A stretch of DNA of 64,000 bases from a virus. The translations under genes were made by a program, and so were the position numbers. The number at the start of each line of letters is the position of its first letter. The first letter of the stretch is position 1. The notes beneath the pieces were generated by a model. It ran no database searches and was not told where the DNA came from. It saw only the letters and a program-made list of their open reading frames with translations. The stretch is taken from IMG/VR virus record IMGVR_UViG_3300026290_000001. The stretch is one strand, 5' to 3'. Positions 1 to 64,000 of the stretch are shown here, one piece after another.

Positions 1-29
1 AAATTGCTATTTATGATATTTTAAAAGAA

Positions 30-2282
30 TTGGATAGTTATAAGTCTGATTGGGATTTAGATGTTGAGAAGGGGATACAGCAAGCAGAAAAAGAACAAGG
101 ATTTGAATTTTCTGATGAGCAAAAAAATATTATTAAAGAATCAGTAAAACATAATGTTGTTAGTATTTCAGGCAAGGCAGGTTGTGTTGATTGTGATACT
201 GAATATTTTAATGGAATTGAATGGATTAAAATATCAAAATATAAAAATAAAGATAAGGTATTACAATATAATAAAGATGGGAGTGCTGAATTAGTTACCC
301 CCTTAGAATATCATAAGTATCCGGCAGAATATTTATGGCACTTTGAAACAAAGTATGGATTAGATCAATGTTTATCAGATGAACATAATGTATATTACAT
401 AACTTCAAAAAATAATTTATATCACAAAACATTTAAGGAAGTTAGAGAAAATCATAATACAACTGGATTTAAAGGTAGATTTATTACTACTTTTAATTAT
501 GAAGGTAAGGGATTACCTTATAATGAATGGGAAATAAGATTAAAAGTAGCAATAAAGGCAGATGGTAGTTTTTATAGTTCAAATCCTTATACTTGTTATA
601 TTAATGTTAAAAAACAAAGAAAAAAAGATAGAATTGAATACTTGTTAGATAAAAATAATATAAATTATGAAATAATGAAAAGTGGGGAAGGATATAATAG
701 ATATAAGTTTACATATTTAGATAACGAAAAAACATACACTAATGAATGGTATAATTGTAATAAGGAACAATTTAAAATCATTTTTGATGAAATATTTTAT
801 TGGGATGGAAATTTTAATGATAGAGATCAATATTATACTTCATTAAAATCGGATGCAAATTTTATTCAATTTGTAGGAACAACATTAGGTTATAAATCAA
901 CTATTCAAATTCAAAACAGATTAAATAGAAAATATAAAACTGCTGGAAAAGAATATACTAGAAAATCAATTGGTTATATAGTTGTTTTTACAAAAAGAAA
1001 TTTAATAGGTTTATGTTCAGACTCAAGAGAGGATCATACAAAAACCCCAATTATTCAATATAAAACATTAGATGGTTTTAAATATTGTTTTACCGTTCCT
1101 TCAGGTATGTTAGTTTTACGTAGAAATAATAAAATATTTATTACCGGGAATTCAGGTAAAACCACTATTTCTAGAGCATTACTAACAATATATAAAAATG
1201 CAAATAAAACAATAGGAACCTGTGCACTTTCTGCCAAAGCTGCACAACGTATCACTGAAGCAACTGGTTTTCAAGCATCTACTATTCACCGTTTATTAGG
1301 AGCAAAAGGATTAAATGAATTTACTTTTAATTATGAAAATCCATTACCTTATGATGTGATTTTAGCAGATGAATGTAGTATGAATAATGCAAGAATTTTT
1401 TATGATTTGATCTCAGCAATTAAACCAGGATCGAAATTAATCATGTCTGGTGATTGTCGGCAGTTACCTCCTATTGGTTTTGGGAACATTTTTAGTGACG
1501 TTCTTGAATTAAAAGAGCAATTTAATATTTATGAACTTACTAAAGTACATAGGCAAGCAGAAAAATCAGGAATATTAACCGATGCTAATCTAATTAGAGA
1601 GGGTATTAATCCTATTCAACAACCTGAATTTAAAATTGTTAGTGGTGAATTGCAAGACATGTACTACATGTTTAGAGATAATAAACAAGCATTAAATGAT
1701 ATTGCAATTAAAATGTATTTAAAATCAATTGAAGAAGATGGGTTGGATGATGTTATAATTATTACTCCAAGAAAAAAAGATTGTATTAATAGTACTATTG
1801 AAATTAATAGAATAATTCAAGATAAATTAATTAGTGACAATAAACCATTTTTAAAAAAGGGTAATTTAAAATTTAAACTTGGTGCAAAGGTAATTCAAAG
1901 AGTAAATAATTATGATAAGAATATTTTTAATGGTGAAATAGGATATATTGTTGATATTTTTAAGGCAAAACCTACAGATGAATATGACAATATGTTTACA
2001 GTACAATATCCTAGTAAAACCATTACCTATTCAAAGAACGAATTGGATCAGATTGATTTAGCATATGCCCTTACGATCCATCTCGCACAGGGTAGCGGAT
2101 ATAAAACTACAATAGTTATTATTGATAATTCTCATTATATTTTACTTGATAGTTGTTTACTTTATACAGGTATTACTAGAGCGAAACAAAGGTGCTTATT
2201 ATTGGCTGAACCTTCAGCATTTAAAAAATGTATTGTTAATAATAAAAGTATTGAAAGGCAAACATGGTTTAAAGAATTTTAA
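30..2282 (+). CDS. RecD-like superfamily I DNA helicase, interrupted by an in-frame intein
   Basis: Walker B-like DECSM, motif SGDCRQLPP, C-terminal motif LAYALTIHLAQGSGY typical of RecD/TraA-like helicases; the Walker A P-loop is split as GKAG / SGKTT by a 323-codon insertion. Confidence 0.75.
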   Translation: MDSYKSDWDLDVEKGIQQAEKEQGFEFSDEQKNIIKESVKHNVVSISGKAGCVDCDTEYFNGIEWIKISKYKNKDKVLQYNKDGSAELVTPLEYHKYPAEYLWHFETKYGLDQCLSDEHNVYYITSKNNLYHKTFKEVRENHNTTGFKGRFITTFNYEGKGLPYNEWEIRLKVAIKADGSFYSSNPYTCYINVKKQRKKDRIEYLLDKNNINYEIMKSGEGYNRYKFTYLDNEKTYTNEWYNCNKEQFKIIFDEIFYWDGNFNDRDQYYTSLKSDANFIQFVGTTLGYKSTIQIQNRLNRKYKTAGKEYTRKSIGYIVVFTKRNLIGLCSDSREDHTKTPIIQYKTLDGFKYCFTVPSGMLVLRRNNKIFITGNSGKTTISRALLTIYKNANKTIGTCALSAKAAQRITEATGFQASTIHRLLGAKGLNEFTFNYENPLPYDVILADECSMNNARIFYDLISAIKPGSKLIMSGDCRQLPPIGFGNIFSDVLELKEQFNIYELTKVHRQAEKSGILTDANLIREGINPIQQPEFKIVSGELQDMYYMFRDNKQALNDIAIKMYLKSIEEDGLDDVIIITPRKKDCINSTIEINRIIQDKLISDNKPFLKKGNLKFKLGAKVIQRVNNYDKNIFNGEIGYIVDIFKAKPTDEYDNMFTVQYPSKTITYSKNELDQIDLAYALTIHLAQGSGYKTTIVIIDNSHYILLDSCLLYTGITRAKQRCLLLAEPSAFKKCIVNNKSIERQTWFKEF
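183..1151 (+). mobile_element. Intein with LAGLIDADG-type homing endonuclease domain, inserted in the helicase P-loop
   Basis: Begins with Cys (CVDCDTEY, intein block A-like) directly after GKAG; ends ...FITGN followed by extein Ser (SGKTT); internal LKVAIKADGSF and IFYWDGNF LAGLIDADG-like motifs; removal restores GKAGSGKTT. Confidence 0.7.
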
Positions 2283-2304
2283 TCAAAAACATAATATAAA
2301 TATA

Positions 2305-2333
2305 TTGACAAACAACAACATAAATAATATACT
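2305..2333 (+). promoter_or_regulatory. Sigma-70-like promoter (TTGACA - 17 bp - TATACT)
   Basis: Consensus -35 TTGACA at 2305-2310 and -10 TATACT at 2328-2333 with 17-bp spacer, upstream of the 2393 ORF and the sigma-like gene. Confidence 0.5.
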
Positions 2334-2392
2334 ATTACTAAGGAGCGAGGCACAGAAAAACAGAATTTTGGATTGATGAGACTATAAATATT

Positions 2393-2578
2393 TTGTCAAC
2401 TAGGGAATTATCTTTAAAAGATTTTGGTGGTATAGAAAGTGTTTGTATAGGAGATTCTGGATATCCACTTTGTACAATTACTTTTAAAAACGGTATAGAA
2501 ATATATGCGGAAAATCAATCTCCACTTTGGGCAGTAGAAGAGAATGATAAAATATTAGATAGTTTAAACCAAAGGTAA
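2393..2578 (+). CDS. hypothetical protein
   Basis: ORF downstream of the predicted promoter, co-oriented with the module. Confidence 0.35.
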   Translation: MSTRELSLKDFGGIESVCIGDSGYPLCTITFKNGIEIYAENQSPLWAVEENDKILDSLNQR

Positions 2579-2619
2579 ATTTCGTTCAAACTTAAAAAGA
2601 AAGGAGGATAAATTTAAAA

Positions 2620-3219
2620 ATGCCAGCACAAATACCAGACACAGAATACATGCTAGACGATTCAAAGAGACAAATTCTAGAAAACAATATAGATTTTATT
2701 CACTATATAACTAACAAACTTTTAAATACCCACGATATATCCAGGGATCAATATGATGATATTTTTCAAGATTGTACTATTGACTTTATCAAATGTTTAA
2801 AAGAATTTGACAAATCTAAGTCTAAAATCACTACTTATACAGGTAAAAAAATGATATCCGAACACAATAGAAGAATGGATAGATACTACAAAAAGAAAAA
2901 TGTTTTAGGCGAATATTTCTTTGATGACATTATCAATAGTGATTCCGAAGATACATTAGAAGTACTTAATGTTTTATCTGCTACATATGATTTTGAAGAC
3001 AATATAATTCATAATATTTTTATTCAAGATATATTAAATCAGTTAGAAAATAAATTTTCATCAAGAAATTTAGAAATTTTTAATTTACATATGAACGGAA
3101 TAAAGCAAACCAAAATAGCAAAGATGTATAATATTACTAGTCAAAGAGTAGGGCAAATTATTAGTAAATTTAGAGAAGAGGCACAAAAGTTAATGATAGA
3201 AAATGGGATATATCAATAG
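2620..3219 (+). CDS. sigma-70 family-like transcription factor (region 4 HTH)
   Basis: C-terminal segment QTKIAKMYNITSQRVGQIISKFREE resembles sigma region 4.2 helix-turn-helix; strong RBS AAAGGAGG upstream. Confidence 0.45.
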   Translation: MPAQIPDTEYMLDDSKRQILENNIDFIHYITNKLLNTHDISRDQYDDIFQDCTIDFIKCLKEFDKSKSKITTYTGKKMISEHNRRMDRYYKKKNVLGEYFFDDIINSDSEDTLEVLNVLSATYDFEDNIIHNIFIQDILNQLENKFSSRNLEIFNLHMNGIKQTKIAKMYNITSQRVGQIISKFREEAQKLMIENGIYQ

Positions 3220-3343
3220 GAGGCAATATAAATGATTTGTAGATTTAAAATATGGTTTAATACTAAAGTTTTAAAAAGAAATGGGAATAAAAATAAAGTA
3301 GTTAAAATCACTAATATTAAATATTATTAAGGAGAATTGAATT

Positions 3344-3688
3344 ATGAAAATTATAAACAATCCTTTTGATACTATAATTCAAGCAGTAGAAGAATTATAT
3401 CCTAATACACATGCACTTATTCAGTTTAATCCAGAATTAAGAGGCAGAGATTATGGAGAATGTGGATGCACCACCTTCCCTACTAACCCAGACGAAGAAA
3501 TATTAATAGACATATCTACTAACATCCCTTTTATTCACATGCCTGAGATTCTTGCACATGAATTAGCACATGTAGTAGTTGGCACAAATGAAGAAAATGA
3601 TCATGGTGATAAATGGCAGGAAGTGTTTGATGCTATTCATGTAAAATATGAAGAGTTAGTAGATTTTGCTGAGAAAGAATATTCGTAA
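3344..3688 (+). CDS. small HExxH zinc-metallopeptidase-like protein
   Basis: HELAHVVVG motif; RBS AAGGAG upstream. Confidence 0.35.
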   Translation: MKIINNPFDTIIQAVEELYPNTHALIQFNPELRGRDYGECGCTTFPTNPDEEILIDISTNIPFIHMPEILAHELAHVVVGTNEENDHGDKWQEVFDAIHVKYEELVDFAEKEYS

Positions 3689-3865
3689 AGGAGGTTAACC
3701 CCATCAAACACATACAAGATATTAGAAAGTTAATCCCAACGGGAAATACATTTTTAAAAACTTACACAAAGCATTATTTAATGTGTCAAATATTAAGTAG
3801 TTTATTATTAATAATTATTACAATTTGTATTGCGGTTTATATTATAAATATAAAAGGAGGGTAAA

Positions 3866-4153
3866 ATGAAAAAAATTTACCGTAATTTTGAATTAGATGC
3901 ACATAAAGAAAAATCTTTAGCAGGTTATCTATTATTATACTTTGCCATTTATGATAAAGACGGTTATGAATGGGTTTGTGGTTTTGAAGATTCTGTTGAA
4001 AAAGTAATTGATAAAATTGACGATCTTGAAGAATGGGTGGATGAATTTTATGAAAATATTAAAAACAAAATTTGCTCAGATTGTTATGAAGAATTAAATG
4101 ATATGTTGTATTGTAAGTTTTGTGATTTAGATTATAATAAATACATAAAATAA
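3866..4153 (+). CDS. hypothetical Cys-rich protein
   Basis: ORF with RBS AAAGGAGGG; CxxC ... CxxC pairs. Confidence 0.3.
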   Translation: MKKIYRNFELDAHKEKSLAGYLLLYFAIYDKDGYEWVCGFEDSVEKVIDKIDDLEEWVDEFYENIKNKICSDCYEELNDMLYCKFCDLDYNKYIK

Positions 4154-4171
4154 AAATAGGAGGGAAACAAA

Positions 4172-4381
4172 ATGTATAAAAATACTCGTACTGCCGAAGT
4201 ATTAGTTAATGGAGAGTGGATTCATATTGAACCAATTAACATTAAAAAGGGTATGGGGTTTAGAATGTTTGAGGAAGATGGGACTCCTGTAACTACAAAT
4301 GGAATTAATTCTTTTATAGCATCTAGTGATGCATTTATCAATAAACATGGTGTAGTTTGCATTAATACATACTCAATATAA
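4172..4381 (+). CDS. hypothetical protein
   Basis: ORF with RBS AGGAGGG. Confidence 0.3.
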   Translation: MYKNTRTAEVLVNGEWIHIEPINIKKGMGFRMFEEDGTPVTTNGINSFIASSDAFINKHGVVCINTYSI

Positions 4382-4422
4382 AAGTAACATTTGGTATTAA
4401 ATTATAAAGATATGGAGGCAAA

Positions 4423-4758
4423 ATGAACACATCTTATTTTGCAAAATACAAAGGAGAAAACGCGGTTTCAATAGCAGGTAAATGTCCAGACTGGTTTAAG
4501 GGTAGACAATATAAAAAACTTGCCCCAAAATATAATTGGTGGAAGAAATGGCATGATGAAAAATTAAGTGAAGAATGGTATATAGAGCAATATTACAAAA
4601 CAATATTAAATAAACTAGATGCTAAAAAAGTTTATGAAGAACTAGGTAAAAATGCAGTTTTACTTTGTTGGGAAAAATCGGGAAAGTTTTGTCATCGTCA
4701 TTTAGTTGCCGAATGGTTTAAAAAAGAATTAGGAATTGAAGTTGATGAATTAAAATAA
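4423..4758 (+). CDS. DUF488-like protein
   Basis: C-terminal LLCWEKSGKFCHRHLVAEW resembles the DUF488 conserved C...E...CHR motif. Confidence 0.35.
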   Translation: MNTSYFAKYKGENAVSIAGKCPDWFKGRQYKKLAPKYNWWKKWHDEKLSEEWYIEQYYKTILNKLDAKKVYEELGKNAVLLCWEKSGKFCHRHLVAEWFKKELGIEVDELK

Positions 4759-4790
4759 TTTTAAACAATAAAGTTTTAAAAGGAGGAATA

Positions 4791-5069
4791 ATGACAAAAC
4801 AATACTTTAAAATCATATCATTAAATAATACCAGAGCAATAGAATTAGAAAGATACGGAGATTTCAACGAAGAATATCATCAGAAATATATTGGTCAAAT
4901 AGGCTATATGATAGGTCACTCTATATCAGATAAAAGTATATTTAAAGATTTTAAATGTTTGATCACTAAAACAGATAATATGGGTAGGCCATTAGATGGT
5001 GATTGGTTCCATAAAGACGATTTGGAAAAAGTGAAAAGAAAGGAGGAAATATTAATATGGCAGAAATAA
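4791..5069 (+). CDS. hypothetical protein
   Basis: ORF with RBS AAGGAGG. Confidence 0.3.
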   Translation: MTKQYFKIISLNNTRAIELERYGDFNEEYHQKYIGQIGYMIGHSISDKSIFKDFKCLITKTDNMGRPLDGDWFHKDDLEKVKRKEEILIWQK

Positions 5070-5133
5070 TTGCCATAAACCATAAACATCTAATTAAAAC
5101 AATAAAATAAATATGGAGGTAATAAATTATTGA

Positions 5134-5373
5134 ATGGATGAAATAATAGAAATGCTAGAAGAAAGGCATACACCATTAGAAATAGTTGAAATTTTGTATG
5201 GTTTAGATAAGTTTGATATTGACAATTATGCTGTCGAGCATGATATATGCCCTGTATGTTTAGGAGAATTGGTTATGCGTAGGTATAAAGAACGTAGACC
5301 TGATTTTTGGGGATTCCCCGCTTATGAGGAAATGTGTGATTTAGTTTGTAGTAGATGTGGAGAGGTATTTTAA
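5134..5373 (+). CDS. zinc-ribbon protein
   Basis: CPVC ... CSRC Cys pairs. Confidence 0.3.
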   Translation: MDEIIEMLEERHTPLEIVEILYGLDKFDIDNYAVEHDICPVCLGELVMRRYKERRPDFWGFPAYEEMCDLVCSRCGEVF

Positions 5374-5391
5374 AGGAGGGATTATTACATA

Positions 5392-5592
5392 TTGAATATT
5401 ACATTGTATTCTACTGATTGCCCTAAATGTAAAATATTAAAACAAAGATTGGATGAAAAAAATATTAATTATGAAATATGTAAAGATGTAAATTTTATGT
5501 TATCTAAGGGGATTAAGTCTGTGCCAATGCTAGAAGTGAATGATGAAATGATGAATTTTGACAAAGCAATATTTTTTGTTAAGGAGATATAA
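5392..5592 (+). CDS. glutaredoxin/NrdH-like redoxin
   Basis: N-terminal CPKC redox motif in a 66-aa protein immediately upstream of nrdD. Confidence 0.5.
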   Translation: MNITLYSTDCPKCKILKQRLDEKNINYEICKDVNFMLSKGIKSVPMLEVNDEMMNFDKAIFFVKEI

Positions 5593-7347
5593 ATGGATAG
5601 TAAATCGATTATTGACGAATATATAAAGAAAACAGATTGGAGAGTAAATGAAAATTCAAATTCACCTTATAGTTTTGGTGGATTAAATAAACATATAATT
5701 GCTGAAATATCAAAAGATTATTGGCTAAGGAATGTTTATCCCAAAAGAATAACTAATACTTATCTTAATGGGAAAATGCATATTCATGATCTTGGAGGAA
5801 TGACGTTATATTGTTGCGGATATTCTCTTAAAGATATACTAATGATGGGTGTACAAGGAGTACCTAATATTCCTACTTCTGCCCCTGCTAAACATTTTGA
5901 TGCTGTACTTAATCAATTAAGTAATTTAGTTACTGTGTTTCAAAATGAAATTATGGGTGCAGTAGCTTTTAATTCTTTTGATACATTACTTGCACCATTT
6001 GTTAAAAAAGATAATTTAACTTTTAAAGAAGTTAAGCAAAGTATGCAAAATTTTATTTTTAGTATTAACTCTAATTCTAGAGGTGGTGCGGAACCTGCTT
6101 TTTCAAATATTACATTTGATCTCACACCACCAGATGATTTATTAAATGAAAATGCAATTATTGGTGGAGATTTTGTTGGTTTTACATATAAGGATTGTCA
6201 AAAAGAAATAGATATGATAAACAAAGCATTTTATGAATTAATGCTTAAAGGAGATGCTAAGAAACGTCCGTTTGCATACCCAATACCCACATATAATATC
6301 CATTCTCGTTTTGATTGGAATAATCCTAATAATGATTTGTTATGGGAAATGGCAGGTAAATATGGTTATCCATACTTTGCAAATTTTTTAAATAGTGATA
6401 TGAACCCAAGTGATATAAGAAGTATGTGTTGCAGACTTAGTATTAATTTAAAAGAATTATCAAGAAAAAATGGTGGGTTATTTGGTGCAGGAGATTCTAC
6501 TGGCTCTATTGGTGTAGTTACAATAAATCTGCCAAGAATAGCATATTTAAATAGTAGTAATAAAAAGAAGTTCTATAAAGATTTAGAACGCACTTTAAAT
6601 ATTGCCAAAGATAGTCTTGAAATTAAACGAAAATGGTTACAAGAAAATATTGTTGATAAAAATATGATTCCTGCCTTTTGTACATATGTAGGCACTTTAA
6701 AAAATCATTTTAGTACAATTGGTGTAGTTGGTATGAATGAAATGTGTGAAAATTTTTTTGGGAAAGATATTGATATATTAACTTCGCAAGGAAAAGAATT
6801 TGCAATTGAAGTTGGTAATTTTATTCGTAATAAACTTATACAATATCAAGAAGAAACTGGCAACCTTTATAATTTTGAGGCTACCCCTGCCGAGTCTACA
6901 TGTTATAGATTAGCAAAAAAAGATTGTGAAGAATTTGATGATATTATTATTAGAGGAACAAGAGAAGCACCTTATTATACAAATTCTTGTCATATGCCAG
7001 TTAATAAAGTTAAAAATATCCATCAAGTATTTGAACATCAAAATGATTTGCAAATTCTATTTACGGGTGGAACCGTAATTCATATATTTATGAATGGTGC
7101 TATTAGCGGACAACAAGCGAAAAGCATTATTAAAACAGTTTGCGAACAATATAAAGTTCCATATGTAAGTATTTCACCATTAAATAGATATTGTCCTAAT
7201 CATAATTATATCGAAGAAAAAGTTGATTATTGTCCTATATGTAATACGCCAGTTGAAATGTATCAAAGAATTACGGGTTATCTTAGGAGAGTTGAATTTT
7301 TTAATGATGGTAAAAAATCAGAATTCAGAGATAGAGTACAATTATAA
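5593..7347 (+). CDS. nrdD: anaerobic ribonucleoside-triphosphate reductase (class III)
   Basis: C-terminal glycyl-radical motif RITGYLRRV preceded by Cys-rich zinc ribbon CPNHNY...CPICN; size and gene order with nrdG. Confidence 0.8.
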   Translation: MDSKSIIDEYIKKTDWRVNENSNSPYSFGGLNKHIIAEISKDYWLRNVYPKRITNTYLNGKMHIHDLGGMTLYCCGYSLKDILMMGVQGVPNIPTSAPAKHFDAVLNQLSNLVTVFQNEIMGAVAFNSFDTLLAPFVKKDNLTFKEVKQSMQNFIFSINSNSRGGAEPAFSNITFDLTPPDDLLNENAIIGGDFVGFTYKDCQKEIDMINKAFYELMLKGDAKKRPFAYPIPTYNIHSRFDWNNPNNDLLWEMAGKYGYPYFANFLNSDMNPSDIRSMCCRLSINLKELSRKNGGLFGAGDSTGSIGVVTINLPRIAYLNSSNKKKFYKDLERTLNIAKDSLEIKRKWLQENIVDKNMIPAFCTYVGTLKNHFSTIGVVGMNEMCENFFGKDIDILTSQGKEFAIEVGNFIRNKLIQYQEETGNLYNFEATPAESTCYRLAKKDCEEFDDIIIRGTREAPYYTNSCHMPVNKVKNIHQVFEHQNDLQILFTGGTVIHIFMNGAISGQQAKSIIKTVCEQYKVPYVSISPLNRYCPNHNYIEEKVDYCPICNTPVEMYQRITGYLRRVEFFNDGKKSEFRDRVQL

Positions 7348-7349
7348 AT

Positions 7350-7802
7350 ATGGAAATTCTTATTAAAGGTATTTTTCATGAACGCACAGAAGATGCTCCT
7401 TTTATTGGGGCATTAATCTGTGCAAATAATTGTAAATTTAATTGCCCTAATTGCTATAATAAAGAATTAAAATTTTCACCTAGTTATTATATAAATGATA
7501 ATGAAATAATTCAAGAGGTAAAATCCAATCTATTTAATAAAGGTATTATTCTTGCAGGATTAGAATGGACTTTACAAGCAGAAGAAATGTTTAGGTTAAT
7601 TGAATTAGCATTAAATAATCAATTAGAAATTATTTTGTATACTGGAATGGATTATGATGTATTAATTAAAAAGTTTCCTGAGTTATTGAATTATCATATT
7701 TATATAAAAACAGGCAAGTATATAAAGGAATTATCAACAGATGATAATATTCAATTTGGAGTTAAATTAGCAAGTTCAAATCAAAAAATATATAAAATAT
7801 AG
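7350..7802 (+). CDS. nrdG: anaerobic RNR activating protein (radical SAM-like)
   Basis: Cys cluster CANNCKFNCPNC near N-terminus; directly downstream of nrdD. Confidence 0.6.
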   Translation: MEILIKGIFHERTEDAPFIGALICANNCKFNCPNCYNKELKFSPSYYINDNEIIQEVKSNLFNKGIILAGLEWTLQAEEMFRLIELALNNQLEIILYTGMDYDVLIKKFPELLNYHIYIKTGKYIKELSTDDNIQFGVKLASSNQKIYKI

Positions 7803-7987
7803 AAAGGAGGGAAATAACCATACCACAATTCATTCTCTGTAAAAAAACAACTTGTCCTAACCCGAACATGAAAATCATCCTTACAATGATTTTATAAATT
7901 TATGTGATGATAATGATGAGTATAGATATTTTGTGAAGATTCGTGAAACTGACAAAGTGATTAAATTAGATGTAAATAAAAAAGAAG

Positions 7988-8431
7988 ATGAGGAGAAAAT
8001 TGATGAATATTAAAATTAAATACTTTAATGACCAACTAGAAAAAATACAAAAAATATCTCAAGGAGATTGGATTGATTTACGTTCATCTATTAATTGTGA
8101 ATTAAAACAAGGAGAATTTAAATTAATACCACTAGGTGTTGCTATGGAATTACCAAAAAATCATGAAGCACATATTGTTCCTAGGTCAAGTACTTATAAA
8201 AATTTTGGAATTATTCAAACTAATCATAAAGGCGTAGTTGACGAATCTTATTCGGGCAATAACGATCAGTGGTTTATGCCTGTTATTGCCTTTAGAGATA
8301 CAAAGATAAATATGAATGACAGAATATGTCAATTCAGGATTGTAGAAAAAATGCCAGAAGTTAATTTTATTGAAGTTGAAGAATTAGGTAATAAAGATAG
8401 GGGAGGGCATGGAAGTACAGGTATTCAATAA
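7988..8431 (+). CDS. dut: dUTP diphosphatase (dUTPase)
   Basis: dUTPase motifs PRSS and [10 protein letters not shown]-terminal Gly-rich RGGHGSTG. Confidence 0.7.
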
Positions 8432-8496
8432 ATATAGCAGAGGTTATCCCTCTGCTATCCCTTCAATAAACAATTTAATTCAAAGGAGGCAATTAT

Positions 8497-8691
8497 ATGA
8501 AATGTACCGATCCTAAATTATGCATCCACTATTTTGAATTTGATATTTCACCAACAAAAATAAAATCAGTTTGTATAAAACATGAATTTGATATTAATTT
8601 TCACAACATAAATCAAATAGAAAAATGCCAAGATCATAAAACATACGAGCAAGCTAGGGAAGAACGGAAAAACTACTTGAAAATTAATTAG
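8497..8691 (+). CDS. hypothetical protein
   Basis: ORF with RBS AAAGGAGG. Confidence 0.25.
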   Translation: MKCTDPKLCIHYFEFDISPTKIKSVCIKHEFDINFHNINQIEKCQDHKTYEQAREERKNYLKIN

Positions 8692-8742
8692 TTATGTATT
8701 AAAATAGTAATATAAAAATACATTAATTATTGGGAGGTATTT

Positions 8743-8982
8743 ATGGAATATACGAGCGTAAATAATATCGCAGACGCTACCCATTGGATATCATTGCCTG
8801 ATGCTGATAGTCCAGTCAGAGATTCAATTATTCCCCACAAAACATATAAATTACACAAAATAAAAGATGATATTGATTTTGAAGAATATTATATAATTGA
8901 TGAAAATAATAATTATGCTATGACATATATTTGTCATAAAGGAATGTTTGTAAAAGAAAGGATAATTAATGAAAATCCCTAA
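8743..8982 (+). CDS. hypothetical protein
   Basis: ORF with RBS GGGAGG. Confidence 0.25.
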   Translation: MEYTSVNNIADATHWISLPDADSPVRDSIIPHKTYKLHKIKDDIDFEEYYIIDENNNYAMTYICHKGMFVKERIINENP

Positions 8983-9274
8983 AACTATAAAAATTGGCTG
9001 GAGAATTTATGAAGTAAAATTTATTGATGAAGAAATTAGAGATAAGAATGGTGATTTACTAGATGGGCAAATCGACTTCAATAATCATATTATCTATATC
9101 GATAATGGCATGATATATGAAGATGAAAGAATAGTTACATTTTTACATGAAGTTGTGCATGGAATATTCCATAGTTACTGCAATTCAAAGTGGAATGATG
9201 ATGAAGATTTAGTGGAGTGTGTTGCAGAAGGGATATTCCAATTGATTAAAGATAATCCTAATTTATTTAAATGA
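8969..9274 (+). CDS. small HExxH metallopeptidase-like protein
   Basis: HEVVHGIFH motif. Confidence 0.3.
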   Translation: MKIPKTIKIGWRIYEVKFIDEEIRDKNGDLLDGQIDFNNHIIYIDNGMIYEDERIVTFLHEVVHGIFHSYCNSKWNDDEDLVECVAEGIFQLIKDNPNLFK

Positions 9275-9290
9275 GAAAGGAAATATAAAT

Positions 9291-9554
9291 ATGGATAATA
9301 TAATTAAACAAATACGTAAAATTATTGGAAATAATGATTCTAGTCATATACAAGTTAATATTGGTATTAATGAGATATGGTTTAATATCTATGAATCGGA
9401 AGTATTGATAACTATTGATACAAAAAAGAAAGAAATTTACGTTGACTGTGAATTATCAAACCATCATTTAACTAGCAGTATGTTATACGAATTATATATG
9501 ATTACTGAATTATTAGAAACTAAATGGGATGTGTTTGAGGAATTATTAAAATAG
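9291..9554 (+). CDS. hypothetical protein
   Basis: ORF co-oriented in module. Confidence 0.25.
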   Translation: MDNIIKQIRKIIGNNDSSHIQVNIGINEIWFNIYESEVLITIDTKKKEIYVDCELSNHHLTSSMLYELYMITELLETKWDVFEELLK

Positions 9555-9568
9555 AAAGGAAAGGTAAA

Positions 9569-10240
9569 TTGATTAAAGTAGAAAATATAGAAGTGTTCAA
9601 TTTTCAAGGGGCTTTAAGGGGCATGCGGAATCCTTTAGAATCTTGGGATAAATCAGATAGTTATTGGAATGACACTACTATTGAAAGTGTCAAAGATTTC
9701 ATCATTGGTGAAAAAGATATGACACTTGCTTTAAAACTTATTAAAGCAGGAAATGAACATGCAAAATTCATGCGTCAAATTTTTGTCTCAATGGATATTA
9801 CTGCGCCTTTATATTGGTGGAAGGAAGCAGACACATATAAAATTTCTACAGTAGCAAACAGTACATCCACTATGCACAAAATGGGCAGCAGACCATTAAT
9901 TTATGAAGATTTTTCTTGGGATAAATTCTTTGAAACAAATTTAGGTAATATTACTGATGAATATATCTACAACTCAATTGAAAAATACCGACAGGATACT
10001 TTATCTCACTTAAACGAATTGATAGAAATATGGCAGGAACGAAGAGATAAGAAAATATGGCTGGCAATAATTCAAAACTTACCTTCTTCGTTTAATCAAA
10101 TGAGAACTTGGACTGGTAATTATCAAGTATTAAGAAATATGTATTTTCAGAGACGTAATCACAAGTTAAAGGAGTGGAAAGATTTTTGTAAGGTGATTGA
10201 GGAGTTACCTTATAGTGAATTGATTATAGTGGAAAAATAA
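9569..10240 (+). CDS. ThyX-like (flavin-dependent thymidylate synthase fold) protein lacking the canonical RHR motif
   Basis: Segment ITAPLYWWKEADTYKISTVANSTSTM loosely parallels the ThyX region around the RHRxxSxxxxSxR motif but without the Arg/His residues; placed among nucleotide-metabolism genes. Confidence 0.3.
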   Translation: MIKVENIEVFNFQGALRGMRNPLESWDKSDSYWNDTTIESVKDFIIGEKDMTLALKLIKAGNEHAKFMRQIFVSMDITAPLYWWKEADTYKISTVANSTSTMHKMGSRPLIYEDFSWDKFFETNLGNITDEYIYNSIEKYRQDTLSHLNELIEIWQERRDKKIWLAIIQNLPSSFNQMRTWTGNYQVLRNMYFQRRNHKLKEWKDFCKVIEELPYSELIIVEK

Positions 10241-10257
10241 AAAGAAAGGAAGAATAT

Positions 10258-10788
10258 ATGAAAATAATAAATATATCGGGCAAGGCGCAACACGGGAAGG
10301 ACACAACGGCATTAATTTTAAAAAAGAAATTAGAATCAAAAAATAAAAAAGTTATAATAACTCACTATGCAGACCTACTCAAATATGAAGCAAAACAATT
10401 TTTTAATTGGGACGGAAATAAAGATGAAAAAGGTAGACAAATACTTCAGTATATGGGTACTGATGTAATAAGAAAAATAAATCCTGATTATTGGGTTAAT
10501 TTCATTAAAGAATTTATGTCAATGTTTGAAAATGAATGGGATTATGTAATAATTCCTGATTGCAGGTTCCCCAATGAGATTGAAGTGTGGGGCATTGATA
10601 ATTGGCCTAATGTATCGGTTAGAATTATTAGAGATAATTTTATTAGTAATCTCACTCCTGAACAATTAAATCATCCATCTGAAACTGCTTTAGATGATTA
10701 TGAATTTGATTATTACATATTTAATTCTGATGATATAAATTATTTAAATAAAGAAGTAGATTATTTAGTTGAATGGCTGGAGGTATAA
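10258..10788 (+). CDS. P-loop nucleotide/nucleoside kinase (dNMP-kinase-like)
   Basis: N-terminal Walker A ISGKAQHGKDT. Confidence 0.4.
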   Translation: MKIINISGKAQHGKDTTALILKKKLESKNKKVIITHYADLLKYEAKQFFNWDGNKDEKGRQILQYMGTDVIRKINPDYWVNFIKEFMSMFENEWDYVIIPDCRFPNEIEVWGIDNWPNVSVRIIRDNFISNLTPEQLNHPSETALDDYEFDYYIFNSDDINYLNKEVDYLVEWLEV

Positions 10789-11346
10789 ATGAAAAGAAAG
10801 TTTTTTATTGATTTTGATAATACAATTATAGATACAACCAACGCTTTCTGCGCAGTTTATAATGAGCTTTATTGCGATCATCCTAATTTTAAAACAGCAG
10901 AACCAGATCAAGTTAAGGTTTACAATTTTTCTGACGAATGTCCTTTAGTTACAAATGTAGAAGAAATTTTTACTCATCCATTATTCTTTCAATTTGCAGA
11001 ATTTATAAATCACAATACATATGAAACTCTAGAAAAATTAAACAATAAATATCAACTTATAGTATGTTCAATAGGTTGGCCTAAAAACTTAGCATACAAG
11101 GCACGTTGGTTGGAAGAAAAACTACCTTTTATTAAAGACTATGTTCTAATCAGTAATCCTACATGCAAAATGAATAAGAGCATTGTAAATATGGAAGGTG
11201 CAATATTTTTGGACGATATACCGTCAAACTTATATAGTTCAAATGCTGAAAGAAAGATATTATTTGGTAAGAGATATATTTGGAATAAAGAATGGGATGG
11301 AGAATGGGTAAGAAGTTGGAGTGAAGTTGAAGGAAGGTTTTTGTAG
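10789..11346 (+). CDS. HAD-family 5'(3')-deoxyribonucleotidase-like
   Basis: N-terminal FIDFDNTIIDT (DxDxT HAD motif I). Confidence 0.5.
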   Translation: MKRKFFIDFDNTIIDTTNAFCAVYNELYCDHPNFKTAEPDQVKVYNFSDECPLVTNVEEIFTHPLFFQFAEFINHNTYETLEKLNNKYQLIVCSIGWPKNLAYKARWLEEKLPFIKDYVLISNPTCKMNKSIVNMEGAIFLDDIPSNLYSSNAERKILFGKRYIWNKEWDGEWVRSWSEVEGRFL

Positions 11347-11398
11347 AAGAATTAAAATAGTAATATAAATATATGTTTATATAATAAACATTATTTAA

Positions 11399-11734
11399 GA
11401 TTTAGTTAAATTTAGTTATAGGACAATCATAGGTGTTCATAAGTTTATATGGGAAAATGGTGAACCATATAGACCAAATTATTTAAGTGATTTATTTAAA
11501 AAGACAGTTACTGATAATAATTTACCACCAATAAGACTGCATGATTTAAGACATACATTCGCAAGTGTAGCAAATGAATTAGGAGTTGGATTATATGATA
11601 TTAGCAAAGCATTAGGTCATAGTCAAATAGGTACTACTAGCGAAATATACACACATATGTTTGATAAGACCCATAAGAAAACCATTAGTAAAGTTGCCGA
11701 TGCCTTTAAAGAAACAGAAAAAAATAAGGAATGA
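11399..11734 (+). pseudogene. tyrosine recombinase/integrase C-terminal fragment (no start codon, about 110 codons)
   Basis: Open frame after a TAA stop encodes ...IRLHDLRHTFASVANELG...LGHSQIGTTSEIYTHMF (H-x-x-R box and catalytic Tyr region) but lacks the N-terminal 2/3 and any ATG start. Confidence 0.6.
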
Positions 11735-11790
11735 TATTTCTACCATTCCTTACATTCTTTATACATTTTTTAAAGTTATCCACAGGCTAC

Positions 11791-11812
11791 AAATCCCAAT
11801 ATATAGGCATTT
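11791..11812 (+). repeat. recombination-site-like core, copy A (aaatcccaatatataggcattt)
   Basis: Imperfect palindrome (aaatccc / 8-9 bp AT spacer / ggcattt); 20 of 22 nt identical to copy B, same orientation. Confidence 0.5.
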
Positions 11813-11856
11813 GTTTTTCTGAAAATCATGATAAAAACCTTATTTGGTTCAAATTA

Positions 11857-12216
11857 TTATCTAACTTGTTCTTTCCATGCATTTCCAAATTGCTTTTTCA
11901 ATGTTTTTAAAGACGATTCAATTAAAATTTGAATTTCACTTTCAGTTAAAGCAATACCTTTTTTATTCAACATTTCCGATAAAGCAATAAATGCTTCTCT
12001 ATATTTAGTTTGACCATCAACATCTTTAAAACTCTTTTGAACATATAAAACTGCAAGTCTAGCTAATTCTTGATTAGTCTGAATTTCATGATCAATCTTT
12101 TTAAGATTCTCTATACCTAATTTTTTCTTTAAAAGTGCAATTATAAAATATGAAAAAATCAATCCTATGATATACATAATATTTAAAAATAATTCACTAA
12201 TGATTTGATTATCCAT
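11857..12216 (-). CDS. membrane-anchored hypothetical protein (lysis cassette)
   Basis: N-terminal hydrophobic segment; directly downstream of endolysin. Confidence 0.3.
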   Translation of the reverse strand: MDNQIISELFLNIMYIIGLIFSYFIIALLKKKLGIENLKKIDHEIQTNQELARLAVLYVQKSFKDVDGQTKYREAFIALSEMLNKKGIALTESEIQILIESSLKTLKKQFGNAWKEQVR

Positions 12217-12236
12217 ATGTAACCTCCCTCTACCCT

Positions 12237-12953
12237 CTACTTCTTCAATTCTTTAAGTAAATATTCAACGGCATTATCAATTAAAACAGCACATTCTATT
12301 CGTGTAATACTACTATTAGGATCTAAAATCCCATCGCCTTTACCAGAAAGTATTTTCTTCTCATATAATCTATCTGCACTTTTTGCTCCCCAATGATCTT
12401 TAGGCAAGTCTTTAAAATACTTTGACATTTCTTCAATCACCTTACCTTTCAACAATTCCTTCTGAACTTCATTTTTAAATTTATCCCATGTCCAACCTAA
12501 ATGACCTGCTCTTATTAAACGTGGACAATTTTTTCCATTCCAATCCCAATGCTGTCTTAATGATTCTACATTTTTATTTTTAGATTTTAATAATTCTGCC
12601 ACAAGTAAAACTGCATTTTCTAATGTTTTTTGGTAATTCCCACTTTCACATATTTCAATTCCTATACTACGTCTATTACCAGCACCACTTCCTCCATCTC
12701 CTGCGTGCCAAGCATTTTCAAATAAAGGAATACATTCAATTGCTTGTTTTTCATCAATGGCAATATGATAACCTGTAGAAGATGTATTTGAAGGATTGGT
12801 TAAATAATCTCTTTCATTTCTTGCAGTAGATTTTGAATTCCCTGTGTTGTGAATAGTAATATATTCCCAATCCATTTTATATTTTGGACGTTTATTAGAA
12901 TTCATAGGAATGTGATCTATTACATAAGGAAAAGGTAAATTAAATTTACTCAT
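12237..12953 (-). CDS. endolysin, N-acetylmuramoyl-L-alanine amidase (amidase_2/PGRP-like)
   Basis: HNTGNS...GYHIAID...AWHAG...SIGIEICE...CPRL motifs typical of amidase_2 domain; adjacent to holin. Confidence 0.75.
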   Translation of the reverse strand: MSKFNLPFPYVIDHIPMNSNKRPKYKMDWEYITIHNTGNSKSTARNERDYLTNPSNTSSTGYHIAIDEKQAIECIPLFENAWHAGDGGSGAGNRRSIGIEICESGNYQKTLENAVLLVAELLKSKNKNVESLRQHWDWNGKNCPRLIRAGHLGWTWDKFKNEVQKELLKGKVIEEMSKYFKDLPKDHWGAKSADRLYEKKILSGKGDGILDPNSSITRIECAVLIDNAVEYLLKELKK

Positions 12954-13217
12954 TTATTTTTCACCACCTTTAACTAATCTCTCAATAAAGTCCGTTCCAG
13001 CATATCCAACGGTAATAAAAACTATCATTATCAACTTGCTTGTTTCAACACCTAGTAAGGCAATAGCAGTTATAGTCCCAATAGCACAACTTACCAATAA
13101 ACTTATAAATATTTGAGGTAAACTTTTATTGTTATTTACAACCATTCGTAAGACTTGACCTGCCATTCCTAAGATTGCACCTAGCAAAATAAATGATTGA
13201 ACTTCAAAAATATTCAA
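12954..13217 (-). CDS. holin
   Basis: 87-aa protein with two to three hydrophobic helices and charged C-terminus, immediately upstream of the endolysin. Confidence 0.6.
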   Translation of the reverse strand: MNIFEVQSFILLGAILGMAGQVLRMVVNNNKSLPQIFISLLVSCAIGTITAIALLGVETSKLIMIVFITVGYAGTDFIERLVKGGEK

Positions 13218-13239
13218 TTTACCACCTCAGAATTAAAAA

Positions 13240-13536
13240 TTAAATACTAGGAATATTGTCATTATCATCCAAAGTATTTATATCATTTATATTATTACTA
13301 TAATCAGGTTTATCAGGCCAAGTATTATGTTTACTTAAATTTTCAAATAATGATTTTACACAATAAATTAATGTCACTCCGATTATTTGAATGACGATTT
13401 TTTCTGAAAGATTTTCAGCAATTTGTTCTCTTCCTAGAAAGGCCAATAAATAAGAAAGATAAACCCAAATTACGCTGTTAATCATTAATAAATAAACTAT
13501 TCTTTTGCTAAATTCATCTATGTTAAATATTTTCAT
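13240..13536 (-). CDS. small membrane protein
   Basis: Hydrophobic segments; lysis-cassette context. Confidence 0.3.
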   Translation of the reverse strand: MKIFNIDEFSKRIVYLLMINSVIWVYLSYLLAFLGREQIAENLSEKIVIQIIGVTLIYCVKSLFENLSKHNTWPDKPDYSNNINDINTLDDNDNIPSI

Positions 13537-13547
13537 AACTCACCTTC

Positions 13548-13772
13548 TCACAAACGTATTTGTTGATGACAACTTGGACAATGTTCAATAGGTGAAGCAG
13601 GATAAGTTATTATATAATAAATAACCCATAAAATTACTAATAACCAAAACAATGGAGAACGAATAATAGTTGATAATATATTCCAAACTAAAAACAAGAT
13701 ACCTTGAATAAAAGATGTAGTTATATCTGTTATGTTATTAAAAAATATATCTACTTTGTTTTTATATTTCAT
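13548..13772 (-). CDS. small membrane protein
   Basis: Two hydrophobic helices. Confidence 0.3.
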   Translation of the reverse strand: MKYKNKVDIFFNNITDITTSFIQGILFLVWNILSTIIRSPLFWLLVILWVIYYIITYPASPIEHCPSCHQQIRL

Positions 13773-13779
13773 AATCTAC

Positions 13780-14361
13780 CTACTTTAAAACCATACTTAT
13801 CACTGCACCAAATCCCATAGACATTGCAATTATAAATAAATTCTTTAAAATATCTGATAATTTTATTTTATTATCACCACTTACTTCATCAATCTTCTTG
13901 CTTAATTTCTCCACACTAACTTCTGTACTGTTCATTCTATTGCTTAGTACGTCTAATGAATTACTGATCTTCGCTTGATTTTCACTAATTTCAGCAATCA
14001 ATTTATCTCTTTTAATTCCGTCTTCTCTCTGTAATTTTGTGAGCAATTGGAGTTCGGACAAAACACTTGTAATATCATATATTTTGTTTGTTTGGCTTTC
14101 CAAATCATCTATACGGTGATTTGCCACCTTTATTTTTTCATCAACATTCTTAAATACTTCGGCACAAATTTTTGGTTGTTCACATTCTTGATTTATGACC
14201 AATTCACAACACCATCCAATCTTTGTATTCATTCCTCCTTTGCGGTATAATGGGTACAAGGTAATTAATTTGACCGCAAAATTAATTACCATAACGAATA
14301 AGGCAGGATACCTATTTTTATCCTGCCTTATTTTTATTTTATTAAATTTAAAAAATCTCAA
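13780..14361 (-). CDS. coiled-coil protein with C-terminal membrane anchor
   Basis: Heptad-like central region, hydrophobic C-terminus IIAMSMGFGAVISMVL. Confidence 0.3.
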   Translation of the reverse strand: MRFFKFNKIKIRQDKNRYPALFVMVINFAVKLITLYPLYRKGGMNTKIGWCCELVINQECEQPKICAEVFKNVDEKIKVANHRIDDLESQTNKIYDITSVLSELQLLTKLQREDGIKRDKLIAEISENQAKISNSLDVLSNRMNSTEVSVEKLSKKIDEVSGDNKIKLSDILKNLFIIAMSMGFGAVISMVLK

Positions 14362-14375
14362 AAAATCATTTTTAA

Positions 14376-14397
14376 GAATCCCAATATATAGGGATTT
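14376..14397 (+). repeat. recombination-site-like core, copy B (gaatcccaatatatagggattt)
   Basis: Imperfect palindrome about 60 bp downstream of the XerD-like recombinase stop; direct repeat of copy A. Confidence 0.5.
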
Positions 14398-14456
14398 CTA
14401 AACCCGAAAATTTGAACCAAATTAAAGATTTGTTATGATACAAAATAAAAACATAA

Positions 14457-15461
14457 TTATTGATAGAAATATTGAGTATAACTTTGTTGCTTGTGTTCAA
14501 ACGTTTGTTTTGCGTAAATGCCCGTAGTTTGAATATCATCATGACCTAAAAGTTCTTGTAATACCGACATTGGACAACCGTTATTTAGCATCAAGGTTGC
14601 GAAAGTATGTCTGAGCATATGGGGATGAGTTCTCTTGTCAAGCCCTGCACGTTTACCTATTGCTGCTATTTCTCGTTGAATACCTCGATTGCTTAATCTT
14701 CTATATTCCTGCCGTTCTGTTACAAATAATGCTTCACAGTCATCCTTACGACTTTCAAGATATTTTTTAAGGTAAATTGCAGCTCTAGCAGAATAGAATA
14801 CAATTCGCTCTTTGTTTCCTTTGCCTAATACCTTAATCGTCCGATTTGATTGTCCTATATCATCTTTATTTAGTGCCGATATTTCAGATAATCGACAACC
14901 TGTTGAATACATAATTTCAGTTAATGCTTTTTCTCGCAAAGTGAAACAACTTTCACGGAATAGTTCCAATTCTTCAATTGTTAATGCCTTTGCCATTGCT
15001 TTTCCCACTTTATAAGGTTTAATTCTAATCATCGGATTTTCTTCAATAATCTGTTCCTCACAAAGCCATTCAAAGAAACTGCGAAGTACTGAGCGAATTG
15101 TCTCAACAGTACTTTTAGCATTTACTGTTGGGTCGCTTTCCCGATCATCCAGATAGTTAATTATGTCCTGCTTGGTTATTTCATTTACTGGTTTTTCTTC
15201 GGTTCTATCGGTAAATATTTTAAGATGAAGTCGATAATTATCAATAGTTATTGGACTTAATCCTTGCCGTTTTTTATCCTTCAAAAACAGTTTTATGTTT
15301 TTCCGCAAATTATAATATTCTGGATCGCTGTTTTGTTTTATAACTCTGTATTCATCAAGAATGGAGGCTAATTGATTTTTAGCCTCCATCTTATTCATGC
15401 CTTTTTCTATGATTCCATCTACAATTTTAGCATATAGCTCATAATTGAGATTAGGGTGCAT
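14457..15461 (-). CDS. XerC/XerD-like tyrosine site-specific recombinase
   Basis: RLSE (box I Arg), GKGNKER, HMLRHTFAT (H-x-x-R), LGHDDIQTTGIYA (catalytic Tyr). Confidence 0.8.
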   Translation of the reverse strand: MHPNLNYELYAKIVDGIIEKGMNKMEAKNQLASILDEYRVIKQNSDPEYYNLRKNIKLFLKDKKRQGLSPITIDNYRLHLKIFTDRTEEKPVNEITKQDIINYLDDRESDPTVNAKSTVETIRSVLRSFFEWLCEEQIIEENPMIRIKPYKVGKAMAKALTIEELELFRESCFTLREKALTEIMYSTGCRLSEISALNKDDIGQSNRTIKVLGKGNKERIVFYSARAAIYLKKYLESRKDDCEALFVTERQEYRRLSNRGIQREIAAIGKRAGLDKRTHPHMLRHTFATLMLNNGCPMSVLQELLGHDDIQTTGIYAKQTFEHKQQSYTQYFYQ

Positions 15462-15729
15462 AGAATACCTCCTTTTATTTAGTTGTTACTGAAGGTTCAT
15501 AGTCTACTGCGAAGTAACTTCTTAATACACATTTGCGAAGTCAGAAAACTTTTTAACCAATATCAAACAACCCCGACAATTTCTCTAACTTTTTCCCTAT
15601 ACATATTAGGCACAAAATCAATTATAATTCGCCCACTTTCTACTGCATATACCCACATTCCTAATATAGCTTCACTCATATCATTCATCTCCTTTTAGAT
15701 TAAACAATTCGGTTCTTAACATATCGATT

Positions 15730-15960
15730 TCAGCCATCATCAAAGTGAGTAGAAGTGCTATTCCTTCTGCATCTTCGTTGAAAGCCAACTTCGATATAGT
15801 CATTCTTGTTGAACACTTGCTCATCATATTCCCAACCACTAAACCCCTTCATGGCGTCAATATCTTCTTCCTCAATTCGCACTATATTCGTCCGAACATA
15901 GACTGTATCAGCATTCACTTCAATGGGCTTAACTGTTTCCTGTGTCCCTCTTATTCTCAC
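15730..15960 (-). CDS. hypothetical protein (GTG start)
   Basis: Small ORF just downstream of the tail-fibre gene. Confidence 0.25.
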   Translation of the reverse strand: MRIRGTQETVKPIEVNADTVYVRTNIVRIEEEDIDAMKGFSGWEYDEQVFNKNDYIEVGFQRRCRRNSTSTHFDDG

Positions 15961-16035
15961 GCTTTATCACCTCTTTATAGTATTTTCCTTGATAGGCTTC
16001 TATTCGACCCATTCGACCAATTACCACTGTTATTA

Positions 16036-17187
16036 TTAAAAATACACGAGGCGAGCGCCGATAACCGAATACTTTTCAGACTCCGAATAACCCACATGCA
16101 GCCGAAACGCCCCCGCCTTATCCGCAGCCGACCAATCACCACCGAAACGCGGCAAGCGCGAAACATTCAGAACCGCGGAATCGGGATAATGCGTGCTTTC
16201 GCTTCCGTTTGCTGTTTTGACGATAAAACCCGTTTCCGTACCACCTTGTATGTCGTCTATGTAACCGACTATATTCGTTGTCGCACCCTGTCCGTAATTT
16301 GTATATCCAGAACCAATATCGTTAAAACTTTCATTGCCGATTAGGATGTTTCGGTCTGCATCACTAAATAATCCGTCAATCCAATAGTAAATATTACCCC
16401 AAAAATCTTCTATGCCACAAAATTTTAATTGTTGTTTTCCTGTAGTTTCACCATAGAACATACCTTTAGCATTTGTAGCACCCGTATTAACTTTGGCACT
16501 ATTCCCATCGACATAACCTCTGCCTAAAGCAGTTTGCCAATCCCTACTCTTAAACATCACCGTACCTAAGACTTGCAACATTAAAAGTTGAAAATAAGCC
16601 ATTTGGTCATAACCACTGCCATTCGCCTGTGCAATAGTTCTAAATGCACCGATAGTTTCATAAGCGGTTGTTATTTTTCCGCTTAAACTTCTTAATTTAG
16701 AACCGTCAGAATATCCTAAATAAGCTGAAATGTAACACTTGGCTTTTTCGGTTGTACCCCTCATATGTGCTAAACATTTATACCCACTATCTACCTTTGC
16801 ATTAGCATATCTTACATACAAGTCAGTCCCAATGGTTTCAAATTTCCACCAAATCTTAGGAAATTCAATCATTACGTCACCATCTGCACCACTTGTAATG
16901 TCTGCATTTGTCCCGTCAATTTTTTTAGTATAATCGTTTGGATTTAGATAGTATTGCACCACTCCATTTTTAAGTAAACATGGTTTAATCTGATTAAATG
17001 GAAACTTGTCTTGCCAACTACCATAAGAAAAATTGCCATTATTTCCTTGGGCTGGAGTAAAACCTATTGCATTATCTGTATAGGCTAAAGCAGTTTCGGG
17101 GTTGCTATTTGTAGTATCAATTTTGATGCCATATATTTTAGGTGGTGATTTTACTGGTTTTCTTTTCCTAATTAATGCCTCACCCAT
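16036..17187 (-). CDS. tail fibre / receptor-binding protein with C-type-lectin (FGE)-like C-terminal domain
   Basis: Position in fibre cluster; C-terminus RFGGDWSAADKAGAFRLHVGYSESEKYSVIGARLV fits the RGGxW...GFRxV pattern of CLec/FGE-fold variable domains; 3' end visibly GC-rich. Confidence 0.45.
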   Translation of the reverse strand: MGEALIRKRKPVKSPPKIYGIKIDTTNSNPETALAYTDNAIGFTPAQGNNGNFSYGSWQDKFPFNQIKPCLLKNGVVQYYLNPNDYTKKIDGTNADITSGADGDVMIEFPKIWWKFETIGTDLYVRYANAKVDSGYKCLAHMRGTTEKAKCYISAYLGYSDGSKLRSLSGKITTAYETIGAFRTIAQANGSGYDQMAYFQLLMLQVLGTVMFKSRDWQTALGRGYVDGNSAKVNTGATNAKGMFYGETTGKQQLKFCGIEDFWGNIYYWIDGLFSDADRNILIGNESFNDIGSGYTNYGQGATTNIVGYIDDIQGGTETGFIVKTANGSESTHYPDSAVLNVSRLPRFGGDWSAADKAGAFRLHVGYSESEKYSVIGARLVYF

Positions 17188-18030
17188 TTACCTCACCACC
17201 TTTAGCTGAATTGGCAAACTAACTTCAGGTTTATCCATCGCATATAATGTTATAGAATTATTAGCAGTTGTTACACGATAAATTTTACCCCACTCATTTA
17301 CTCGTTCTTTATCTGTAGCAAATGTGCCACTCATTACTACGTCAACTATAGGATTGTCATTTGACGATATTCCAGTTACCGTTTGCGTTTTCGTATATGG
17401 GGCTTCTGTACCTGTCCAAGTAGTATCAAGTGTTGTCGTAAGCGTAGCGTGATATACGTGTCCTAATTTACTTATTGTCGCACCATCTGCCAGATGGTTA
17501 GCAAACTTTTTCCCAACCCCACTAACCAAAGGTCTTTTATCGACAATTATATTTACAGTTTTATCCGCATTTGTACTAATAGTACCAATTAATAGACTTC
17601 CATCTGTAATTGTTCCATCTATACTACTAGCAAAATTTCCATCATTTTTAAGATATATAGTATAGGTTATACTGGCCGATACTGGATTAATAGTAAAAGT
17701 TGTATCAGATGTTTTAGTTATAGTATTTATTGTATTTCCACTAAATGTTTCACCAGTACCACTAGCAATAACTATACTTAATGTATCTGTACCACTCGTA
17801 TAAAATGCAGATTTTATTCTAAATGGACTATCCAATTCTAATGAATTTAATAAAAATCTCGCATCTTTCCATGTTGCTCCTAAATCTCTAGGATCAGTAC
17901 CACCTAAAGTAACATTTGCATCATCAGCAACATGGATAATATCTAAACCACTATATTTATTTCTAATTTCTGCTACTTGCTCATCTGTATGTATAGCAAA
18001 TACTTTGCTATTTTTAATTACACAAATCAT
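17188..18030 (-). CDS. tail fibre protein
   Basis: Shares a roughly 110-aa domain (about 75% identical by eye) with the adjacent tailspike; Ser/Thr/Gly-rich. Confidence 0.45.
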   Translation of the reverse strand: MICVIKNSKVFAIHTDEQVAEIRNKYSGLDIIHVADDANVTLGGTDPRDLGATWKDARFLLNSLELDSPFRIKSAFYTSGTDTLSIVIASGTGETFSGNTINTITKTSDTTFTINPVSASITYTIYLKNDGNFASSIDGTITDGSLLIGTISTNADKTVNIIVDKRPLVSGVGKKFANHLADGATISKLGHVYHATLTTTLDTTWTGTEAPYTKTQTVTGISSNDNPIVDVVMSGTFATDKERVNEWGKIYRVTTANNSITLYAMDKPEVSLPIQLKVVR

Positions 18031-18049
18031 AAATTTATATCTCCCTCCT

Positions 18050-19813
18050 TTACACTATTATCCATGAACCTTTATTTCCCTCAGAATTAGGTTCAGGAGA
18101 GAAAATAGGACTGCCACTATAATTAGAACAACGTACATATCCATTGTTATATGCAAATATATCAATTAAACCTGCATCACCAACATTAGAATTTGAAGCA
18201 AATAAAGAACCTTCTTCACAACAATCTATATTGTATTCCACATTGTTTTTTGCAATAATTCCCGAACTAAATCCTTTTCCACCATTATTAACTGTTAATC
18301 CTGATTTATTTCCACAAACACATATATTTTCTGCCATCATACCCCCACCAGTAGAATCATAAGCACCTTTTTCAGAATTACCATTTGCTATACAATTATT
18401 TATATAAATCCCTGCGAAATTGGAACATTCATAACCATTTTCATTATTGGAAGATGCTGTATATGGTGCAGTAATACCTGCTCTGTTAGTTACAAAAAAA
18501 CCAGATTTAAAACCAGATACTCCAACATTTGTACCACAAGTTATGCTTGCGCCTGTTGTTGATAATATTCCATAATTAGTACTAGCATTAGAACCAATAA
18601 TTGCAACATTATTTAATAATCCTAATTCAGAACGGTCAGCAACAATACCATTACAATTTGTAAATTTTAACGTTGTAGTTAAAACAACAAAATCTCCACC
18701 CGTTAATGCAACAGCAGGGAATGGAGTACCTTGAAAAGTATTTTTAACCGTTACTACGTTTCCATTTATATTTATAATTTCATACATTCCACGTAAAACT
18801 TCATGATTACCTGTGCCTGTAGTATTTTTTATAATAGCATATTGTCCTACTTGCATACCTACTGCACTAGCAACTGTTATAGGTACAGACCAATTTCCAG
18901 CAGTATCAGAAACACTACCTACGTTTGAAACGGTTGTGGCAATAGGAGTAGCACCAATTATTCTTATATTAGAACCATTAACATGATTTATTTTAAGTTG
19001 AGAAGTATGTTCATACATTTCTGTTAATAAAGAAATAGTTACAGTAGTTGAACTAGTTATACTAGCAGTTTTTATACTATCTAAAGCATTTGGTATTGTA
19101 GTAAAATCACATCCAGTAGAGCCAACAGTTATAGTTTTATTGGCATCTATAATAGTATCTGTTAAATGTTTAATAAATTCACTACCTACAGCACTAACTA
19201 AAGGTCTTTTATCAGTAATTGTATTTATAGATTTATCTGCATTGGTACTAATTGTTCCTATTAAAATACTTCCATTTGGAATACTACCATTTGTACTTTT
19301 ATCAAAATTACCATCATTCTTTAAATAAATATTATAGGTCACGCTAGCACTTACTGGATTAATATTAAAAGTAGTATCAGATGTTTTTGTAATAGTGTTT
19401 AAAGTAGTACTATTAAAACTTTCACCTGAACCCGAAGTAATTATTATTGATAAAGTATCTGTTACTGAATTATATTCAGCAGATTTTATCTGAAACGGAT
19501 ACCCATATACATCTTCTACATTACTTTTTAAACTATCATGATCATATGCTGTAAATAATCTTCCTATTATCGTTCCATTACTCCATGTCTGTGCTGTCCC
19601 TTGAAATCCCCTAGTTACACCAACCAAACTACTACCACTTTTATCTGTATATAAAATAGTTTCTGCATTATTACCAGTTCCTATAGTAGCAAGATTAGGT
19701 GCATTGGGAAAAACTGAAATATCAGTTACGGGGATGGTAGTTGCAATACTATTTATATCAGAAGAAAGTGTTGTAAGAGGGGAGTTAATTTTAGCATTAT
19801 ACATTGTTTCCAT
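18050..19813 (-). CDS. tailspike with right-handed beta-helix (pectate-lyase-like) domain, putative depolymerase
   Basis: Repetitive N/G/S-rich coils (NCNGIV...NNVAIIG...GTNVGVSG...NNCIANGN...) typical of parallel beta-helix; N-terminal domain shared with neighbour. Confidence 0.5.
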   Translation of the reverse strand: METMYNAKINSPLTTLSSDINSIATTIPVTDISVFPNAPNLATIGTGNNAETILYTDKSGSSLVGVTRGFQGTAQTWSNGTIIGRLFTAYDHDSLKSNVEDVYGYPFQIKSAEYNSVTDTLSIIITSGSGESFNSTTLNTITKTSDTTFNINPVSASVTYNIYLKNDGNFDKSTNGSIPNGSILIGTISTNADKSINTITDKRPLVSAVGSEFIKHLTDTIIDANKTITVGSTGCDFTTIPNALDSIKTASITSSTTVTISLLTEMYEHTSQLKINHVNGSNIRIIGATPIATTVSNVGSVSDTAGNWSVPITVASAVGMQVGQYAIIKNTTGTGNHEVLRGMYEIININGNVVTVKNTFQGTPFPAVALTGGDFVVLTTTLKFTNCNGIVADRSELGLLNNVAIIGSNASTNYGILSTTGASITCGTNVGVSGFKSGFFVTNRAGITAPYTASSNNENGYECSNFAGIYINNCIANGNSEKGAYDSTGGGMMAENICVCGNKSGLTVNNGGKGFSSGIIAKNNVEYNIDCCEEGSLFASNSNVGDAGLIDIFAYNNGYVRCSNYSGSPIFSPEPNSEGNKGSWIIV

Positions 19814-21031
19814 TTACTCTATCACCCCTTCATAATTAACCTTCCAAACATCATTAACTTTGCCATAGATGCCAATGATAGGTTTCCATTTTCCATTAAT
19901 TTTTACATAAACATTATTAATATTTTTCCAATTACCATTTACTTTATAAATCAGCGCAGTATTGTAAACTGAAATATCATTAATATTTAATAATAAATTA
20001 TCATTAGCATTGGTTTCTACAAATACATTTGTAGTTTCATGTATATTTATATTTAAACTATCATTAGAATTAATATCAACATTTTTGTGAATATAACTTT
20101 CATTAATAGACAATCTAATTGAATCAGTTATATTATTAGATGCAGTTAAATTATTTACATTATCCGTTGAAGAAATATTTAATGTATCACTAACATTTGG
20201 CAAGGCAGTAACATTTGCATTGTCAGCACAATAAATATTAATAGCATCATTTTTATTAAACTCATTAATAGTTAAATCTATGCCATTAATATCTAAATTT
20301 TCAGATGTGCTAATATCTACCAATATATTTTTGGTTTCATTTACACCTATATTTAAATTATCACCAGTATTTATATTAGTAATTAATTGACTTTCTTCGG
20401 TAATATCTAAATATAAATTGTTTTCAATATCCTTGGATAATACTAATAAAGAATCTTCTTGTAGATTGATATCTAAAGAATCTTCTAGGTTTAAAGAAAT
20501 ATATGATGATTCATCTATTGTTAAATTAATATCATCTTCTACTTCAATGTTTTTATCTAAATTATTAGTTTCACTTAATGATAAATCAAGATCGTCATAA
20601 GTTTTTATATTGTAAGCATCAGGAGAATCCCATATAGATAATTCTTGTATATTTATAGACAAAGAATCATTAACATTTATATTTACATTTAATGATTGCG
20701 AATCACTTACAGTTAAGTTAAGTGCATCTTGAAGTGTATTAGTTACTTCTAAATCCGAAACATCATTTAGTGTAATTATAGGCGGGTCAGTACCTGAAGC
20801 ATTTACAAGCCTTTCACTTTCCTCTACAGATGTAATAATTAAATTGTCAGAAACACTAAAAGTCCAAATTTTATTACTTTCTTCAGTTATAGTTATTGTT
20901 AATTCATCATGTACATTTATTTCTATAACTGCTGATTCTGTAATATTTAGTGTTAATTCATCCGAAGAGGAAGATGATATATCGTTTAATGTGTTGAAAG
21001 ATGTTTGGTTAAAACGTCCTTGATTAAACAA
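19814..21031 (-). CDS. tail/baseplate protein with short internal repeats
   Basis: Acidic, repetitive D/E-S-L-N-I units; fibre-cluster context. Confidence 0.3.
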   Translation of the reverse strand: MFNQGRFNQTSFNTLNDISSSSSDELTLNITESAVIEINVHDELTITITEESNKIWTFSVSDNLIITSVEESERLVNASGTDPPIITLNDVSDLEVTNTLQDALNLTVSDSQSLNVNINVNDSLSINIQELSIWDSPDAYNIKTYDDLDLSLSETNNLDKNIEVEDDINLTIDESSYISLNLEDSLDINLQEDSLLVLSKDIENNLYLDITEESQLITNINTGDNLNIGVNETKNILVDISTSENLDINGIDLTINEFNKNDAINIYCADNANVTALPNVSDTLNISSTDNVNNLTASNNITDSIRLSINESYIHKNVDINSNDSLNINIHETTNVFVETNANDNLLLNINDISVYNTALIYKVNGNWKNINNVYVKINGKWKPIIGIYGKVNDVWKVNYEGVIE

Positions 21032-21091
21032 TAAATATCACCTCCTCATTAATTAAAAATAGGACTATATATAATTTTTATATTAATAATA

Positions 21092-21472
21092 TTAACTAAT
21101 ATTAATTGTAAGTGTTACGGTAAGAAGCCAGTTTCCACCGGATTTTGTGCCTAAATTTTCCACCTTCCTATTCAACATAACTCCTCCACTAGAAGCATTA
21201 AAAACTCCCCATTCCTGCCATGCAAAATTAGCATCAGTAGTTCCAAAACTAGATTTAAATACTAACTGATTATTAGTTCTTGTAGGGAAAGTGGCTTCCA
21301 TGCCCTTTCTTACTTTGTTAGAACTTGCTTGTAAATCAATCTGTGAAGCTGCAAAAGCAGTAGTAGAATCACCGACTCCGATATGCGAATTTGTCGAATT
21401 AAAGAATACGGGTGAATCATCATTAATTATACAAGCTGCTATAAAATCTCTACCACTATTTGTTAATGCCAT
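21092..21472 (-). CDS. hypothetical structural protein
   Basis: ORF in baseplate/fibre region. Confidence 0.3.
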   Translation of the reverse strand: MALTNSGRDFIAACIINDDSPVFFNSTNSHIGVGDSTTAFAASQIDLQASSNKVRKGMEATFPTRTNNQLVFKSSFGTTDANFAWQEWGVFNASSGGVMLNRKVENLGTKSGGNWLLTVTLTINIS

Positions 21473-21536
21473 TTTTATAATTCCTCCTTAAATTTATATT
21501 TGTAAAATAATAAATAATTTAATAAATATTTAAATA

Positions 21537-21716
21537 TTAAATATTAAAACCCATATCTTTTAAATTATCTTCTGATGCCATAAAATCATCTTCAGATATA
21601 ATAACTTCAATGGGTTTTACCAAACCTTTATCAATTTGTTCCTGTGTTGCCCAATCAGGATATTTTTCTAATCTGAGCGTTGCTTTCATGCTAATTCCCA
21701 TTTTTTCATTATTCAT
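21537..21716 (-). CDS. small acidic hypothetical protein (59 aa, below the ORF-track cutoff)
   Basis: ATG at 21716 preceded by AGGAGG RBS; open to TAA at 21537. Confidence 0.3.
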   Translation of the reverse strand: MNNEKMGISMKATLRLEKYPDWATQEQIDKGLVKPIEVIISEDDFMASEDNLKDMGFNI

Positions 21717-21779
21717 AAAATCTAATAATTACCTCCTTATTTTTCTAGTATATTTATATTAATAAAATAATTAATATCT

Positions 21780-22286
21780 TTATTCTTGATAGACGAACCA
21801 AATGTCCCCATCCTCACCGTCTTCATTACTAGGTTGTACAGTAGAAAATATAAAATGGTGTGCAGAAGTTTGTATTATATCTTCAAGTGTTTCTTTAATA
21901 TCATAAGAACCACTACCATTAGATTGAAAACTACTATAAATCCTACTTGCGGGTATATAAACTCCACCACTACCATAAAAAGAAAATTGTAATATACTTC
22001 CACTTACATCAGGATGAAAATAAACGTATCCATATACATAATCTACTTTATATGTACCAATTTTACTTTCTGTGTCTAATGTAGGAAAACCATCAACAAT
22101 TTCATACCACTGGTAAGTTTCCAATCCAAAATTACCCATGACCTGAACTTTATTTTGCCTATGCGGAATTTCTGATAATATTACTAATCCATTTATTATT
22201 TTTTTATATTCACTTAATGAAACTAAAGGTTGCTCATTATTACCTCTTCGTATTGAAATAAAAGGATCATAAAAAATTTGATTCAA
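21780..22286 (-). CDS. hypothetical structural protein
   Basis: ORF in baseplate region. Confidence 0.3.
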   Translation of the reverse strand: MNQIFYDPFISIRRGNNEQPLVSLSEYKKIINGLVILSEIPHRQNKVQVMGNFGLETYQWYEIVDGFPTLDTESKIGTYKVDYVYGYVYFHPDVSGSILQFSFYGSGGVYIPASRIYSSFQSNGSGSYDIKETLEDIIQTSAHHFIFSTVQPSNEDGEDGDIWFVYQE

Positions 22287-22448
22287 AATTTATCACCTCC
22301 AACCTAATTTTTCAAAAAATAGAAAAATCAAAAATGTTCAAAAATTTATCTTCTGTTTTCTCTTGTTTTCTTCCATTTACTCTGTTTTTCAAGCACAAAA
22401 TTTGAATAAAAGGAATATTTTATTGTTGAGCCAAGAACACTCGTGACT

Positions 22449-23741
22449 TCAGTCATGAGATGAATTGGCTCTGTTCTGTTCATATATAATCCATGATTTT
22501 CTTGCATTAATTCTTTGCATGTTAGATATTTTCGGTGTCTTCATACCTCTGGGTGCATTACTAAAATCTATTTTTTCACCATCTATACCCATAAGAATGG
22601 CATAACCCGTAGACATTCTACCTTTAATAAAATATTCATTACCTATATACCTTACTTTATCAAACTTCCTAAATCCTTCTATTTTACCTGTAGGTATCTT
22701 CTGATGACTTCTTACTCCTTTTGCCTGTTGGTAATCGCCTTTAGGGATACACTTTTTTAATACAGCTTTTTCAGTTTTAAAGCTTACATCAATTAACCCT
22801 ATATCTTCAATATTATTTAAACAGGCAATAGCTACAGCATCGTAGTAATGCTCTTTTGGTAATCCCATTAGCTGTCTATGTTCTTTGGTAATAAATCCAA
22901 AGGTTTCTTTTGCATTTGGTAGCTGTCTTAATAATTGTTGTCTTATACTATTCATCTGTGTTGTGTGTTTTAATTGTCCTTTAATTTTACCATTCTTCTT
23001 TAATTTAATTCCTCCTTTGTGCAAACTATTATGACAAGTTTTACAAAGTGTAATTAAATTTTCTGCATCATCTGAGCCACCATTTTTTCTAAAAACTATA
23101 TGATGTACCTCTAATCTGCTGTCTTTACTTTTTCCTTTGCAATACTGGCAAATATATTTATCTCTACTTAATACATAAGCTTTAGTATTAGCAAATCCAT
23201 AATTAGTTCCTTTTTGATAAAGCCATTTATTACTTAATACTGCTGGATTTTTTAAAGCATGTGGGTCAAATGTTGCTGTTTCTATTATTATATTTGTAAT
23301 GGGCATTATTGATTTTGCAAAATCAATTTCTTTTAAGTGTGAATTAATTTTACTTGTCATTGTAGGAGAAAATCTATCTTTTTTAATGCTGTTTTTCCTA
23401 TTATTAAATCTAGGTTCCCTATATCTAGTTTTCCTATTCCTTCTAGTTCTCCTATATTTAGCTCTTTTGTCCATTTTGTCAGATATATCATTTCTAATTT
23501 CTACTTCTGATATATAATACACTTCATTTTCGTCATTTGCTACTGCACTTCCTATTTTACTACTACCAGTATCAATTCCTAAAGTTAAATCTTGTGTATA
23601 GTCTGTAGCATGATATAGTAATTTAATTGTAAATGGAGTTCTTCTTATGCATTTTGCTTTACCATCTTTTAACAATAATCTTGCTATTGCTGGTTTACAA
23701 GGCATTAAAGGACTCCCATCTTCATTAATTACATAAACCAT
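22449..23741 (-). CDS. iscB: IscB-type RNA-guided nuclease (OMEGA system effector; PLMP + split RuvC + HNH)
   Basis: N-terminal PLMP motif (GSPLMPCKPAIARLLLKDGKA), RuvC-I LGIDTGSSKIG, Arg-rich bridge RRTRRNRKTRYREPR, RuvC-II IIIETATFD, HNH CQYCKGK...EVHHIVFRKNGGSDDAENLITLCKTCH, RuvC-III HYYDAVAIA. Confidence 0.75.
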   Translation of the reverse strand: MVYVINEDGSPLMPCKPAIARLLLKDGKAKCIRRTPFTIKLLYHATDYTQDLTLGIDTGSSKIGSAVANDENEVYYISEVEIRNDISDKMDKRAKYRRTRRNRKTRYREPRFNNRKNSIKKDRFSPTMTSKINSHLKEIDFAKSIMPITNIIIETATFDPHALKNPAVLSNKWLYQKGTNYGFANTKAYVLSRDKYICQYCKGKSKDSRLEVHHIVFRKNGGSDDAENLITLCKTCHNSLHKGGIKLKKNGKIKGQLKHTTQMNSIRQQLLRQLPNAKETFGFITKEHRQLMGLPKEHYYDAVAIACLNNIEDIGLIDVSFKTEKAVLKKCIPKGDYQQAKGVRSHQKIPTGKIEGFRKFDKVRYIGNEYFIKGRMSTGYAILMGIDGEKIDFSNAPRGMKTPKISNMQRINARKSWIIYEQNRANSSHD

Positions 23742-24030
23742 AAAATCAAATCCTTTCGGATAAATACTCTGCTTAAAAGCAGGTTATGCGTATCTATATA
23801 CTATTACCATATATAGAATTCGTCCTCATCTCGACAATGATAAAATAGCTTATATGTATATCACACCGAGCCTTACCCTCCAACTCTACTTAGTGATATA
23901 CGATAGAGCAATGGTCTGATGCGTCAACCAAAGGTATCATAACTATTCTATCGTAGTATAAATTTCTCTATACTAAGTCTGGTGAACTTAGACTTTAGAA
24001 GCCTCCGACTTTAGTCGGGGGTAGTTCACT
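23742..24030 (-). ncRNA. candidate omega-RNA scaffold upstream of iscB
   Basis: About 285 nt with no ORF, GC-enriched relative to surroundings, several stem-loops on the - strand (cccccgact-aaa-gtcggagg; ctaagt-tcaccag-acttag; ctgct-ttta-agcag) directly 5' of iscB. Confidence 0.45.
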
Positions 24031-24271
24031 CTATTTCAGGATTGATAGATAAATCATCTTTGCTTGTACTATTTACATTAGATAAATTATCTTCATTGGA
24101 CAAATCATCATTAATAATTTGACTTAATTCGTCTATTTTAGAACTTAATTTGATAATCTCTATCTGATACATATTATTTTGTAAACATAAAGTGACTACA
24201 TCTAAGGGCAAATTACTATTGTTTATTAACTCTGCCAGTTTAATATTAAAATCACTTATAATAAAAATCAC
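24026..24271 (-). CDS. hypothetical protein
   Basis: ORF; may overlap the 5' end of the IscB element. Confidence 0.2.
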   Translation of the reverse strand: MIFIISDFNIKLAELINNSNLPLDVVTLCLQNNMYQIEIIKLSSKIDELSQIINDDLSNEDNLSNVNSTSKDDLSINPEIE

Positions 24272-24328
24272 TTCCTTTATATTATTTTTTTATCTTATTA
24301 TATTGTTATTTTTTATCTTACTATCTTG

Positions 24329-24649
24329 CTATATTGTTATCTGCGCTTTTATTTCAATCCTACAAGTGTTATTAAAAATATCTTTGTTAATATTTATTAC
24401 TTTTCCATCTAATAATCTATTTATCTCATTTTCGTATTTATCAATAAAAACCACATCGATTTTATTATCTAGATTTAATTCTAAAAAACTACAAACATCT
24501 GAACTTTTATTTGTTGGGATTTGCCCTATAAATCTGTGATAATAAATATTTTCCATTTCATGATAATAAACATCTAAAGTTCCTTGTTGAAAATCGTCTG
24601 AATAGATATGGTTGTCTAGGCAATTAAATTTTATTTTTAATTTCATCAC
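24329..24649 (-). CDS. hypothetical protein
   Basis: ORF co-oriented in late module. Confidence 0.3.
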   Translation of the reverse strand: MMKLKIKFNCLDNHIYSDDFQQGTLDVYYHEMENIYYHRFIGQIPTNKSSDVCSFLELNLDNKIDVVFIDKYENEINRLLDGKVININKDIFNNTCRIEIKAQITI

Positions 24650-24679
24650 CTTCTTTCAAGTTTATTTATTTTTATATTG

Positions 24680-25606
24680 TTATTGAACTCCGTTTAATTT
24701 ATCTTCAAGTGTTATAAAATATGAACCATACACTATATCACCTGGAATCCTATCTGTAATCCCTGTTGAATTCATATTTCCTATTGCTGTTCTTGCAATA
24801 TTAAATTTCAAAGCAGTTAATGTTTTATTGCTAGATGAAACTTTTGCATTAGTTATATGATAAGATGTTCCACCTACTGTTACATATTCAGTTAAACCTT
24901 TGTAATTCCTAAACTCTACTATTTTATCAACAAACGAATTCCATCGATCCCATGTCAAAGTTGTTACTGCACCATGATTATTGAAAGCATTTCTTTCTGC
25001 TGTAGTCCAAGACCAATTAGTAGGACGAGATTTTGAAGTAGTTAAATAAGTATAACCAGACCAATCCGAAACCTCATAATTATAATTACGATCCCTTGCT
25101 CTACATCTAAATCCATATTGTGTATTTGGTTGTAAATTATTAAATGTGTCTGAAGGAGAATATGGTGAAGCAGTAATTCCATTAGTGCATTGAATATCAT
25201 AAACATTAGCATTAGATACATTAGAATAGTTTATAGTAATTGAATTAGAAGATATTGATGAACTAATATAATATGGTGTAGACAATTTTGATCTTGCTGT
25301 AGTTACATATATTGTATCTATTAAATACCAAGTTCCGTTCCATTTTCCAGATACTGAAACTTTATATTCAGTATTAGGTGTTAATTTTTGATATAAAGGA
25401 GGACTAGGCATTGAATTATAAATATCGTGCCATGTATTATAAGTAGAATTGGTTGATGTCCAATTATTCCAATATACATACTCTTGTGTACTTGACTTTA
25501 CAAGCACAATCTCAAATCCACCATAATCTTTTGCAGGATATGTTAATTCAGTAACATTGATTCGCATAGAATTGGAAGTTACATTATTGGCATATATTCT
25601 AGCCAT
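24680..25606 (-). CDS. structural protein with fibronectin-III/Ig-like repeats
   Basis: Trp/Thr/Ser-rich beta-sandwich-like repeats; baseplate context. Confidence 0.3.
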   Translation of the reverse strand: MARIYANNVTSNSMRINVTELTYPAKDYGGFEIVLVKSSTQEYVYWNNWTSTNSTYNTWHDIYNSMPSPPLYQKLTPNTEYKVSVSGKWNGTWYLIDTIYVTTARSKLSTPYYISSSISSNSITINYSNVSNANVYDIQCTNGITASPYSPSDTFNNLQPNTQYGFRCRARDRNYNYEVSDWSGYTYLTTSKSRPTNWSWTTAERNAFNNHGAVTTLTWDRWNSFVDKIVEFRNYKGLTEYVTVGGTSYHITNAKVSSSNKTLTALKFNIARTAIGNMNSTGITDRIPGDIVYGSYFITLEDKLNGVQ

Positions 25607-25735
25607 AAAATCACCTAAATTTCTTTATAATTGAATAAATTATTTAAAAAAGAATAATAATAATTAATAAGCAAAATAGTTAAATAGTATTGTAAAAAAT
25701 TAGATAATATGATAGTATAAATATATATTATTAAA

Positions 25736-26335
25736 ATGAAAGGATGTATAATAATGAAAATTAAAAACTTATCTTATCTGTTTATTGGTTTGCTAGTTGG
25801 GTGTTTATTTCCCATTCAATCTTTATTTGCCGAACAACCTATTACATTAATTATCAATGGTAAAACAATTACTAATGCTTCACCACAAATAGTTTCAGAT
25901 AGAACGTATGTACCTTTGAGGGTAATATCCGAAGAATTAGGTGCAACAGTTGAATGGGACGGAGTAAATAGGGTAGTTAGGGTTAATAGTGGGGATGGAC
26001 AAAAAATTGAAAAGATTAATCAAAATCAAACTCAAAACAATAATGATAATAGTAATGTGGAGAGCAACCCTAGAGATAATATCAATTATATTAGTAGTGA
26101 TGATATGGAAAAATATTACGAAAGAGATACAAATAAAGGTTTTGTAAAAAATCGTTGGGTAGATGGTAAATATTTTATTGACTATGATAGAAAAATTACA
26201 CGTTTTGAAGATTATGAATATTATTATGATAGAGAAAGAGATATATTTTATTGGGCAGATTATAAGGCAATTTTAATCTTTGGAGAAACAATAAAAGATT
26301 ATCCTAAATATAAATTTAACCAAATACAGCAGTAG
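25736..26335 (+). CDS. secreted lipoprotein with copper-amine-oxidase-N-terminal-like domain (moron)
   Basis: Signal peptide with lipobox LLVGC; domain ITLIINGKTITNASPQIVSDRTYVPLRVISEELGATVEWDGVNRVVRV; opposite strand to the surrounding late genes. Confidence 0.5.
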   Translation: MKGCIIMKIKNLSYLFIGLLVGCLFPIQSLFAEQPITLIINGKTITNASPQIVSDRTYVPLRVISEELGATVEWDGVNRVVRVNSGDGQKIEKINQNQTQNNNDNSNVESNPRDNINYISSDDMEKYYERDTNKGFVKNRWVDGKYFIDYDRKITRFEDYEYYYDRERDIFYWADYKAILIFGETIKDYPKYKFNQIQQ

Positions 26336-29189
26336 AAGAAATAGCATCTCCTTCAACTAAAACTCTTTTTGCTCCATACCAACTACTACCAACATAAACT
26401 TCATCACCTAATAAAACTTGATTAGCACTTATTTGTAAATGTGGATAAGTAGAACCACCTGCTGAAATAATAACATTATGACCAGAAGTAGTGTACATTA
26501 AAATTTCTTTATTACTACTATTTTTTCCACCTATTTGCAAAGAATTAAATGCAGTAAAATCTCCAGCAGTTATTTGATTAGCATATATTTTACCAGTAAT
26601 AACATAATCTTTTCCTAATTGTGTAGTTAAGGCAGTATTAGTAACATAGTTTGCTAAATCACCAGAATATACTAAATCTGTTGGTTTATCTATCACTTTG
26701 CCCCATGCTATATAAGCATTCGGACCCATTTGAATATTGTCACCAACAATTAACTCATTAACTTTTAGTTTATTTGCACCAACACTACCATTGGACAAAT
26801 AATTACCATTGATTTTATTTAAAGAATCCAATACATTAGTACCTGCAATTTTTAAACTCGAACAATCTATATTACCTTGAATATCTGCTGATGTTGCCAC
26901 TAAGTGACCTGAAAGGGAAACCCTGAAGGGTGCATAATTATAGTTACTACTACCTAAATATATTCCATTCGTGTCGGCTTTAAATATGGCATTACCCGAT
27001 CCTATCTGCATATGTCCTTTTAATATTAAATTACCATCAATGTCAGCATATAATTTTTTGTTCCATTGAGAACCTTCATATTTTTCAATAGTGAATCCAT
27101 CTGTTGCGTTAGATATGGAACGTACTTTATTGTCTGAACGGGTAATTGTTAGTCCATCTGTTATATCTATTTTTACACCATTATAGAGTTTATTTTCTAA
27201 GAGTACTCCTTCTGCTAATTCTGAAACTGGTAATCCACCATCCGTTATTTGTAGGGAAAGACCTGAAATTTTTACTCCCGTTTCATTGACGGTGAAGAAT
27301 TTTTTACCTTCGTTGTTTGATGCGTCTATTATGAGGTTTTGACCAATTAATAAAGTACCTAAAATTCTTTCTGCTACAATCCGATCTGGCAAAATCGCAG
27401 TATGAAATGTATTACCTCCATCTTGGGTAAGAGTAATTACACCATGCATCATACGAATAAATTTATCAGAATCGTTCGGATCTATAATACTGATGCCTCT
27501 TCTATCAGTAATTACCGTCTCATTACCACAAGCAATTACTGCTTGTTTAGTAGCATCCCATGCATTATTTATAATTTTCTGTACTTCATTATTAGCATTT
27601 TCACCCAATGACCATTTATATTTTTCCATATCAACAGTAGTAGATGTGCTCACTGCTTGATTTATTCTCTTTAAAAACAAATCATAATCACGATTAATAT
27701 TTTCAATATTACTAATTACAAGATTGACACTATTTTCTTCAAAATCAAAATCCATTTCAATAATTTTTGCCATAATGCTAATATCAAAAGTTTCATGGTC
27801 AATTCTAACCAAATCACCTAAAATCAATTTACCTTTATCTAATTGACAATCTTCATCTAAATATTGATCAATATTTATCGAATCTATCTCTATTAATATT
27901 TGTGGTGTATTTATTTTTACAAACTGTTCTTTACCCCAAGATAATAATTCTTTAGCATCAAAGATGTATTGATTTTCAACAGTTTTTACAACTATATAAT
28001 CAGTAAGTTCAAATAATTCAGATTGAGTAAAATTACTTTCCATACGCAATGTGTCACCAAGAGAAATTATATTAGATTGTACAGAATTTATTTGTGATTG
28101 TTTATTACTAATTTCAGTGTTTTTATTATTTATTTCATTTTGTTTGGCAGATTGTTGTGCTAATAAATCATAAGCACTTTGACCCTTAGATTGTGCCAAA
28201 TCTATATTGTCTTGAATTATTATTAATTCAGATTGTAGTGTAATTAATTGACTATTTAAAATTATTAGTTCTGCTTCATATGTTTCTAATTGAGATAAAT
28301 AACCTTGATATATACCATCATTATCTTGTAATTTTTTATTATAAGCCAATAAAGCATGACATAATTCATTGGACATATAATGACTACTTTGAATTACATT
28401 GCCTTGCTCATCTTCTGTATATGGATAAAGAAAATATCCAAAGTTATCTAAATAGTCAGTACCAGTTATATTGTATTCATTTATACTTAATCCCGATTTG
28501 CCATAAATTTTTAAACGAGTGCAAAAATCTGAATCATCCAAAGATTGATTTAGTGATTTCAAATAGATACCATAATTAAAATTTAAACCAGTGTAGTTTC
28601 CGATTTGGTCTAATTTATAAAAACTTATCTTTTTATTTTCAGTATCCCATTTAATAATTGCACTAAATGTTTCTGAAACTGTAAATATTGCATCTAGTAC
28701 CGTAGCAGAAGTAATTTCTAACATGCGAAATTTAGTGTCGAACTCTGAATTCACGTACCCCAAAGACCATGTAGTTTCCTTTAACAAATCGGTCATTATT
28801 TGTGATAATGTTTTGGATTCAACTTTATATCCTCTAATTAAATTATCTTTTAATTTAAAGGGGAGAGAAAAACATTCCACTTGAAACGAATCTATATCTT
28901 CACCCATATTTTGAATTGGTTTTTGTATAATAAACCATTCAATTTTATTATTATATTCAAATTTTATTAGGTATTTATAACGAATCATATTAAGATGTTT
29001 GTTATAAACTAATTCGTTCTCTATTTCAATATATAAAGGAAGATCAAACGATAATTCTGAAATATTACCAAGTTTACAGTTATATTGTATATTAAATGCC
29101 TGATTAGATAAATCTGCAATAATATTTCTATCAGGTTTTGTAAGATATAGTTTTGGTTTTTGTAGTAAGTCTATTATAAATATCACCAC
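26316..29189 (-). CDS. tail-associated lysin / baseplate hub (Tal-like) protein
   Basis: 957-aa protein downstream of tape measure and Dit-like gene; central coiled-coil. Confidence 0.4.
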   Translation of the reverse strand: MVIFIIDLLQKPKLYLTKPDRNIIADLSNQAFNIQYNCKLGNISELSFDLPLYIEIENELVYNKHLNMIRYKYLIKFEYNNKIEWFIIQKPIQNMGEDIDSFQVECFSLPFKLKDNLIRGYKVESKTLSQIMTDLLKETTWSLGYVNSEFDTKFRMLEITSATVLDAIFTVSETFSAIIKWDTENKKISFYKLDQIGNYTGLNFNYGIYLKSLNQSLDDSDFCTRLKIYGKSGLSINEYNITGTDYLDNFGYFLYPYTEDEQGNVIQSSHYMSNELCHALLAYNKKLQDNDGIYQGYLSQLETYEAELIILNSQLITLQSELIIIQDNIDLAQSKGQSAYDLLAQQSAKQNEINNKNTEISNKQSQINSVQSNIISLGDTLRMESNFTQSELFELTDYIVVKTVENQYIFDAKELLSWGKEQFVKINTPQILIEIDSINIDQYLDEDCQLDKGKLILGDLVRIDHETFDISIMAKIIEMDFDFEENSVNLVISNIENINRDYDLFLKRINQAVSTSTTVDMEKYKWSLGENANNEVQKIINNAWDATKQAVIACGNETVITDRRGISIIDPNDSDKFIRMMHGVITLTQDGGNTFHTAILPDRIVAERILGTLLIGQNLIIDASNNEGKKFFTVNETGVKISGLSLQITDGGLPVSELAEGVLLENKLYNGVKIDITDGLTITRSDNKVRSISNATDGFTIEKYEGSQWNKKLYADIDGNLILKGHMQIGSGNAIFKADTNGIYLGSSNYNYAPFRVSLSGHLVATSADIQGNIDCSSLKIAGTNVLDSLNKINGNYLSNGSVGANKLKVNELIVGDNIQMGPNAYIAWGKVIDKPTDLVYSGDLANYVTNTALTTQLGKDYVITGKIYANQITAGDFTAFNSLQIGGKNSSNKEILMYTTSGHNVIISAGGSTYPHLQISANQVLLGDEVYVGSSWYGAKRVLVEGDAISSTAVFG

Positions 29190-29208
29190 CTTTCTAAATA
29201 ATTAAATA

Positions 29209-29982
29209 CTAATAAAATCTGAATTCATATTTCATGTCCAAAAAACACTTGCCATCAACCTTTAGTCTATTTTTACCATAAGGCAAACTCATATAATAAT
29301 TATTTATAAGTTTGTCATATCTATAAATAGGTGGAGGTGTGCTTTCTAACGAACTTTCTATATTTCTTCTCTTACAATCGATTTGTACAATTTCATTATC
29401 TTCTAATTCTGAAAATCCAAATTCTTTACCGTTAGATAAATTTAAAATAGATACTTTACCTTTTTCTAGTTTTTTAATTGTTATTATAGGTAAAACATCC
29501 ACATCTCCTAAATTATTAAATACAAAATGATTAGTACTTTCTTTGCTAAAATCATAAGATTCTAAATAGATATGCGAATGTGCATAAGAACTCTTACATC
29601 TAAATTGACAAGTTATATAACCTTGATTTATACCATTATGAGATATTTGTGGATCAGAAATTAAAATACAATAATAAATTTTATCAGGATTTTCCGAAAA
29701 ACGCATTTTAGCATAATATGGTTTTCTTAACCATCGTTTAACCCTTTGTAAAGATTCTTCCGTCCATCCCTTTTTAAAAGCAAAAACTAAATCCAGTATT
29801 AAAGGTTTTGGTTTAACTTCTTGAAAATAAGGTTCATTTCTACCACGTATTTCAGTTTCAATTATTTCTACTTCTGCTACAAAAGGTTCTTCTGTCATTC
29901 CAGAAGAAAGATTACAATTTATAATATCGTAATCATATGAATATTCATTATCAAATTCAAAATACGCAGAATCTTTTATCAT
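29209..29982 (-). CDS. distal tail protein (Dit-like)
   Basis: Position immediately downstream of the tape measure gene. Confidence 0.35.
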   Translation of the reverse strand: MIKDSAYFEFDNEYSYDYDIINCNLSSGMTEEPFVAEVEIIETEIRGRNEPYFQEVKPKPLILDLVFAFKKGWTEESLQRVKRWLRKPYYAKMRFSENPDKIYYCILISDPQISHNGINQGYITCQFRCKSSYAHSHIYLESYDFSKESTNHFVFNNLGDVDVLPIITIKKLEKGKVSILNLSNGKEFGFSELEDNEIVQIDCKRRNIESSLESTPPPIYRYDKLINNYYMSLPYGKNRLKVDGKCFLDMKYEFRFY

Positions 29983-30030
29983 TGCTGTTCACCACCTTAA
30001 AACAAAACAGAAGGGGAGTAGATACCCCTT

Positions 30031-33000
30031 CTATTTACCAAGTTTACTCATTCCATTATTTATCCGTTTAAAGAAACCATCAACACCTTTTTCTGTGTTT
30101 TCTACTTTATCTATATGAACATTCATATTATAAGTTACGTTACCTCCACCAGCAAACTGTAATTGTGGAGTTGCATTGGCAATTAATTTTTGCATATTAG
30201 GAATTAGATATCTTTCAATATTTTTTGGTGGAATTAAAATTTCATTTGTTAGTGCTTTGATTATATGTTCATTGGCACTGGTATTGAAAAATTTATTAAA
30301 TTTATCAACAAAACCAAATGATTTATCTCCGACTATACCACCTTCATGATATATCCTAATTTGTCTTTTCTTTTCATCCCATTCTACTTGATGACCTAAT
30401 GCTTCTGCAACTTCCCTGATAGAAAGATATGTTGTTCCGTCAACATTTTTAGCTGGTTTAAATCTCTTTCCACCAATTATAATTGTCTGGTTTTGTCCAT
30501 AACCTTCCCAATCAGCAGATGCTCCTAAAAGTGATGCAAGAAGTCTAGATTGCATAATTGCTCTATTATTGACAAGTTCAAAAGAACCAGAATCCAATAC
30601 TGCCATAGGTTGTCTACCAGATGTGTTAGAACTAGGATTAGTACTTTCCAAAGAGGGAATAGACATATTCGCACTATTTGCACTTTCTAATAATGCTAAT
30701 GCCTGTTCCATTTTTGTAATTAAATTAGCACTAATACTATTACCAATAAACTCTAAATTGCCATTTACAAAAGTTTTAAATTCTGCAAAAGCTGATTTAA
30801 CTTTATCAATATTACCATTTATAATATCAGAACGAATTTGGGCAAACTTTTGTTCGTCATTAATTAAATCGTCATAGTGTTTTTCGGTTTCTCTTTTAAT
30901 TCTATCCAACCTATCTTTTTCTAAGTTAAGTTTAGTATCTTCTGCTTTTTTCTTTGCATCAATATCTTTTTTATAAGCATCTAATTGGTCTTTAAGATTT
31001 TCTTTACGTAAATCAATTGAATGGTCATGTTGATATTCATTAATTTCATCCTCTTGTTCTGCCAATTGTTTTATTAATTCTGCTTTTTTTGCTTTTGCTT
31101 CAAAAGAATCATCTAATGATAAAACGTCAATATTTTTTTGAGTTTCTAATATTGCTTTTTGTTTCTTTTCCAATTCACGATTATAATCATGCTCATTTTC
31201 TTCTCTATCTAGTGCTTTGATTCGTGCATTGATGTAATCTTCAAATTGTTTTAATTCATCATCAAGATTATCAGTTGCTTGTTTATGACGTTTTTCTTCT
31301 GCTTTCATTTGTTCATCTATGGCATCTAATGCAACTTGTTTTTGTTTTTCATAGATATTTTTATAGATAGAGATGATTTCGTCTGCTATGGATGCTAGTT
31401 GTTGTTTGATAGAGAATTGGAGATTGATATATTCTTGCTTTAGTTGTTTTAAAGTATTTATCAATTCTTGTTTTTGGTCAGCATTGTATCTATCACTTGC
31501 TAATTCCTGTTGAACTAATGCTATTTTATTTCTTAAAATATTAACACTTTCAATATTAATTTGATTTTCTCGTTCTAATAATGCAATATATTCAGCAGAC
31601 CCTTTTTCTAATAAAGACATTTCATTTCTAAGGTTTTCTTTTTCTTGAGTTAAATCAGATAGTTTAATATCTTCAATTGATAAATTAATTTTAAATTCAG
31701 CAAAACTCAAATCTCTTATTTCATCATCTATACCTTGAATTTCTTTTTTAAGACCTTCTGCACTATCTTTGAGTTTTTTAAAATCTTCAATCGCTTTTGC
31801 AATTTTTTCATTCTTTATATCAACTTCAATTGTATCTGTTGAACCAGACATTATTTTGTTAAAGTCAGATTCAGACAACCCTTTTCCAATATAAGACCGT
31901 AGATTCTGTTCTGCTTGTTTTAGACTTGAATCAAAAGTGTTATTTATATCTAAAAGCAGGTTTTGTTTTTTTTGTAATAAAAGTATCATTTGGTCATATA
32001 TTTCTGTTTTTTGTTCAAAAGAAGTTACATCGTCAAGTTGATCTTTAAAAGTTTCTATTTCTCTGTTAATTGCTTCGAGTGCTTCTTTCCAAACTTCAAA
32101 GGTTTTGGTAAAGGATTTGGAGGATTTAGAGGAAGAACCATATCTATCTAAAGAACTAGATACATTAAGATTTTTAAACTTAGATGCCATATCTCTAGTG
32201 GCTTTTTGAAATTCAGCATAATCTTTAAGCATCTGGTTTGTTTTAGAATCAACAGCTAAAGCACTACCGCTTTCAATACGTCTAAAATCACCCATACTCG
32301 AAGGATTTACTAATAGCGTACCTGCATTAAAAGCATCAAAATATTTCGCCCATTCAGAACCTAATTTGCTTATTAATTGCAATTCAATTGCTTCTCTTGC
32401 TTGAGCTAAATTTGCCCATTGAGTTACATTATTGCCATATAATTTTGATAAATGATTAAATAATTCAGCATGGTTATTTTTAACACTGTTATAGAAATTA
32501 ATATCTTGTTCTTTAGTTTTTATAAAGGCATCATAAATTGCATTTTGGTAATCTTCTGTGTCTTTGACAAGTTGTTGTCTTAATTTGGACTCATCTTCAA
32601 GTAGAGGAATATAATCTTGATAATCAGATATTATTTTTTCTATTGAAGATTGAGTAAGACCTTTGTCAGATAATTCATCAAGAAAACCTTTTAGGTCTTT
32701 TATTTTAGATACATTGTCTTTGTAAGTGGTTTGAAAATCGGAGAGAGCTTTTTCATATTGATTTAAAGTATTAATCGCATTTTTTGAATCAATAGTAGAA
32801 GGATATAGTGATGCAAAATTAATAGCAAATTCTTTTAAATCGGGATTACCTTTAGTTAATGTATTAATTAAATTAGTTATTTCCTTAGATGTTTTTGATA
32901 ATCCATCTCTATTTTTCTTAGAATCATCGCCACTATTAATAGCAGAAGTTAATTTATTATATTGTTCAATTAAAGAATCTAAATCAGAATTAGCAACTTT

Positions 33001-36000
33001 AGTAGCAAAATCACTTAATGCTTGTTGTTGAGTTTCTATATCTTCGGGTTGTAAAGCAAGTGATTTAGCAAATTCGGAAACAACTAATTTGGCAGAATCA
33101 GACATTTCCTTACCATTAGATTCTAAAGTTTTAATGGTTTCTTGCGCTTCGTATTCTAAATATTTTTGTTTGTTTTTAGAAAGATTATATATTTCTTCTT
33201 GTTGTCTTTGATATATATCTTTCCAATCTTCTAATTTTCTGAGGTTATACCATTCAGTTCCTTTATTATTATCAATCATTAATTGATATTCTTCTATACG
33301 TTTTTCTGCGGTGTCTCTGAGGTTAATTGCTTTTTTAATTTCTTTATTAGTTTGTTTATCTGATGCTTTAACTTTAAATTCTAATAATTCCTGTTCTTTT
33401 TTTAATTCTTCATCTAAAGCCAAAATTCTTAGTTTAATTACTTCTATAGAATCAGAATAAGCTTCTCCTTCAAGATTAATACCAGTAGCAGATACACCAT
33501 ATTTATCAACAAGTTCTTTTTGAATTTCTAATAATCGTTTCTTTTCTTCGGTAGTTGCGGTAAGATTTTTCTCTTTATCTTTAAGAGTTTCATATTCAGA
33601 AGTTAATTCTTTTAACCCCTCTTTTTGTTGTTTTAAATTTTGTATTTGATTTTGACTTGTTTCTATTTGTTTTTGTTGTTCTTCTCTATGTTTTTTAGTA
33701 GCATTAGTGAGTCCATAAATAGCAACCATTGCAGTTGTTGCAACAACTGCCAATAATCCTAATGGATTTGTTGCCATCGTTGCTTTTAAAAAATTCATTG
33801 CAGCAGTAAGTCCTTGTGTTGTTGTCAATAATGCTAAAAGGGAAATATTGGCAGCATTAGTAGTAGTAATGAATGCGATCATTGCTTTTATACTAGAAGT
33901 AATAGCAGTTCCTTTCCAAATTAAAAAAGCCGTAGTTAAAAGTGCTACAACAACTTCTGCATTTCCAAGAACTTCAACTAAAGTTGTCATAGCAATTACA
34001 AAACCTTTAATTACGTCAGAATTTAATGCTTCTTGCCATTTCCCCATTACTGTGTTTTTGAATTGTGCAGATTTTGCCTCAATTGATTCCATATACTTTT
34101 CGTTTTCAATTAAAGCAGAATTTGTCGAATTTAAGGCAGTAGTTAGAGAGTCCTGCATATCCTTGTAATTAGTCATCATAGCCATTACTATGTTTCCTTG
34201 TCTTTTTCCTGCGACAAGTTCCGACATATTAGCCCTCTGTACGTCTGTAAGTTTTTCCCAAACTAAGGCTAATTCTAACATAATGTCATAGGTGGATTTA
34301 AAGGTATTTTCATCTTTGCGAATTTGAATACCAATATTTTTAAATGATTCTTCAAGTTTAGGAAGATATTCTAAAACATCTTCACCATCTTCGGATACAC
34401 CTCTAAGTCTCATTGAAATTGTTTTGAGGGCTGTTCCTACGGTTGCTGGGTCTTGTACCACTGCGTTAGCAGCAGTTATCAATGCAACTGCTTCTTCCAT
34501 TGTATTGCCAGCAGAATATAATGAAGCAGCAGATCTACGCATAGCTTCACCAATACCTGCACTTGAAATTGCAAAATTATTTCCAACTTCATTATAAATA
34601 TCTACAATTTTCTGTATATTTCTACCTTCTTCATCTACTGCAACACCAAAACCTTTTACTGCTGAAATAATTGCTAGACTAGCTTCTTCTACTCCAATAT
34701 CACCTACATTAGAATATAATAATGCTTGTTTTGCTAATTGAGCAGATTGTTCAAGGGAATAACCCAAACGGGCAAACTCTGTCGTACTATTAATAACTTC
34801 CACACTAGTTTTTGCCAAATTTCGACCTATAGCATTTGCCTCAAGTGAAAATTTATTTAATGTTTCTCTAGTTTCGTCAGTAACTTTATTCAAATTTGTG
34901 AGAGCAGTATCTATGTCGATGATACTTTGAATACCATTTTTTACTGCTGTTATTGTTTTGATTATTACATCACCGATGAGCAACCAACTAGCGAATTTCT
35001 TGCCCGCTTCAAGTAAACTTTGTCCAAAAAGTCCAGTATATTTATTAGCATCTTGAATTTCTTTCTTATAAATACTTGTGGTAGTAGAAATTTCTCTAAG
35101 TTTAGAATTGGCTTCTGCCATATTCTTACTGAAATTTTTATTAGTTGGATCAAAACCACGTATTTGAGATTCAAGAGTATTTAAAGCACTTAAATTATCA
35201 CCAACAATAAACTTTCCATCTACACCTCTCATGCCCCTGATTCTATTTAATAAATCTTGTTGAGCAAGAGATTGTTTATGTATTTCACTTGTTAACTTTT
35301 GCTGTTGAATAATATCTTTATCAATATTTTTTGCTTTTATTGTACCAACATTCCGTAATGTTTGTTCTCTAATTTTTTCAAGTTGAATTAATTTTTCAGC
35401 TTCTATTCCTTCTATTTTGGTTTTTTCACCAATGTCAATTTTTCTTCTAATAATATTATTATATTGACCTTGATGATAGGTTATTTGTTTAGTTAATTCT
35501 TTTGCCTGTTCTGTATCTTTATTTCCTAAACTATGATAATCTTGTCTTAATTTATTTAATTGTGTTAAATGCTGTTTGGCTTCATTAAAATTTTTATTTT
35601 GTGTATTTTTAATAGTTTCTAAATTAGTTTTTTCAAGATTATCATAATAATCTGCCATTTTAACCAGTTCATCTGGTTTCTTTGTCATATCACCTACAGT
35701 TTCTTTAACTCTCTGTGACCAATATTTGGACTGTTCTTTATTTAATTTTTCTAACTCTGTACGTTGTTTTTTATAATTAATAGTAGTTTCTGTTACTTTT
35801 TTATATACTTCGTCTGTTCCTGCTTTTAAATGTTCAATTTGTTTTACACTCTCACCATTTGCTTTTGTCCACTCTTTAGTTCTTTCAGTAATTTTTGCTT
35901 CAGCATTTTCAATTTGTACATATTTTTCTTTATACTTGTCTAAACCCTTACTATCAACATCAATTTTTATTTTAGGATTAACTCGTTGTTCAATATCTTT

Positions 36001-36075
36001 TTTTACTTTATTTAGTTCTGATTCTGATGCTCTATCTAATAACGTTTTTATTCGGATTACAATATCATCTGCCAC
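30031..36075 (-). CDS. tail tape measure protein
   Basis: 2014 aa, extensive coiled-coil, central hydrophobic block, position between tail genes and baseplate; C-terminus carries a copper-amine-oxidase-N-terminal-like segment (YLSIREVAEALGHQVEWDEKKRQIRI). Confidence 0.8.
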   Translation of the reverse strand: MADDIVIRIKTLLDRASESELNKVKKDIEQRVNPKIKIDVDSKGLDKYKEKYVQIENAEAKITERTKEWTKANGESVKQIEHLKAGTDEVYKKVTETTINYKKQRTELEKLNKEQSKYWSQRVKETVGDMTKKPDELVKMADYYDNLEKTNLETIKNTQNKNFNEAKQHLTQLNKLRQDYHSLGNKDTEQAKELTKQITYHQGQYNNIIRRKIDIGEKTKIEGIEAEKLIQLEKIREQTLRNVGTIKAKNIDKDIIQQQKLTSEIHKQSLAQQDLLNRIRGMRGVDGKFIVGDNLSALNTLESQIRGFDPTNKNFSKNMAEANSKLREISTTTSIYKKEIQDANKYTGLFGQSLLEAGKKFASWLLIGDVIIKTITAVKNGIQSIIDIDTALTNLNKVTDETRETLNKFSLEANAIGRNLAKTSVEVINSTTEFARLGYSLEQSAQLAKQALLYSNVGDIGVEEASLAIISAVKGFGVAVDEEGRNIQKIVDIYNEVGNNFAISSAGIGEAMRRSAASLYSAGNTMEEAVALITAANAVVQDPATVGTALKTISMRLRGVSEDGEDVLEYLPKLEESFKNIGIQIRKDENTFKSTYDIMLELALVWEKLTDVQRANMSELVAGKRQGNIVMAMMTNYKDMQDSLTTALNSTNSALIENEKYMESIEAKSAQFKNTVMGKWQEALNSDVIKGFVIAMTTLVEVLGNAEVVVALLTTAFLIWKGTAITSSIKAMIAFITTTNAANISLLALLTTTQGLTAAMNFLKATMATNPLGLLAVVATTAMVAIYGLTNATKKHREEQQKQIETSQNQIQNLKQQKEGLKELTSEYETLKDKEKNLTATTEEKKRLLEIQKELVDKYGVSATGINLEGEAYSDSIEVIKLRILALDEELKKEQELLEFKVKASDKQTNKEIKKAINLRDTAEKRIEEYQLMIDNNKGTEWYNLRKLEDWKDIYQRQQEEIYNLSKNKQKYLEYEAQETIKTLESNGKEMSDSAKLVVSEFAKSLALQPEDIETQQQALSDFATKVANSDLDSLIEQYNKLTSAINSGDDSKKNRDGLSKTSKEITNLINTLTKGNPDLKEFAINFASLYPSTIDSKNAINTLNQYEKALSDFQTTYKDNVSKIKDLKGFLDELSDKGLTQSSIEKIISDYQDYIPLLEDESKLRQQLVKDTEDYQNAIYDAFIKTKEQDINFYNSVKNNHAELFNHLSKLYGNNVTQWANLAQAREAIELQLISKLGSEWAKYFDAFNAGTLLVNPSSMGDFRRIESGSALAVDSKTNQMLKDYAEFQKATRDMASKFKNLNVSSSLDRYGSSSKSSKSFTKTFEVWKEALEAINREIETFKDQLDDVTSFEQKTEIYDQMILLLQKKQNLLLDINNTFDSSLKQAEQNLRSYIGKGLSESDFNKIMSGSTDTIEVDIKNEKIAKAIEDFKKLKDSAEGLKKEIQGIDDEIRDLSFAEFKINLSIEDIKLSDLTQEKENLRNEMSLLEKGSAEYIALLERENQINIESVNILRNKIALVQQELASDRYNADQKQELINTLKQLKQEYINLQFSIKQQLASIADEIISIYKNIYEKQKQVALDAIDEQMKAEEKRHKQATDNLDDELKQFEDYINARIKALDREENEHDYNRELEKKQKAILETQKNIDVLSLDDSFEAKAKKAELIKQLAEQEDEINEYQHDHSIDLRKENLKDQLDAYKKDIDAKKKAEDTKLNLEKDRLDRIKRETEKHYDDLINDEQKFAQIRSDIINGNIDKVKSAFAEFKTFVNGNLEFIGNSISANLITKMEQALALLESANSANMSIPSLESTNPSSNTSGRQPMAVLDSGSFELVNNRAIMQSRLLASLLGASADWEGYGQNQTIIIGGKRFKPAKNVDGTTYLSIREVAEALGHQVEWDEKKRQIRIYHEGGIVGDKSFGFVDKFNKFFNTSANEHIIKALTNEILIPPKNIERYLIPNMQKLIANATPQLQFAGGGNVTYNMNVHIDKVENTEKGVDGFFKRINNGMSKLGK

Positions 36076-36189
36076 ATATATCCACTCCTTTCTTTACAAA
36101 TTTAAAAATAGGCAACAAAAAAGAAGTGGATATAATAATCTCACTTCTAAAAATTCAAACTATTAAAATTATTAAATTTTAAATTATAT

Positions 36190-36435
36190 CTAAGTAATCA
36201 TTCCATGAAACAATCCACCAACCTTAACTTTTCTACCATCTTTCAATTTAATATACACAATCTTACAGCACATTCTATATCGCAACATACTCTGAGCATA
36301 TGATCTAGGTGGAGGTGGAGCTAGATATGATTCTTTCCAATGCTTGTATTCATATTCAATAATTTCATCTTTGTATTTTTCAACTAATTGATTTAATGCT
36401 TGTTTATTAGTTTTGTCTGTAGGCATAATAATCAC
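36190..36435 (-). CDS. hypothetical protein
   Basis: RBS AAGGAAGTGATTAT identical to that of the upstream recombinase gene. Confidence 0.3.
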   Translation of the reverse strand: MIIMPTDKTNKQALNQLVEKYKDEIIEYEYKHWKESYLAPPPPRSYAQSMLRYRMCCKIVYIKLKDGRKVKVGGLFHGMIT

Positions 36436-36507
36436 TTCCTTTTGATTGTATGATTATATTATATGCGAAAAGGGGAGTGAAAATTAAGATAAAATGAAGT
36501 TTCTATC

Positions 36508-37545
36508 TTACAAATCACTTAAAGATTTATTTTCTACTTGTTTAATCCCATCTTCATCAAAATACTTACCTAATTCCTCATCTATCTCAGTGTCATTATA
36601 TAATGACACCATATTCGTACTCTCCCAGCCAACTACATCTTTAATTACATCTGCTGGAATATTTGCTTGGCAAAGTGCGGTTGTAAAATAATGTCTATTT
36701 GAATGCCAATACCAATCTATACCTAAAATATTAGAAAAAGTTATTGCCCAAGAATTTAATAAAGATATAGTGCCTGGTTTCCATACACTATTTCTTTTAT
36801 TCCAAAATAACTCTTCCCCTTCAATGCCTAATTCTTCACGTTGCTTCATCCATAAATCAAAATAAGGTTTAAATTTAGAAACCAAGATATACCTATAAAT
36901 CATTTTACCCTTAGAACTTCTACCCTTTGTTTTTATCTTTTCAGGAGTTTTATATAAAGCACCGTATTTAATATTTTCTTCTGTAAAATGACTTACTTTA
37001 AACCTTAATAATTCTGCCTTTCTTGATCCACTACTTACTGCCAATGCAACTGCACATGCTTGTTGATATTTGCCTTTTTCAACTAAATAATTAAGCAATT
37101 CGTCAACTTGTTCATCTGCAAGGACAGTTTTATCCCTAACATTTACTTTTACTGGTGCAGGGATTTTATTAACTATATTGCGAAAATTAGGGTGAATGTC
37201 ATCTAGCATTGCCTCTATATAATTAGACATACTACTAATTGCTGACTTCAATCTTCTTACTCTATTAGGACTAAGATTTTGTGTATTCACAAGCCAATTC
37301 TGATATTTTAAAATATCACGTTTAGTAAAATCTATAAAAAATTTATTATCATTATATTGTAAATTCCATACCCAACAAATTTCAATATCATTTTCATAAC
37401 CTTTTATAGTGGCATGAGACATATCTTTCCCTCTGCAATAATCTAAAAATTCATTAAGTAAATCTTTATTTTCTTTTGAAACTCGTTTCCACAATTCAGG
37501 AGTTACAATTGTATGTTGTTCGGTTTTCCTTGCGATTATAATCAC
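36508..37545 (-). CDS. tyrosine recombinase / phage integrase family protein
   Basis: SGSRKAELLRFK (box I Arg), WHSNRHYFTT (H-x-x-R), GWESTNMVSLYND (Tyr). Confidence 0.7.
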   Translation of the reverse strand: MIIIARKTEQHTIVTPELWKRVSKENKDLLNEFLDYCRGKDMSHATIKGYENDIEICWVWNLQYNDNKFFIDFTKRDILKYQNWLVNTQNLSPNRVRRLKSAISSMSNYIEAMLDDIHPNFRNIVNKIPAPVKVNVRDKTVLADEQVDELLNYLVEKGKYQQACAVALAVSSGSRKAELLRFKVSHFTEENIKYGALYKTPEKIKTKGRSSKGKMIYRYILVSKFKPYFDLWMKQREELGIEGEELFWNKRNSVWKPGTISLLNSWAITFSNILGIDWYWHSNRHYFTTALCQANIPADVIKDVVGWESTNMVSLYNDTEIDEELGKYFDEDGIKQVENKSLSDL

Positions 37546-37607
37546 TTCCTTATGTTCTATATAATAAAATAGGGCAAGGGATAGATAAAAACATCTACCA
37601 CTTACCC

Positions 37608-38120
37608 TTACACAACATCTATACCTCTAGTTTTTAAAGCACTTTTCATCGTTTGAACATGTAACCCTTTACTTCCAATTTCTTCTCGTGTATTCTTAAT
37701 AAATGGTCTTGGTTTGCTCCAAGGATCATTCCCATATCCAAATTCTATATTATGTGCCAAACTTTCACCTAAATCAACACCACCATATCCACCATGATTG
37801 TATGCAAATGAATGATTAAAATCGGCATTATCAACAACTTCAAGTACTCCATCTTCAATTAAATGAGAATTCATTTGTCCTGTATCCCCAAGACCGAGTG
37901 AACCTTCAATAAAACCTCTACGTTTATACATAACTGGATTAGGATATTTATCATAAACATCTGTTTTTACATGATCTGAAATTTTATCTTTAACCATTTC
38001 AGACATTTCTTTTTGAAGTGAAGAATTAACTTGTTGTGTAATATACTGCTCAAGTTGTTTTAAACTACTAAAGCTTTTACCCAATTTCCTCACCTTCACT
38101 TTGATTGCCATTTGCAACAT
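37608..38120 (-). CDS. hypothetical tail protein (possible tail assembly chaperone partner)
   Basis: Overlaps the upstream ORF by 44 nt in another frame, upstream of the tape measure region. Confidence 0.25.
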   Translation of the reverse strand: MLQMAIKVKVRKLGKSFSSLKQLEQYITQQVNSSLQKEMSEMVKDKISDHVKTDVYDKYPNPVMYKRRGFIEGSLGLGDTGQMNSHLIEDGVLEVVDNADFNHSFAYNHGGYGGVDLGESLAHNIEFGYGNDPWSKPRPFIKNTREEIGSKGLHVQTMKSALKTRGIDVV

Positions 38121-38715
38121 TCCACATATCCTTCAACATAGGTAATTTATCCCAATCTAATTTATTTATATCTTTTACTAAACTTTTACTGAGACTTTTT
38201 ATTTGCTTATCTGTGGGGAGTTTTTCAACCACTTTATCTAATTTACTTGCCAATATTCCCTCAATACTATTATTTAACTTTATAATCTGAGTAAGTTCAC
38301 AATCCACCAAATCCAATATAAATTCAACTTCAGTTATTGGTATTTGATTTAAAATCCTTTCTATCCCCACATTCTCACAAAGATAATCATAATCTTCAAT
38401 AAGATTTTCTGAGAACTCGATATTAGTGTAATTCACCAATAATGAAACATCACTGGTTAATTTTTTATAAAAGTAATCTATTTTGCTTAAACCATTAATT
38501 TCATCTAAGACAATACAACTATCTATAATTTTATTTACTATTAAATTTTTTTCTATAATGGATAAATACTGTTTAACTTCAAGCAGATCATCTACGAATT
38601 TACCTGCTTCAATTTGTTCTTTTATTTCTTGAACTAACATATTAAATACCTCCAATATATTTATTTTAATAATATATAAAAATCTCTGTGCGAGGCCACT
38701 CTTTGTCATAGCCAC
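38077..38715 (-). CDS. hypothetical tail protein (possible tail assembly chaperone)
   Basis: Acidic protein, overlapping pair with 37608..38120. Confidence 0.25.
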   Translation of the reverse strand: MAMTKSGLAQRFLYIIKINILEVFNMLVQEIKEQIEAGKFVDDLLEVKQYLSIIEKNLIVNKIIDSCIVLDEINGLSKIDYFYKKLTSDVSLLVNYTNIEFSENLIEDYDYLCENVGIERILNQIPITEVEFILDLVDCELTQIIKLNNSIEGILASKLDKVVEKLPTDKQIKSLSKSLVKDINKLDWDKLPMLKDMWNVANGNQSEGEEIG

Positions 38716-39112
38716 ATTTCAAAGTTAAACTTGTTAAATGTAAAGAATCATCATCAATTATTAATCCTGATTCAGCAATACCGTCTAAAATAAATTTAGG
38801 GACAGTATTGTCACAATCTTTACGGATTTTGGTTTTGAAGTAACTAACAAATGTCATTTCACACTGTTCTATTTTTTTATTTGTAAGTTTGTTTTCTTCT
38901 ACAAACCAGATTATGAAATCTTTCCATTTTTGTTTTAAATCATTCATTTGAGGACGTTTCATTATCATCCATTTATTGATAGATGGATGAGTAGGTTTAT
39001 CAATAGGAATTTTTTTACGTTTTGGATATTTAGCAAAATAATATTTATTGTATTTTTCTAAAACATTATTATCTATAATTAGTTTTATTTCTGAAATAAT
39101 AAATTCCTCCAA
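38666..39112 (-). CDS. hypothetical protein
   Basis: ORF in tail module. Confidence 0.3.
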   Translation of the reverse strand: MEEFIISEIKLIIDNNVLEKYNKYYFAKYPKRKKIPIDKPTHPSINKWMIMKRPQMNDLKQKWKDFIIWFVEENKLTNKKIEQCEMTFVSYFKTKIRKDCDNTVPKFILDGIAESGLIIDDDSLHLTSLTLKCGYDKEWPRTEIFIYY

Positions 39113-39174
39113 ACAAAAAGAGAGATTATTTATAATTTCTAACCCCTCTTTATATATTAATTTATATTGTTGTT

Positions 39175-40137
39175 TTAAAACACCACATAACTCACACCAC
39201 TACCAACAATTGCATCTTCACTACCACCAGCAAACGGTACTGGTTCACTTAAAATATCTAATGGGAAACCTGCTTGATAAGTACCAACCACAAATAATGC
39301 TGCTAATTCAGGGGTATTATTAATTATACTTTCTACATTACCTGGCATTATCTGGTCTGGATCGCCATCAACATTAGTAGGAGAAGTAATTGTTAATAAA
39401 TTATTAGCAAAACCAACAGTCCCTTGTTGACTTATTCCCGTACCAGCAACTAATATCACCGAATAATCATTTCCACTTACACCTGCTGTTTTACAATTAA
39501 TTACCATAGAACCACCTGTTGAACCTGTTACAGTTACACTTGCTGGAATGGCAAGTTGAGTATCAGCAAATCCTATAGTATCACCAATGGAAGATGTTAT
39601 TGTTCTTATATATTCAGTGTTATCTACACTGAATTTTATTGTTTTTGTGTTAAGCGAATCTAATTCAAAATTTTTAGTTGAATCTATTAATGTTGAAGTT
39701 GTTCCTATAGAAGTAGATGTACCATGAAGAAGTGCAGTTTGAATGGGAGTAGTTATGGTTGCGTTTAGATTAGTAGGGATATTGGTTATTAAACTTGCTC
39801 CTACATCAACTACACGACCTGTAATTTTTAATGTTCCTCCACTAACGGCAGATACTCGACATCTTACTCCTGCAAAATGTGCTAAATCTATGACGAAAAC
39901 CTGATTGGCATTACCTGTGACAGATGTAGCAATTGTTAATTCTGGTAATTTAACAGCAGGAATAGGAAACCAATTAGGTGTAGATGAACCATCACAACCT
40001 TCAAAATGTACAGTATAATTAGCCGAACTAATAATATAAACCGCCATTTGATTGTTTCTACCTGTTTTAAAAGTTACTCCATTACCTGTAGTTGTTACAT
40101 TATCTTGGAAAATCCAAGAGTTTGTTTGTACGTTCAT
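39175..40137 (-). CDS. putative major tail/structural protein
   Basis: Preceded by a terminator hairpin and a long CA-rich leader, suggesting high expression; Thr/Ser/Gly-rich. Confidence 0.35.
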   Translation of the reverse strand: MNVQTNSWIFQDNVTTTGNGVTFKTGRNNQMAVYIISSANYTVHFEGCDGSSTPNWFPIPAVKLPELTIATSVTGNANQVFVIDLAHFAGVRCRVSAVSGGTLKITGRVVDVGASLITNIPTNLNATITTPIQTALLHGTSTSIGTTSTLIDSTKNFELDSLNTKTIKFSVDNTEYIRTITSSIGDTIGFADTQLAIPASVTVTGSTGGSMVINCKTAGVSGNDYSVILVAGTGISQQGTVGFANNLLTITSPTNVDGDPDQIMPGNVESIINNTPELAALFVVGTYQAGFPLDILSEPVPFAGGSEDAIVGSGVSYVVF

Positions 40138-40291
40138 TTTATTTGCCTCCTTTTGATTTATGGATTTATGTTGTTTTGAGTGGTTGGTTGATTGATTGGT
40201 TAGTTAGTTGGTTGATTTGATTGGTTGAATGATAGTTGATTTGATTTGATTTGATTGTTATTTGAGTGATAGTTGAAAGGTTAATAAAATA

Positions 40292-40320
40292 GGGTAGATA
40301 CTGTAGGAATGTATCTACCC
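40292..40320 (-). terminator. rho-independent terminator-like hairpin
   Basis: Perfect 10-bp stem gggtagatac / gtatctaccc with 9-nt loop, 7 nt after the stop of 40327..40617, followed by T-rich tract on the - strand. Confidence 0.5.
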
Positions 40321-40326
40321 ATGTGA

Positions 40327-40617
40327 TTATTTTTGTGGAATAATTTTGTCAAATGTTTTCATTGTTTCTTTTATTGTTTCTTTTACCATTTCCTTTTCTT
40401 CTGAAAAATCTACATCAACCCAATCGCAATTTTGGGGAGAAAAAAGCATTTGAATATACCAGATATCCGAGTCTTTAACATGTTCCATATAATTACCATC
40501 TGTAAAATAAAAACCTTTTTTATCTTTACCTATGGTGTAGATTCTATCCATATAAAGACCAGGGGGTGGGGCGGCAGGACAAGTATAAGTTAATTTAACT
40601 TCATTGTATTTCATCAT
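40327..40617 (-). CDS. hypothetical protein
   Basis: ORF with RBS. Confidence 0.3.
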   Translation of the reverse strand: MMKYNEVKLTYTCPAAPPPGLYMDRIYTIGKDKKGFYFTDGNYMEHVKDSDIWYIQMLFSPQNCDWVDVDFSEEKEMVKETIKETMKTFDKIIPQK

Positions 40618-40683
40618 TTCGGAATCACCTCTTTTAAATTATAGGAGATTATGTAAAGACATAACCTCCTATAAAAACTATAA

Positions 40684-41439
40684 TTAAACTTCTACATAAT
40701 GCATCATATCACCAGTTGAATCAGCGAGAATATCCCATTCAATCGATAATCTTGCTACGTTATCTGCGTCCATAGTAAGAGATACATTAGATTTTGGCTT
40801 AACATTTAATAATTGATACTGTACAAATGTATCAACCTGATTTGTTCCACGAACAGCACTATCAGCATAAATAGTATAACCACCAGGGAAACTTACATTA
40901 TCAACGGTAAATGTATTATGAGTTCCTTCTAACATATAATAACATACTACTTTTCCTGCGGTTGAAAATGTAGTCGGATTAAAAGTTAAGGCTTTATCTG
41001 TTATAGAATACTTATCTTCAGCACTTGCTGGAGTTCCTGCTGTTTGTTCAGCGTCATGGGTAATACCATCACTATTTAATTTAAAAATAACTAGACTACC
41101 AGCTTTGGGAAGTTCAGTTAATGATGCACCTCCACCACCGGCTTGAACATTTAAAACTTCACGTTTTGCTACAGGCATAGTTTTATTAGACATAGTTGTT
41201 CCGAAGAGCAAAGATAACCATTTAAGTTCAAAAACTTCCATCTCTGTCTTAAATGTACCCTCTCTCTGTTTATCCCATCTAATAGCTTTTGTAGTCTTAT
41301 TGTAAGCATAAACGGAATCAGCAGTAAAATCTATTGAACTTGTTTTGGCGTAATCAGCATAAAGAACTGGTTTTAATCCACCACCAGCAACTTGTTCATA
41401 TACATGAAGATTGGCCGCATCTTTAATACCATATAGCAT
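40684..41439 (-). CDS. putative tail tube / major tail protein
   Basis: Size and position; followed by an imperfect hairpin. Confidence 0.3.
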   Translation of the reverse strand: MLYGIKDAANLHVYEQVAGGGLKPVLYADYAKTSSIDFTADSVYAYNKTTKAIRWDKQREGTFKTEMEVFELKWLSLLFGTTMSNKTMPVAKREVLNVQAGGGGASLTELPKAGSLVIFKLNSDGITHDAEQTAGTPASAEDKYSITDKALTFNPTTFSTAGKVVCYYMLEGTHNTFTVDNVSFPGGYTIYADSAVRGTNQVDTFVQYQLLNVKPKSNVSLTMDADNVARLSIEWDILADSTGDMMHYVEV

Positions 41440-41509
41440 ATTATAAATTCCTCCTTTAATTATTTTTGTTTAATAAAAAGAGTAGATAATAGAAATCCAA
41501 TCCTTACAT

Positions 41510-42229
41510 CTATTCTTTATATTGATAATTTAACTTTAATAAATCAGTCCAATGTTTATTTTCAATTAATGATTTTTCACCACTAACTAAATAGATTCTA
41601 AAATGATCATTATAAGTACTAATTCCCATTATCGAACTATAGCAATTTATTATTCTCCAAATAGTCCACTTTTTTATTTCTTCAATCGGAATATAACTTC
41701 TCCCACCAAACTCACAATAGTTTATTATATCTTCTAATTTAACCTCATTATTTTTAGCATTTCTACGTCTACCTTCTTGAAGTTTTTCCCATATATCTCT
41801 TTGTCTATCATTTTTAAATACAGGTTTTTTCTCTTTTACTGGTCTTTCCCTACCACATATTTTTAATATAATCTCGGCAAATTCATCAAAATTATTTTTA
41901 TTCAATCTACCTTTAAACCCATCAAAAAAAATACCTTGTTCATCAACATCGAATTTATTCTTACAGAAAAACTCTAAAGATAAAAATAAGAAACTTACAA
42001 CATCCTGTGAACTACACAATAAATCAAAAGTGTTTAATCCTTCTTTTTCTTCCTCTGTTATCTCATCATCAAATAAACTATCAACTGTTATATAATAGGG
42101 AAGTAGTAACTTCTCAAATTCTTCAAGACGATAATCTAATATTTCTTCAAAACTTGGTTGATAAATCATACAAATATCATAAAAAGGAATTGGTTTCTGT
42201 AATTTAAGATAAAGATTTAAATTTTCCAT
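41510..42229 (-). CDS. hypothetical protein
   Basis: ORF in tail/head-tail joining region. Confidence 0.3.
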   Translation of the reverse strand: MENLNLYLKLQKPIPFYDICMIYQPSFEEILDYRLEEFEKLLLPYYITVDSLFDDEITEEEKEGLNTFDLLCSSQDVVSFLFLSLEFFCKNKFDVDEQGIFFDGFKGRLNKNNFDEFAEIILKICGRERPVKEKKPVFKNDRQRDIWEKLQEGRRRNAKNNEVKLEDIINYCEFGGRSYIPIEEIKKWTIWRIINCYSSIMGISTYNDHFRIYLVSGEKSLIENKHWTDLLKLNYQYKE

Positions 42230-42243
42230 ATTCTCACTTACTT

Positions 42244-42720
42244 TTATTGAAATTCCGTAGACCTGTACCCAATATATGCACCTGAATAATAATCATTTAC
42301 AGAAAAATCTGCCATATCATAAAATTCTAATTTCCCTAAACCAATATCTCTTGAATAATTCATTAATTCATCAATCTGATTTATTAAGAAATCATACCTT
42401 AAAAAACCATGATCTGTTTTAATCAAAGAATTATGAGAAATCACGTAAAAATAAATAGATCCATTTTTATAAGACATACCTTTTGCTCTATAATTAAAAG
42501 ATGTTGTTATGAATGTTTTAGGTGTTGTTTCAATAGTGGGTATGTACTTGTATGGATATATATTTTCGTAAATTAAACTACTGGCATCGAAATCTTCTGG
42601 TAAAGGTATATCTAAAAAATTAGATTCATTATTAACCAAGCATTTTACAATTTCTTGATCTTCAATTAATTTTGAAAGAATAATATATTTATTTGTACTA
42701 AGTTCAGCAAATCGTCCCAT
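42244..42720 (-). CDS. hypothetical protein
   Basis: ORF. Confidence 0.3.
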   Translation of the reverse strand: MGRFAELSTNKYIILSKLIEDQEIVKCLVNNESNFLDIPLPEDFDASSLIYENIYPYKYIPTIETTPKTFITTSFNYRAKGMSYKNGSIYFYVISHNSLIKTDHGFLRYDFLINQIDELMNYSRDIGLGKLEFYDMADFSVNDYYSGAYIGYRSTEFQ

Positions 42721-42737
42721 TAGATACCCCCCTTTAC

Positions 42738-43910
42738 CTAAAATAAATTCCTTATCATAATTCTAAATGCTGGTGTTACAAGACTTCCGCTTTCATTCCT
42801 TGCAAAAAGCTTTACATATCCAATAGTACTTCCAGCAGTTATCACACAACTATCAGTATCATAACTTGATATAGTTGCTAAATTTGTATTACTCACACCA
42901 TCATCACTTTTTAGATAAAATAGCATATCTCCAGGCACAATAATTCCATTATCACGAACAATACAATTATAATTAGATGATTTACCTTTTATAATTGAAT
43001 CACTTCCAATAATTTCTGCTGTAATATTGTGTTGGACTTCTTCAACCACGGTTACGGTAATACTATCACTTACCCCATTGGCACTTGCAGTTATTGTACA
43101 ACCACCTGTTTTTATAGCAGTTACCAAACCTGTACTGCTAACTGTGCAAATTCCTTCGTTTGAACTGATATAGGATAGGGCAGGGGAGGGAGATAATAAA
43201 AATTCATTATCATATACATTTACATTAAGTTGAAGGGTATCACCATCTTGAAGATTTATGGTTGATCCGTTAAGGATTTCTATAGTGTAAGTGTGAGTTA
43301 TAACTTCTTCAATGCAATATTCCATTTTTAATACTATTAGACCAGGCATGACTAAACGATTTATATCAATAACTCTATAATTATCATTTGATATAGAAAA
43401 TACTTCGCCACGTTCAATCAAAGAAGTTATATTATCATTTTTAATATAAACAATAATACTTGACTCAGGTATTGTTAAATATTTATTACTGTTATATCCC
43501 ATTGAATATAAACGAACATTACCATCTATTACAACGGGATAATTATATACAGTATTGTTTTTGTTTAAAGTTATATTTTGTGATGATAAATAAACTGTCC
43601 CAAATTCATAAACTGGATTAGTATCATCTATTCCAATGCACAACCATGTTTTATTATCAAAAACAATTTTGTCCCCAACACTGATACTATCACCAGGTTT
43701 CATTAATACTTTTTTAATAAAATAATCATCAGTATCAATTACTTGTATGTCAGTTGTAAATATTGAATCATTAAAATATGCTGAACGATAGGATGGATTA
43801 CTACTAAAATCTTTTGTTATAGAATTTTTCATATAATCAATTTGCCTATCGTTTATAGTATAACCATTGATTTTCAATTTTCGTTCATATAAATCCCAAT
43901 TTGTAGTCAA
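42738..43910 (-). CDS. structural protein with bacterial Ig-like (Big_2-type) domain
   Basis: C-terminal CTVSSTGLVTAIKTGGCTITASANGVSDSITVTV resembles Big_2 Ig-like domain. Confidence 0.4.
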   Translation of the reverse strand: MTTNWDLYERKLKINGYTINDRQIDYMKNSITKDFSSNPSYRSAYFNDSIFTTDIQVIDTDDYFIKKVLMKPGDSISVGDKIVFDNKTWLCIGIDDTNPVYEFGTVYLSSQNITLNKNNTVYNYPVVIDGNVRLYSMGYNSNKYLTIPESSIIVYIKNDNITSLIERGEVFSISNDNYRVIDINRLVMPGLIVLKMEYCIEEVITHTYTIEILNGSTINLQDGDTLQLNVNVYDNEFLLSPSPALSYISSNEGICTVSSTGLVTAIKTGGCTITASANGVSDSITVTVVEEVQHNITAEIIGSDSIIKGKSSNYNCIVRDNGIIVPGDMLFYLKSDDGVSNTNLATISSYDTDSCVITAGSTIGYVKLFARNESGSLVTPAFRIMIRNLF

Positions 43911-43934
43911 TAATCCACCCCCTTTTCATTTATT

Positions 43935-44468
43935 TTAATAAGCCTCAGGAATAAACTTTTTCCAAACAACTGTCGATTCAGAACCTTCTTTTTCACACCA
44001 GTAGTAATGTGGTGAAGCATAAACTACCACATTTCTCAACATACTTGGAGTACCTAAAGAACCACTGGATAGTTTTTCTACATCATCTCCCCAAGATGCA
44101 TTAGTGCAGTCTTCCGCAACTGCAACATCATTTCCGTCAGTACCTATAGTTTTATATTCAACCACAACAGTATCATCTTCTTTAGATGCTACAGCAGTTA
44201 CTAATACAGAATTAGCATTTATAGCTTTTGCCAATTCTTCAACTGCCTTATCTGCTGTTAAAGTTTCTCCTAAAACAACTGCAATGTTTCCTTCTTGAGC
44301 ATTCTCAGCAGCAACAACAAATTCATAAATTTCCGTTCCTCCGATAGTAACTGTTTCTGCTACTACGGGAATTCCTTTAAAAGTAAGAGTAGCAGTAGCC
44401 TTGTGTGGATTTGTTGGGTGTTCTTCGCTAAACCATTTCTCCTGCAATTGCAAAGTTCCATATGCCAA
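43935..44468 (-). CDS. hypothetical structural protein
   Basis: ORF with strong RBS, preceded by the repeated stem-loop element. Confidence 0.3.
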   Translation of the reverse strand: MAYGTLQLQEKWFSEEHPTNPHKATATLTFKGIPVVAETVTIGGTEIYEFVVAAENAQEGNIAVVLGETLTADKAVEELAKAINANSVLVTAVASKEDDTVVVEYKTIGTDGNDVAVAEDCTNASWGDDVEKLSSGSLGTPSMLRNVVVYASPHYYWCEKEGSESTVVWKKFIPEAY

Positions 44469-44537
44469 AATTAATTACCTCCTTTTCTTTATAAATAAAA
44501 AGGAGAGGGAAGGTTATTATCCTTCAAATTCTCCTAG

Positions 44538-44858
44538 CTAGTTATATTTATTTATCAATTTCTTAATAATATTAATACTCTTAAATACTTCTCGTTTTAT
44601 CTCACTATGAGAATATTGATTTTCAGACAACGCTTGCAATGTTGCTATTAAAGATAAAAAACTAGCATCTTTTTTTAACTTCAAAATCAAATCCTTACTG
44701 CCCGTCAACTCAAGAATAAGACTATCCAAATATGATTTTAAAGTTTCTGGTTCTGACTCACTTATTGGAAGGATTTTGTACACACGACCAATCAAGAAAT
44801 TCAGATAATTTAGAAAGAATTCATTGTCAATAATATTATCAATATGTACTTTAACCAT
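44538..44858 (-). CDS. hypothetical head-tail connector-region protein
   Basis: Small ORF downstream of capsid genes. Confidence 0.3.
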   Translation of the reverse strand: MVKVHIDNIIDNEFFLNYLNFLIGRVYKILPISESEPETLKSYLDSLILELTGSKDLILKLKKDASFLSLIATLQALSENQYSHSEIKREVFKSINIIKKLINKYN

Positions 44859-45313
44859 TATGAATCACCATAGGTATATAAAGTATAATCTACTATCATC
44901 CTTGAAATCTCTTTATCTAGTTCTTGTGCTAAAACCGTAAGTCTCAATAAATGTTCTGCCTGGGACGTTAATTTGAAATCCTTCGTTGTCATCCTTTGTT
45001 GCAATAATTCAAGATTATAAATCTTATCATTCAACCAATATTTTCTCATTATTGTAGCAAGAATTAATTTTTCTTCTTCTGTAAGAGTTTCATTAAATTT
45101 ACCTTCAATTGCTTCTCCAGTTTCACTTTCATCTTCACTAACTGGTTCAACCCTATCATTTAAATCTTTCTCACATGCTTTAAACCTTGTTATTGCCTTT
45201 AATAGTAATCCGTGTAAAATATCATCTCTTTCAGATTCCGTAAAATCTAAAAGAGAATCATCTTTTATATCACTAAGAAACATATTATATATTTCAGAAT
45301 ATAGTGAGGACAT
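44858..45313 (-). CDS. hypothetical head-tail connector-region protein
   Basis: Small ORF downstream of capsid genes. Confidence 0.3.
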   Translation of the reverse strand: MSSLYSEIYNMFLSDIKDDSLLDFTESERDDILHGLLLKAITRFKACEKDLNDRVEPVSEDESETGEAIEGKFNETLTEEEKLILATIMRKYWLNDKIYNLELLQQRMTTKDFKLTSQAEHLLRLTVLAQELDKEISRMIVDYTLYTYGDS

Positions 45314-45327
45314 TATCTTTGCCCCCT

Positions 45328-46080
45328 TTATTTAATGTTGATAAAATTGTCAACAGGTTTACCTTCAGGTTGTAAAAGAATATCCAATTCAATACCCATT
45401 GATTCTTCGATATAATTCTTTATTTTAATAGAATCCAATTCACCACTTTTAATCATTTTTGCCGCTTGTTCGACCACTGAATTCTTATATCCACTAGGTA
45501 ATTTATCAAACTTTTTCTTAAATGAATTAAAATCAAGTCTTAAAATATCAGATACATTATTCAATCCAAGAATTTCTTCATAATGTTTGAAAATGTTTGC
45601 ATATTTCAAAATTTCAATTTCATCATCTTCTATTACTCTAATCCAAGGCTCTCGTATAAATCTTGAGTCAGTATTTTTAAGATCAATAAATTCACCAAGT
45701 TCTATATTATTTGTATCTCCAGGGTTTTCCCAAACAATTTTATAACCAATTTTACGTTTGGATTTATAAATCAATCTACCACTGGATATATTTTTTAAGC
45801 AAATCATACGATTAAGATCTGGTTTCCAAGGTTCTTCTTTTGGTTGGATATTTTTTTTAGATGTTTGAGAAGGTTTAGATTCAAGTTGGGAAGTATCGGT
45901 ATTCAATTCTAAACTTTTTTTAATTCCTTCTACCTGTTCATCATCTAGTTTAGTCATGTGACTTTTTACTTCATATCCTAAATCTTGTGCTGTTTCAATA
46001 ATCTTTTTATTCTCAATATCTAGTTCCTTTGCCAATTCAAATACTTTCATATTAAAATTTACTCCTCTCATTCTTTGCAA
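45328..46080 (-). CDS. hypothetical protein with Rho-N/SAP-like N-terminal motif
   Basis: N-terminus MKVFELAKELDIENKKIIETAQDLG. Confidence 0.3.
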   Translation of the reverse strand: MQRMRGVNFNMKVFELAKELDIENKKIIETAQDLGYEVKSHMTKLDDEQVEGIKKSLELNTDTSQLESKPSQTSKKNIQPKEEPWKPDLNRMICLKNISSGRLIYKSKRKIGYKIVWENPGDTNNIELGEFIDLKNTDSRFIREPWIRVIEDDEIEILKYANIFKHYEEILGLNNVSDILRLDFNSFKKKFDKLPSGYKNSVVEQAAKMIKSGELDSIKIKNYIEESMGIELDILLQPEGKPVDNFINIK

Positions 46081-46086
46081 TTAAAA

Positions 46087-46105
46087 AGAGGGGATTAACC
46101 CCTCT
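46087..46105 (-). terminator. rho-independent terminator downstream of the capsid gene
   Basis: Perfect 7-bp GC-rich stem agagggg / cccctct, 5-nt loop, followed by a T-run on the - strand. Confidence 0.55.
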
Positions 46106-46146
46106 AAATAATTACTATAAAATTATATTGATAATTTATAATTTAA

Positions 46147-47145
46147 TTAGTCAGATATTTGATATCTGCCATAAAGGTCAGTAATTACAATACCAGTACC
46201 GTACCGAGTAGCTGCAAAGTAATCTTGGGTCAAATCTTGGTTGGCAAGTGCATCACCACTGATAATTCTCATTTCACCTTCGGTTACAAATTTTACAGGT
46301 TTTGCATCAACGGATACTATATAAAGATCACTTTCAGAAAGTTTGAAATTATATGTACCAACGGTGTGAACCTGTTTGATTCTCATCATAGGAGTACCAT
46401 TAAAGTTACCATAATAACCCATTTTGTACATATCATCTTTTGCAGCATCAGCTATAATAGCAGTAGTTACTTTCCGTAGTGCTTTTCTAGTTCCTGCAAT
46501 CATGGCAGATTTGCCAGTGGCGGCTTCAACGTGTTCAATTACATCAAGTAAATCTTCTTCATCAAAAGAACCATTGTCGGTGAATCCAGCAGGTAAACCA
46601 GAGAAAGCACCAGTGAAAGCGGTGTAAATATCATCGTTAATTTTCAGTTTGAAAGCCTTATCTAATGCTTCAAGCATTTCGTTAAAGTCTACACGTCCGG
46701 CGAGTAAACGAGAAAGATGTTCGTATATTTTGATGCCTTTCCAAGAGGTGGTGATAGAAACATTAGTTCCAACATCTAAACGCTGTCTACGTAGAGATTG
46801 AGTTCCATCGGCAATTTCTGAAATTACCAACATGGTGCGGTCTGGCGCATAGAAACTATTCTGATCACCAAGGGCAAGGTTCTTATATTCCACAAAATTT
46901 TCAAAGAAATTATCATCAGGAAGTCCTTCAAGGACAGTGTTTTGAAGAATCTCTTCTAATATTTCAAACATTGCTACGCCATTTCTACGGAATGATTTAT
47001 AATCCAATTTGGTAGAACCACCATTGAGTTCTATAAAATGTTGGCGCAATGCCTCTGTTGCATCGGATTTACTAAATTTATCATGTGAAAATTTATTTTT
47101 ATAAATATCTTTCGCTAATTTTACCAAAGTTTTATTATCTTCCAT
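46147..47145 (-). CDS. major capsid protein (putative)
   Basis: 332 aa, position after portal/scaffold region, followed by a strong terminator. Confidence 0.5.
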   Translation of the reverse strand: MEDNKTLVKLAKDIYKNKFSHDKFSKSDATEALRQHFIELNGGSTKLDYKSFRRNGVAMFEILEEILQNTVLEGLPDDNFFENFVEYKNLALGDQNSFYAPDRTMLVISEIADGTQSLRRQRLDVGTNVSITTSWKGIKIYEHLSRLLAGRVDFNEMLEALDKAFKLKINDDIYTAFTGAFSGLPAGFTDNGSFDEEDLLDVIEHVEAATGKSAMIAGTRKALRKVTTAIIADAAKDDMYKMGYYGNFNGTPMMRIKQVHTVGTYNFKLSESDLYIVSVDAKPVKFVTEGEMRIISGDALANQDLTQDYFAATRYGTGIVITDLYGRYQISD

Positions 47146-47182
47146 TTAATTTATTCCTCCTTTATTTATATTAATAGATTAA

Positions 47183-47713
47183 TTATCTAACACTAATCAT
47201 CTCTACCACATTAAGATACTTCGAACCATTGTAGATTTCTCTTGCAATGATTTTTCCATAGAAAACTTCACTCTTAGCAATGTTGGCTACTTCTGCCCAC
47301 TTAACACCTGTGGCGTCAGGAGCAACATAGGAATTAACTGCGGGGATGCCACTACCACTGCTAATCGGAGTAATGCAATCATCGCTGATACTAAAAGTGT
47401 CACCAACTTCAAGAGGTATTAGAGTAATATTCGCACCTGCGGCATTTTGAAACTTGTCTAATGCCTGACCAGATTTCGTTGATTCATCATAGATGATTTC
47501 TGGACTGGCTACAAGGTAACAATTAGGAGTAGTTTCACCCCCAGGTGCCACACACTTCCAGAGTTCTCTTTCTCCCGTAATTAGGGAATGCAATTTTACG
47601 ATACATCCATTGTCAATAGCAGTAGGATCAGCACCTACATAGTACCGTCCACTCTTGATATTACCTGCTTTAGTAGCCTTGATTGCGTCTGTTCTTACGA
47701 TTCCGTATGCCAT
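47183..47713 (-). CDS. hypothetical head protein (scaffold or decoration candidate)
   Basis: Immediately upstream of the putative capsid gene. Confidence 0.3.
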   Translation of the reverse strand: MAYGIVRTDAIKATKAGNIKSGRYYVGADPTAIDNGCIVKLHSLITGERELWKCVAPGGETTPNCYLVASPEIIYDESTKSGQALDKFQNAAGANITLIPLEVGDTFSISDDCITPISSGSGIPAVNSYVAPDATGVKWAEVANIAKSEVFYGKIIAREIYNGSKYLNVVEMISVR

Positions 47714-47729
47714 ATTATAAATTCCTCCT

Positions 47730-48710
47730 TTAAATTTTTAGTTCATTTTTTAAAATTTCCTCAATATTATCAAATTCCCAATAGGGAATACGAAGCAAAA
47801 TTATATTATGCTTTTTACAATATTCATTTTTTAGTTCATCATGAATTTGTAAAGTTTCAAACTCCTTCTTGGTCATCATACCTTTAACCCATTCATAATG
47901 TTGTTTCCCGTCATATTCAATCAACATTCTTAATTGGGTTTTTTCTTTGTCCCAAAATACAGGAACATCAAATTTAAGTAAACCTCCTCCAACGCCCTTT
48001 AAATCATCAAAAGTATATTGGGTGTGATGTGGAATATCATATTTTGTAAGTAAAATATCTAATTGTTTCTCTCCTTTAGATTCTGCACACTGGGAACAAC
48101 CTCTATTATTGCAACTTCTACTGAATATTTTTGCTTTCCATTCATACCCACATTCTAAACATTTCCACCAAGCGTACTTATTACAACCATAAGTTATATC
48201 ATAGGGAGTTAAATCGCCATTTTTGGTAGGATGCCACTCTAAGGTTAGGTCTGGTCTTTTAGTAGCGAGACAGTTTGATAATGTTACTTGCGCCCCTACG
48301 CAAACACCACATCCATTACCACTATAAATACCACTCCAATCAGCTAGAAAAATTTCTCCACAATCTTCTTTTAAACATCTCCATTGCATTTTAGTTTTTG
48401 CATTGCTATAATTTGTACTTATTAACTCAAAAGGTTTATTATTTAATACACACCAATTTTTCATATTTTGAATTGTGTATGGATTAGAAACATCAAATTT
48501 CATTGGATTGCTTCTTAAAAATACCGATATACTTTGAAAATAATAATAACTATCCATATCTTTAAATGTTAATTTTGAAAGCGCATTCTTATATTTCAAA
48601 TCAATCAAAATATAACCTTTTGCTAATAAAGTTTCCTTCACTAACTCATAAGTCCATTTAGTACCACTTGTATAACCCATAAATTCCTCCTCATCCTTGT
48701 TTACAAACAA
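47730..48710 (-). CDS. homing-endonuclease-like protein (zinc ribbon + PD-(D/E)xK/Vsr-like nuclease domain)
   Basis: Cys-rich region with EWHPTKNGDLTP zinc-ribbon motif, C-terminal ...LIEYDGKQHYEW...LLRIPYWE nuclease-like motif; intrusive position between capsid-assembly genes. Confidence 0.45.
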   Translation of the reverse strand: MFVNKDEEEFMGYTSGTKWTYELVKETLLAKGYILIDLKYKNALSKLTFKDMDSYYYFQSISVFLRSNPMKFDVSNPYTIQNMKNWCVLNNKPFELISTNYSNAKTKMQWRCLKEDCGEIFLADWSGIYSGNGCGVCVGAQVTLSNCLATKRPDLTLEWHPTKNGDLTPYDITYGCNKYAWWKCLECGYEWKAKIFSRSCNNRGCSQCAESKGEKQLDILLTKYDIPHHTQYTFDDLKGVGGGLLKFDVPVFWDKEKTQLRMLIEYDGKQHYEWVKGMMTKKEFETLQIHDELKNEYCKKHNIILLRIPYWEFDNIEEILKNELKI

Positions 48711-48827
48711 AAATAAGGAGAGGGAAGGTTTTTATCCTTCAAATCTCCTTTTATATAAAGAGGTAGTGGGAACATACCCCACCAGGAGTAACCTCCAAAT
48801 CTTAATTTCTTTTAATTTTTACTCTAC

Positions 48828-50294
48828 TTACTCTTTCTTCGAATACTTCTCTAAAAATTCATCAACTTTACTATGATTCTCTTCAATCTTCTTACTAAAA
48901 TCCAACTTCACTTTATCATTTTTATTTTTCTCTTTTGGTTTTGAAAAATTATTAGCACTCTGAATACCTAAAATCATATAACACTCTTTTTCCAAATCTT
49001 TAATTTTAAATTCAGATGCGGTTTCTTTCAATTTTTCATATTCAGGAATACCTTGAAGTTTATCATCGAATCGAGAGAAAAGATTTTGTTCGGATTCTTT
49101 GCGTTCTTCGGCAAATTTTATTGCCTGATATTCACGCAGAGCAATTACTTCTTCTTCTAGAGCAGAATAATTGTTTCTCATAATATCAATTGCTTCTTTT
49201 TCTTCTTTTGTAAGTCTATATTGGAAAAGTTCAATTCTTTCTCCCACAAAAGATACAACATCTTCTTCCTTTTTATATCCTTGACGATATATTTTTGTAC
49301 CTTCCCAATTTTCATATTCAAAACGATCATCATAAACCTGATCAATAAAATACCATTCATTATCTTCATCTTCCACGGGAGATAATAATTGATATAAAGC
49401 ATATCTTATCTCTGAATGCGAAAGTTCAAAAGATTTGATGAATTTTTCTGGTTCGTTATTATCATCGTTTTCTGAATCTAAATCATTGGTAGAATACAAT
49501 TCTTTTAATTTCTCCTCGATTTCCTCAAATTGCATCTCTTCTATATTAAAAGGTAATTCTTCTAAAGTTACCTTATATTCAGAAAGCAAAGCAATTATCT
49601 TTTCATCCACATTACTACCTCCTTTTTCAGTTTTATCTATATCATAATTAGAAAGAGTATTTTTTAACTCTTCCATCATTAAGATAAACTTTTGTTTTGT
49701 ATATTCTTCAAATGTTCCAGTAGTACCCAAAGCATTTTCCATACCAGTACCAGAATCTTTATTTAAAAATGTAATACCTTGATATCTATAATCAGTTATA
49801 TTAAACACCTTATCTTTTGCATTAAAAGTATATCCATCAATAATAATTTCCATAGATAATTTTATATTTTCATCTCTTTCAATTATATCTTCTGCATAAT
49901 TTGAGTACTCACGCCAAATATATGCATCCACAAAAACATAATTTTTGCCATTAAATTCTTTTATTTCATGATTACAATTTTCTGGCACAAGCCCAATTGG
50001 GGTTTCCTGAAATATTACTTTATATTCTCCTTCTTTTATCTTGTTGGGTTCTAAAGTCATATCATGGCCACCAAATTGAGGTTGTCCATCTTCATCAAAA
50101 ATTACATTTGCAAGAATTGGAATGTTTTTTATAGAATCTTTTGCATTTTCCATATCTGACACTATAAAATTACTCTTATTTGGGTTCACGCCATCATGAC
50201 ACACCCTTAATCGCATTTTTATAAATTTTTCAGAATCAAAAGATTCATCCACTTCATATGTGGTAGCAAGTGAAAGATGTTGCAATTCATTCAA
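48828..50294 (-). CDS. putative prohead protease/scaffold protein
   Basis: Position directly downstream of portal; acidic coiled-coil C-terminal half. Confidence 0.35.
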   Translation of the reverse strand: MNELQHLSLATTYEVDESFDSEKFIKMRLRVCHDGVNPNKSNFIVSDMENAKDSIKNIPILANVIFDEDGQPQFGGHDMTLEPNKIKEGEYKVIFQETPIGLVPENCNHEIKEFNGKNYVFVDAYIWREYSNYAEDIIERDENIKLSMEIIIDGYTFNAKDKVFNITDYRYQGITFLNKDSGTGMENALGTTGTFEEYTKQKFILMMEELKNTLSNYDIDKTEKGGSNVDEKIIALLSEYKVTLEELPFNIEEMQFEEIEEKLKELYSTNDLDSENDDNNEPEKFIKSFELSHSEIRYALYQLLSPVEDEDNEWYFIDQVYDDRFEYENWEGTKIYRQGYKKEEDVVSFVGERIELFQYRLTKEEKEAIDIMRNNYSALEEEVIALREYQAIKFAEERKESEQNLFSRFDDKLQGIPEYEKLKETASEFKIKDLEKECYMILGIQSANNFSKPKEKNKNDKVKLDFSKKIEENHSKVDEFLEKYSKKE

Positions 50295-50525
50295 TACTTA
50301 ATCACCACCTTTACTAAAAAATCATTTTATTACTAAAAATAAATTGCTTCTTATCTAGTTGATTGAAATCAAATGATATAGAAGAAGAATTCTCAAAAAT
50401 AAATAAACTATCGGTAGAAACCAATAGTTTAAATCCATTTTGCAACAATTTATTTTTTAGTTCTTGATTAAAACAGTGAATAAACTTCACATTAGGATAC
50501 CTCCTTCTTTAAATTAAATATTTAA

Positions 50526-52052
50526 TTATGTCCTATTATCAGGATTATTACTATCAACCACCTGACCTGCTTCTGTTGATCCTTCTATATTATCCCCCTT
50601 ACTTTTTGCCCCACCTTTATTAGAATCCTGATAAGCTGATTTAAGTGGCACAAATTTATCCGTAATTTTCATCACATCATTTTCAAGTAGTATCGAATTC
50701 ATCACATCAGAAGGAGATAGTCCCAAAGACGCACAATAATGACGTTTTACTGGAAGTCCAACTGTACTTGCTTCTCTATACATAGTTGCTAATTCATTTT
50801 TGTTATATCTTGTAATGTCCAAGAAAGTAACCTTGAAATTTATTTTTTTATTTTCATCTTTCAATCTGCGATTTATCCATCTCTCAAATTGCCGTAATAA
50901 TTGAAATACAGTTGCTTCATCACTCATAATGGCTTTGTTCAAGGCGGCACCAGATGCTTTATCACTATTAAAAATAAGTTTTGGTACACCAGCCGAATTA
51001 TAAATTGAATTCTCTGCCAAACTTACTCCATCTAACTCTCTTTCACTTTTATTAAGTTTAATGGATTCTACGGAATCAAAAGGGGATAATGCGATTCCGA
51101 TTTGATTAGGTAAATTACTACCCATAAGCTGATAGTACTCTTTGGCAATATCTAAACTTAAGGCGAAATTATTGGCAGAATCATCACTTTTGTTATATGG
51201 AATCTTAGCAATAAGTAGTAAATAGTTTTCTAATTCAGTTTTAGACATCTGAATATCCTTATACTCATAAAGTGAATAAATATCTTCAAATATTCCCGCC
51301 AAAGGTGGTATAGAATAATCGGTGTTAGATATTTTAATGCAAATAGTTTTACTAGAATCTAACTCTTGCCATTTCATATTCTTTCTATCTTTTTTATAAA
51401 TTTCATATTTTTCTCTAAATTCAGGAGCATACCTTTCTAAATCTTTTGGATAGGTGTCAAAATAATTGAACGAAAAACTGTAATTGTAGCACCCATCCTC
51501 AATACTACTTATAGCACAATAATCAGGGTTTAATAAATCAAAAAAGAAAGAATTTTTAGTTGAATAAATATACCCATACGCAACATCATCTATAAATGCC
51601 CTATATGTTAATTTTGAAAATTCATGTTTAATATTCATTGTTTCTAATAAATTTAATGTTGTTATATATTTTTTTTCTATTGTTGTAATTAAATCTTTAG
51701 TAATTTCATAATCAGTTTGGTTATATATATCTACCACATAATCAAAAGTTAACATTGTGGAAAAATAATCAATTAATCTTCTATAATGAGAAGAACTATC
51801 TAACAAAAACCTTGATAAATCTCTTAGTTTCTTTTCATATTTATGAGGATTTGCTAACCATGCAATTACATCATTTTTTGAAAATGTTTTATTAAAAGTA
51901 GAATTTGGTTGAGTATTATTTAAATCTTTTTTTATGTATTTTGCAAACTCAGCAAAATGAAGCATCATACGTTGAAACTGCATATCTTCTTTACTTAATG
52001 GTACATCGGTTTTAATAATTTCTTCTTTAATATCTGTTTTAGTATCTGTCAA
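50526..52052 (-). CDS. portal protein (putative)
   Basis: 508 aa directly downstream of large terminase. Confidence 0.55.
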   Translation of the reverse strand: MTDTKTDIKEEIIKTDVPLSKEDMQFQRMMLHFAEFAKYIKKDLNNTQPNSTFNKTFSKNDVIAWLANPHKYEKKLRDLSRFLLDSSSHYRRLIDYFSTMLTFDYVVDIYNQTDYEITKDLITTIEKKYITTLNLLETMNIKHEFSKLTYRAFIDDVAYGYIYSTKNSFFFDLLNPDYCAISSIEDGCYNYSFSFNYFDTYPKDLERYAPEFREKYEIYKKDRKNMKWQELDSSKTICIKISNTDYSIPPLAGIFEDIYSLYEYKDIQMSKTELENYLLLIAKIPYNKSDDSANNFALSLDIAKEYYQLMGSNLPNQIGIALSPFDSVESIKLNKSERELDGVSLAENSIYNSAGVPKLIFNSDKASGAALNKAIMSDEATVFQLLRQFERWINRRLKDENKKINFKVTFLDITRYNKNELATMYREASTVGLPVKRHYCASLGLSPSDVMNSILLENDVMKITDKFVPLKSAYQDSNKGGAKSKGDNIEGSTEAGQVVDSNNPDNRT

Positions 52053-52139
52053 TAAAATTACACCACCTTTCTATGTGAAATTTATATTTATGTTTATTGA
52101 TTTGTTATTTATATAATTAATTATATTTTTATTTTGTTA

Positions 52140-54014
52140 TTATCGTTTGCGAATTTGGGGTTTTTTAAATTGAAATAATTCTTGGACATTAATATCGTTG
52201 TTGGTTTTTCTTTGTGTAATATGTTTTCTTCTTAATTGTTGCAAATACCATGCTAACATGGCAATGCAATATGCACGGTCATCGTGCATGATTCTTTCTT
52301 TATCAGGTGGAAGATTATATCTATATCCACCATTAGGACTATCAAATCTATAAATATTTACCAATTCTTCTTTTGCCAAATCAATATTTTTTAATGCTAA
52401 TTCTTCATCAAAAGATAATTTATGTATTTTTTGACTAGATTGAATATCTTTCTTTTTATTTTTATTATCATCTTCATATTCTACTTCCTGATTCTCAAAT
52501 AAAGAAATATATCCCTTCATATCATACTCTTCTGTAAATGATATTAAATCTAATCCCAACATTTCAACTAATGCATCAAACATTTCATTTTTATATTTTT
52601 TAGGACTCATTAATTTTAATTTATCTACTGCATTTGGAAATTTAGTAATATAATCAGCAGATTCTATTTTATCAATCAACCCTTTATGTGGATTGCCTTG
52701 TTGATCAATCCAATCCTCCATAAGATAGTCTGCAATATTTACGCCAGCACCGCCAGCACCCGAATCAATGAGAATTGCTTCAATATTTTCATAATCAGCA
52801 CATTGTTTTCCATTGTAATCTAAAATCATTTGTTTTAAATATGCAATTTGTTCTGGTGTTCTCATTGGTGTTTTTTTCTTCTTACCAATGTCTACAAAAC
52901 TAACACCATTGCAAATTCTCATTTTATATCCAACTTGTTCATCAAAATAAATTTCACCAACTAAAGATACCGAATTATCATAACTCCTAGCAGGATCATA
53001 TCCTATCACAAACTTACTATTATCAGTGTTATATAAAATAGGAGGTCTAACTTCACTATTTCTAATTATAACTGATCTTTTAATTGCCTGATTTTCTCCG
53101 CCTTCATTAGAAAATTTATTATAATACTCTCTTAAGGCTTTAATTTTATTCTTTTTCATAGCATCTTCTACAACTTCTTTTTTCAACAAAGATGGGTAAA
53201 CCTTACCATTATAAGTAGAATTAAATACAATTTCTACATTTATATCTGCAACAAAATAATTTTTATTACCTAAAAACATCTCTTTGGCATAATCTCTATA
53301 TACCTTGTAAAAATATGTGTCCGTACCAGATGCTGAAGATGCAAATATTGCTTGGTTAGGAAACTCTTTAGGTAATAAATCTAAGTTTATATCTCCACCT
53401 AATTTAAAGTTACTATCTTGTGTAATAAAGGGTAGGGAAGTAATAAACAATTCTTCTGGTGCAAAACCACTTTCATCATAAATATTTAAATTACTTCTTT
53501 TACTTCTATTATGATCAAAAGCACCATTTAGTGAATTTAAAGCACTTCCATTATAAAGTTTATATTGAAATGAAGAAGGATTATGTGTAAATCCATCAGT
53601 ATCAGACCTACTTTTAACTGTTTCATTATAAAAAACATCTGTTAATCCAGTAAAAGAAGCAATTTCTCTTTTTGCTATTTTTTCTATTTTCATAAATGCT
53701 TCTTGTGCTTGACTACCAACTCCACTCATTACATATGCTTGAAAATTAGATATTAAATTAGTCTTTGCCATTGCAAAAGGTGCAATCATTGTAGTTTTAC
53801 CACTACCCCTACTCTGACACCATACACAAAAAGGAGTTGTCCAACTCATCATAAAAACATACTTTTGACTATCTAAAAAATCAATTCCATAGAAACGTTC
53901 ACAAAAACGAATGGGGTATTGCCTCCCCCATTGTACAATTTGTACTAAACGCATATATCCTTCTAATTTTCTTTGAGACATTTCTTGTTTTGTTTTTTGA
54001 ATAATATATTCCAT
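52140..54014 (-). CDS. terminase large subunit
   Basis: Walker A QSRGSGKTT, Walker B-like NIYDESG, C-terminal nuclease motifs IGYDPARS and LIDSGAGG. Confidence 0.8.
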   Translation of the reverse strand: MEYIIQKTKQEMSQRKLEGYMRLVQIVQWGRQYPIRFCERFYGIDFLDSQKYVFMMSWTTPFCVWCQSRGSGKTTMIAPFAMAKTNLISNFQAYVMSGVGSQAQEAFMKIEKIAKREIASFTGLTDVFYNETVKSRSDTDGFTHNPSSFQYKLYNGSALNSLNGAFDHNRSKRSNLNIYDESGFAPEELFITSLPFITQDSNFKLGGDINLDLLPKEFPNQAIFASSASGTDTYFYKVYRDYAKEMFLGNKNYFVADINVEIVFNSTYNGKVYPSLLKKEVVEDAMKKNKIKALREYYNKFSNEGGENQAIKRSVIIRNSEVRPPILYNTDNSKFVIGYDPARSYDNSVSLVGEIYFDEQVGYKMRICNGVSFVDIGKKKKTPMRTPEQIAYLKQMILDYNGKQCADYENIEAILIDSGAGGAGVNIADYLMEDWIDQQGNPHKGLIDKIESADYITKFPNAVDKLKLMSPKKYKNEMFDALVEMLGLDLISFTEEYDMKGYISLFENQEVEYEDDNKNKKKDIQSSQKIHKLSFDEELALKNIDLAKEELVNIYRFDSPNGGYRYNLPPDKERIMHDDRAYCIAMLAWYLQQLRRKHITQRKTNNDINVQELFQFKKPQIRKR

Positions 54015-54022
54015 TAATTATT

Positions 54023-55177
54023 TCACACCTTTAAATCACCTTCATAATTATATATTTTTGTTTTTAATAATCTATTTTCTTCTTCTAATTTATCATTAGA
54101 CTCGGTAAGATTTAAAATCATTTCACGTTGCTTAGTAATCATTTCAGTATAATCATTTTCGTCAAATATTAATTGTTCAATAATACTTTTATTGCTTATA
54201 TCAGCAACTTGCTTTATACCCTTGCAAGTTTCTATATCAAATAAATTAACTTCTGAACCTGGTATTTTTTTTTCATGCAAATCTTTAATTATTCCTGATA
54301 ATGTACCTGCTCCTTTTGATTTATTAGTTGCATGATTTACTGATATACCATTATCTTTAGCCAATGCTAATAATGAACGATACATCTTATCTTTTGCTTC
54401 AAATAATGATTTAACTCCACCTACAGAATTTGCAACATTATTAACATCTGCTGTCATAATTGCTAACGCTTGATTAATTTTATCTATTTGATTAAAACTT
54501 TTAACTATTTCTATGACGGTTGGCAGTTTGAACGAATCCTCAAGTGTGCTTTCGTCAAGAAAATCAACTAAAGTATTATAAAGATATTTTTTATCCATAG
54601 GGTTTTCATTCTCAAATGGATCATAACCAACCATACGAATTACATCTTCTTTATTTCTTTTATCCAACTCATTAGTATCTAAATCAATTTCCGTTTGAAA
54701 TATATTTGGATCAACATTTGTATCTAATGGTACAGATTCAGAAAATGTTTTTGATTTCCATTGTGGTAAACTATTAATTTTTTGAAAGTAGATTTGAGCT
54801 ATATTACTATTACTGTTACTTGCTTGTTGTTCAGCAGTTAAATATACCGATGAATCAAAATAATAATCTAATAATCTACATAAAAAATATAATGCCACTT
54901 TACAATCATCATGTTTTTCAACAAGATAAGCATATAAATCAATTACACATTGTTTACAAATGACTGTACGTTGGTTATTCCCCTTTAATATTATAGAATT
55001 TGACAAATAGTAGTTTCTTTCTTGCTCTTTTTCTTCTCCACAACAAACGCATTTAAACATAATTTTTTCTTTTTTTTCTTGTGGTACTTTTTTAGTACCA
55101 GATTTTACTTTAGGAATAAGTACCACTCCTTTTATCCTTTGATCTAAAATAAATTTTCCCAATTCAATACACAACAA
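54023..55177 (-). CDS. hypothetical protein (possible terminase small subunit / DNA-binding)
   Basis: Immediately upstream of the large terminase; N-terminal CxxC pairs. Confidence 0.25.
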   Translation of the reverse strand: MLCIELGKFILDQRIKGVVLIPKVKSGTKKVPQEKKEKIMFKCVCCGEEKEQERNYYLSNSIILKGNNQRTVICKQCVIDLYAYLVEKHDDCKVALYFLCRLLDYYFDSSVYLTAEQQASNSNSNIAQIYFQKINSLPQWKSKTFSESVPLDTNVDPNIFQTEIDLDTNELDKRNKEDVIRMVGYDPFENENPMDKKYLYNTLVDFLDESTLEDSFKLPTVIEIVKSFNQIDKINQALAIMTADVNNVANSVGGVKSLFEAKDKMYRSLLALAKDNGISVNHATNKSKGAGTLSGIIKDLHEKKIPGSEVNLFDIETCKGIKQVADISNKSIIEQLIFDENDYTEMITKQREMILNLTESNDKLEEENRLLKTKIYNYEGDLKV

Positions 55178-55241
55178 AACACTTTCAAAATCCCAATAGA
55201 GTAGGGAAGTGAAAGTGTTTAATGTAAATTGAATTATTTAT

Positions 55242-55550
55242 TTAATTATCTTCCAAACTTTCTATTACAATATGATCTACCATCGTCTCAAAGAAAGATT
55301 CAAGAACGTCATGTACGCACCCAGGGCATATTTGACCATCGGCAAGTTCATAAATCATTTCAACATATCTATCTATGGTACAATTCACACAATCACAACC
55401 ATCGTCTTCATCATCATAATCACTAAAATTCAATTCTTCAAACATTTCATCAAAATCATTTTCACTACATGGTTCATCATTAATAGCATACCTAGAACCT
55501 ACAAATTCTCCTGTACGATCATCATAATATTCGTCAATACTTAATTTCAT
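55242..55550 (-). CDS. acidic Cys-containing hypothetical protein
   Basis: ORF. Confidence 0.3.
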   Translation of the reverse strand: MKLSIDEYYDDRTGEFVGSRYAINDEPCSENDFDEMFEELNFSDYDDEDDGCDCVNCTIDRYVEMIYELADGQICPGCVHDVLESFFETMVDHIVIESLEDN

Positions 55551-55602
55551 AAATTAATCTCCTTTAATTCATTTATATTTATTTTAATAATTTAATTAAA
55601 AT

Positions 55603-56571
55603 TTAAATTGGTATCAACATCAACTTAGTTTTATCATAAATTAATTCACCATTGTCATTCTGACACACATATATAAATCCTTGCTGTTGTGGTACAGTTA
55701 ATAATCCATCGGTATAATCCATTGCTTCTGTTTCACAACAACAACCTTGTTCATACATATATATATCACCTTGAATATAAGAACCAAGTTTATGAGTGTG
55801 GGCTAATATAATTGAATCAAAATCCCTATCAATCCTAAAAAAATAATCAATAGCTTTTTCAGTAGTTTTTAACATTCCATTTGAAGATGTTCTAGGATGT
55901 GCAAACCATGTTTTCCCTATTTTACATTTCCAATCTTTTGTATATTCAATATCAATATCAAAAACATTTTTAATAGGTTCATACCAAATTTCTGTTTTTT
56001 GCCTTTTATCATAATTTTTAAAACCATTATCAATAATCATATCTAAAGAAGTATCAGGCATTAATTGAAGTAAATCATCGTGTATTTTATCACTAAAATA
56101 TTTTTGTAATCTCAATTCATGATTCCCATAATTTAAAATCACTTTCTTTGGTTTTAAATATTCAATTAAATCAATTATGTATTGCCTAGTTTCAATCATT
56201 TCTTCAACAAAATTAACTCTATATTTTTTACTAAATTTACTAATTGATTGACAATCAGATATGTCTCCATTTAACTGTAAAACGTCAACTTTATTTATAT
56301 ATTCTCTAAAAGTTTTTACTGGAAGTTGAAATGGAACGTGAGTGTCAGATATTGATAAAATTCTAGTAGCAACACCATTGCTTTTAAGATAGTTGTCATA
56401 CTCAATTAAACCATAAGCAGTTTTTCTTAAATGATCTGCACTACAATCTAACTTTAATAAATCAACAATTTCTTGCCATTCAATATCATATTTTTCTATA
56501 AGTTTTAATTTGCATAATCTTAATTTCCATTCAAAACCCGATTCTGAATCTTTCTTATTTAAAAATTCCAT
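55603..56571 (-). CDS. calcineurin-like metallophosphoesterase
   Basis: Motifs SISDTHVPF, NGDISD, LNYGNHE, ILAHTHKLG. Confidence 0.6.
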   Translation of the reverse strand: MEFLNKKDSESGFEWKLRLCKLKLIEKYDIEWQEIVDLLKLDCSADHLRKTAYGLIEYDNYLKSNGVATRILSISDTHVPFQLPVKTFREYINKVDVLQLNGDISDCQSISKFSKKYRVNFVEEMIETRQYIIDLIEYLKPKKVILNYGNHELRLQKYFSDKIHDDLLQLMPDTSLDMIIDNGFKNYDKRQKTEIWYEPIKNVFDIDIEYTKDWKCKIGKTWFAHPRTSSNGMLKTTEKAIDYFFRIDRDFDSIILAHTHKLGSYIQGDIYMYEQGCCCETEAMDYTDGLLTVPQQQGFIYVCQNDNGELIYDKTKLMLIPI

Positions 56572-56599
56572 AAGACCTCCTTTAATTCAAAGGTTAATT

Positions 56600-56675
56600 T
56601 GGAGCCGAGTATAGGATTTGAACCCATAATCTGTTGTTTACAAGACAACTGCCTTATCAATTTGGCTAACCCGGC
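56600..56675 (-). tRNA. tRNA-Thr (anticodon UGU), CCA encoded
   Basis: 76-nt cloverleaf folded by hand: 7-bp acceptor stem, T-arm with TTCAAAT loop, anticodon stem GTTGT/ACAAC with loop CTTGTAA. Confidence 0.7.
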
Positions 56676-56877
56676 AAATTAGAAAGTTGGTATCTGCCTA
56701 ACTTAATAGGTCAAATCCCACTTTCTTTGTTATTAATATTAATTCAGTCGGCGTAAAGCCTTTATAATAAAATTCAAACTTTAGTAGATTGGCACTCGCT
56801 ATATCTCTTCAAAGAGCATAATTTTAATAGTTTGATAGCTGTCCATTCTACCCTCAAAGTTTAAATTTATTAATATA

Positions 56878-57264
56878 TTATTCTTTTTCAATCAAAATCT
56901 TTTTCTTTTCAGGTCTATCTAAAATTAAAGTAATAAAAGTTAAACCATTTTTACTTTTAACTTTTATTTTTTCAATCTCATTCATAATACTATCAGCAAT
57001 GGGTAATTCAAAATATGTGTCATAAGTATATCCTTCAACCTCAGTTGAACCACTTACTTTCAGGCCAAAGTTTGTTTCTTCAACCTTTACATCACTAGGA
57101 TCAATACCAATCGTTTTACAAACACACATATAGGTTTTATCGTCTTTTTTGCTCCAGTATGTAGGAAGCATGTCCTTCACAATTGAATTAAAAACTAATT
57201 TTCTAGGCTTTCCAAAACCTAAAGTAAATAAATCCTCAAAAACATCATCAAAAATCCTACTCAT
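56878..57264 (-). CDS. small heat-shock protein (Hsp20/alpha-crystallin-like)
   Basis: About 128 aa; segment GIDPSDVKVEETNFGLKVSGSTE resembles the alpha-crystallin domain core. Confidence 0.4.
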   Translation of the reverse strand: MSRIFDDVFEDLFTLGFGKPRKLVFNSIVKDMLPTYWSKKDDKTYMCVCKTIGIDPSDVKVEETNFGLKVSGSTEVEGYTYDTYFELPIADSIMNEIEKIKVKSKNGLTFITLILDRPEKKKILIEKE

Positions 57265-57361
57265 AAAAATTCCTCCTTAAAATAATTTTAAAAAATATTG
57301 ATAAAGTGGAATACCACATTTATCCTAAAAAATAAATAATAAAATAATTTTAATTTTTATA

Positions 57362-57571
57362 TTAATAACCTAAAAAATATTCCTCCTCATCTATTTTAAA
57401 TTCTTCTCCATTTTTAATTGCTAAATATTTTTTAAATTTAAACTCATCCACATATTTCTTTTTTCGCTTGCTTTTCTTTTTTACACTTGTAGTTACCCAA
57501 TTTTTATTTGTTTCTTTAAGGATACCTAAATCTATCATTTCCTGAAATTGTGCTTTTGTTATTTGGATCAA
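57362..57571 (-). CDS. hypothetical basic protein
   Basis: ORF. Confidence 0.3.
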   Translation of the reverse strand: MIQITKAQFQEMIDLGILKETNKNWVTTSVKKKSKRKKKYVDEFKFKKYLAIKNGEEFKIDEEEYFLGY

Positions 57572-57724
57572 AGTTAATCTATAACTCCTTTATTATTTAT
57601 TGTAATAAAAAATAAAAACTAATAAACATATCGACCAAATATTTATTAGCAATATTTATATTGATACTATATTCATTACATACAAATACTTATTTTTTTA
57701 AATAGTGTTGATATATTGGGATTG

Positions 57725-58546
57725 TTAAGGATTTTCTATTACTTTAGCAGGTCTATATTTATCTTTATAATTATGCCATGCTTTTCTCTGCCATTCTAAT
57801 TGTTTTTCCCTCCAACAACTCCTACAAAATTTTCTTCTATTAGATGTTGCTTTTATTAATTTTCCACATTCATTACAATTAATAATTTTTGGATTACCAT
57901 TATACAAATCAAAGTAATATCCAATATTATCAAAGGTAGTTATTTCAAAAACTACTATTCCATTTTCCTTGATATTATTCATAAATATAAGATGAATTTT
58001 CCCCTTCATTCTAACATCAACCAATCCTAAAATCTCTAATTCATTAATTATGGCATTTATTTTATACTCATTATTAGATATTTTAGACACTTCTAATATC
58101 TCATTATATGTATTTTGATTACCACTTATATAATTATATTTTAAAACATTTCCGTATTTTAATTTATGTATTTCTTTATATATCTTCATTTCTACTAACA
58201 AAACAAACAGAATTTTTTTATAATTATACTCTATATCTAAATTATTAATGTATTCAATTTCTTCGTTTGTTATAGGAATACTATCAATAATTATTAAAGG
58301 GTTATCTTTTCTACCTCCTTTTTTGAGTGCAGTATTAATTTGTTTGAAATATAAAACATCATTGAAATTAACTATATACTTCTTGCAAAATTCATATAAT
58401 TTTTCTTTTCGTTGTTTAGGTTTTATGCCAAGTTTTTTCCAATATTTAACTAACAAAACCAATTCATAATTATGACGTTCAGTTAAAAATCCATGTTGTT
58501 CAATTTGTTTTGCATATTCTTCTTCATTGTATTTTTCTTGAATCAA
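57725..58546 (-). CDS. hypothetical protein with C-terminal zinc finger
   Basis: CNECGK...CRSC motif. Confidence 0.3.
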   Translation of the reverse strand: MIQEKYNEEEYAKQIEQHGFLTERHNYELVLLVKYWKKLGIKPKQRKEKLYEFCKKYIVNFNDVLYFKQINTALKKGGRKDNPLIIIDSIPITNEEIEYINNLDIEYNYKKILFVLLVEMKIYKEIHKLKYGNVLKYNYISGNQNTYNEILEVSKISNNEYKINAIINELEILGLVDVRMKGKIHLIFMNNIKENGIVVFEITTFDNIGYYFDLYNGNPKIINCNECGKLIKATSNRRKFCRSCWREKQLEWQRKAWHNYKDKYRPAKVIENP

Positions 58547-61347
58547 ATAATCACTTCTTCCAACTTGTACTTTTTATTCAAGTAAACAATACCCCCTTCT
58601 TTATTAGGCATGGGAAAAAATATAGATTCTTTTGTGTTTGATTTAATATTTGAAAAAATATACTTACCAAAGGAATTCCATAAAATATCTTTGTTTGAAC
58701 TTTTATATTCACAATAAAATATTTCAACTAAATAATTAGTTAATTCATATGCGTATGAACATATTTCAAACATTCTACTTTTAAAGTCATCATAAATATT
58801 ATTTACAATACGATCAGATTCTTCATCAAATTGCTCTTTGTTGGCATTTTGATTAATACCCATAGTATTCAAGTCTTTTAATTCTTTCATAAATTTTTTA
58901 TACTCATTTAATACTTTCTGATAGGTTTCTTGATTTTTAGGAATATCATTTTTCATATATAATTTATACAAATCACCTATTTTACTTGTTTTTAATTTAC
59001 TTTTAATATCAAAATCAACATTTTCAATATGTTTACACAATAAATTCATTACACTGTCACTATCAATTACTGGTAAAAATCTATAATATGCATCCACAAA
59101 AGACTGTTCTTTTTCATTACAATTTTCCTTAATTAATAGTTCATTTAATGTTAATCCAAATTTTTGCTGACTAGACAAATCGTTACTTTTGACATATTTT
59201 TTATATTTATTATAGGTATTTTTATAAAGATGAATAAAAAAATATGGATGTTTATCCAATAATATTTTATTTAAAAATTCCTTTTCTTTTTTAACTTTTT
59301 CATCATCATCTTTATAAATTTTTTGCCTTTCAATCCAAATCTTAGGAATGCCCTTAACTTTTTTACCTATTTTTGCTTTATCAATTTGAGCAGATTGAAG
59401 TTTCGTACACATTTTTAATCTATTTATCAATGTTTGATATTCCAAACTTTCTTTATTAAAAAGAGGGAGTAAGGCATAAGCACTTGTACTTTTATTTGTT
59501 ATAGAGCCTATAGTGGAACCAAAGGCGAAAAGATCAGCTTTATATAAATCTTCTTCTGTAAATACCATAGATATAGATTTAGGTGCATCATAAACCACTG
59601 GCAACTCATCTTGAAATATTGAATTTAATATTGTTTGATCAGAAGTAGTTGCAATAATATCAAAATCCCAATCACTTCCAGCCCAATTAAGAGTTTCATA
59701 ACCATGTATATTTACTATTACTCCACCATCATCACAATACTTATACCATTTATTTAATTTATCATGATTAATTAAATTTAATTTCAAATGTTCTGATTTA
59801 TAAGTAAGTGGTGCTCTCATTGAATCTACGATACAAACATTTTTTTTATTCCAATAATTACAATAATACTCTTTTTCTTTAAGCAATCCAGTAACCTTTT
59901 GCCCGCAAATATGTTGCATCATAGCATAGGGATCACTTACTAAAACCTGAAAATTTCCATCTAAAATAATTTCACCAAGACAACCTCTTTTTATGATATT
60001 GTTAGTATATTTATAAACTTTATCTCTGATATATTTATCATTTTTTAATTCATGATTAACTATCAAACTTTTTAACCAATAATTATTACTATACTTTAAA
60101 AAATATTGAATACTTTCTTGAGTTATATTTTCTCCTAATAAAAATAATAACGTATAATATATATTATCAAAATTGACCCCAGTAACCCAATCAACAAAAG
60201 GAGTACAAATCTTCTTAATATCTTTTTGGTTTAAATCCAAAGTCTGTAAAAATTGATAATTCATTTTTAATATATCATTAGGTTTTTTAGGAGAAGTTAA
60301 ACTAACACCCCATTTTAAATCATTCATCTCGCAATTATGTATATATTCTTCTAAACTACCAAACGCATTCCAAAGTTTAAATTGACTTTCCGATACAACC
60401 ACATCGATATCCCTTAAATCAACCTGTATTGGATTATTATTGTCTTTGTATATAGTATTTATTATATAATTACCATGATTTTCATTTTCACAATATTCAT
60501 CTATATCAAATACGCAGAGCATCCCTTTCAGAAAATTCTGCCTGACACAAAATTGACCAGGAATATAATCTAATCCTAATTCTTCTGCCCATTCTTTAGC
60601 TTTACTTGGTTTAATCAACCCTTGACCATCAAACCTATTAAAACTCAACTCTACTTCTTTAATTACAATATCATCATCTTTATTTTCTTCTGTTTCAGTT
60701 ACAAAATTAACATTAACTTTTTGCTTAATTTCATAATCAGGCACTACACAAAATTTAGGCGTACTTACTATTTTTGTAGATGAACCCGACAATCCTTTAT
60801 ATGCATTGTATTTAGAAGGGCATAGGGGTATATTTTTATCTCTATTATTATCTAAAATTTCATTAAGTTGATTTAAAATTTTCTCGTTGCAAAATACCAC
60901 TGTTGAAACTCTGGATTGACTGGCAGATGATGATAATCTAAAATACCGTTCAGAATTTAATAATAATCCATTTTTAAATAAATAATTATAATGTGAGTTA
61001 TGTTCCATTACTATAGTTATGTACTCAGGAATAAAAAGCATATCTAAAATATTATTTTGTAATTCTATTATTCTACTTGAGTTTTCCTTTGAATATATTT
61101 GTTTTTTTAACCTATCTCTTTCTTTATACCATTGTTCAAGTTGTATATAATTAATTTCTTTACCAGTTATTTTTCTAATACTTCTAAGAATTTGATTGTC
61201 TGATAAAGCAATTAACTCACCATTTTGTTTAGCTTGTTGTGGAGTTAATTGTATATCATACCCATATTCTTTAAGCCTAGATGATTTAAATTTCATAGTA
61301 TATAATTGTCTATTTATCAATATTTTTTGCCTCCAATAAATCTTCAT
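58543..61347 (-). CDS. large protein of unknown function (934 aa) with acidic motifs VFDIDE and SDWDFD
   Basis: Long uninterrupted ORF; no P-loop; acidic clusters could be metal-binding catalytic motifs (primase/polymerase-like), unassigned. Confidence 0.4.
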   Translation of the reverse strand: MKIYWRQKILINRQLYTMKFKSSRLKEYGYDIQLTPQQAKQNGELIALSDNQILRSIRKITGKEINYIQLEQWYKERDRLKKQIYSKENSSRIIELQNNILDMLFIPEYITIVMEHNSHYNYLFKNGLLLNSERYFRLSSSASQSRVSTVVFCNEKILNQLNEILDNNRDKNIPLCPSKYNAYKGLSGSSTKIVSTPKFCVVPDYEIKQKVNVNFVTETEENKDDDIVIKEVELSFNRFDGQGLIKPSKAKEWAEELGLDYIPGQFCVRQNFLKGMLCVFDIDEYCENENHGNYIINTIYKDNNNPIQVDLRDIDVVVSESQFKLWNAFGSLEEYIHNCEMNDLKWGVSLTSPKKPNDILKMNYQFLQTLDLNQKDIKKICTPFVDWVTGVNFDNIYYTLLFLLGENITQESIQYFLKYSNNYWLKSLIVNHELKNDKYIRDKVYKYTNNIIKRGCLGEIILDGNFQVLVSDPYAMMQHICGQKVTGLLKEKEYYCNYWNKKNVCIVDSMRAPLTYKSEHLKLNLINHDKLNKWYKYCDDGGVIVNIHGYETLNWAGSDWDFDIIATTSDQTILNSIFQDELPVVYDAPKSISMVFTEEDLYKADLFAFGSTIGSITNKSTSAYALLPLFNKESLEYQTLINRLKMCTKLQSAQIDKAKIGKKVKGIPKIWIERQKIYKDDDEKVKKEKEFLNKILLDKHPYFFIHLYKNTYNKYKKYVKSNDLSSQQKFGLTLNELLIKENCNEKEQSFVDAYYRFLPVIDSDSVMNLLCKHIENVDFDIKSKLKTSKIGDLYKLYMKNDIPKNQETYQKVLNEYKKFMKELKDLNTMGINQNANKEQFDEESDRIVNNIYDDFKSRMFEICSYAYELTNYLVEIFYCEYKSSNKDILWNSFGKYIFSNIKSNTKESIFFPMPNKEGGIVYLNKKYKLEEVII

Positions 61348-62554
61348 ACTCTAAAAAATTAAGTCCTAATTCTTTAAAATCATTCATTACATTATATTTA
61401 TAATTACGTACTTTATAATGTGAATACAATAAAGAACCACTTCTACTTTCTCGAATTCGTTTTCTAGGCATCATTAAAATATATCTATTTGCACCTTTTG
61501 ATTCAACAAATTTTAATTCCTTTAATATCAATTTTGCAAGATTAAGAATATTATCAGGATAATTATTAACCATTTTAAATCTAATATTATCAAGTTTATG
61601 ATCATCTTCTAAAAATAATAGATAAATAGGTTTATTATTAAATCGAGATAGTTCTTGCTTTAATTTATTTAATTCTAATTTTCTTTCTTCTTTATGTTTT
61701 TGGAATTGTTTAAAATATGATTCTTCATTTTTTCTAATAGTTTCTTGTCTTTTTAACTCTTTTTCCTTCTTTTTATCAGAATATTGTTTATTTTTATTAA
61801 ATACTTCTTCTGAAAGTAAAAAATTATTATTTTTAAAAATGAGTCCATTAATATCAATAATATATTTCTTAATATCTTTATCAAAAGATATTAATTTATT
61901 ATGCAACAAATGTCTTTTCTCGTTATCATAATATTTACCATTTGCAATTTTAAATCTAAAATCACTTAAGCCCAATATATTCAAATGAGTATAATTAAAC
62001 ATAAATAATTTGTACATTGGATCAAAATAAAAACCTGTAAATTGTTCTATTGCTTTATCTCTAAACCTATTTCCTATTTCTGCTTTTTCAATATATTTAT
62101 CCGTCCCTAAAATCCAAATATCATTTATATCTGCTAATTTATATAATTCATGTCTTTCTAAACATTCTGTTGCTATTGGACTACATTGAAATTCGAAAAC
62201 AAATCTTTTATCACCTATTTCAAAATACAAATCAGGTCTTTGCCTAGTTTCTGGTATATATGATTCTAACTTTATATTTGATAAACCATCTTGCTTTAAC
62301 AACCAATTATAAAGCATTATTTTACCTTTAATATGTTCGTCTGTTTCAGGTTCATAATAAATACCTTCACAATTAATATTTTTTTCTTTATGTCTAAAAT
62401 ATGGATAAACTATTTCTCCGTGACAATACTCATAAAAATTACCACAATCGGGACAAAGTAATCTATTTTCTTCAGACCATTTTTTTAGAATAAATTTATC
62501 ATATTTACCATCAAAACAATTAATAATTGTATTACCAATCTTACAAGTTAACAA
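61310..62554 (-). CDS. CoiA-like (competence protein CoiA family) nuclease-like protein
   Basis: N-terminal zinc finger CPDCG...H, then RQRPDLYFEIGDKRFVFEFQCSPIATECLERHELY...WILG matching the CoiA family signature. Confidence 0.5.
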   Translation of the reverse strand: MLTCKIGNTIINCFDGKYDKFILKKWSEENRLLCPDCGNFYEYCHGEIVYPYFRHKEKNINCEGIYYEPETDEHIKGKIMLYNWLLKQDGLSNIKLESYIPETRQRPDLYFEIGDKRFVFEFQCSPIATECLERHELYKLADINDIWILGTDKYIEKAEIGNRFRDKAIEQFTGFYFDPMYKLFMFNYTHLNILGLSDFRFKIANGKYYDNEKRHLLHNKLISFDKDIKKYIIDINGLIFKNNNFLLSEEVFNKNKQYSDKKKEKELKRQETIRKNEESYFKQFQKHKEERKLELNKLKQELSRFNNKPIYLLFLEDDHKLDNIRFKMVNNYPDNILNLAKLILKELKFVESKGANRYILMMPRKRIRESRSGSLLYSHYKVRNYKYNVMNDFKELGLNFLEYEDLLEAKNIDK

Positions 62555-62570
62555 TAAAATTATTCCTCCT

Positions 62571-62810
62571 TTAAACAGACAATATAAAAGCTAAAAAACA
62601 AAATGCGATAATGCCAATCACTATATTTGCAGTTGTATTTGCAACCGGATCAATAGTATTATTATTATTTTGCTTTACACTTGAATTTAAATAAAAATTA
62701 CTATTCCTTTTTGCATTTCTCTTTTTTCTATCATTCTCTCTTAATGCATAAGTAACTCCTCTTGCTATTGACCTATTTAAAACTCCATAATTTCTGGGTC
62801 TCATCATCAT
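62571..62810 (-). CDS. small membrane protein
   Basis: C-terminal hydrophobic helix. Confidence 0.3.
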   Translation of the reverse strand: MMMRPRNYGVLNRSIARGVTYALRENDRKKRNAKRNSNFYLNSSVKQNNNNTIDPVANTTANIVIGIIAFCFLAFILSV

Positions 62811-62830
62811 AATTTTTATTCCAACCTTCC

Positions 62831-63046
62831 TTAATTAATACCCACAATATCATCCATATCCTGTGCCAACTCACTATAATATTCTTTCTTACATTCCCAA
62901 TCACACCAAGGTGTTTCTGATCCTTCAGGTAATTGTTTAGAACATTTCCAACAGTATTTAAACAATTTTTCCTTAACTTTAAATCTACCGAAACTAGTAT
63001 TATTAATACCATTATTATATTTATCTTTTATTTCTCTCATTTCCAT
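62831..63046 (-). CDS. small zinc-finger protein
   Basis: CWKC...CDWEC. Confidence 0.3.
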   Translation of the reverse strand: MEMREIKDKYNNGINNTSFGRFKVKEKLFKYCWKCSKQLPEGSETPWCDWECKKEYYSELAQDMDDIVGIN

Positions 63047-63341
63047 ATTTCCTTCTCTTTCTAATTACTATTTGCAATACCTCATCTGTATTATTAAACA
63101 ACAATAAATCTAAATTATTGCCACATACAAAATTAGATACAATTCCATCTTTGTCTACTTTTTTCATAACCGCCCCATCTTCCTCAAAAAGCAAACTGCT
63201 CCCTTTAATTATTTTTATGTATGCTTGTTCTTTTGCCATATATATACCATCTAATAAATTTGAAATATTAATTATACCTGTCTCATCTTCCAATTCAAAT
63301 TCTGCATTATCGTTATAAATTAACTGACCGTATAATATCAT
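63021..63341 (-). CDS. hypothetical protein
   Basis: ORF. Confidence 0.3.
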   Translation of the reverse strand: MILYGQLIYNDNAEFELEDETGIINISNLLDGIYMAKEQAYIKIIKGSSLLFEEDGAVMKKVDKDGIVSNFVCGNNLDLLLFNNTDEVLQIVIRKRRKYGNERNKR

Positions 63342-63530
63342 ATATAAACCTCCAATTTTTTATTTAATTCTCAGCCTACATTCTTAAACTTTAAATCTTA
63401 CCTAACCCCCCTAAATTTTTATACACATTTTTACTATACTTACTGTAGAATTTCACTCTAAATTCAACGTGAATATGTTTTATGAAGTTCTATATGGTTA
63501 GAGTAGCAAAAGCGTTTTTAGAGTGAAATT

Positions 63531-63980
63531 CTATTGATTAGATAGTAATTTTTCTTTATGTTCCCTTACACGTTTAATTGCTAAATTAAAATATTGATCA
63601 TGTGGTTCACTCAGACTCCATTCAAAACCTATGTAATTTCTTTCAGTATTTAAACAAGCTATCGCTGTTGTGCCTGAACCTATGCAATTATCTAAGACTA
63701 AATCTCCTTCATTTGTATATGTTTTAATTAGATATTCAAATAATTTTACTGGTTTTTGAGTGGGGTGTGGTAATTTTTCTTTAGAATTTGAATTAACTAT
63801 AGGATTATATATTACAGTTGATGGATTTTTTAATTTTGCATTGTACACATCATAACTTCTTCCAGCATAATCTGTATTAAAAACAATTTCATTATCTTTT
63901 CTTTTTGAGATAGAACTTCTAAAATTAATATTATTATTTTCTTGCATTTGTTTCATTCTTTCGCTTTTACGTTCTATCAT
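63531..63980 (-). CDS. DNA methyltransferase C-terminal portion (N6/N4 beta-class; AdoMet-binding FxGSGTT region) - possibly truncated or split
   Basis: HPTQKPVKLFEYLIKTYTNEGDLVLDNCIGSGTTAIA matches the TQKP...DPFxGSGTT region; no DPPY-type catalytic motif in the 149 aa, and an in-frame stop lies just upstream of the ATG. Confidence 0.5.
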   Translation of the reverse strand: MIERKSERMKQMQENNNINFRSSISKRKDNEIVFNTDYAGRSYDVYNAKLKNPSTVIYNPIVNSNSKEKLPHPTQKPVKLFEYLIKTYTNEGDLVLDNCIGSGTTAIACLNTERNYIGFEWSLSEPHDQYFNLAIKRVREHKEKLLSNQ

Positions 63981-64000
63981 TTGTCTATTATATGTATATT

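Follow-up and report, generated by a model that had tools for sequence, protein, structure and literature searches.

A terminator-like hairpin leader, predicted to refold onto the next SD, at a putative homing endonuclease cassette and at an ORF-less second site of a phage structural module

Homing endonucleases of the T4 type are controlled by hairpins that sequester the ribosome-binding site (RBS), as described for I-TevI, I-TevII, I-TevIII, segB and mobE of Aeh1, and terminators occur in mobE and segF (PMC2988022). The window, by which we mean the whole stretch of 64,000 nucleotides of viral DNA analyzed here, appears from its sequence to hold two copies of one small RNA control element, which in this phage group moves along with a selfish endonuclease gene: one copy (B) still heads the endonuclease gene itself and the other (A) stands by itself before a tail gene. 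By analogy, the leader can be read as a variation on the hairpin control of the T4 homing endonucleases and as fairly ordinary gene regulation. As in those systems, a free-standing endonuclease gene lies between essential phage genes, a terminator-like hairpin is tied to it, and a stable helix is predicted to hide its SD on transcripts that read through; the likely purpose is also shared, namely to keep a potentially harmful nuclease low while expression of the neighboring host genes continues unbroken. Unlike the T4-type systems, one pyrimidine arm would here pair with either of two SD-like partners in a bistable manner, its 5′ partner is the orphaned SD of the invaded gene, an ORF-less copy is kept before a structural gene, and no internal promoter that could free the SD was found at this locus. 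The host of the element also differs, being a low-GC Firmicute-type siphovirus, and no kinship between its endonuclease family and the T4 endonucleases could be detected.

The intrinsic (Rho-independent) terminators and attenuators of Firmicutes offer a second comparison. Like them, the leader consists of a stem-loop and then a U-tract on the coding strand, just past a stop codon, and related sequences stand at ordinary terminator positions in sister phages. Unlike them, it has a two-tier stem with a 3–5 × 2–3 internal loop, its unpaired bases are conserved, an alternative pairing with the next SD is conserved as well, and it must be leaky, since the space is too small for a promoter downstream.

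The preliminary description had reported two near-identical elements of ~35 nt, at about 44500-44535 (A) and 48715-48749 (B), on the minus strand, which is also the strand of the late structural genes and of every window feature discussed below. Both copies are present as described, but their length had been understated: the similarity covers ~50 nt, starting at AGGAGA, taking in the U-tract and reaching ..TAAA(g/c)AA, and ends at the RBS. A 30-nt degenerate core allowing up to three mismatches matched the window only at 44500-44529 and 48715-48744, with no match in 100 dinucleotide shuffles, and a second core pattern recovered the same two sites. A covariance model from whose training copy B had been left out found that copy in the window (52.4 bits, E ~3e-9); copy A scored 75.9 bits, and the next best match in the window reached 18 bits. 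The search for further copies that had been suggested thus ends at exactly two in the window, with no third, where chance alone would give none.

Folding confirms for both copies the two-tier hairpin with T residues after it that had been read on the minus strand (A, −13.5 kcal/mol, z −2.5; B, −14.2 kcal/mol, z −2.7). In the leader module, the 5′ arm is a run of SD-like purines, the small inner hairpin has the conserved form UUU-GAAGG-AUAAnAA-CCUUC-CC, the pyrimidine sequence UCUCCU(U) makes up the "anti-SD" 3′ arm, and a U-tract comes last. In shape, a 4 × 2 internal loop beside a basal stem of 6–7 bp departs from the classic terminator. In copy A (44501..44535), the outer 5′ arm AGGAGA (44535-44530) and an AUUU bulge (44529-44526) lead into the inner stem, GAAGG (44525-44521) and CCUUC (44513-44509) around the loop AUAAUAA (44520-44514), after which come a CC bulge (44508-44507), the anti-SD arm UCUCCU (44506-44501) and UUUUUAUUUAU. 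The U-tract in the UUUUUAUUUAU region (44491..44500) would form, together with the 3′ arm, the 5′ strand of an alternative SD-occluding helix. Copy A begins 2 nt past the stop codon of a 106-aa gene and lies ~20 nt from the SD of a 177-aa gene, whose GGAGG (44482-44478) and TTG start (44468-44466) fall within the region (44466..44487) predicted to pair, over 10 bp, with the anti-SD arm and U-tract. This gene (43935..44468) has no assigned function, is a core gene in relatives, has the head-completion genes on one side and the 390-aa Ig-domain major tail protein on the other, and is predicted to be the gene under copy A control.

Copy B (48715..48750) has the same layout: the 5′ arm AAGGAGA (48750-48744), a UUU bulge (48743-48741), the inner stem GAAGG (48740-48736) and CCUUC (48728-48724) around the loop AUAAAAA (48735-48729), CC (48723-48722), the anti-SD arm UCUCCUU (48721-48715) and then AUUUUUGUUUG. 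The end of the endonuclease leader (48678..48714) carries the U-tract (48714-48704), a small palindrome, the SD GAGGAGG (48692-48686) and an ATG (48680-48678), and is predicted to pair with the B 3′ arm in a helix of 16 bp. An RBS and a gene start do follow each copy, as had been stated, but the endonuclease start, earlier placed at 48710, is most likely the ATG at 48680: a GGAGG precedes this codon by 5 nt, and homologues start at the same point (MGYT../MAHV..). The TTG at 48710 falls inside the U-tract. So delimited, the gene (47730..48680) encodes a putative free-standing homing endonuclease of 316 aa, assigned to PHROG 559 "HNH endonuclease" and bearing a Pfam DUF4379 zinc ribbon; in relatives, its homologues are found between genes at many places in the structural module.

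We regard it as probable that A and B represent one cis-acting RNA leader, a hairpin of terminator-like form that refolds into a helix occluding the SD, A being an ORF-less copy and B a cassette junction. During transcription, the two arms would pair into an intrinsic-terminator-like hairpin and stop part of the transcription arriving from the upstream gene. In RNA that extends past the hairpin, the anti-SD arm and U-tract would instead switch to the genuine SD of the following gene, whose translation would then be lowered. Both termination and translational repression are predictions of this model.

The suggestion of a terminator or attenuator, made in the preliminary description, is borne out at the sequence level by the stable hairpin with its U-tract, by compensatory changes in the stems and by the terminator positions of relatives. 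In both copies the U-tract follows the stem directly on the coding strand. A plain hairpin after the capsid gene of L126 shares the 3′ half and U-tract of A (CCCTCTCCTTTTAATTTA); a two-tier hairpin of like design, with the same inner module in a different outer stem, stands at the end of a gene block in L048, an ordinary terminator position; and a related sequence occupies such a position in the window itself (40322-40290). No promoter-like site was found between the hairpins and the next start, so a terminator before the scaffold, capsid and tail genes would have to be leaky.

The refolding half of the proposal rests on the 3′ arm and U-tract, which are complementary to the SD of the next gene in every version and so predict an alternative occluding helix; the equilibrium probability that the 3′ arm pairs with the SD region is 0.92–0.996 (0.92 for copy A). 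Conceivably, though we think it rather unlikely, both copies are plain intrinsic terminators and nothing else, alike through recent duplication or gene conversion, with the SD complementarity a by-product of a pyrimidine-rich arm and U-tract beside an A/G-rich RBS. The hairpin with its U-tract and the three related sequences just described fit such terminators; so do the helix of A, which is weak (10 bp, −9.8 kcal/mol) and not significant against shuffles (fold z −1.0 and −0.2), and the family-wide signal, in which SD occlusion is marginally stronger in 43 endonuclease leaders than in 400 control genes (median 0.41 vs. 0.47, p = 0.04). However, the occluding helix is kept in B (16 bp, −21.7 kcal/mol, z −3.6), L067 (~20 bp, z −4.5) and L243 (15 bp) despite differing U-tracts and spacers, and the genes behind both copies have two of the four least accessible SDs among the 49 genes of the window, ranking second (endonuclease, unpaired probability 0.002) and fourth (177-aa gene, 0.007) for predicted occlusion. 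Moreover, conservation is higher in the unpaired loop and bulges than in the stems, a pattern that a plain terminator would not need. As a general matter, complementarity of U-tracts to A-rich SD regions arises from composition.

The hairpin is found at the same site in two more distant relatives with diverged endonucleases, L067 (endonuclease 50% identical in aa) and L243 (37%, across the 77 N-terminal residues retained by its contig). In a small covariation sample of few independent sequences (B/A, L067 and L243), B and L067 differ at 6 of 24 stem bases, these being three double compensatory changes that keep 12 of 12 pairs, an outcome reached by 0.08% of random substitution sets. The loop and bulges are nearly invariant, and the leader is ~84% identical at the nucleotide level vs. 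37–50% aa identity for the endonuclease. Taken as sequence comparison, this indicates that the structure itself is conserved. Nearly invariant unpaired bases within covarying stems, together with a leader better preserved than its endonuclease, could also denote a protein-binding RNA or DNA site, in which the inner module UUU-GAAGG-AUAAAAA-CCUUC-CC acts as an operator or nut-like element that the outer helix merely presents, the candidate binders being the endonuclease itself (zinc-ribbon autoregulation) or a phage termination/antitermination factor. The different outer stem around the same module in L048, the occurrence of DUF4379 domains in ribosome-associated proteins in the PDB, and the precedent of I-TevI autorepression (PMC2988022) point the same way. 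We nevertheless consider such a site improbable as the main explanation: the binder is hypothetical, the independent sequences number three or four, and copy A retains the module with no adjoining endonuclease gene. Protein binding would be compatible with the refolding leader rather than exclusive of it.

The same conserved nucleotides also spell a short reading frame of 12–13 codons through the hairpin (TTG AAG GAT AA. AAC CTT CCC TCT CCT ...TAA), with candidate initiation positions at 44527 (A) and 48742 (B), whose translation might open the structure in an attenuation of the erm/cat type. We give a leader peptide hardly any credence. The frame is open in both copies and ends at a TAA beside the SD, but its sole SD is the 5′ arm, which is 2–3 nt from the TTG, too close and itself base-paired; in L067 the frame stays open where A and B have their stop and enters the endonuclease gene in a different frame, and conservation of the peptide is a trivial result of nucleotide conservation.

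In this reading, copy B is the 5′ junction of a ~1.1-kb cassette with the putative free-standing homing endonuclease gene, inserted between the SD and the ATG of the scaffold gene. The cassette (47688..48806) is a block with two mismatches in 1119 nt relative to L236 (a contig of 149 kb labelled as a Clostridium MAG), whereas the flanks are only ~80–88% identical, with roughly 27–48 matches in every 50 nt, and the flanking proteins are 73–88% identical. It contains a further hairpin (hairpin 1), copy B, the endonuclease gene, a restored scaffold initiation region and 26 nt from the start of the scaffold gene. Empty sites occur in L126, L127, L019, L036, L041 and L024, where 17–60 nt separate the 488-aa gene from the scaffold gene. 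In L018, whose 488-aa gene is 97% identical, ~1035 nt are deleted and the last 21 endonuclease codons alone remain (IPYWDFDNIETILKNELKI*), which marks it as a deletion derivative. These comparisons establish the limits and mobility of the cassette at the level of sequence. The insertion point is the scaffold SD-ATG spacer: the empty junction (GGAGGAATTTATAATATGGCATACGG) reads ..AAAGGAGGAATTTATAATATG in L127, the filled junction of L243 has ..TAAGGAGAATTT joined to GAAGGATAACAACC, and the homology of the empty L126 with L236 stops directly after GGAGG. By the same evidence, the 5′ arm of B is the orphaned scaffold SD, to which the cassette brings the inner hairpin, the pyrimidine anti-SD 3′ arm and the U-tract; with its arms so composed, the hairpin would silence the orphan SD, insulate the endonuclease gene and hold endonuclease translation low. 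The right end of the cassette restores the scaffold translation-initiation region (GGAGGAAUUUAUAAUAUG, 47711..47728), which is present also in the empty L127 site. Its 12-mer GGAGGAATTTAT (47728-47717) recurs in the initiation region of the endonuclease gene itself (48690-48679), and the ORF is thus flanked by direct repeats.

An association with the endonuclease is therefore real, but of another kind than first proposed: B is not the recognition or homing site; it lies inside the mobile block and travels with it. That the endonuclease recognizes or cuts the hairpin as DNA, with A as target and B as an immune variant, is very unlikely. B does adjoin the endonuclease gene, related endonuclease genes have a hot spot of insertion at the A site, which they occupy in L126, L132, L136 and L062/L063, and the 177-aa gene and the scaffold gene have similar initiation regions. 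However, comparison with endonuclease-free relatives, which might have revealed a copy marking the homing site, found no hairpin at the six empty scaffold junctions, relatives whose A site is empty or holds other endonucleases are without it, and the compensatory stem changes point to selection on pairing rather than on a duplex recognition sequence.

Copy A is conserved: it is identical in L014 and has a 1-nt loop insertion in L018, and an 88-nt mismatch-free island relative to L014 spans it, between flanks that are 6–18% divergent. It appears to be an ORF-less copy of the 5′ junction of the cassette, most likely left or copied in place by turnover of endonuclease cassettes, and it may now be retained as an attenuator at the head–tail boundary. 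Recombination between the GGAGGAATTTAT repeats on both sides of the endonuclease ORF would yield exactly the A layout. The left part of A (GGAGAATTT) resembles a scaffold-type initiation region and not that of the 177-aa gene, so copying of the whole hairpin fits better than independent insertion. An endonuclease with a B-type leader at the A site was found in no relative, and for that reason we can only infer the route by which A arose. Solo leaders do occur: hairpin 1 (48759..48796), just upstream of copy B and unrelated to the A/B hairpin, matches the leader of an endonuclease homologue in L059/L061 at 97% identity across 31 nt and is an ORF-less copy of it (GGAGGU, an orphan SD; UACUCCU; GGUGGGG-UAUGU-UCCCAC; ACCUCU).

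Leaders of the int-alpA or three-way-junction kind resemble A and B in having a closing helix, then a U-tract and SD directly upstream of an endonuclease homologue. Unlike them, A and B have one inner hairpin rather than two and do not contain the UAG and GAAAAG junction motifs, and an Rfam search of the two copies gave no match. The Rfam int-alpA RNA (RF02996) gave matches at the gathering score at L101:2906-2976 and L033:4185-4252, both upstream of endonuclease homologues of the same family.

The two near-identical hairpins reported in the preliminary description are both present, copy A at 44501-44535 (-) before a 177-aa gene and copy B at 48715-48750 (-) before the endonuclease gene, and on the minus strand each folds as proposed into a two-tier hairpin followed by a U-tract (stem-loop energies of -13.5 kcal/mol for A and -14.2 kcal/mol for B; z of -2.5 and -2.7). 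Their likeness extends beyond a generic RBS-like motif, spanning ~50 nt from AGGAGA through the U-tract and ending at the ribosome-binding site (SD). A search for further copies returned A and B as the only two within the window, and scanning IMG/VR for the exact core gave two on the source contig. A covariance model trained on copy A and one relative, with B withheld, recovered B at 52.4 bits; with filters off, the next best window match reached 18 bits. Only natural sequences went into the alignment (A7) behind model R1. The repeat is real and non-random, and is best read as a putative cis-regulatory leader that goes with a mobile endonuclease cassette and has left one orphan copy.

All genes around both hairpins lie on the minus strand of a window with a G+C content of 28%. 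In listed order, the portal gene (50526-52052) is followed by a 58-aa gene, a 488-aa gene (48828-50294), the endonuclease-like gene, a 176-aa gene at the scaffold position (47183-47713), the major capsid protein gene (46147-47145), genes of 250, 151 and 106 aa, the 177-aa gene (43935-44468), and the major tail protein gene, whose 390-aa product bears an Ig domain. Between the portal and 58-aa genes, where the window has 35 nt, two related loci carry an ORF of ~95 aa (LSFYEEVLKNTRGN...; L018:5480-5770 and L126:2455-2740). The IMG/VR contig IMGVR_UViG_3300009671_000358 (99.6 kb) is identical to the window. Megablast of 43900-49000 against GenBank phages found no close cultured relative, and capsid protein identity to the large siphoviruses of the Lactococcus 949 group, Bacillus and Brevibacillus is at most 45%. 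The related contig L236 (NZ_JAJFUC010000015.1; 149 kb; portal 85% and capsid 88% identical) is binned as a Clostridium sp. MAG, which hints at a clostridial host for the phage.

The gene headed by copy B encodes a protein that matches PHROG 559 ‘HNH endonuclease’ at 1e-39 and also PHROG 9084 ‘homing endonuclease’. Pfam detects a DUF4379 zinc ribbon only, PDB matches are weak, and the homologues in cultured phages, which carry homing or HNH endonuclease annotations, reach at most 32% identity; a metagenome scan with the protein returned nothing above 58% identity. Its start, earlier placed at a TTG at 48710, is most likely the ATG at 48680. The gene belongs to a putative free-standing homing endonuclease cassette, displaying presence/absence polymorphism at one site and near-identical copies in diverged backgrounds. 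Across 47688-48806, a block that takes in copy B together with a hairpin upstream of it (hairpin 1), the endonuclease ORF and the first part of the scaffold gene, 2 of 1119 positions differ from L236, whose flanking proteins are 73-88% identical to those of the window. The site is empty in L126 (capsid 85% identical), L127, L019, L036, L041 and L024, and in these empty-site relatives the scaffold gene follows 17-60 nt after the 488-aa gene. In the related locus L018, whose 488-aa gene is 97% identical, ~1035 nt of the cassette are missing and the last 21 endonuclease codons remain at L018:7464-7545 (equivalent to window 47730-47790), which identifies L018 as a deletion derivative and not a naive site; the C-terminal motif retained there also occurs in endonuclease homologues at other sites. 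Such homologues occupy several other intergenic positions in the structural modules of relatives: between the portal and 58-aa genes, around the tail-tube gene, and, in L126, L132, L136 and L062/L063, at the junction of the 106-aa or 151-aa gene with the 177-aa gene, where copy A resides in the window (the A site).

The hairpin is found at the same site in two further relatives, L067, whose endonuclease is 50% identical, and L243, whose endonuclease is 37% identical over the N-terminal 77 residues retained by the contig. L067 departs from B at 6 of 24 stem positions, which represent three double compensatory changes with zero pairs broken; random substitutions kept all pairs in 0.08% of trials. 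The AUAAAAA loop and the UUU and CC bulges are almost unchanged. This substitution pattern indicates that the hairpin structure is under selection.

One proposal for the repeat was that it serves as the recognition or insertion site of the endonuclease. A recognition site should be present in the uninvaded allele and be interrupted or lost upon invasion; the hairpin instead lies inside the mobile block, and the suggested comparison with endonuclease-free relatives revealed empty alleles that lack it, so that neither copy marks a homing site. The junctions themselves explain its origin. The empty junction of L127 reads ...AAAGGAGGAATTTATAATATG(scaffold), the filled junction of L243, where the upstream gene ends identically, reads ...TAAGGAGAATTT|GAAGGATAACAACCTTCC..., and the empty scaffold junction contains ..AAAGGAGGAATTTATAATATGGCATACGG... 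It follows from the L127 and L243 junctions that the hairpin took its 5′ arm and bulge from the scaffold gene, whose SD and spacer were orphaned by the insertion. The inner hairpin is where the cassette begins; with it come the pyrimidine 3′ arm (the anti-SD arm), the U-tract, an SD belonging to the cassette (GGAGGAATTTATG) and the ORF, and the scaffold initiation region is recreated at the right end of the cassette. The resulting picture, in itself testable, would be that of a selfish endonuclease gene situated harmlessly between the SD and the start codon of an essential capsid-assembly gene. The endonuclease ORF is flanked by a 12-nt direct repeat, GGAGGAATTTAT (48679-48690 and 47717-47728), and recombination between the two repeats would excise it precisely. 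Derivation of the cassette left end from the A site was considered on the strength of an AT-rich resemblance to the A site of L126 and rejected, blastn-short finding the same low-complexity words all over the loci. Separately, the scaffold gene (47700-47739) and a 251-aa gene (start 41439; 41426-41465) share a near-identical translation-initiation region, TAAAGGAGGAATTTATAATATG, followed by an (M)-x-Y-G start, and a similar one serves the 177-aa gene (44466-44487). This initiation region doubles as the target into which the endonuclease cassette inserts.

Hairpin 1 (48759-48796, -), likewise two-tiered, lies just upstream of copy B. Homology between L126 and L236 stops directly after GGAGG, from which it follows that its 5′ arm (GGAGGT) is also an orphan SD. 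Over 31 nt, its core matches the leader of another endonuclease homologue (L059/L061) at 97% identity, and the copy in the window is ORF-less; it looks like the solo leader of an earlier invasion. Copy A occurs in the window, in an identical contig (L006), in an 87% relative (L014) and in L018. It sits inside an 88-nt island that is mismatch-free relative to L014, with flanks that are 6-18% divergent; in more distant relatives, the A-site junction measures 23-34 nt and has either no hairpin or a different one. The sequence nearest to A is the window's own B, and A keeps the AUUU bulge of L067 and L243, from which B is missing one base. The left part of A matches the scaffold-type initiation region and not that of the 177-aa gene, which argues that A was copied as a whole hairpin. 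Recombination between GGAGGAATTTAT-like repeats would fuse the leader to the SD of the next gene, producing the layout of A. We infer from these comparisons that copy A is probably a solo leader that arose through cassette traffic and was later kept. No relative was found whose A site holds an endonuclease headed by a B-type leader, and searches with the 177-aa protein and with a profile for more A-site relatives added no new contigs. Between L014 and the window, the products of the major tail protein gene and a 158-aa gene (42738-43910) are only ~49% identical amid neighbours at 81-96%, which places a mosaic breakpoint directly downstream of the 177-aa gene.

When downstream sequence is included in the fold, the 3′ arm and U-tract find a second partner in the next gene's SD region, forming a helix that excludes the hairpin. 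This alternative helix comprises 16 bp in B (-21.7 kcal/mol; z -3.6), ~20 bp in L067 (z -4.5), 15 bp in L243, and 10 bp in A (-9.8 kcal/mol; z not significant). The equilibrium probability that the 3′ arm is paired with the SD region is 0.92-0.996, and that of an unpaired SD for the endonuclease gene is 0.002. Ranked by SD occlusion among the 49 window genes whose SD can be recognised, the endonuclease gene comes second and the 177-aa gene fourth. As in the T4 I-TevI, segB and Aeh1 mobE type, the SD of the endonuclease gene is predicted to lie in a stable helix, which is also found in L067 and L243. First rank belongs to a 2014-aa gene (GTG start 36075), probably the tape measure, preceded by a terminator hairpin of unrelated sequence (AGAAGUG...CACUUCU followed by U6; 36085-36148, -) whose 3′ arm and U-tract pair over 18 bp with the gene's own SD, the least accessible in the window. 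The design of a hairpin combined with SD occlusion thus recurs in the phage. Across 43 endonuclease-family leaders together, the occlusion effect is marginal (p = 0.04), which limits the claim to B-type and a few other leaders. With one pyrimidine arm, the cassette would hide the orphaned SD, supply a new one, and throttle its own expression.

The earlier reading of the repeat as a terminator or attenuator stands in its structural part, namely a stable stem-loop on the transcribed strand, its stems kept by compensatory changes, with a U-rich tract immediately 3′ of the stem (UUUUUAUUUAU in A and UUAUUUUUGUUUG in B); termination itself stays a prediction. A terminator consensus scan picked up only the inner stem of A. 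In L126, a plain hairpin sharing the same 3′ half follows the capsid gene, and in the related locus L048 a gene block ends in a two-tier hairpin whose bulges are the same and whose loop is similar. The L048 hairpin was considered as a third independent leader, scoring 35 bits with the model, but it lies at the position of a plain terminator (window 40322-40290) with the same outer stem, and it supports only the use of the design as a terminator. In the T4 type, a promoter within the structure yields late transcripts whose SD is free; here a promoter scan found no sigma-70-like site in or next to the hairpins, using a consensus that may not fit the late-promoter type of the phage. Nor was a promoter-like site detected between either hairpin and the next start codon, and any termination must therefore be partial. 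A dual role as leaky terminator and SD occluder is a well-motivated prediction for these hairpins.

T4-type homing endonuclease genes, with their RBS-sequestering hairpins and terminators, offer the nearest precedents (PMC2988022). In contrast to these, a single anti-SD arm is here in bistable use, the orphaned SD of the invaded gene is recruited, and ORF-less copies are left behind. Pieces of the cassette outlast loss of the gene, and the phage may put them to use again. A caution for annotators is that endonuclease traffic can leave its footprint as short, repeated hairpins between the genes of phage structural modules. A broader and decidedly speculative reading, which we regard as improbable, is that cassettes of this family invade the SD-ATG spacers of highly expressed structural genes, each bringing a sequence-specific riboregulator, composed of the conserved inner hairpin, better kept than the nuclease, and the anti-SD arm, to be read by a phage or cassette protein, and that after decay of the ORF the leaders persist as working attenuators, as in copy A and hairpin 1. 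If true, phage late operons would regularly gain new regulatory hairpins through selfish-gene turnover, and three-way junctions resembling the Rfam RNA int-alpA before sister endonucleases would constitute a second class of the same device.

Other identities for the hairpin fared poorly. A tRNA-derived element was considered when the core pattern also matched tRNA T-arms (GAAGGTTCGAATCCTTCCCTCTCCACCA) in IMG/VR, but the loop here is AUAAnAA, and ARAGORN found one unrelated tRNA-Thr in the window; the T-arm resemblance is driven by the search pattern. A leader-peptide reading was also rejected. For int-alpA (RF02996), classed by Rfam as an sRNA, no covariance match was obtained in 43500-49500 even at E <= 10, and matches at gathering score occurred only at other leaders (L101:2906-2976 and L033:4185-4252); the text of Weinberg 2017 makes no mention of int-alpA. 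In these relatives, int-alpA looks like an endonuclease leader, and the one endonuclease family seems to carry a wider set of structured leaders that includes int-alpA-like RNAs. Many homologues are headed by a ~65-nt three-way junction, built from a closing helix, AUAG, a hairpin, GAAAAG, and a second hairpin with a CUCC/UCCU loop, and followed by a U-tract and SD; examples are L126:7577-7645, L078, L076, L158/L084, L070, L087, L096, L098, L105, L063 and the two int-alpA matches. Single-sequence folds give this structure in 12 of 14 such leaders, and RNAalifold on a MAFFT alignment of the 14 returned no consensus structure because the alignment was poor.

Elsewhere in the window, the plain terminator at 40322-40290 precedes a G-free, CA-rich leader of ~120 nt (40165-40285, -), which contains repeated CAAAUCAA-like units and lies upstream of a gene starting at 40137. 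At a switch in gene orientation, a symmetric hairpin, AAGGCAGGAU...CCUGCCUU (14291-14337), is flanked on either side by U/A tracts and resembles a bidirectional terminator.

Follow-up and report, generated by a model that had tools for sequence, protein, structure and literature searches.

The gene read from the minus strand between positions 48680 and 47730 of the window, the whole 64,000-nucleotide stretch of viral DNA analysed here, is very probably a mobile, free-standing homing endonuclease gene of the Vsr-like kind. A free-standing homing-endonuclease-like gene had been proposed at this place in the first-pass annotation, and the proposal is now supported by the polymorphism of the insertion site among related phages as well as by the nuclease fold predicted for the C-terminal part of the product. 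The window matches the IMG/VR contig UViG_3300009671_000358 (99.6 kb). The open reading frame at 47730..48710, with a TTG start and 326 aa, exists as first listed; its real start, however, is almost certainly not the TTG at 48710 but the ATG at 48680, giving a product of 316 aa with the stop codon at 47730-47732, because GAGGAGGAATTT precedes this ATG and public gene calls begin there. The public call P0001 (316 aa, 100% identical) starts at the same ATG, as do the alleles of the related loci L032 and L033, and the TTG sits within a hairpin and T-run region upstream of the gene. Matches to the PHROG families phrog_559 ("endonuclease", E 4e-40), phrog_9084 ("homing endonuclease", E 3e-22) and phrog_7140 ("intron encoded nuclease", E 4e-12), together with 1358 database homologues with E ≤ 1e-5 in a protein search, exclude an open reading frame that arose by chance. 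The gene is present in a single copy, no further member of its family being found within the 64-kb window. Compared with the 96.5% identical allele of L006, a pN/pS of ~0.24 was obtained, a value resting on only 21 differences.

All genes of the neighbourhood lie on the minus strand, and in the order of transcription the large terminase (52140-54014) comes first, followed by the portal (50526-52052), a 58-aa gene (p58) and a 488-aa YonD_N-like head-module gene (48828..50294; phrog_3313), which is the upstream flank of the endonuclease gene. The downstream flank is a 176-aa gene (p176; 47183..47713; phrog_4147), the interior of which is hypervariable among close relatives, and this is followed by a 332-aa gene (46147-47145; phrog_4088). 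The 332-aa protein is 35–40% identical to the annotated major capsid proteins of the Bacillus phages Thrax and Kirov, which bears out the originally suggested position between capsid-assembly genes, and it also resembles structural proteins of the Brevibacillus phage Sundance and of the Lactococcus 949 group. The role of scaffold or protease that had been suggested for the 488-aa neighbour found no backing, the Pfam search with this YonD_N-like protein having returned no match. The phage is of the low-GC Firmicutes type and related to the group of 949, Sundance and Thrax; megablast of positions 46000-51000 revealed no close DNA relatives among cultured phages.

The anatomy of the protein was derived from an alignment of 36 homologues and from an AlphaFold2 model of the full length (pLDDT 93.5). 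Module 1 (aa 1-60; 48501..48680) is an alpha-beta-beta-alpha unit without cysteines, delineated by the alignment and the predicted secondary structure. The same unit in relatives has the cysteine pattern CxC...CxxC and is found in one to three copies, and a first module devoid of cysteines is common among the full-length homologues in the alignment; module 1 is presumed to be a DNA-binding module. Module 2 (aa 61-128; 48297..48500) is a zinc ribbon of the pattern CxxxxC...CxxC with the invariant residues C102, C107, C124 and C127, and internal comparison showed it to be weakly similar to module 3 (aa 129-200; 48081..48296). The latter is a DUF4379 treble-clef zinc finger (W149, H150, C174, C177, C195, C198), as evidenced by a Pfam match with E 1.3e-19 over aa 146-200 and by matches to DUF4379 proteins in the PDB (E 4.7e-13; Foldseek probability 1.0), these being zinc-finger proteins of trypanosome mitoribosomes. 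The zinc-ribbon motifs noticed at the outset are thus confirmed, EWHPTKNGDLTP lying in the DUF4379 finger. All eight cysteines of modules 2 and 3 are invariant in 36–44 homologues that are 32–75% identical. A Pfam search with the N-terminal 128 aa retrieved no family even at E ≤ 10, and no NUMOD or helix-turn-helix family of Pfam matched the N-terminal part; a CapR profile gave a weak match from one homologue (E 0.004). The sole NCBIfam match, to an IS91 zinc-binding domain (E 0.098), was rejected as spurious.

The C-terminal part of the protein (aa 201-316; 47733..48080) forms a PD-(D/E)xK or Vsr-like nuclease domain, as indicated by its invariant residues, the AlphaFold2 model, Foldseek, DUF2726 and the PHROG matches. 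The EYDGKQHYEW and LLRIPYWE segments, from which a nuclease-like C-terminus had first been surmised, are both located in this domain. Its predicted layout is a helix, three to four strands, a long helix, a strand and a helix, and modelling of the domain alone gave pLDDT 95.1 and pTM 0.86. Residues E204, D238, E255, G258, H261, D281 and K284 are invariant in 36–44 homologues at 32–75% identity. With the whole model as the query against the PDB, Foldseek retrieved I-Bth0305I (3r3p_B; probability 0.95, TMt 0.59) and Vsr (1vsr; probability 0.77), in both cases with E-values in the range 0.12–0.25, as well as TnsA and the DUF559-like protein 3hrl (TMt 0.67). The domain-only query sharpened nothing (E 0.03–0.2): TnsA ranked at the top (E 0.03), the other matches including the R2 retrotransposon endonuclease, BstEII, DrdV, Vsr (TMq 0.53) and 3hrl (TMq 0.53, TMt 0.66), with 3r3p outside the top 50. 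The best PDB matches of the C-terminal domain are all nucleases of the PD-(D/E)xK superfamily, albeit with E-values of only 0.03–0.25. Good support exists for a fold of the PD-(D/E)xK type in the broad sense; the predicted closeness to the solved structures of Vsr and I-Bth0305I is at the level of the fold only. Structural neighbours in BFVD include many proteins of Firmicutes phages and giant viruses, named "homing endonuclease", DUF2726, "Group I intron-associated VSR homing endonuclease" and sometimes "restriction enzyme".

The profile searches against PD-(D/E)xK, Vsr-like and HNH families that the first-pass annotation had recommended gave a divided answer. Besides the PHROG homing-endonuclease match described above, a weak match to the Pfam family DUF2726 of the PD-(D/E)xK clan was obtained over the nuclease core (aa 243-309; E 6.7e-4 to 4.5e-3, and 7e-6 for homologues), its score of 17.2–19.8 bits being below the Pfam gathering threshold of 24.7; unlike the window protein, DUF2726 proteins generally have no zinc-finger array. 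Nothing was found for the nuclease domain in the PDB at E ≤ 10 either by phmmer or by profile hmmsearch, alignment of the family with Escherichia coli Vsr by hhalign gave no signal (probability 0.1), and no HNH family of Pfam matched at E ≤ 1. The label "HNH endonuclease" borne by PHROG 559 and many GenBank records is, to judge from the modelled fold, a misnomer, since an HNH motif is lacking and the predicted nuclease domain is an alpha/beta structure resembling PD-(D/E)xK enzymes. This corrects a widespread annotation of the family.

The architecture corresponds to one already reported, and the gene of the window therefore belongs to a described family. In the study "Presence of group II introns in phage genomes" (NAR 2025; PMC12350094), a large unrecognized outgroup of EDxHD/Vsr homing endonucleases was delineated, the members of which combine between three and five ~60-aa modules, akin to CapR, DUF4379 or DUF723, with a nuclease domain of ~100 aa distantly related to EDxHD/Vsr (PMC12350094). 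The window protein has modules of this type (DUF4379, the CxxxxC...CxxC ribbon and the copy without cysteines) as well as the C-terminal Vsr-like domain; furthermore, its relatives reach three DUF4379 modules, and it is homologous in sequence to the intron-borne member of this outgroup from the phage MarsHill. It differs from the outgroup as described in that the window copy is intergenic, located in the head module outside any group I or group II intron, in that it is among the shorter members, having three modules of which the first is without cysteines, and in that the gene possesses a structured leader of its own. The window gene adds a well-documented member to this recently recognised family of homing endonucleases, and in the literature searched no biochemically characterised member of the subfamily combining a zinc-finger array with a Vsr-like domain was found.

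The EDxHD family was defined by residues E170, D196, H213 and D222 of I-Bth0305I, equivalent to E25, D51, H69 and D97 of Vsr (PMC3239194). In the model of the window protein, helix 1 carries E204 and strand 2 carries D238, H261 directly follows strand 3, and D281 belongs to the long helix; by order and placement these residues presumably correspond to E25, D51, H69 and D97 of Vsr, respectively. The succession E...D...H...D and the secondary-structure elements bearing it are shared with I-Bth0305I (3R3P; PMC3239194) and Vsr (1VSR), and, as in I-Bth0305I, the DNA-binding region is N-terminal. In contrast, HMMER and hhalign show no sequence similarity of the window protein to either enzyme, its putative DNA binding would be accomplished by zinc treble-clef modules rather than by NUMOD or helix-turn-helix elements, and I-Bth0305I, unlike the window gene, is intron-encoded in recA.

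Free-standing homing genes also occur in T4-like phages (seg, mob, Hef), and those of T4 are reported to be preceded by hairpins or terminator-like elements and to have a sequestered ribosome-binding site. The window gene resembles them in being intergenic within a conserved gene order, sporadic among relatives and adjacent to mosaic sequence, as well as in its upstream hairpin or terminator-like elements and its apparently sequestered ribosome-binding site; it differs from them in its DNA-binding modules, in the host clade and in its location in a head module. Hef is cited as a free-standing Vsr-like homing endonuclease in PMC3239194.

The distribution of the gene was followed in 30 related loci, collected with the two downstream proteins as queries, onto which seven window proteins were mapped. 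The contig of the window itself, L001, L003/L013 and L006 carry the gene at the site between the YonD-like gene and p176, whereas L005/L015, L007, L008/L024, L016, L017/L018, L019, L020, L021, L022, L029 and L030 lack it there. In these gene-lacking relatives, at least 11 contigs in all, p176 directly follows the YonD-like gene at a distance of 22–84 nt, with an intergenic sequence that terminates in AAAATTAAAGGAGGAATTTATAATATG and contains no hairpin. The gene is consequently not a fixed feature of this position. Naive empty sites of this kind occur in phages that are 60–85% identical. A different situation was encountered in L004/L014, the portal, YonD-like and capsid proteins of which are 97% identical to those of the window. 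Here the stop codon of the YonD-like gene (TAA, then G) is followed by 63 nt encoding RIPYWDFDNIETILKNELKI*, i.e. the last 21 codons (296-316) of the nuclease gene, and the segment corresponding to 47790..48826 of the window, comprising the leader and codons 1-295, is missing. Given the 97% identical flanks and the retained codons, the L004/L014 lineage has lost the gene by deletion. The sole very close relative lacking the gene (L004) is therefore a deletion derivative and not a naive site, so that no fresh invasion is captured in this set, and a scan of metagenome contigs for the YonD-like 3' end in search of more empty-site alleles recovered only L004 again.

Divergent alleles occupy the same site in other loci: a 319-aa allele that is 54.5% identical (L033), a 388-aa allele with two DUF4379 modules that is 57–71% identical (L032), and an allele of 481 aa (L027), likewise intact, that has three DUF4379 modules and a nuclease of a different subtype. 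Furthermore, paralogues reside at neighbouring sites, between the portal gene and p58 in L022/L030, and between p106 and p177 in L005/L015 (383 aa) and L023/L028, and the homologue of the Staphylococcus phage MarsHill (E 6e-9, 96% coverage) lies inside an intron of the virion RNA polymerase beta gene. The locus thus provides a natural series for one subfamily, in which empty sites stand beside a remnant left by deletion, four divergent alleles at a single site and paralogues at two sites nearby; candidate targets for a first cleavage assay can be drawn from this series. In other respects a gene of this sort is to be expected in large Firmicutes-type phages and not surprising.

The stop codon of the YonD-like gene and the ATG of the nuclease gene are separated by 147 nt, of which a leader of ~115 nt (48681..48797) moves with the gene and is absent from the gene-lacking relatives. 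From ~48797 onward the sequence is near-identical upstream of the divergent L032 and L033 alleles, and since the 3' end of the YonD-like gene of L033 differs, the leader is part of the cassette and not of the host gene. It contains stem-loop 1 (48764..48784; TGGTGGG-GTATGTT-CCCACTA) and the terminator-like stem-loop 2 (48717..48748; GGAGA(TTT)GAAGG-ATAAAAA-CCTTC(CC)TCTCC), the latter followed by a T-run (48703-48716). Stem-loop 2 is one of the two window copies of a repeated element, in agreement with the earlier remark that such a copy lies directly upstream of the gene. Folding predicted a 15-bp helix (48687..48720) in which CUCCUUAUUUUUGUU, made up of the descending arm and the T-run, pairs with AACAAGGAUGAGGAG, the Shine-Dalgarno region of the gene; the leader fold had a minimum free energy of -46.2 kcal/mol (z = -3.0), with the helix occurring in both the minimum-free-energy and the centroid structures. 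According to this prediction, the helix would sequester the Shine-Dalgarno sequence and compete with the lower stem of stem-loop 2. A hairpin and T-run precede all five distinct cassettes examined, the hairpin of L027 having the same shape with changed stem sequences. Covariation among five leader sequences was confined to one compensatory pair, and with so little of it the regulatory role of the leader, which may consist in transcriptional insulation, translational sequestration or both, is proposed by analogy with the free-standing homing genes of T4. To have a terminator-like hairpin ahead of p176 and the capsid gene would seem costly to the phage, and this hairpin may therefore terminate inefficiently.

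Taking a Vsr-like homing endonuclease gene as the most probable identity, the three treble-clef or CapR-like modules of ~60 aa, one without cysteines and two zinc-binding, would bind a long DNA target and deliver the C-terminal EDxHD-type nuclease domain to it. On co-infection with a gene-lacking relative, the enzyme would cut both strands of that relative's DNA at or near the junction of the YonD-like gene and p176, and repair by homologous recombination from gene-bearing genomes would copy in the cassette of ~1.07 kb (leader and gene) with flanking sequence. The hairpins of the leader, the T-run and the helix at the Shine-Dalgarno sequence probably hold expression down, or set its timing, within the late head operon.

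Two other readings accept the nuclease and dispute its homing. It is unlikely that the gene is an inactive homing endonuclease, fixed in the lineage and decaying, that no longer cuts anything. Degeneration is indeed expected in the homing cycle once a gene has become fixed, and both the deletion seen in L004 and the loss from module 1 of cysteine ligands that relatives keep would fit such decay; however, the reading frame has no frameshifts or stops, none of the eight zinc ligands in modules 2 and 3 and none of the candidate catalytic residues has been lost, the confidence of the AlphaFold2 model is very high, pN/pS is ~0.24, and first modules without cysteines are frequent in full-length homologues. 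Quite unlikely, too, is a domesticated nuclease kept for the benefit of the phage, which would, for instance, exclude competitors or degrade host or rival DNA and would be patchily distributed through turnover of accessory genes. The intact frame, the conserved catalytic residues and the pN/pS value suit this reading as well, as do the name "restriction enzyme" given to some BFVD neighbours and the mosaic hot spot in the adjacent p176, which would fit nuclease-bounded exchange as described in PMC10055350. Against it stands the occurrence of the family at no fewer than three intergenic sites of one head module and in introns of other phages, with several divergent alleles at one exact site behind one leader, a pattern that marks selfish, site-specific insertion. 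Since the activity of a homing endonuclease in itself leads to marker exclusion, domestication for the exclusion of competitors is not fully distinct from homing.

That the gene is intron-borne, or belongs to a transposon with a TnsA-like nuclease, and hence is not free-standing, is very unlikely, even though homologues elsewhere are intron-borne, TnsA was the top domain-only Foldseek match (E 0.03) and a 13-nt direct repeat flanks the reading frame. Each of the two flanking genes is complete and distinct from the other, and in relatives the pair is simply adjacent. The intron reading was rejected because no Rfam intron family matched positions 47000-49500 at E ≤ 1. The transposon reading was rejected as well, since neither terminal inverted repeats nor a partner transposase were found and the only candidate for a target-site duplication, the 13-nt repeat, consists of the Shine-Dalgarno sequence and spacer of two genes. 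One exact copy of AGGAGGAATTTAT is the ribosome-binding region of the homing gene (48679..48691), and the other is the native ribosome-binding region of p176 (47717..47729). Recombination between the two copies of AGGAGGAATTTAT would excise the reading frame and leave the leader behind.

Returning to the preferred reading of a free-standing homing gene, the neighbouring p176 deserves attention. Its interior (~47150-47626) shows only 53–87% nucleotide identity among the window, L014 and L006, as against 93–100% in the flanks, and the three alleles are all mutually different. Nuclease genes have been associated with boundaries of genetic exchange (PMC10055350), and the mosaicism of p176 is in keeping with that association. 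The variability of p176 has no simple correlation with the presence of the nuclease gene, so that a causal tie is unproven. Tentatively, and with considerable doubt, the mobile unit could be regarded as a cassette in which the structured leader of ~115 nt, acting as an insulator or translational switch, is combined with interchangeable alleles of 316–388 aa, recurrent cutting and repair driving the hypervariability of p176. If so, the leader would allow the cassette to sit within an essential late head operon, and the second hairpin of the window (44502-44534) would either mark where a cassette has been lost or have served as the source of the leader.

Within the window, the repeated stem-loop occurs just twice, at 48715-48740 and 44500-44525, where 0 copies would be expected, and a scan of viral contigs for further copies of the leader hairpin recovered only the same close relatives. 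The second copy (44502..44534 as a whole stem-loop element, minus strand) lies in the intergenic region between p106 and p177, the very site that holds a paralogue of the homing gene in L005/L015 and L023/L028, where the leader sequences differ. This copy, which may have been left behind by a lost cassette or may have been the template for the present leader, is missing in distant relatives without a gene at that site and is kept in the close relatives L004 and L006.

The 316-aa product of the free-standing homing endonuclease gene (47730–48680, minus strand) belongs to a family that is widely labelled 'HNH endonuclease', both in PHROG 559 and in GenBank records. Contrary to this label, the family lacks an HNH motif, and its nuclease domain is predicted to be of the PD-(D/E)xK/Vsr-like type.

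A paralogue of this gene occupies, in the relatives L005/L015 and L023/L028, the exact site at which the window carries a second copy of the leader hairpin, i.e. the stem-loop found upstream of the homing gene. This copy (44502–44534, minus strand) lies in the intergenic region between the head-module genes p106 and p177, and may either mark a place from which a cassette has been lost or be the origin of the leader. The gap between the portal gene and the 58-aa gene is likewise occupied by another homing endonuclease of the same family in L022/L030, while in the close relative L014 an extra 91-aa ORF (L014 3373–3648, corresponding to approximately 50506–50520 of the window) is found between these two genes; the window is without it.

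Nucleotide comparison of three relatives revealed a hypervariable stretch (47150–47626, minus strand) in the interior of the 176-aa gene adjoining the homing gene, with identities of 53–87% as against 93–100% elsewhere. Each of the three relatives carried a different allele, and the interior of this gene is a mosaic hot spot.

As for other genes, the 250-aa protein encoded downstream of the major capsid gene (45328–46080, minus strand) has an N-terminal IF2_N domain (PF04760, E 7e-12), unusual in a head-module gene. The packaging module is preceded upstream by a tRNA gene (56603–56675, minus strand; Rfam RF00005, 65 bits). Within 22449–24029 (minus strand), a HEARO RNA (23819–24029; Rfam RF02033, 121.7 bits, E 1e-24) is directly followed downstream by a 430-aa ORF (22449–23741) that contains an RRXRR domain (E 2e-54) as well as an HNH domain (E 4e-14), and the pair looks like an IscB/omega-RNA (OMEGA) element within the phage genome.

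Follow-up and report, generated by a model that had tools for sequence, protein, structure and literature searches.

The 64-kb window analyzed (64,000 nucleotides of the IMG/VR virus record IMGVR_UViG_3300026290_000001) encodes a 128-aa protein which, at the level of its family, is supported as a phage-encoded member of the Hsp20/alpha-crystallin superfamily. The carrier is an uncultured SPbeta-like phage, with an RNA polymerase of the YonO type, and most likely infects Clostridia. As a whole, the observations are probably best explained by a divergent and compact small heat-shock protein (sHsp) which would serve this phage as a holdase at the time of infection.

The sHsp gene

The sHsp gene spans positions 56878..57264 on the minus strand (128 codons, ATG start, TAA stop in the ORF list). 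The sequence-only reading had assigned a protein of exactly this length to these positions, and had correctly placed the gene next to a tRNA: tRNA-Thr(UGU) is found at 56600-56675 (minus strand), hence on the same strand as the sHsp gene and 202 nt downstream of it. A ribosome-binding site, AGGAGG, resides at 57272..57277 (minus strand), 7 nt 5' of the ATG, and occurs at identical distance from the start codon in 13 of 15 orthologous loci, the exceptions being L022 (TGGAGG) and L023 (AGGAGT). Homologs of the protein number 76 at E<=0.01, over an identity range of 45-99%, and an identical gene is carried by IMGVR_UViG_3300009671_000358. The dN/dS ratio is 0.14 in the comparison with the closest independent ortholog (dS 0.13), has a median of 0.22 over 90 pairs, and lies between 0.07 and 0.2 among relatives showing at least 58% identity. 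The gene is full-length in 15 independent loci, and 15 columns are invariant across 46 close relatives. These data confirm that the 128-aa ORF is a real, expressed-looking gene under purifying selection.

A functionless chance ORF or a decaying pseudogene could be suspected, as the single sequence lacks a direct family match, and the gene is destroyed in one lineage, a related contig in which only the last 22 codons survive. The invariant columns, the full-length orthologous loci and the dN/dS values effectively refute this reading, the probability of which is negligible; the strong ribosome-binding site preceding the ATG and the confident fold prediction (see below) count against it as well.

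Family membership

When searched alone, the protein matches no Pfam entry even at E<=10, and so falls below the cut-off of PF00011, and no NCBIfam entry at the same threshold. PHROGs yielded only a weak match, to a family of no known function, and no match to phrog_432 (Hsp20 heat shock protein); the best E value obtained with phmmer against solved sHsps was about 0.2. The orthologs P0063, P0072 and P0073, which are 65%, 48% and 44% identical to the window protein, score 24.9, 30.0 and 25.9 bits against PF00011, above the cut-off of 20.8. PF00011 is matched by 27 of the 46 close relatives, and by 50 of 114 extended relatives (count taken at E<=1e-3).

Family profiles gave stronger signals. The four best PDB matches of the close-family profile (A1) are all sHsps (E 0.0016-0.018), chloroplast Hsp21 being found at E=0.0016, and all 25 matches of the extended profile (A2) are sHsps, with Hsp21 at E=1.2e-16. 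In hhalign, the close family aligns to Hsp21 over 117 columns, N-terminal arm included, with a probability of 87% (E=3.8e-6). The alignment of the family with Escherichia coli IbpA, for which an approximate sequence was used, is weak (7% probability) and misaligned around beta6/7, and is given no weight as evidence.

The Hsp20-like identity put forward in the sequence-only reading holds true for orthologs, family profiles and predicted structure, but finds no profile match in the single protein. The Hsp20 profile search proposed there as a check is similarly divided, as the window protein alone matches nothing, and close to half of the extended relatives match PF00011. A lack of matches to alpha-crystallin-domain profiles, named in advance as the outcome that would speak against the assignment, is literally what the single protein exhibits, and is overridden only by the family-level and structural evidence. 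The alpha-crystallin-like core segments, weak in the single sequence, are significant in the family profiles and the predicted structure.

Architecture and predicted fold

Two AF2 models of the protein were obtained, with pLDDT of 84 and 90.4. In Foldseek searches of the PDB, sHsps make up 50/50 top matches of model 1 and 49/50 of model 2, and viral sHsps top the matches in a viral structure library. According to the models, the protein would carry an alpha-crystallin sandwich fold, with seven strands over residues 35-115. The three parts typical of sHsps are all present, namely a sandwich of the alpha-crystallin type, preceded by an aromatic arm at the N-terminus and followed by a Lys-rich tail with an IXI motif.

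The N-terminal arm (residues 1-36; 57157..57264, minus strand), delimited by AF2 secondary structure and alignment, features a predicted amphipathic helix at residues 4-13/14, followed by the conserved motif GFGKPR..FNS.VKDMLP.YW. Seven F/Y/W residues are found within residues 1-37, and F17, G18, D31, P34 and W37 are invariant among the 46 close relatives. Residues 21-34 have no regular secondary structure in AF2, yet reach pLDDT 94-97, and the arm is predicted to pack on the domain. The arm aligns with that of Hsp21 (A2 profile, hhalign), and distant relatives still show a similar motif, FNxxVKDMxP.

The alpha-crystallin domain (residues 37-116; 56917..57156, minus strand), assigned by AF2 and Foldseek, has pLDDT >90 across its length. 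The seven predicted strands are at residues 35/38-41, 44-50, 60-63/64, 67-76, 79-88, 97-105 and 108-115. The L87-P88 pair, after beta7, is invariant (46/46 close relatives), as is G107 in the N106-G107-L108 sequence preceding beta9 (NGLTF). The C-terminal extension (residues 117-128 plus stop; 56878..56916, minus strand), recognized from alignment and codons, is made up by a Lys-rich linker, PEKKK, and the IXI motif I123-L124-I125 (nt 56890-56898). K120 and K122, just ahead of the motif, are invariant in close relatives, and [IVL]-x-[IVL] at positions 123/125 is found in 43/46 close relatives and in nearly all of the 114 extended ones.

Departures from canonical sHsps

The beta6 dimerization loop is absent. 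Both profiles and hhalign show a 10-residue gap relative to Hsp21 at exactly that place, where in the AF2 models a tight hairpin with a two-residue turn joins strands 67-76 and 79-88. The distance from G72 to P88 is 16 residues in 46/46 close relatives, 16-18 in 103 and 15-20 in 112 of the 114 extended relatives. Also missing is the conserved beta7 Arg. The window protein has T83 at this position, the close relatives have T (43/46) or V (3/46), and none (0/114) of the extended relatives has Arg; the equivalence of T83 to R120 of alphaB-crystallin, five residues before Pro, is based on a residue count from the L-P motif. Dimerization takes place through the beta6 loop in sHsps of bacteria, archaea and plants, and by beta7-beta7 pairing in those of animals. 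Without the loop and the Arg, the basic building block must assemble differently, one possibility being the animal mode, another an unusual dimer.

A compact sandwich lacking the beta6 loop is also found in p23/CS domains, which belong to the same superfamily and are monomeric, and a co-chaperone domain of this type, rather than a true sHsp, was considered. One of the 114 extended relatives matches the Pfam CS domain at 3.8e-7, and a p23 chain appears at rank 48 in the second Foldseek search. HSP20 is matched by 50 relatives as opposed to this single one, sHsps account for 99/100 top Foldseek PDB matches, and the sHsp-specific NGL, L-P and C-terminal IXI elements are all conserved; the p23/CS reading was rejected as highly improbable. 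The window protein itself does not match the CS profile (PF04969). Hsp90, the partner of p23, is not known to be typical of Clostridia, a further point against this reading.

The arm of the phage sHsp departs from the canonical pattern as well. N-terminal arms are normally the most variable part of sHsps, but here the arm is about as conserved as the core (mean pairwise identity 57% vs 60%), which hints at a specific partner rather than at promiscuous client binding.

Upstream hairpin and regulation

A hairpin, GGATAAATGTGG-TATT-CCACTTTATC, followed by AATAT and a T-rich run, is located at 57295..57325 (minus strand), 31-61 nt upstream of the ATG. The hairpin is unique within the 64-kb window, 0.02 copies being expected by chance. 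The outer stem is conserved, and the inner stem is altered on both sides in L011, L013, L008 and L007; the fold energy alone is unexceptional (z = -1.7). The element could end transcription of the 69-aa ORF lying upstream, or else serve the sHsp gene as a promoter or regulatory sequence.

Scans for sigma-70 promoters and intrinsic terminators around the gene gave chance-level results, with no terminators. No CIRCE operator was detected within 3 mismatches anywhere in the 64-kb window, and CtsR-like sequences amount to a chance-level count of two, at 22.3 kb and 35.7 kb; host heat-shock operators of either type (CIRCE, CtsR box) are thus missing near the sHsp gene. A skipping-rope-like RNA is located at 56776-56862 in the window; skipping-rope RNA was also looked for downstream of the gene in L007 and L011, and was not found. 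In SPbeta, a single operon that comprises the late structural and lysis genes is transcribed by YonO (PMC5467207). The upstream 69-aa ORF was evaluated as a YonK homolog, an identity by which the sHsp gene would fall just within such an operon, and was rejected, as no similarity was seen by BLASTP or Pfam; it consequently lends no support to membership of the sHsp gene in a YonO-driven late operon.

Phage context and distribution

The neighbors of the sHsp gene encode terminase, portal and metallophosphoesterase, and the YonO-like RNA polymerase of the phage shares 55% identity with the polymerase of Spbetavirus BUCT082. The gene belongs to a 52-kb run of genes with a common orientation, and its place there is between the YonO-type polymerase and YonG/terminase/portal. 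The sHsp gene occupies the same position, usually beside tRNA genes, in about 20 related loci of uncultured phages or prophages, where the single-strand order polymerase, sHsp, YonG-like/terminase/portal recurs. The slot is a variable site among tRNA genes. An ortholog with 59% identity resides in a prophage of the isolate Clostridium sp. MT-14 (GCA_042436595.1, contig JBHMIY010000003.1, at about 124.9 kb). The gene is missing from three cultured relatives featuring the same backbone (homologous terminase, portal and polymerase), a result which, together with the contig retaining only a remnant, is in line with the accessory region proposed in the sequence-only reading.

No match was detected by tblastn in 50,697 deposited phage genomes, using as queries the window protein, a close ortholog (P0073) and two distant relatives (P0146 and P0189), nor by megablast with the 12.6-kb neighborhood of the gene. 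The putative sHsp clade comprises about 176 clusters at 50% identity, drawn from 1.84 billion representative sequences. Most contigs of distant relatives were too short for their gene context to be read; on one of them, RNA ligase, ThyX and DUF551 form an array of phage-like character.

Identity between loci is 45-77% for the sHsp, often far above the values found for polymerase (24-31%) or portal (23-50%). Since the sHsp is the better conserved protein in many loci, and dS is saturated, recent transfer does not explain the difference.

Proposed function

The protein is most likely, by analogy with other sHsps, an ATP-independent holdase, and its location in the co-oriented block, between the polymerase and YonG/terminase/portal, suggests that it is produced during infection. 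By the same analogy, the I-L-I motif of one subunit would dock in the beta4/beta8 groove of another to form oligomers, the aromatic arm and exposed grooves would bind unfolding or unassembled proteins in an ATP-free manner, and clients would pass to the DnaK/ClpB/GroEL systems of the host. Virion proteins made in massive amounts, or host proteins under stress, may be kept soluble in this way during infection.

Identity levels far above those of polymerase and portal are unusual for a generic holdase. Further points against the holdase reading are the arm that equals the core in conservation, the missing beta6 loop and beta7 Arg, the lack of a direct Pfam, NCBIfam or Hsp20 PHROG match, and the lack of heat-shock operators nearby. 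As a possible, though rather doubtful, alternative, a protein of alpha-crystallin fold could have been specialized into a dedicated chaperone or assembly factor, contacting a single conserved partner through the N-terminal motif; the phage RNA polymerase, or one of the virion proteins of these large phages, could be this partner. The conservation of the arm and its predicted packing on the domain, the persistence of FNxxVKDMxP-type motifs in distant relatives, the higher conservation of the sHsp relative to polymerase and portal at saturated dS, and the fixed location where the morphogenesis block begins are all in keeping with a dedicated factor; moreover, two relatives weakly match a 'head protein' PHROG (E=0.006). 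Yet cultured phages with the same backbone manage without the gene and one lineage lost it, which makes an essential backbone partner unlikely. Sequence identity of the sHsp does not track that of the portal (75% vs 26% in L003, 73% vs 84% in L007, 44% vs 48% in L022), and in both its IXI tail and its general build the protein resembles ordinary sHsps that form oligomers.

High conservation across phages with diverged core genes could also reflect a conserved host target. The protein would then reuse the alpha-crystallin fold for host takeover or counter-defense, sequestering a stress, sporulation or immunity protein of the host, bound rather than chaperoned. An accessory, losable gene in a variable tRNA slot has traits typical of host interaction. 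This reading is unlikely, less favored than a dedicated factor: no positive sign of a specific host target was found, and all signals from sequence and structure point to ordinary sHsps. A role in a defense system was rejected on the latter ground, and because neither the sHsp protein nor its neighbors match any PADLOC defense-related model, and no toxin or partner gene recurs as a consistent neighbor. A holdase active during infection remains the preferred explanation.

Significance

Phage sHsps are already known as a protein type, from cyanophages, PHROG 432 and the COG0071 labels of IMG, and the window protein is a new member, not a new system. Experimental work on sHsps encoded by phages is known only from cyanophages. 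The family extends phage sHsps to large SPbeta-like phages of anaerobic Firmicutes, and no copy is detectable in the cultured phage genomes of the INPHARED set. An annotation gap is also corrected, as Pfam, NCBIfam and PHROGs miss the window protein, and their thresholds miss many of its relatives as well.

The absence of both beta6 loop and beta7 Arg, along with a conserved FNxxVKDMxP arm packed on the domain in the models, may speculatively be taken as the marks of a phage-specific 'minimal' sHsp clade, with the window protein as its founding example, which in Clostridia phages with a YonO polymerase would have turned from general holdase activity to a specific partner, in assembly or takeover. 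Such a clade, which we regard as a long shot, would account for the sHsp often being more conserved than portal, terminase and RNA polymerase, and, if true, would show the recruitment of a promiscuous chaperone fold for a dedicated viral task. The stripped-down domain and the conserved arm make the protein a compact natural test case for the elements involved in oligomerization and client binding.

Comparison with known sHsps

Chloroplast Hsp21 (PDB 5nms/7bzw) is the best sequence-profile match of the phage family. Canonical sHsps (PF00011, COG0071 IbpA) share with the phage protein the overall layout, an aromatic/Met-type N-terminal arm, a sandwich and a C-terminal IXI, as well as two motifs, NG(V/L) ahead of beta9 and L-P following beta7. 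The phage protein differs by having Thr83 in place of the beta7 Arg, a strongly conserved arm and a score below the PF00011 cut-off, and by the shorter distance from G72 to P88, which is 26 residues in Hsp21, about 10 more than in the phage protein.

The domain of Sulfolobus solfataricus Hsp20.1 (PDB 4rzk), which its authors termed an 'unusual dimeric Hsp20.1' (a title cited in PMC9133787), shows the highest identity among the structural matches (23-26%, rmsd 3.6-4.1 A), and aligns across beta5-beta7 with no long insertion, denoting a similarly short connection. Its sequence relationship to the window protein or family is marginal (E 0.018-0.19). It also differs from the phage protein in its cellular, archaeal origin, its size of about 20 kDa and its long N-terminal region.

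HspSP-ShM2 of Synechococcus phage S-ShM2 (PDB 7ck4), an oligomeric holdase by experiment (PMC3827213, PMC5028025), is likewise a phage-encoded sHsp, and has a short C-terminal tail with an L/I-x-I/V anchor. In Foldseek, it matches the models of the window protein with E values from 8e-4 to 3e-3. Over the aligned domain the cyanophage protein has about 10 additional residues, consistent with a beta6 loop. The cyanophage clade defined by Maaroufi and Tanguay in 2013 features the beta2-beta3 signature P-P-[YF]-N-[ILV]-[IV]-x(9)-[EQ] (PMC3827213). This signature is absent from the window protein, in which no Pro-Pro is found and the corresponding stretch reads L-P-T-Y-W-S-K-K. The carriers also differ, being T4-like cyanomyophages in one case, an SPbeta-like phage of Clostridia in the other.

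The view that phage sHsps are uncommon outside cyanophages, expressed in the sequence-only reading, proved overstated. The phage-borne sHsps of phrog_432 are matched by relatives of the window protein (4/46 close, 34/114 extended, best E 2.6e-10), BFVD contains sHsps from uncultured Caudovirales and giant viruses, the 'IbpA' proteins of the former being the top viral structural matches, and IMG labels many members of the present family 'HSP20 family molecular chaperone IbpA' (COG0071).

Animal alpha-crystallins, finally, similarly have a compact domain devoid of a swapped beta6 loop. Zebrafish alphaA (3n3e) is the top Foldseek match of model 1, and human alphaB (2y22) reaches a TM of 0.68 normalized to target in the same search. 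Identity is only 8-13%, and the conserved Arg replaced by Thr in the phage protein is retained in animals, as R120 in alphaB. The likeness implies no evolutionary link, and a beta6+7 dimer mode is hypothesized for the phage protein.

The gene and its relatives

The candidate small heat-shock protein (sHsp) gene lies on the minus strand at 56878..57264, exactly where the sequence-only reading had placed it, and runs from an ATG start over 128 codons to a TAA stop. A canonical ribosome-binding site, AGGAGG (57272-57277), is found 7 nt upstream of the ATG. The tRNA said to flank the gene is there as well, a tRNA-Thr(UGU) (56600-56675) on the same strand, 202 nt downstream. GC content is about 0.25 at the gene, and the genome is AT-rich. 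The frame did not arise by chance from this composition, because 76 relatives of the protein, with 45-99% identity and, in nearly all cases, a length of 123-135 aa, were found among 5.8 billion protein clusters, 15 full-length orthologous genes reside on independent contigs, and dN/dS is 0.14 (dS 0.13) against the closest independent orthologue, with a median of 0.22 over 90 pairs.

Phage identity and gene order

The window is phage DNA, carrying genes for the portal (50526-52052), the terminase large subunit (52140-54014), a metallophosphoesterase (55603-56571), and a YonO-type single-subunit RNA polymerase of 934 aa (58543-61347, minus strand; phrog_8308 at 8e-166). By this polymerase the phage can be recognised as SPbeta-like, the enzyme sharing 55% identity with a protein of Bacillus phage BUCT082 (a Spbetavirus according to its record) and 24% with YonO of SPbeta. 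A Pfam search with the polymerase itself gave no match; its homologue in one related locus (L004) matches a Pfam RdRP family. In SPbeta, the late genes are transcribed as one operon by YonO, a single-subunit RNA polymerase (PMC5467207). From 11.9 kb to 64 kb, every long ORF is on the minus strand. Coding strand and GC skew flip at ~11.4-11.9 kb (about 11350-11860), plus-strand genes preceding and minus-strand genes following. GC content rises to 0.34-0.37 at 14000-18000 and to 0.35 at 46000-48000, over a background of 0.24-0.30. The tail region of the structural block includes a 2014-aa ORF (30031-36075, minus strand), presumably a tape-measure or tail protein. Upstream of the polymerase gene, and overlapping its start by 38 nt, is a 414-aa ORF (61310-62554, minus strand) with a CoiA nuclease-like domain (PF06054, 3e-27); in BUCT082, a homologue with 51% identity is found at this position.

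The 99.6-kb contig IMGVR_UViG_3300009671_000358, presumably the source of the window, also carries twelve of its genes, 99-100% identical. The one-strand order polymerase, sHsp, YonG-like/terminase/portal, with variable space in between, was found again in about 20 loci from metagenomes, IMG/VR, three Clostridia/Bacillota MAGs and the isolate Clostridium sp. MT-14, the variable space being filled by HU, PhoH and NlpC/P60 genes. The sHsp gene is located in the tRNA island of these phages: of the 17 related metagenomic and MAG loci scanned, 12 have tRNA genes within a few hundred bases of it. Most of these are tRNA-Thr(UGU), others Trp, Gly, Met and Asn, and L013 has a four-tRNA array.

Candidate RNA elements and regulatory signals

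The 202-nt spacer between the sHsp and tRNA genes (56676-56877) folds as a whole at -50.4 kcal/mol, far better than shuffled sequences (z = -5.3). Within it, a stretch of the minus strand (56776-56862) is likely a skipping-rope RNA (Rfam RF02924), matching the full model (1-80) with 29.2 bits, short of the gathering score (36.7), and E values of 2e-4 to 3e-5. In the related locus L019 a skipping-rope RNA scoring 55.2 bits resides at the same place, ~230 nt downstream of the sHsp gene, and both sides of the outer stem have changed between the two sequences. No such RNA was found in L007 and L011.

On the other side of the gene, 31-61 nt upstream of the ATG, a conserved hairpin, GGATAAATGTGG-TATT-CCACTTTATC, is followed by AATAT and a T-run (57295-57325, minus strand), and occurs only once in the window. 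In four related loci the outer stem is kept and the inner one covaries; other loci feature different hairpins at the same place. The element could terminate transcription of the upstream ORF, or else have a regulatory or promoter role. Promoter and terminator scans around the gene stayed at chance level. The 69-aa ORF upstream of the sHsp gene was compared with the SPbeta protein YonK, and this assignment was rejected. Neither CIRCE nor CtsR operators are present for the sHsp gene, which by these routes is therefore no part of the host heat-shock regulon.

Loss and conservation

The gene is accessory and can be lost, since it is missing at this place in three cultured phages that share the backbone (BUCT082, Enterocloster phage PMBT24 and Clostridium phage c-st), and is reduced to its last 22 codons (GLTFITLILNKPEKKKVLIEKE) in the related locus L024 (6639-8066 of IMGVR_UViG_3300038321_000157), a result in keeping with the accessory region surmised from sequence. 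The remnant directly follows the stop codon of an ORF of 451 aa in which Cys-rich motifs are repeated. An insertion or replacement looks to have destroyed the gene, the disrupting element being possibly homing-endonuclease-like.

Where the gene is present, its conservation is striking: in loci with polymerases 25-31% and portals 24-50% identical, the sHsps are 72-77% identical. Such high identity is not due to recent transfer, because synonymous sites are saturated. The relation between sHsp and portal identity is not uniform (73% vs. 84% in L007, 44% vs. 48% in L022), and module exchange therefore also plays a part.

Homology to sHsps and fold

An alpha-crystallin-like core had been proposed for the protein. 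Taken as a single sequence, the protein fails the profile test, as neither Pfam, even at E<=10, nor NCBIfam returned a match, but family profiles and models do match sHsps. The sole PHROG match of the single sequence is weak, to a family of unknown function, and phmmer against the PDB gave only marginal sHsp matches (E ~0.2-0.8). Among 46 close relatives (alignment A1), 27 match the Pfam HSP20 family PF00011; for orthologues sharing 65, 48 and 44% identity with the window protein, the scores are 24.9, 30.0 and 25.9 bits over nearly the whole model (cut-off 20.8 bits). With the A1 profile, chloroplast Hsp21 is matched at E=0.0016, the four best PDB matches being all sHsps, and hhalign aligns A1 to the Hsp21 sequence with 87% probability (E=3.8e-6) over 117 columns, N-terminal arm included. 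The family is small and distinct, as only 176 clusters among 1.84 billion representatives were matched (E<=0.001) when these were searched exhaustively with a profile. PF00011 is matched (E<=0.001) by 50 of the 114 clusters aligned as extended relatives (A2), and all 25 PDB sequences matched by the A2 profile, down to 1.2e-16, are sHsps.

AlphaFold2 models reached a mean pLDDT of 84 with A1 and 90.4 with A2 as input. Both feature an N-terminal helix, a seven-stranded sandwich (35-115), a short helix (91-94) and a C-terminal tail. The top Foldseek matches in the PDB are sHsps or alpha-crystallins (50/50 and 49/50 for the two models), and in a viral library the list is headed by sHsps from uncultured Caudovirales, giant viruses and a cyanophage. 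Profiles and models together indicate, with high confidence, that the protein is an sHsp homologue with a predicted alpha-crystallin fold.

Anatomy and putative function

The N-terminal arm (residues 1-36) is made up by an amphipathic helix, IFDDVFEDLF, and a conserved stretch, GFGKPR..FNS.VKDMLP.YW; F17, G18, D31, P34 and W37 are invariant in A1, and seven aromatic residues fall within positions 1-37. Residues 21-34 reach a pLDDT of 94-97 with no regular secondary structure, which suggests that they may pack against the domain. In the core (37-116), beta7 is followed by an invariant L87-P88, and the last strand is preceded by N106-G107-L108. In the tail (117-128; RPEKKK-I-L-I-EKE), K120 and K122 never vary, and 43 of 46 relatives have an [IVL]-x-[IVL] motif; by sequence, I-L-I is the classical IXI anchor.

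The beta6 loop is the dimerisation element of bacterial, archaeal and plant sHsps. This loop, of ~10 residues, is missing from the window protein: every Hsp21 alignment has a 10-residue gap, and both models show a plain hairpin at the site. G72 and P88 lie 16 residues apart in every one of the 46 close relatives, 16-18 in 103 and 15-20 in 112 of the 114 extended ones, in contrast to 26 in Hsp21. Five residues before the Pro the protein has Thr, and none of the 114 extended relatives has Arg; by our own counting, we take this position to correspond to R120 of alphaB-crystallin. In the absence of the beta6 loop, the dimer would have to form differently. The solved structure closest in its short beta5-beta7 connection is the Sulfolobus Hsp20.1 domain, 23-26% identical to the window protein and called an unusual dimer in the title of its authors' report.

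By analogy with known sHsps, a general holdase is the function we favour as probable. Oligomers would form by docking of the IXI motif into the groove, arm and grooves would bind non-native proteins independently of ATP, and clients would be passed to host DnaK/ClpB. Given the gene position, the sHsp is probably made during infection, where it may cushion the surge in virion-protein synthesis or keep host proteins working. The only phage sHsp known to have been characterised, that of cyanophage S-ShM2, assembles into large oligomers and can protect three model clients in vitro (PMC5028025). Atypically for an sHsp, the arm is conserved to the same degree as the core, with mean pairwise identities of 57% vs. 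60% and similar dN/dS. The conserved arm and the high conservation of the sHsp favour a partner-specific chaperone, in our estimate an unlikely alternative to the general holdase. Host takeover, a p23-like role or no function at all share the probability left by these two.

Relation to known phage sHsps

A tblastn search of 50,697 deposited phage genomes detected no relative of the window protein. Many members of its family are labelled 'HSP20 family molecular chaperone IbpA' in IMG, and 34 of the 114 extended relatives match the PHROGs Hsp20 family phrog_432. Cyanophage sHsps have already been described (PMC3827213, PMC5028025), and HSP20 is carried by large aquatic phages (PMC12619734). The window protein differs from cyanophage sHsps in lacking their signature motif and a beta6 loop, and in the phage lineage to which it belongs. 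Phage sHsps are an established category, which the window protein joins as no new kind of system; it belongs to a compact, loop-less sHsp subfamily that deserves a note.

Follow-up and report, generated by a model that had tools for sequence, protein, structure and literature searches.

The 934-amino-acid reading frame and its start codon

The window, a 64,000-nucleotide stretch of viral DNA to which all positions refer, raises the question of what is encoded by a large open reading frame (ORF) that lies on the minus strand at 58543..61347, opens at an ATG at 61347 and specifies 934 amino acids. The sequence-only reading, which described this ORF exactly as it exists, had suggested a nucleotidyl-transfer enzyme of an uncharacterised type that serves either replication or transcription. 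Our analysis points to a more specific answer. The ORF is best explained, with a probability that we put at roughly 0.85, as encoding a two-barrel (double-psi beta-barrel), single-subunit, DNA-dependent RNA polymerase (RNAP) of the YonO family with a role in late-gene transcription, a family that shares its superfamily with the cellular multisubunit RNAPs and the RNA-dependent RNA polymerases (RdRPs) of eukaryotic RNAi. The ORF is not a chance reading frame, since at the 50% identity level it is matched by 1431 representatives at E<=1e-3 and by 398 at E<=1e-30.

The real start of the gene is probably the TTG at codon 10 (61320) rather than the first ATG, which would give a gene of 925 amino acids at 58543..61320 on the minus strand. 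The sequence GGAGG is located 9 nt 5' of this in-frame TTG, homologs are approximately 925 amino acids long with an alignment that begins at residue 10 of the window protein, and residues 1-9 of the AlphaFold model have pLDDT values below 50. In the relative L044, which encodes a polymerase 99% identical to that of the window, the gene was called at 925 amino acids, and collinearity between the two sequences starts at 61334, the first G of the GGAGG, upstream of which the window has an insertion. Throughout, polymerase residue numbers are counted from the ATG at 61347, as in the 934-amino-acid version.

The insertion (1.49 kb; 61335..62824, minus strand) lies outside the polymerase module and carries a CoiA-like gene (ORF 61310..62554) together with orf79. 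The CoiA-like neighbor that had been noted earlier was confirmed (PF06054, E 3e-27), but its adjacency to the polymerase is incidental, because the gene lies on an insertion that is missing from L044, the closest relative. A CoiA-like gene is found upstream of the polymerase in a minority of loci only, and its absence from L044 and from most loci led us to reject it as a functional partner. The other neighbor named earlier, a methyltransferase fragment, was likewise confirmed and corresponds to an incomplete ORF for an N6/N4 methyltransferase, located at the edge of the window.

Assignment to the YonO family

Direct searches of Pfam, NCBIfam and PDB sequences with the window polymerase returned nothing significant, and the assignment therefore rests on PHROGs, tblastn, the comparison with YonO and the predicted fold. 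PHROG 8308 matches the polymerase over its full length (E 8e-166), and BLASTP aligns residues 47-624 with YonO of phage SPbeta (E 3e-25). By tblastn, SPbeta yonO was matched at E 7e-16, along with yonO genes that are annotated 'DNA-directed RNA polymerase'. The RdRP family PF05183 gave no match to the window polymerase in the Pfam search even at E<=1; it was found in 13 of the 35 aligned relatives that were scanned (best E 8.5e-14), and many homologs carry a precomputed PF05183 annotation. When a profile of the polymerase family was compared with PDB sequences, the only hit was a weak one to RDR2 (E 0.26), which involves the DG.G...R....KG stretch of that protein. The polymerase showed no sequence or fold match to T7-like single-subunit RNAPs (Pol A superfamily; right-hand fold, Pfam RNA_pol), and a Walker-A P-loop was not found in it, in agreement with the earlier remark that no P-loop is recognisable.

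The family that unites YonO with the cellular-type RdRPs (PF05183) was described between 2003 and 2010, and the biochemistry of YonO followed in 2017 (PMC5467207, PMC2919709). The window polymerase belongs to this already known kind, so that the earlier suggestion of a non-canonical single-subunit RNA polymerase stands while that of an uncharacterised enzyme type does not. Most members of the family, which is found in phages and prophages and comprises more than 1400 clusters at 50% identity, are mislabelled 'RNA-dependent RNA polymerase' or hypothetical. As a separate observation, the polymerase gene of Enterocloster phage CB473P3 is interrupted, and no group I intron was detected in the interrupted gene with Rfam at E<=0.01.

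The AlphaFold (AF2) model of the polymerase has a pLDDT of 90.9 and a pTM of 0.85. In a Foldseek comparison with the PDB, the top 21 matches were all RDR2 or QDE-1 (E 7e-17 to 2e-13, probability 1.00, approximately 900 columns), followed by weak matches to the beta-prime subunit of multisubunit RNAPs (E about 0.02). The best fold matches in BFVD were phage entries named 'RNA-dependent RNA polymerase'. The model predicts two double-psi beta-barrels in one chain, which is an RdRP-like architecture. The searches by profile and structure, which the sequence-only reading had put forward as its check, thus lead through PHROG 8308, YonO and the RDR2/QDE-1 fold to a nucleotidyl-transfer family and not to an unrelated structural or adhesin family.

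Active-site residues

In Qde1, the residue set of two-barrel RNAPs consists of D709, R738, K743, R962, P964 and D1007/1009/1011 (PMC2919709). The window polymerase contains all eight invariant residues (D240, R269, K274, R511, P513, D559, D561 and D563) at a spacing of 29/5/2/48, compared with 29/5/2/45 in Qde1, and these residues are kept in 107-109 of 109 diverse relatives and are likewise invariant in alignments A1 and A2. The signature of the first, beta-like barrel (60523..60630, minus strand) comprises D240-G241 (60625-60630) and R269-x4-K274-G275 (60523-60543); R269 is present in 107 of the 109 relatives, and D240, G241, K274 and G275 are present in every one. D240, R269 and K274 correspond to D709, R738 and K743 of Qde1, with identical spacing (29 and 5). 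Ahead of the DxDxD barrel lies an invariant R-x-P, encoded by the R511-A-P513 codons (59809..59817, minus strand), both residues of which are found in 109/109 relatives and have counterparts in R962/P964 of Qde1 and R446/P448 of Rpb1 (PMC2919709).

The second, beta-prime-like double-psi beta-barrel contains the predicted catalytic, Mg-binding Asp triad, D559-W-D561-F-D563 (59659..59673, minus strand), with all three aspartates unchanged across the 109 relatives. DWDFD (559-563) is the sole DxDxD of the window polymerase and aligns on the DNDGD of YonO, a 3D>3N mutant of which has no activity (PMC5467207). This alignment and invariance bear out the earlier selection of SDWDFD (558-563) as a candidate catalytic motif. 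The canonical D-b-D-G-D, with Gly at position 4, is absent from the window polymerase, which has D-W-D-F-D. Gly occupies position 562 in 75/109 relatives, the remainder having F, Y, M, L, V or S, and in the clade of the window this residue is hydrophobic. Phe562 marks a clade variant that does not exclude the polymerase from the superfamily, and the broader DxDxD signature is present.

A second motif that had been nominated as catalytic, VFDIDE at residues 279-284 (60496..60513, minus strand), lies exactly at that position, but only 4 of 109 relatives keep D283, and we therefore rejected it as a second catalytic DxD. The motif forms the strand directly after the KG element of the conserved R269-x4-K274-G275; F280 and D281 are each conserved in 93/109 relatives and E284 in 31/109, and YonO shows PFDFRK at this position.

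A probable role in late-gene transcription

The gene order in the window, all on the minus strand, is polymerase, a 273-amino-acid partner, small ORFs, tRNA, metallophosphoesterase, a YonG_N-like 384-amino-acid ORF, terminase and portal, and the same order is found in Bacillus phage BUCT082, L043 and L044. SPbeta, too, has the polymerase followed by metallophosphoesterase, YonG-like gene, terminase and portal. The genome is SPbeta-like, and the polymerase heads its late strand (terminase, portal, tail), where it precedes the SPbeta-like late operon (YonK/YonG/terminase/portal) in the same orientation. A megablast search with 24 kb of the window found no match among phage genomes, and therefore no deposited genome is closely related to the phage; its lineage (L040, L043, L044) is known from metagenomes only.

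In SPbeta, late-gene transcription cannot proceed without YonO, which is strictly a DNA-dependent RNAP; its expression follows induction, and late genes require it whereas early genes do not (PMC5467207). By analogy, the window polymerase probably transcribes the late genes of its phage. As inferred from YonO, infection or induction would be followed by its synthesis from transcripts of the host RNAP, and it would then, beginning at a phage-specific start site, processively transcribe the late operon that lies downstream. On the basis of YonO biochemistry, D559/D561/D563 would bind the catalytic Mg2+, and R269/K274 would contact the NTP and the RNA 3' end.

The nearest solved structures are RNAi RdRPs, relatives have PF05183 and bear the annotation 'RNA-dependent RNA polymerase', and QDE-1 is represented in the PDB, according to the entry titles, by complexes with RNA as well as with DNA templates. 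These points would be consistent with an enzyme that copies or amplifies RNA, e.g., phage or host small RNAs, instead of transcribing DNA. However, the annotations of the relatives just propagate the Pfam name, whereas YonO, the sole characterised member from bacteria or phages, has a strict preference for DNA as template and is the transcriptase of the late operon, and the window gene heads the late operon of a dsDNA phage exactly as yonO does. We consider RNA copying very unlikely.

A virion-packaged RNAP, injected with the DNA for transcription of early genes like N4 vRNAP, crAss-like gp66 or P23-45 gp96, would fit the superfamily that the polymerase has in common with the crAss-like gp66 and P23-45 RNAPs, as well as its location on the late strand, and virion association had been raised by the sequence-only reading. 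Compared with the RDR2/QDE-1 matches, however, crAss-like proteins resemble the fold only weakly (E 1e-5 to 1e-3; phi14:2 gp66 E 0.58 in BFVD). Furthermore, YonO appears on induction and serves late rather than early genes, and the window polymerase is a stand-alone 925-amino-acid protein, encoded upstream of, not within, the structural block and not part of a giant virion polyprotein, all of which leaves packaging in the virion with only a small chance of being correct. The primase-polymerase, or other DxD-using replication enzyme, that had been offered as an option on the strength of acidic DxD-type motifs and DNA-metabolism neighbors (CoiA-like nuclease, methyltransferase) is as good as refuted by the assignment of fold and active site, as searches of Pfam, PHROGs, NCBIfam, PDB sequences and folds gave no AEP/PrimPol, Toprim or polymerase A/B match, VFDIDE is not conserved, and the CoiA-like gene is a recent insertion. 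Taken together, we favor a DNA-dependent RNAP that transcribes the late genes.

A coupled partner gene encodes a candidate polymerase subunit

Directly downstream of the polymerase gene is the partner gene (57725..58546, minus strand), which encodes 273 amino acids (pI 9.2) and begins at a TTG that overlaps the polymerase stop codon (TTGA). The partner has winged-helix domains and, at its C-terminus, a zinc ribbon with four Cys as well as a basic helix. The ribbon, C224-x2-C227...C241-x2-C244 (CNECGKLIKATSNRRKFCRSC; 57815..57877, minus strand), has four Cys that are all invariant (22/22), and it is homologous to residues 799-819 of YonO (BLASTP E 1e-5; hhalign probability 92.9%, E 3.6e-7). The partner gene is translationally coupled to the polymerase gene, as measured in 36 loci.

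These features are open to two interpretations. The partner may be a polymerase subunit for recognition of DNA (the promoter) or for initiation, of which the ribbon alone survives in SPbeta, on the C-terminus of YonO, and the likely target of which is an element just downstream; we put this at about even odds. Alternatively, the neighbor may be no polymerase subunit and merely be co-transcribed, as an independent late-operon DNA-binding regulator (repressing or activating transcription by host RNAP) or as a protein resembling replication initiators, which has a substantial chance of being correct that is nevertheless well short of even. Three findings argue against the second interpretation. 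The start/stop overlap with the polymerase gene is found in most loci; the entire partner is fused covalently to the polymerase in P0130 and P0291 (one lineage, 6 contigs), and the ribbon is fused in YonO; and the linkage, unlike that to the other neighbors, which vary, spans Bacillaceae to Lachnospiraceae and polymerase identities as low as about 28-32%.

Extending the subunit interpretation, we tentatively propose, with somewhat less than even confidence, that YonO-type RNAPs are not truly single-component but use a dedicated winged-helix and zinc-ribbon promoter or initiation factor, which acts on a TTCTATCTTATGRAAG-type element directly downstream of the module. The factor would take the form of a separate 273-amino-acid protein here, of a full fusion in P0130 and P0291 and of a C-terminal ribbon in SPbeta YonO, and, serving a minimal RNAP, it would be functionally analogous to sigma, TFB or TFE. 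TFE/TFIIE-alpha, a transcription-factor type with a winged helix and a zinc ribbon, serves here as an analogy only.

A conserved element downstream of the module

The intergenic region at 57572..57724 (minus strand) separates the module from the first small late-strand ORF downstream of it, and at 57670-57685 it contains a diverged copy (TTGTATGTAATGAATA) of an element that is conserved at the same position in relatives and has a TTATGRAAG core. With low confidence, we regard this element as a candidate late promoter or operator. Motif discovery gave a log-likelihood (LL) of 124.6 compared with 46-54 for shuffles, and in another run 174.6 compared with 60-70, and in 14 of 31 loci the element outscores every other site of the locus; for the copy in the window the score is only 6.8 bits. 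The window variant (ATGTAATGAATA) is not enriched in the window, where 3 matches were found and 2.6 were expected. Folding of 24 sites gave no clear indication of a hairpin or palindrome at the conserved element (mean z -0.9, with only 8/24 below -1.5).

In SPbeta, the start site of YonO, mapped at coordinate 2225998 of B. subtilis 168, is bracketed by primer-extension primers (L001 5760-5951), and the bracketed region contains TCATTTATGAGGGTG. A core matrix does not single out the TCATTTATGAGGGTG site in AT-rich DNA, and the element is not tied to the start site. SPbeta also has two copies of TCATTTATGARGG. A scan of 54-64 kb of the window for sigma-70 promoters and terminators performed no better than on shuffles.

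Implications

Although unannotated, the polymerase is unexceptional within a characterised family, and its description changes from 'hypothetical protein' to likely late-gene transcriptase of an SPbeta-like phage of a low-GC host. What is new in this analysis is the coupling of the partner, the fusions and a possible role of the partner in initiation or specificity. Because translational coupling, an independent full-length fusion and a ribbon fused in YonO coincide, the partner hypothesis is concrete and testable, and it bears on promoter recognition by minimal relatives of the cellular RNAPs and on models of ancestral RNA polymerases. How YonO finds its promoter is a question left open by Forrest et al. 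2017 (PMC5467207), and a dedicated factor, if it exists, would answer it. The clade-specific swap of the near-universal Gly of DxDGD for a bulky hydrophobic residue is an experiment made by nature on the active site of two-barrel enzymes.

Comparison with known systems

The eukaryotic RdRPs QDE-1 and RDR2 function in RNA silencing, with RNA or ssDNA as template. QDE-1 (2J7N) and RDR2 (7W82, 7ROZ), which represent PF05183, are the best structural matches to the predicted model, over approximately 900 columns at TM scores of 0.4-0.5. They share with the window polymerase the order of the barrels in one chain, the eight invariant residues and near-identical spacing, and they differ in their sequence (10-15% identity) and in having neither a phage late-operon context nor a winged-helix/zinc-ribbon partner. 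Among other phage two-barrel single-subunit RNAPs, the crAss-like phi14:2 gp66 (6VR4) and P23-45 gp64/gp96 (PMC10770324) belong to the same superfamily and use the same DxDxD chemistry, and the general DxDxD signature allows a non-Gly residue at position 4. In contrast to the window polymerase, to which their fold similarity is weak (BFVD E 1e-5 to 0.6), these are virion or early polymerases, with gp66 and gp96 located within giant proteins (PMC10770324).

Closest to the window polymerase is a clade of approximately 925 amino acids from prophages of Bacillaceae, Paenibacillus, Clostridia and Lachnospiraceae (44-69% identity). In Bacillus phage BUCT082 (Spbetavirus), the polymerase of which is 54.6% identical to that of the window, UAW07825/UAW07826 are hypothetical proteins. 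BUCT082 and the clade share the D-Phi-D-Phi-D motif, the coupled partner gene and the downstream late genes with the window, the downstream element of which has diverged; their polymerases are unannotated or labelled 'RNA dependent RNA polymerase', and none is characterised.

The characterised system most like this one is YonO of the Bacillus subtilis phage SPbeta, the catalytic core of which is homologous (E 3e-25) and has all eight active-site residues in common with the window polymerase. In both phages, large temperate siphoviruses with genomes of one type, the polymerase heads a late operon of the same type, and a conserved sequence block downstream of the polymerase gene is common to both. 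The two polymerases differ in sequence (23-24% identity), in length (925 amino acids in the window compared with 839 in YonO) and in the catalytic motif, which is D-W-D-F-D in the window and D-N-D-G-D in YonO. Finally, YonO has its own C-terminal 4-Cys ribbon (799-819), whereas the ribbon of the window is on the separate 273-amino-acid protein, which is absent as a gene in SPbeta.

A YonO-family RNA polymerase encoded in the window

The 934-aa ORF at 58543..61347 on the minus strand, which the sequence-only reading had put forward as a possible nucleotidyl-transfer enzyme, was found where claimed, with VFDIDE at residues 279-284 and SDWDFD at residues 558-563 (counted from the ATG at 61347). 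As that reading had also held, the protein lacks a P-loop: no Walker-A motif was found in it. Searching Pfam and NCBIfam with the protein gave no match, and PHROG 8308 (function unknown) covers it end to end (E 8e-166). BLASTP aligned residues 47-624 with YonO of the Bacillus subtilis prophage SPbeta (E 3e-25), placing D559-W-D-F-D563, the sole DxDxD of the protein, opposite D-N-D-G-D of YonO. YonO is a biochemically proven RNA polymerase (RNAP) that is strictly DNA-dependent and processive, has an essential Asp triad, and is needed for transcription of the 37 late genes of SPbeta (Forrest et al., 2017; PMC5467207). Using tblastn, we matched 40 deposited phage records, with Spbetavirus BUCT082 at the top (54.6% identity, annotated hypothetical). 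The matches included 20-odd SPbeta-group phages at yonO, annotated "DNA-directed RNA polymerase" in some, and Clostridium phage c-st and Enterocloster, Thomasclavelia and Psychrobacillus phages, annotated "RNA-dependent RNA polymerase". The family is large: a word-indexed search returned 1041 matches, many with the RdRP family PF05183, and an exhaustive search returned 1431 representatives at the 50% identity level; PF05183 matched 13 of 35 aligned members.

Eight residues are invariant across all two-barrel RNAPs, which in the eukaryotic RdRP Qde1 are D709, R738, K743, R962, P964 and D1007/1009/1011 (Ruprich-Robert and Thuriaux, 2010; PMC2919709). We aligned the query and YonO with 107 full-length representatives of mutual identity <=50% (n=109), in which D240, K274, R511, P513, D559, D561 and D563 are each kept in 109/109 and R269 in 107/109. 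The spacing is 29/5/2/48, versus 29/5/2/45 in Qde1. VFDIDE had been proposed as a second catalytic DxD, a role that did not survive the alignment: D283 is Asp in only 4 of 109 sequences and E284 is kept in 31, while F280 and D281 are kept in 93 each. VFDIDE is the strand after the R-x4-K-G element, and no DxD metal site. Position 562 is Gly in 75/109, and F, Y, M, L or V in the window's clade.

An AlphaFold2 model built from 83 homologs had a mean pLDDT of 90.9 and a pTM of 0.85. The best 21 Foldseek matches in the PDB were all chains of the eukaryotic RdRPs RDR2 or QDE-1 (E 7e-17 to 2e-13, probability 1.00, about 900 aligned columns, TM 0.4-0.5), followed by multisubunit RNAP beta-prime chains at E ~0.02; the PDB copy held no YonO-family structure. 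Among viral predicted structures, the model best matched phage entries named "RNA-dependent RNA polymerase", whereas crAss-like proteins matched weakly (RNAP gp66 of phi14:2, E 0.58). Taken together, these results show that the ORF product is a two-barrel RNAP of the YonO family in which the active site is complete. The gene stands first in a late operon of the SPbeta type, and the enzyme is a new, unannotated member of an already known family.

Gene start and genome context

The real start of the polymerase is probably not the first ATG. An in-frame TTG at codon 10 (61320) has GGAGG 9 nt upstream, homologs are about 925 aa with alignment beginning at residue 10, and the model shows residues 1-9 as disordered. 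In L044, a contig with a 99%-identical polymerase, the gene is called at 925 aa, and DNA collinearity with the window begins exactly at the first G of GGAGG (61334). A 1.49-kb segment (61335-62824) containing the CoiA-like gene and orf79 is missing from L044; this insertion stops exactly at the polymerase ribosome-binding site, producing the spurious upstream ATG. Because the segment is missing there and only some loci have a CoiA-like gene upstream of the polymerase, the adjacency, previously read as a clue to function, is incidental. In L040-L042 and BUCT082 this position is taken by larger genes that contain CoiA_N, a pattern suggestive of a cassette that moves or can be exchanged.

The window has low GC (24-37%) and a strand switch near 12 kb. 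Its minus-strand order is methyltransferase fragment, small ORFs, CoiA-like gene, polymerase, a 273-aa ORF (hereafter the partner), 69-aa and 128-aa ORFs, tRNA-Thr, metallophosphoesterase, a 102-aa and then a 384-aa ORF (YonG_N in its homologs), terminase large subunit, portal and tail genes, a layout shared with SPbeta and BUCT082. No close DNA match was found among deposited phages, and the nearest contigs are metagenomic. The 128-aa ORF and the metallophosphoesterase gene are 306 nt apart, and the tRNA-Thr (anticodon TGT; 56600-56675, minus) is encoded between them, within the presumed late transcription unit; the YonO-dependent SPbeta transcript likewise starts with an unannotated non-coding RNA (Forrest et al., 2017; PMC5467207). 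The 149-aa methyltransferase ORF (63531-63980, minus) corresponds to just the C-terminal half of the N6_N4_Mtase profile (positions 115-212 of 221), and since its L044 homolog has 237 aa, it may have been truncated by a disruption near the window edge. The late region also holds an IscB-type element (22449-24029, minus), in which a HEARO/omega RNA (RF02033, 121.7 bits, 23819-24029) directly precedes a 430-aa ORF (22449..23741) with RRXRR (E 2e-54) and HNH domains.

The polymerase gene of many relatives is broken at the catalytic motif. Roughly twelve representatives (P0136, P0153, P0199, P0208, P0266 and others) stop at query residues 559-563 or begin at 560, and PHROGs 25339 and 35857 are the two halves of the polymerase. 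In Enterocloster phage CB473P3 (L003, 2344-3519), an insertion of about 436 nt directly follows D563, and another, of about 480 nt, comes after residue 650. This pattern suggests either introns or homing elements aimed at the active site, or genes that are truly split; an Rfam scan of the interrupted CB473P3 gene detected no group I intron (E<=0.01). Close homologs of the Firmicute-type module also occur on short contigs (L004, L023, L024, L036) that record titles place in Muribaculaceae, Thiopseudomonas, Cyanobacteria and Methanothrix MAGs; mis-binning of phage contigs is the probable explanation, rather than true host association.

A conserved DNA element downstream of the module

Most loci carry a motif 24-76 nt past the partner stop codon: a T-rich stretch followed by TTCTATCTTATGRAAG, in which the ATG is almost invariant. 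Unbiased expectation-maximisation recovered the motif with log-likelihoods of 124.6 at width 16 (46-54 for shuffles) and 174.6 at width 22 (60-70 for shuffles). Using a matrix trained on these same sites, and thus with some circularity, the site ranked best in 14 of 31 loci, and among the top 4 in 22 of 31, when the whole ~15-kb locus was scored on both strands. As read from the sequences, the motif is not preceded by a Shine-Dalgarno and the ORFs after it are of arbitrary length, which rules it out as a gene start. A second common block, AAACCCTTGATATTACTGGGTTT..GCACTTTT, lies upstream and can be traced by eye 75-135 nt past the yonO stop in SPbeta. The non-coding block as a whole, AAACCCTTG..ACTGGGTT..GCACTTTT and then TTCTATCTTATGRAAG, follows the module in Bacillaceae, Clostridia and Lachnospiraceae (first 130 nt past the partner stop in L002 and L005-L036); in SPbeta the upstream half of the block can be made out after yonO (L001, ~5030-5095).

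We regard the motif as a candidate promoter or operator only, because it has diverged in the window's own lineage (TTGTATGTAATGAATA at 57670-57685, 6.8 bits), a hairpin model was not supported, and the SPbeta start site falls outside the block that follows yonO. The diverged form does not recur in the window beyond chance (3 matches against 2.6 expected). Published primers bracket the SPbeta start at L001 5760-5951, where TCATTTATGAGGGTG is present and was not singled out by the core matrix.

A coupled partner gene and its fusions

In the partner gene (57725..58546, minus), whose product has winged-helix domains and a zinc ribbon, the TTG start codon overlaps the stop codon of the polymerase (TTGA). 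Wherever both genes could be placed (n=36 loci; Bacillaceae, Paenibacillus, Clostridia, Lachnospiraceae and others), a partner homolog directly follows the polymerase on the same strand, at -11 to +2 nt from the polymerase stop in 32 of the loci. The distant loci L003, L030, L033, L035 and L037 encode the same kind of ribbon protein about 0.7-0.8 kb downstream.

Fusions joining partner to polymerase represent two events. Among 229 full-length homologs, a C-terminal extension occurs in exactly one cluster, P0130 (1173 aa, 5 contigs) and P0291 (1176 aa), and aligns with partner residues 6-246 (34% identity, E 4e-26); these six metagenomic contigs thus encode a natural single-chain polymerase-partner fusion. 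The second event is a fusion of the ribbon alone to YonO: SPbeta has no separate partner gene, and YonO residues 799-819 match the partner ribbon CNECGKLIKATSNRRKFCRSC (BLASTP E 1e-5; profile comparison probability 92.9%, E 3.6e-7, 33 columns).

Discussion

By analogy with YonO, the polymerase gene would itself be expressed first by host RNAP, and its product would then make the RNA of the late operon in a Mg-dependent, DNA-templated and processive manner. We give about even odds (roughly 50%) to the partner being a subunit through which the enzyme recognizes DNA or initiates. The main live alternative, which concerns the partner only, is that this protein, although coupled and in places fused to the polymerase, acts as an independent regulator. 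For the enzyme itself, there is little to support RNA-dependent activity, the name borne by several relatives, set against the strict DNA dependence of YonO. Equally little favors a virion-packaged early polymerase, or the primase-polymerase considered earlier from the acidic motifs.

If the partner is such a subunit, it would bear on whether YonO needs additional factors to recognize promoters, a question left open by Forrest et al. (2017; PMC5467207); we found no description of a partner-like factor in the searchable literature. Two features of the window's clade may be new: a hydrophobic residue stands in for the Gly of DxDGD, and the partner, fused to the polymerase in other lineages, is here a separate protein from a coupled gene. 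These features allow a direct test of how YonO-type enzymes recognize promoters.
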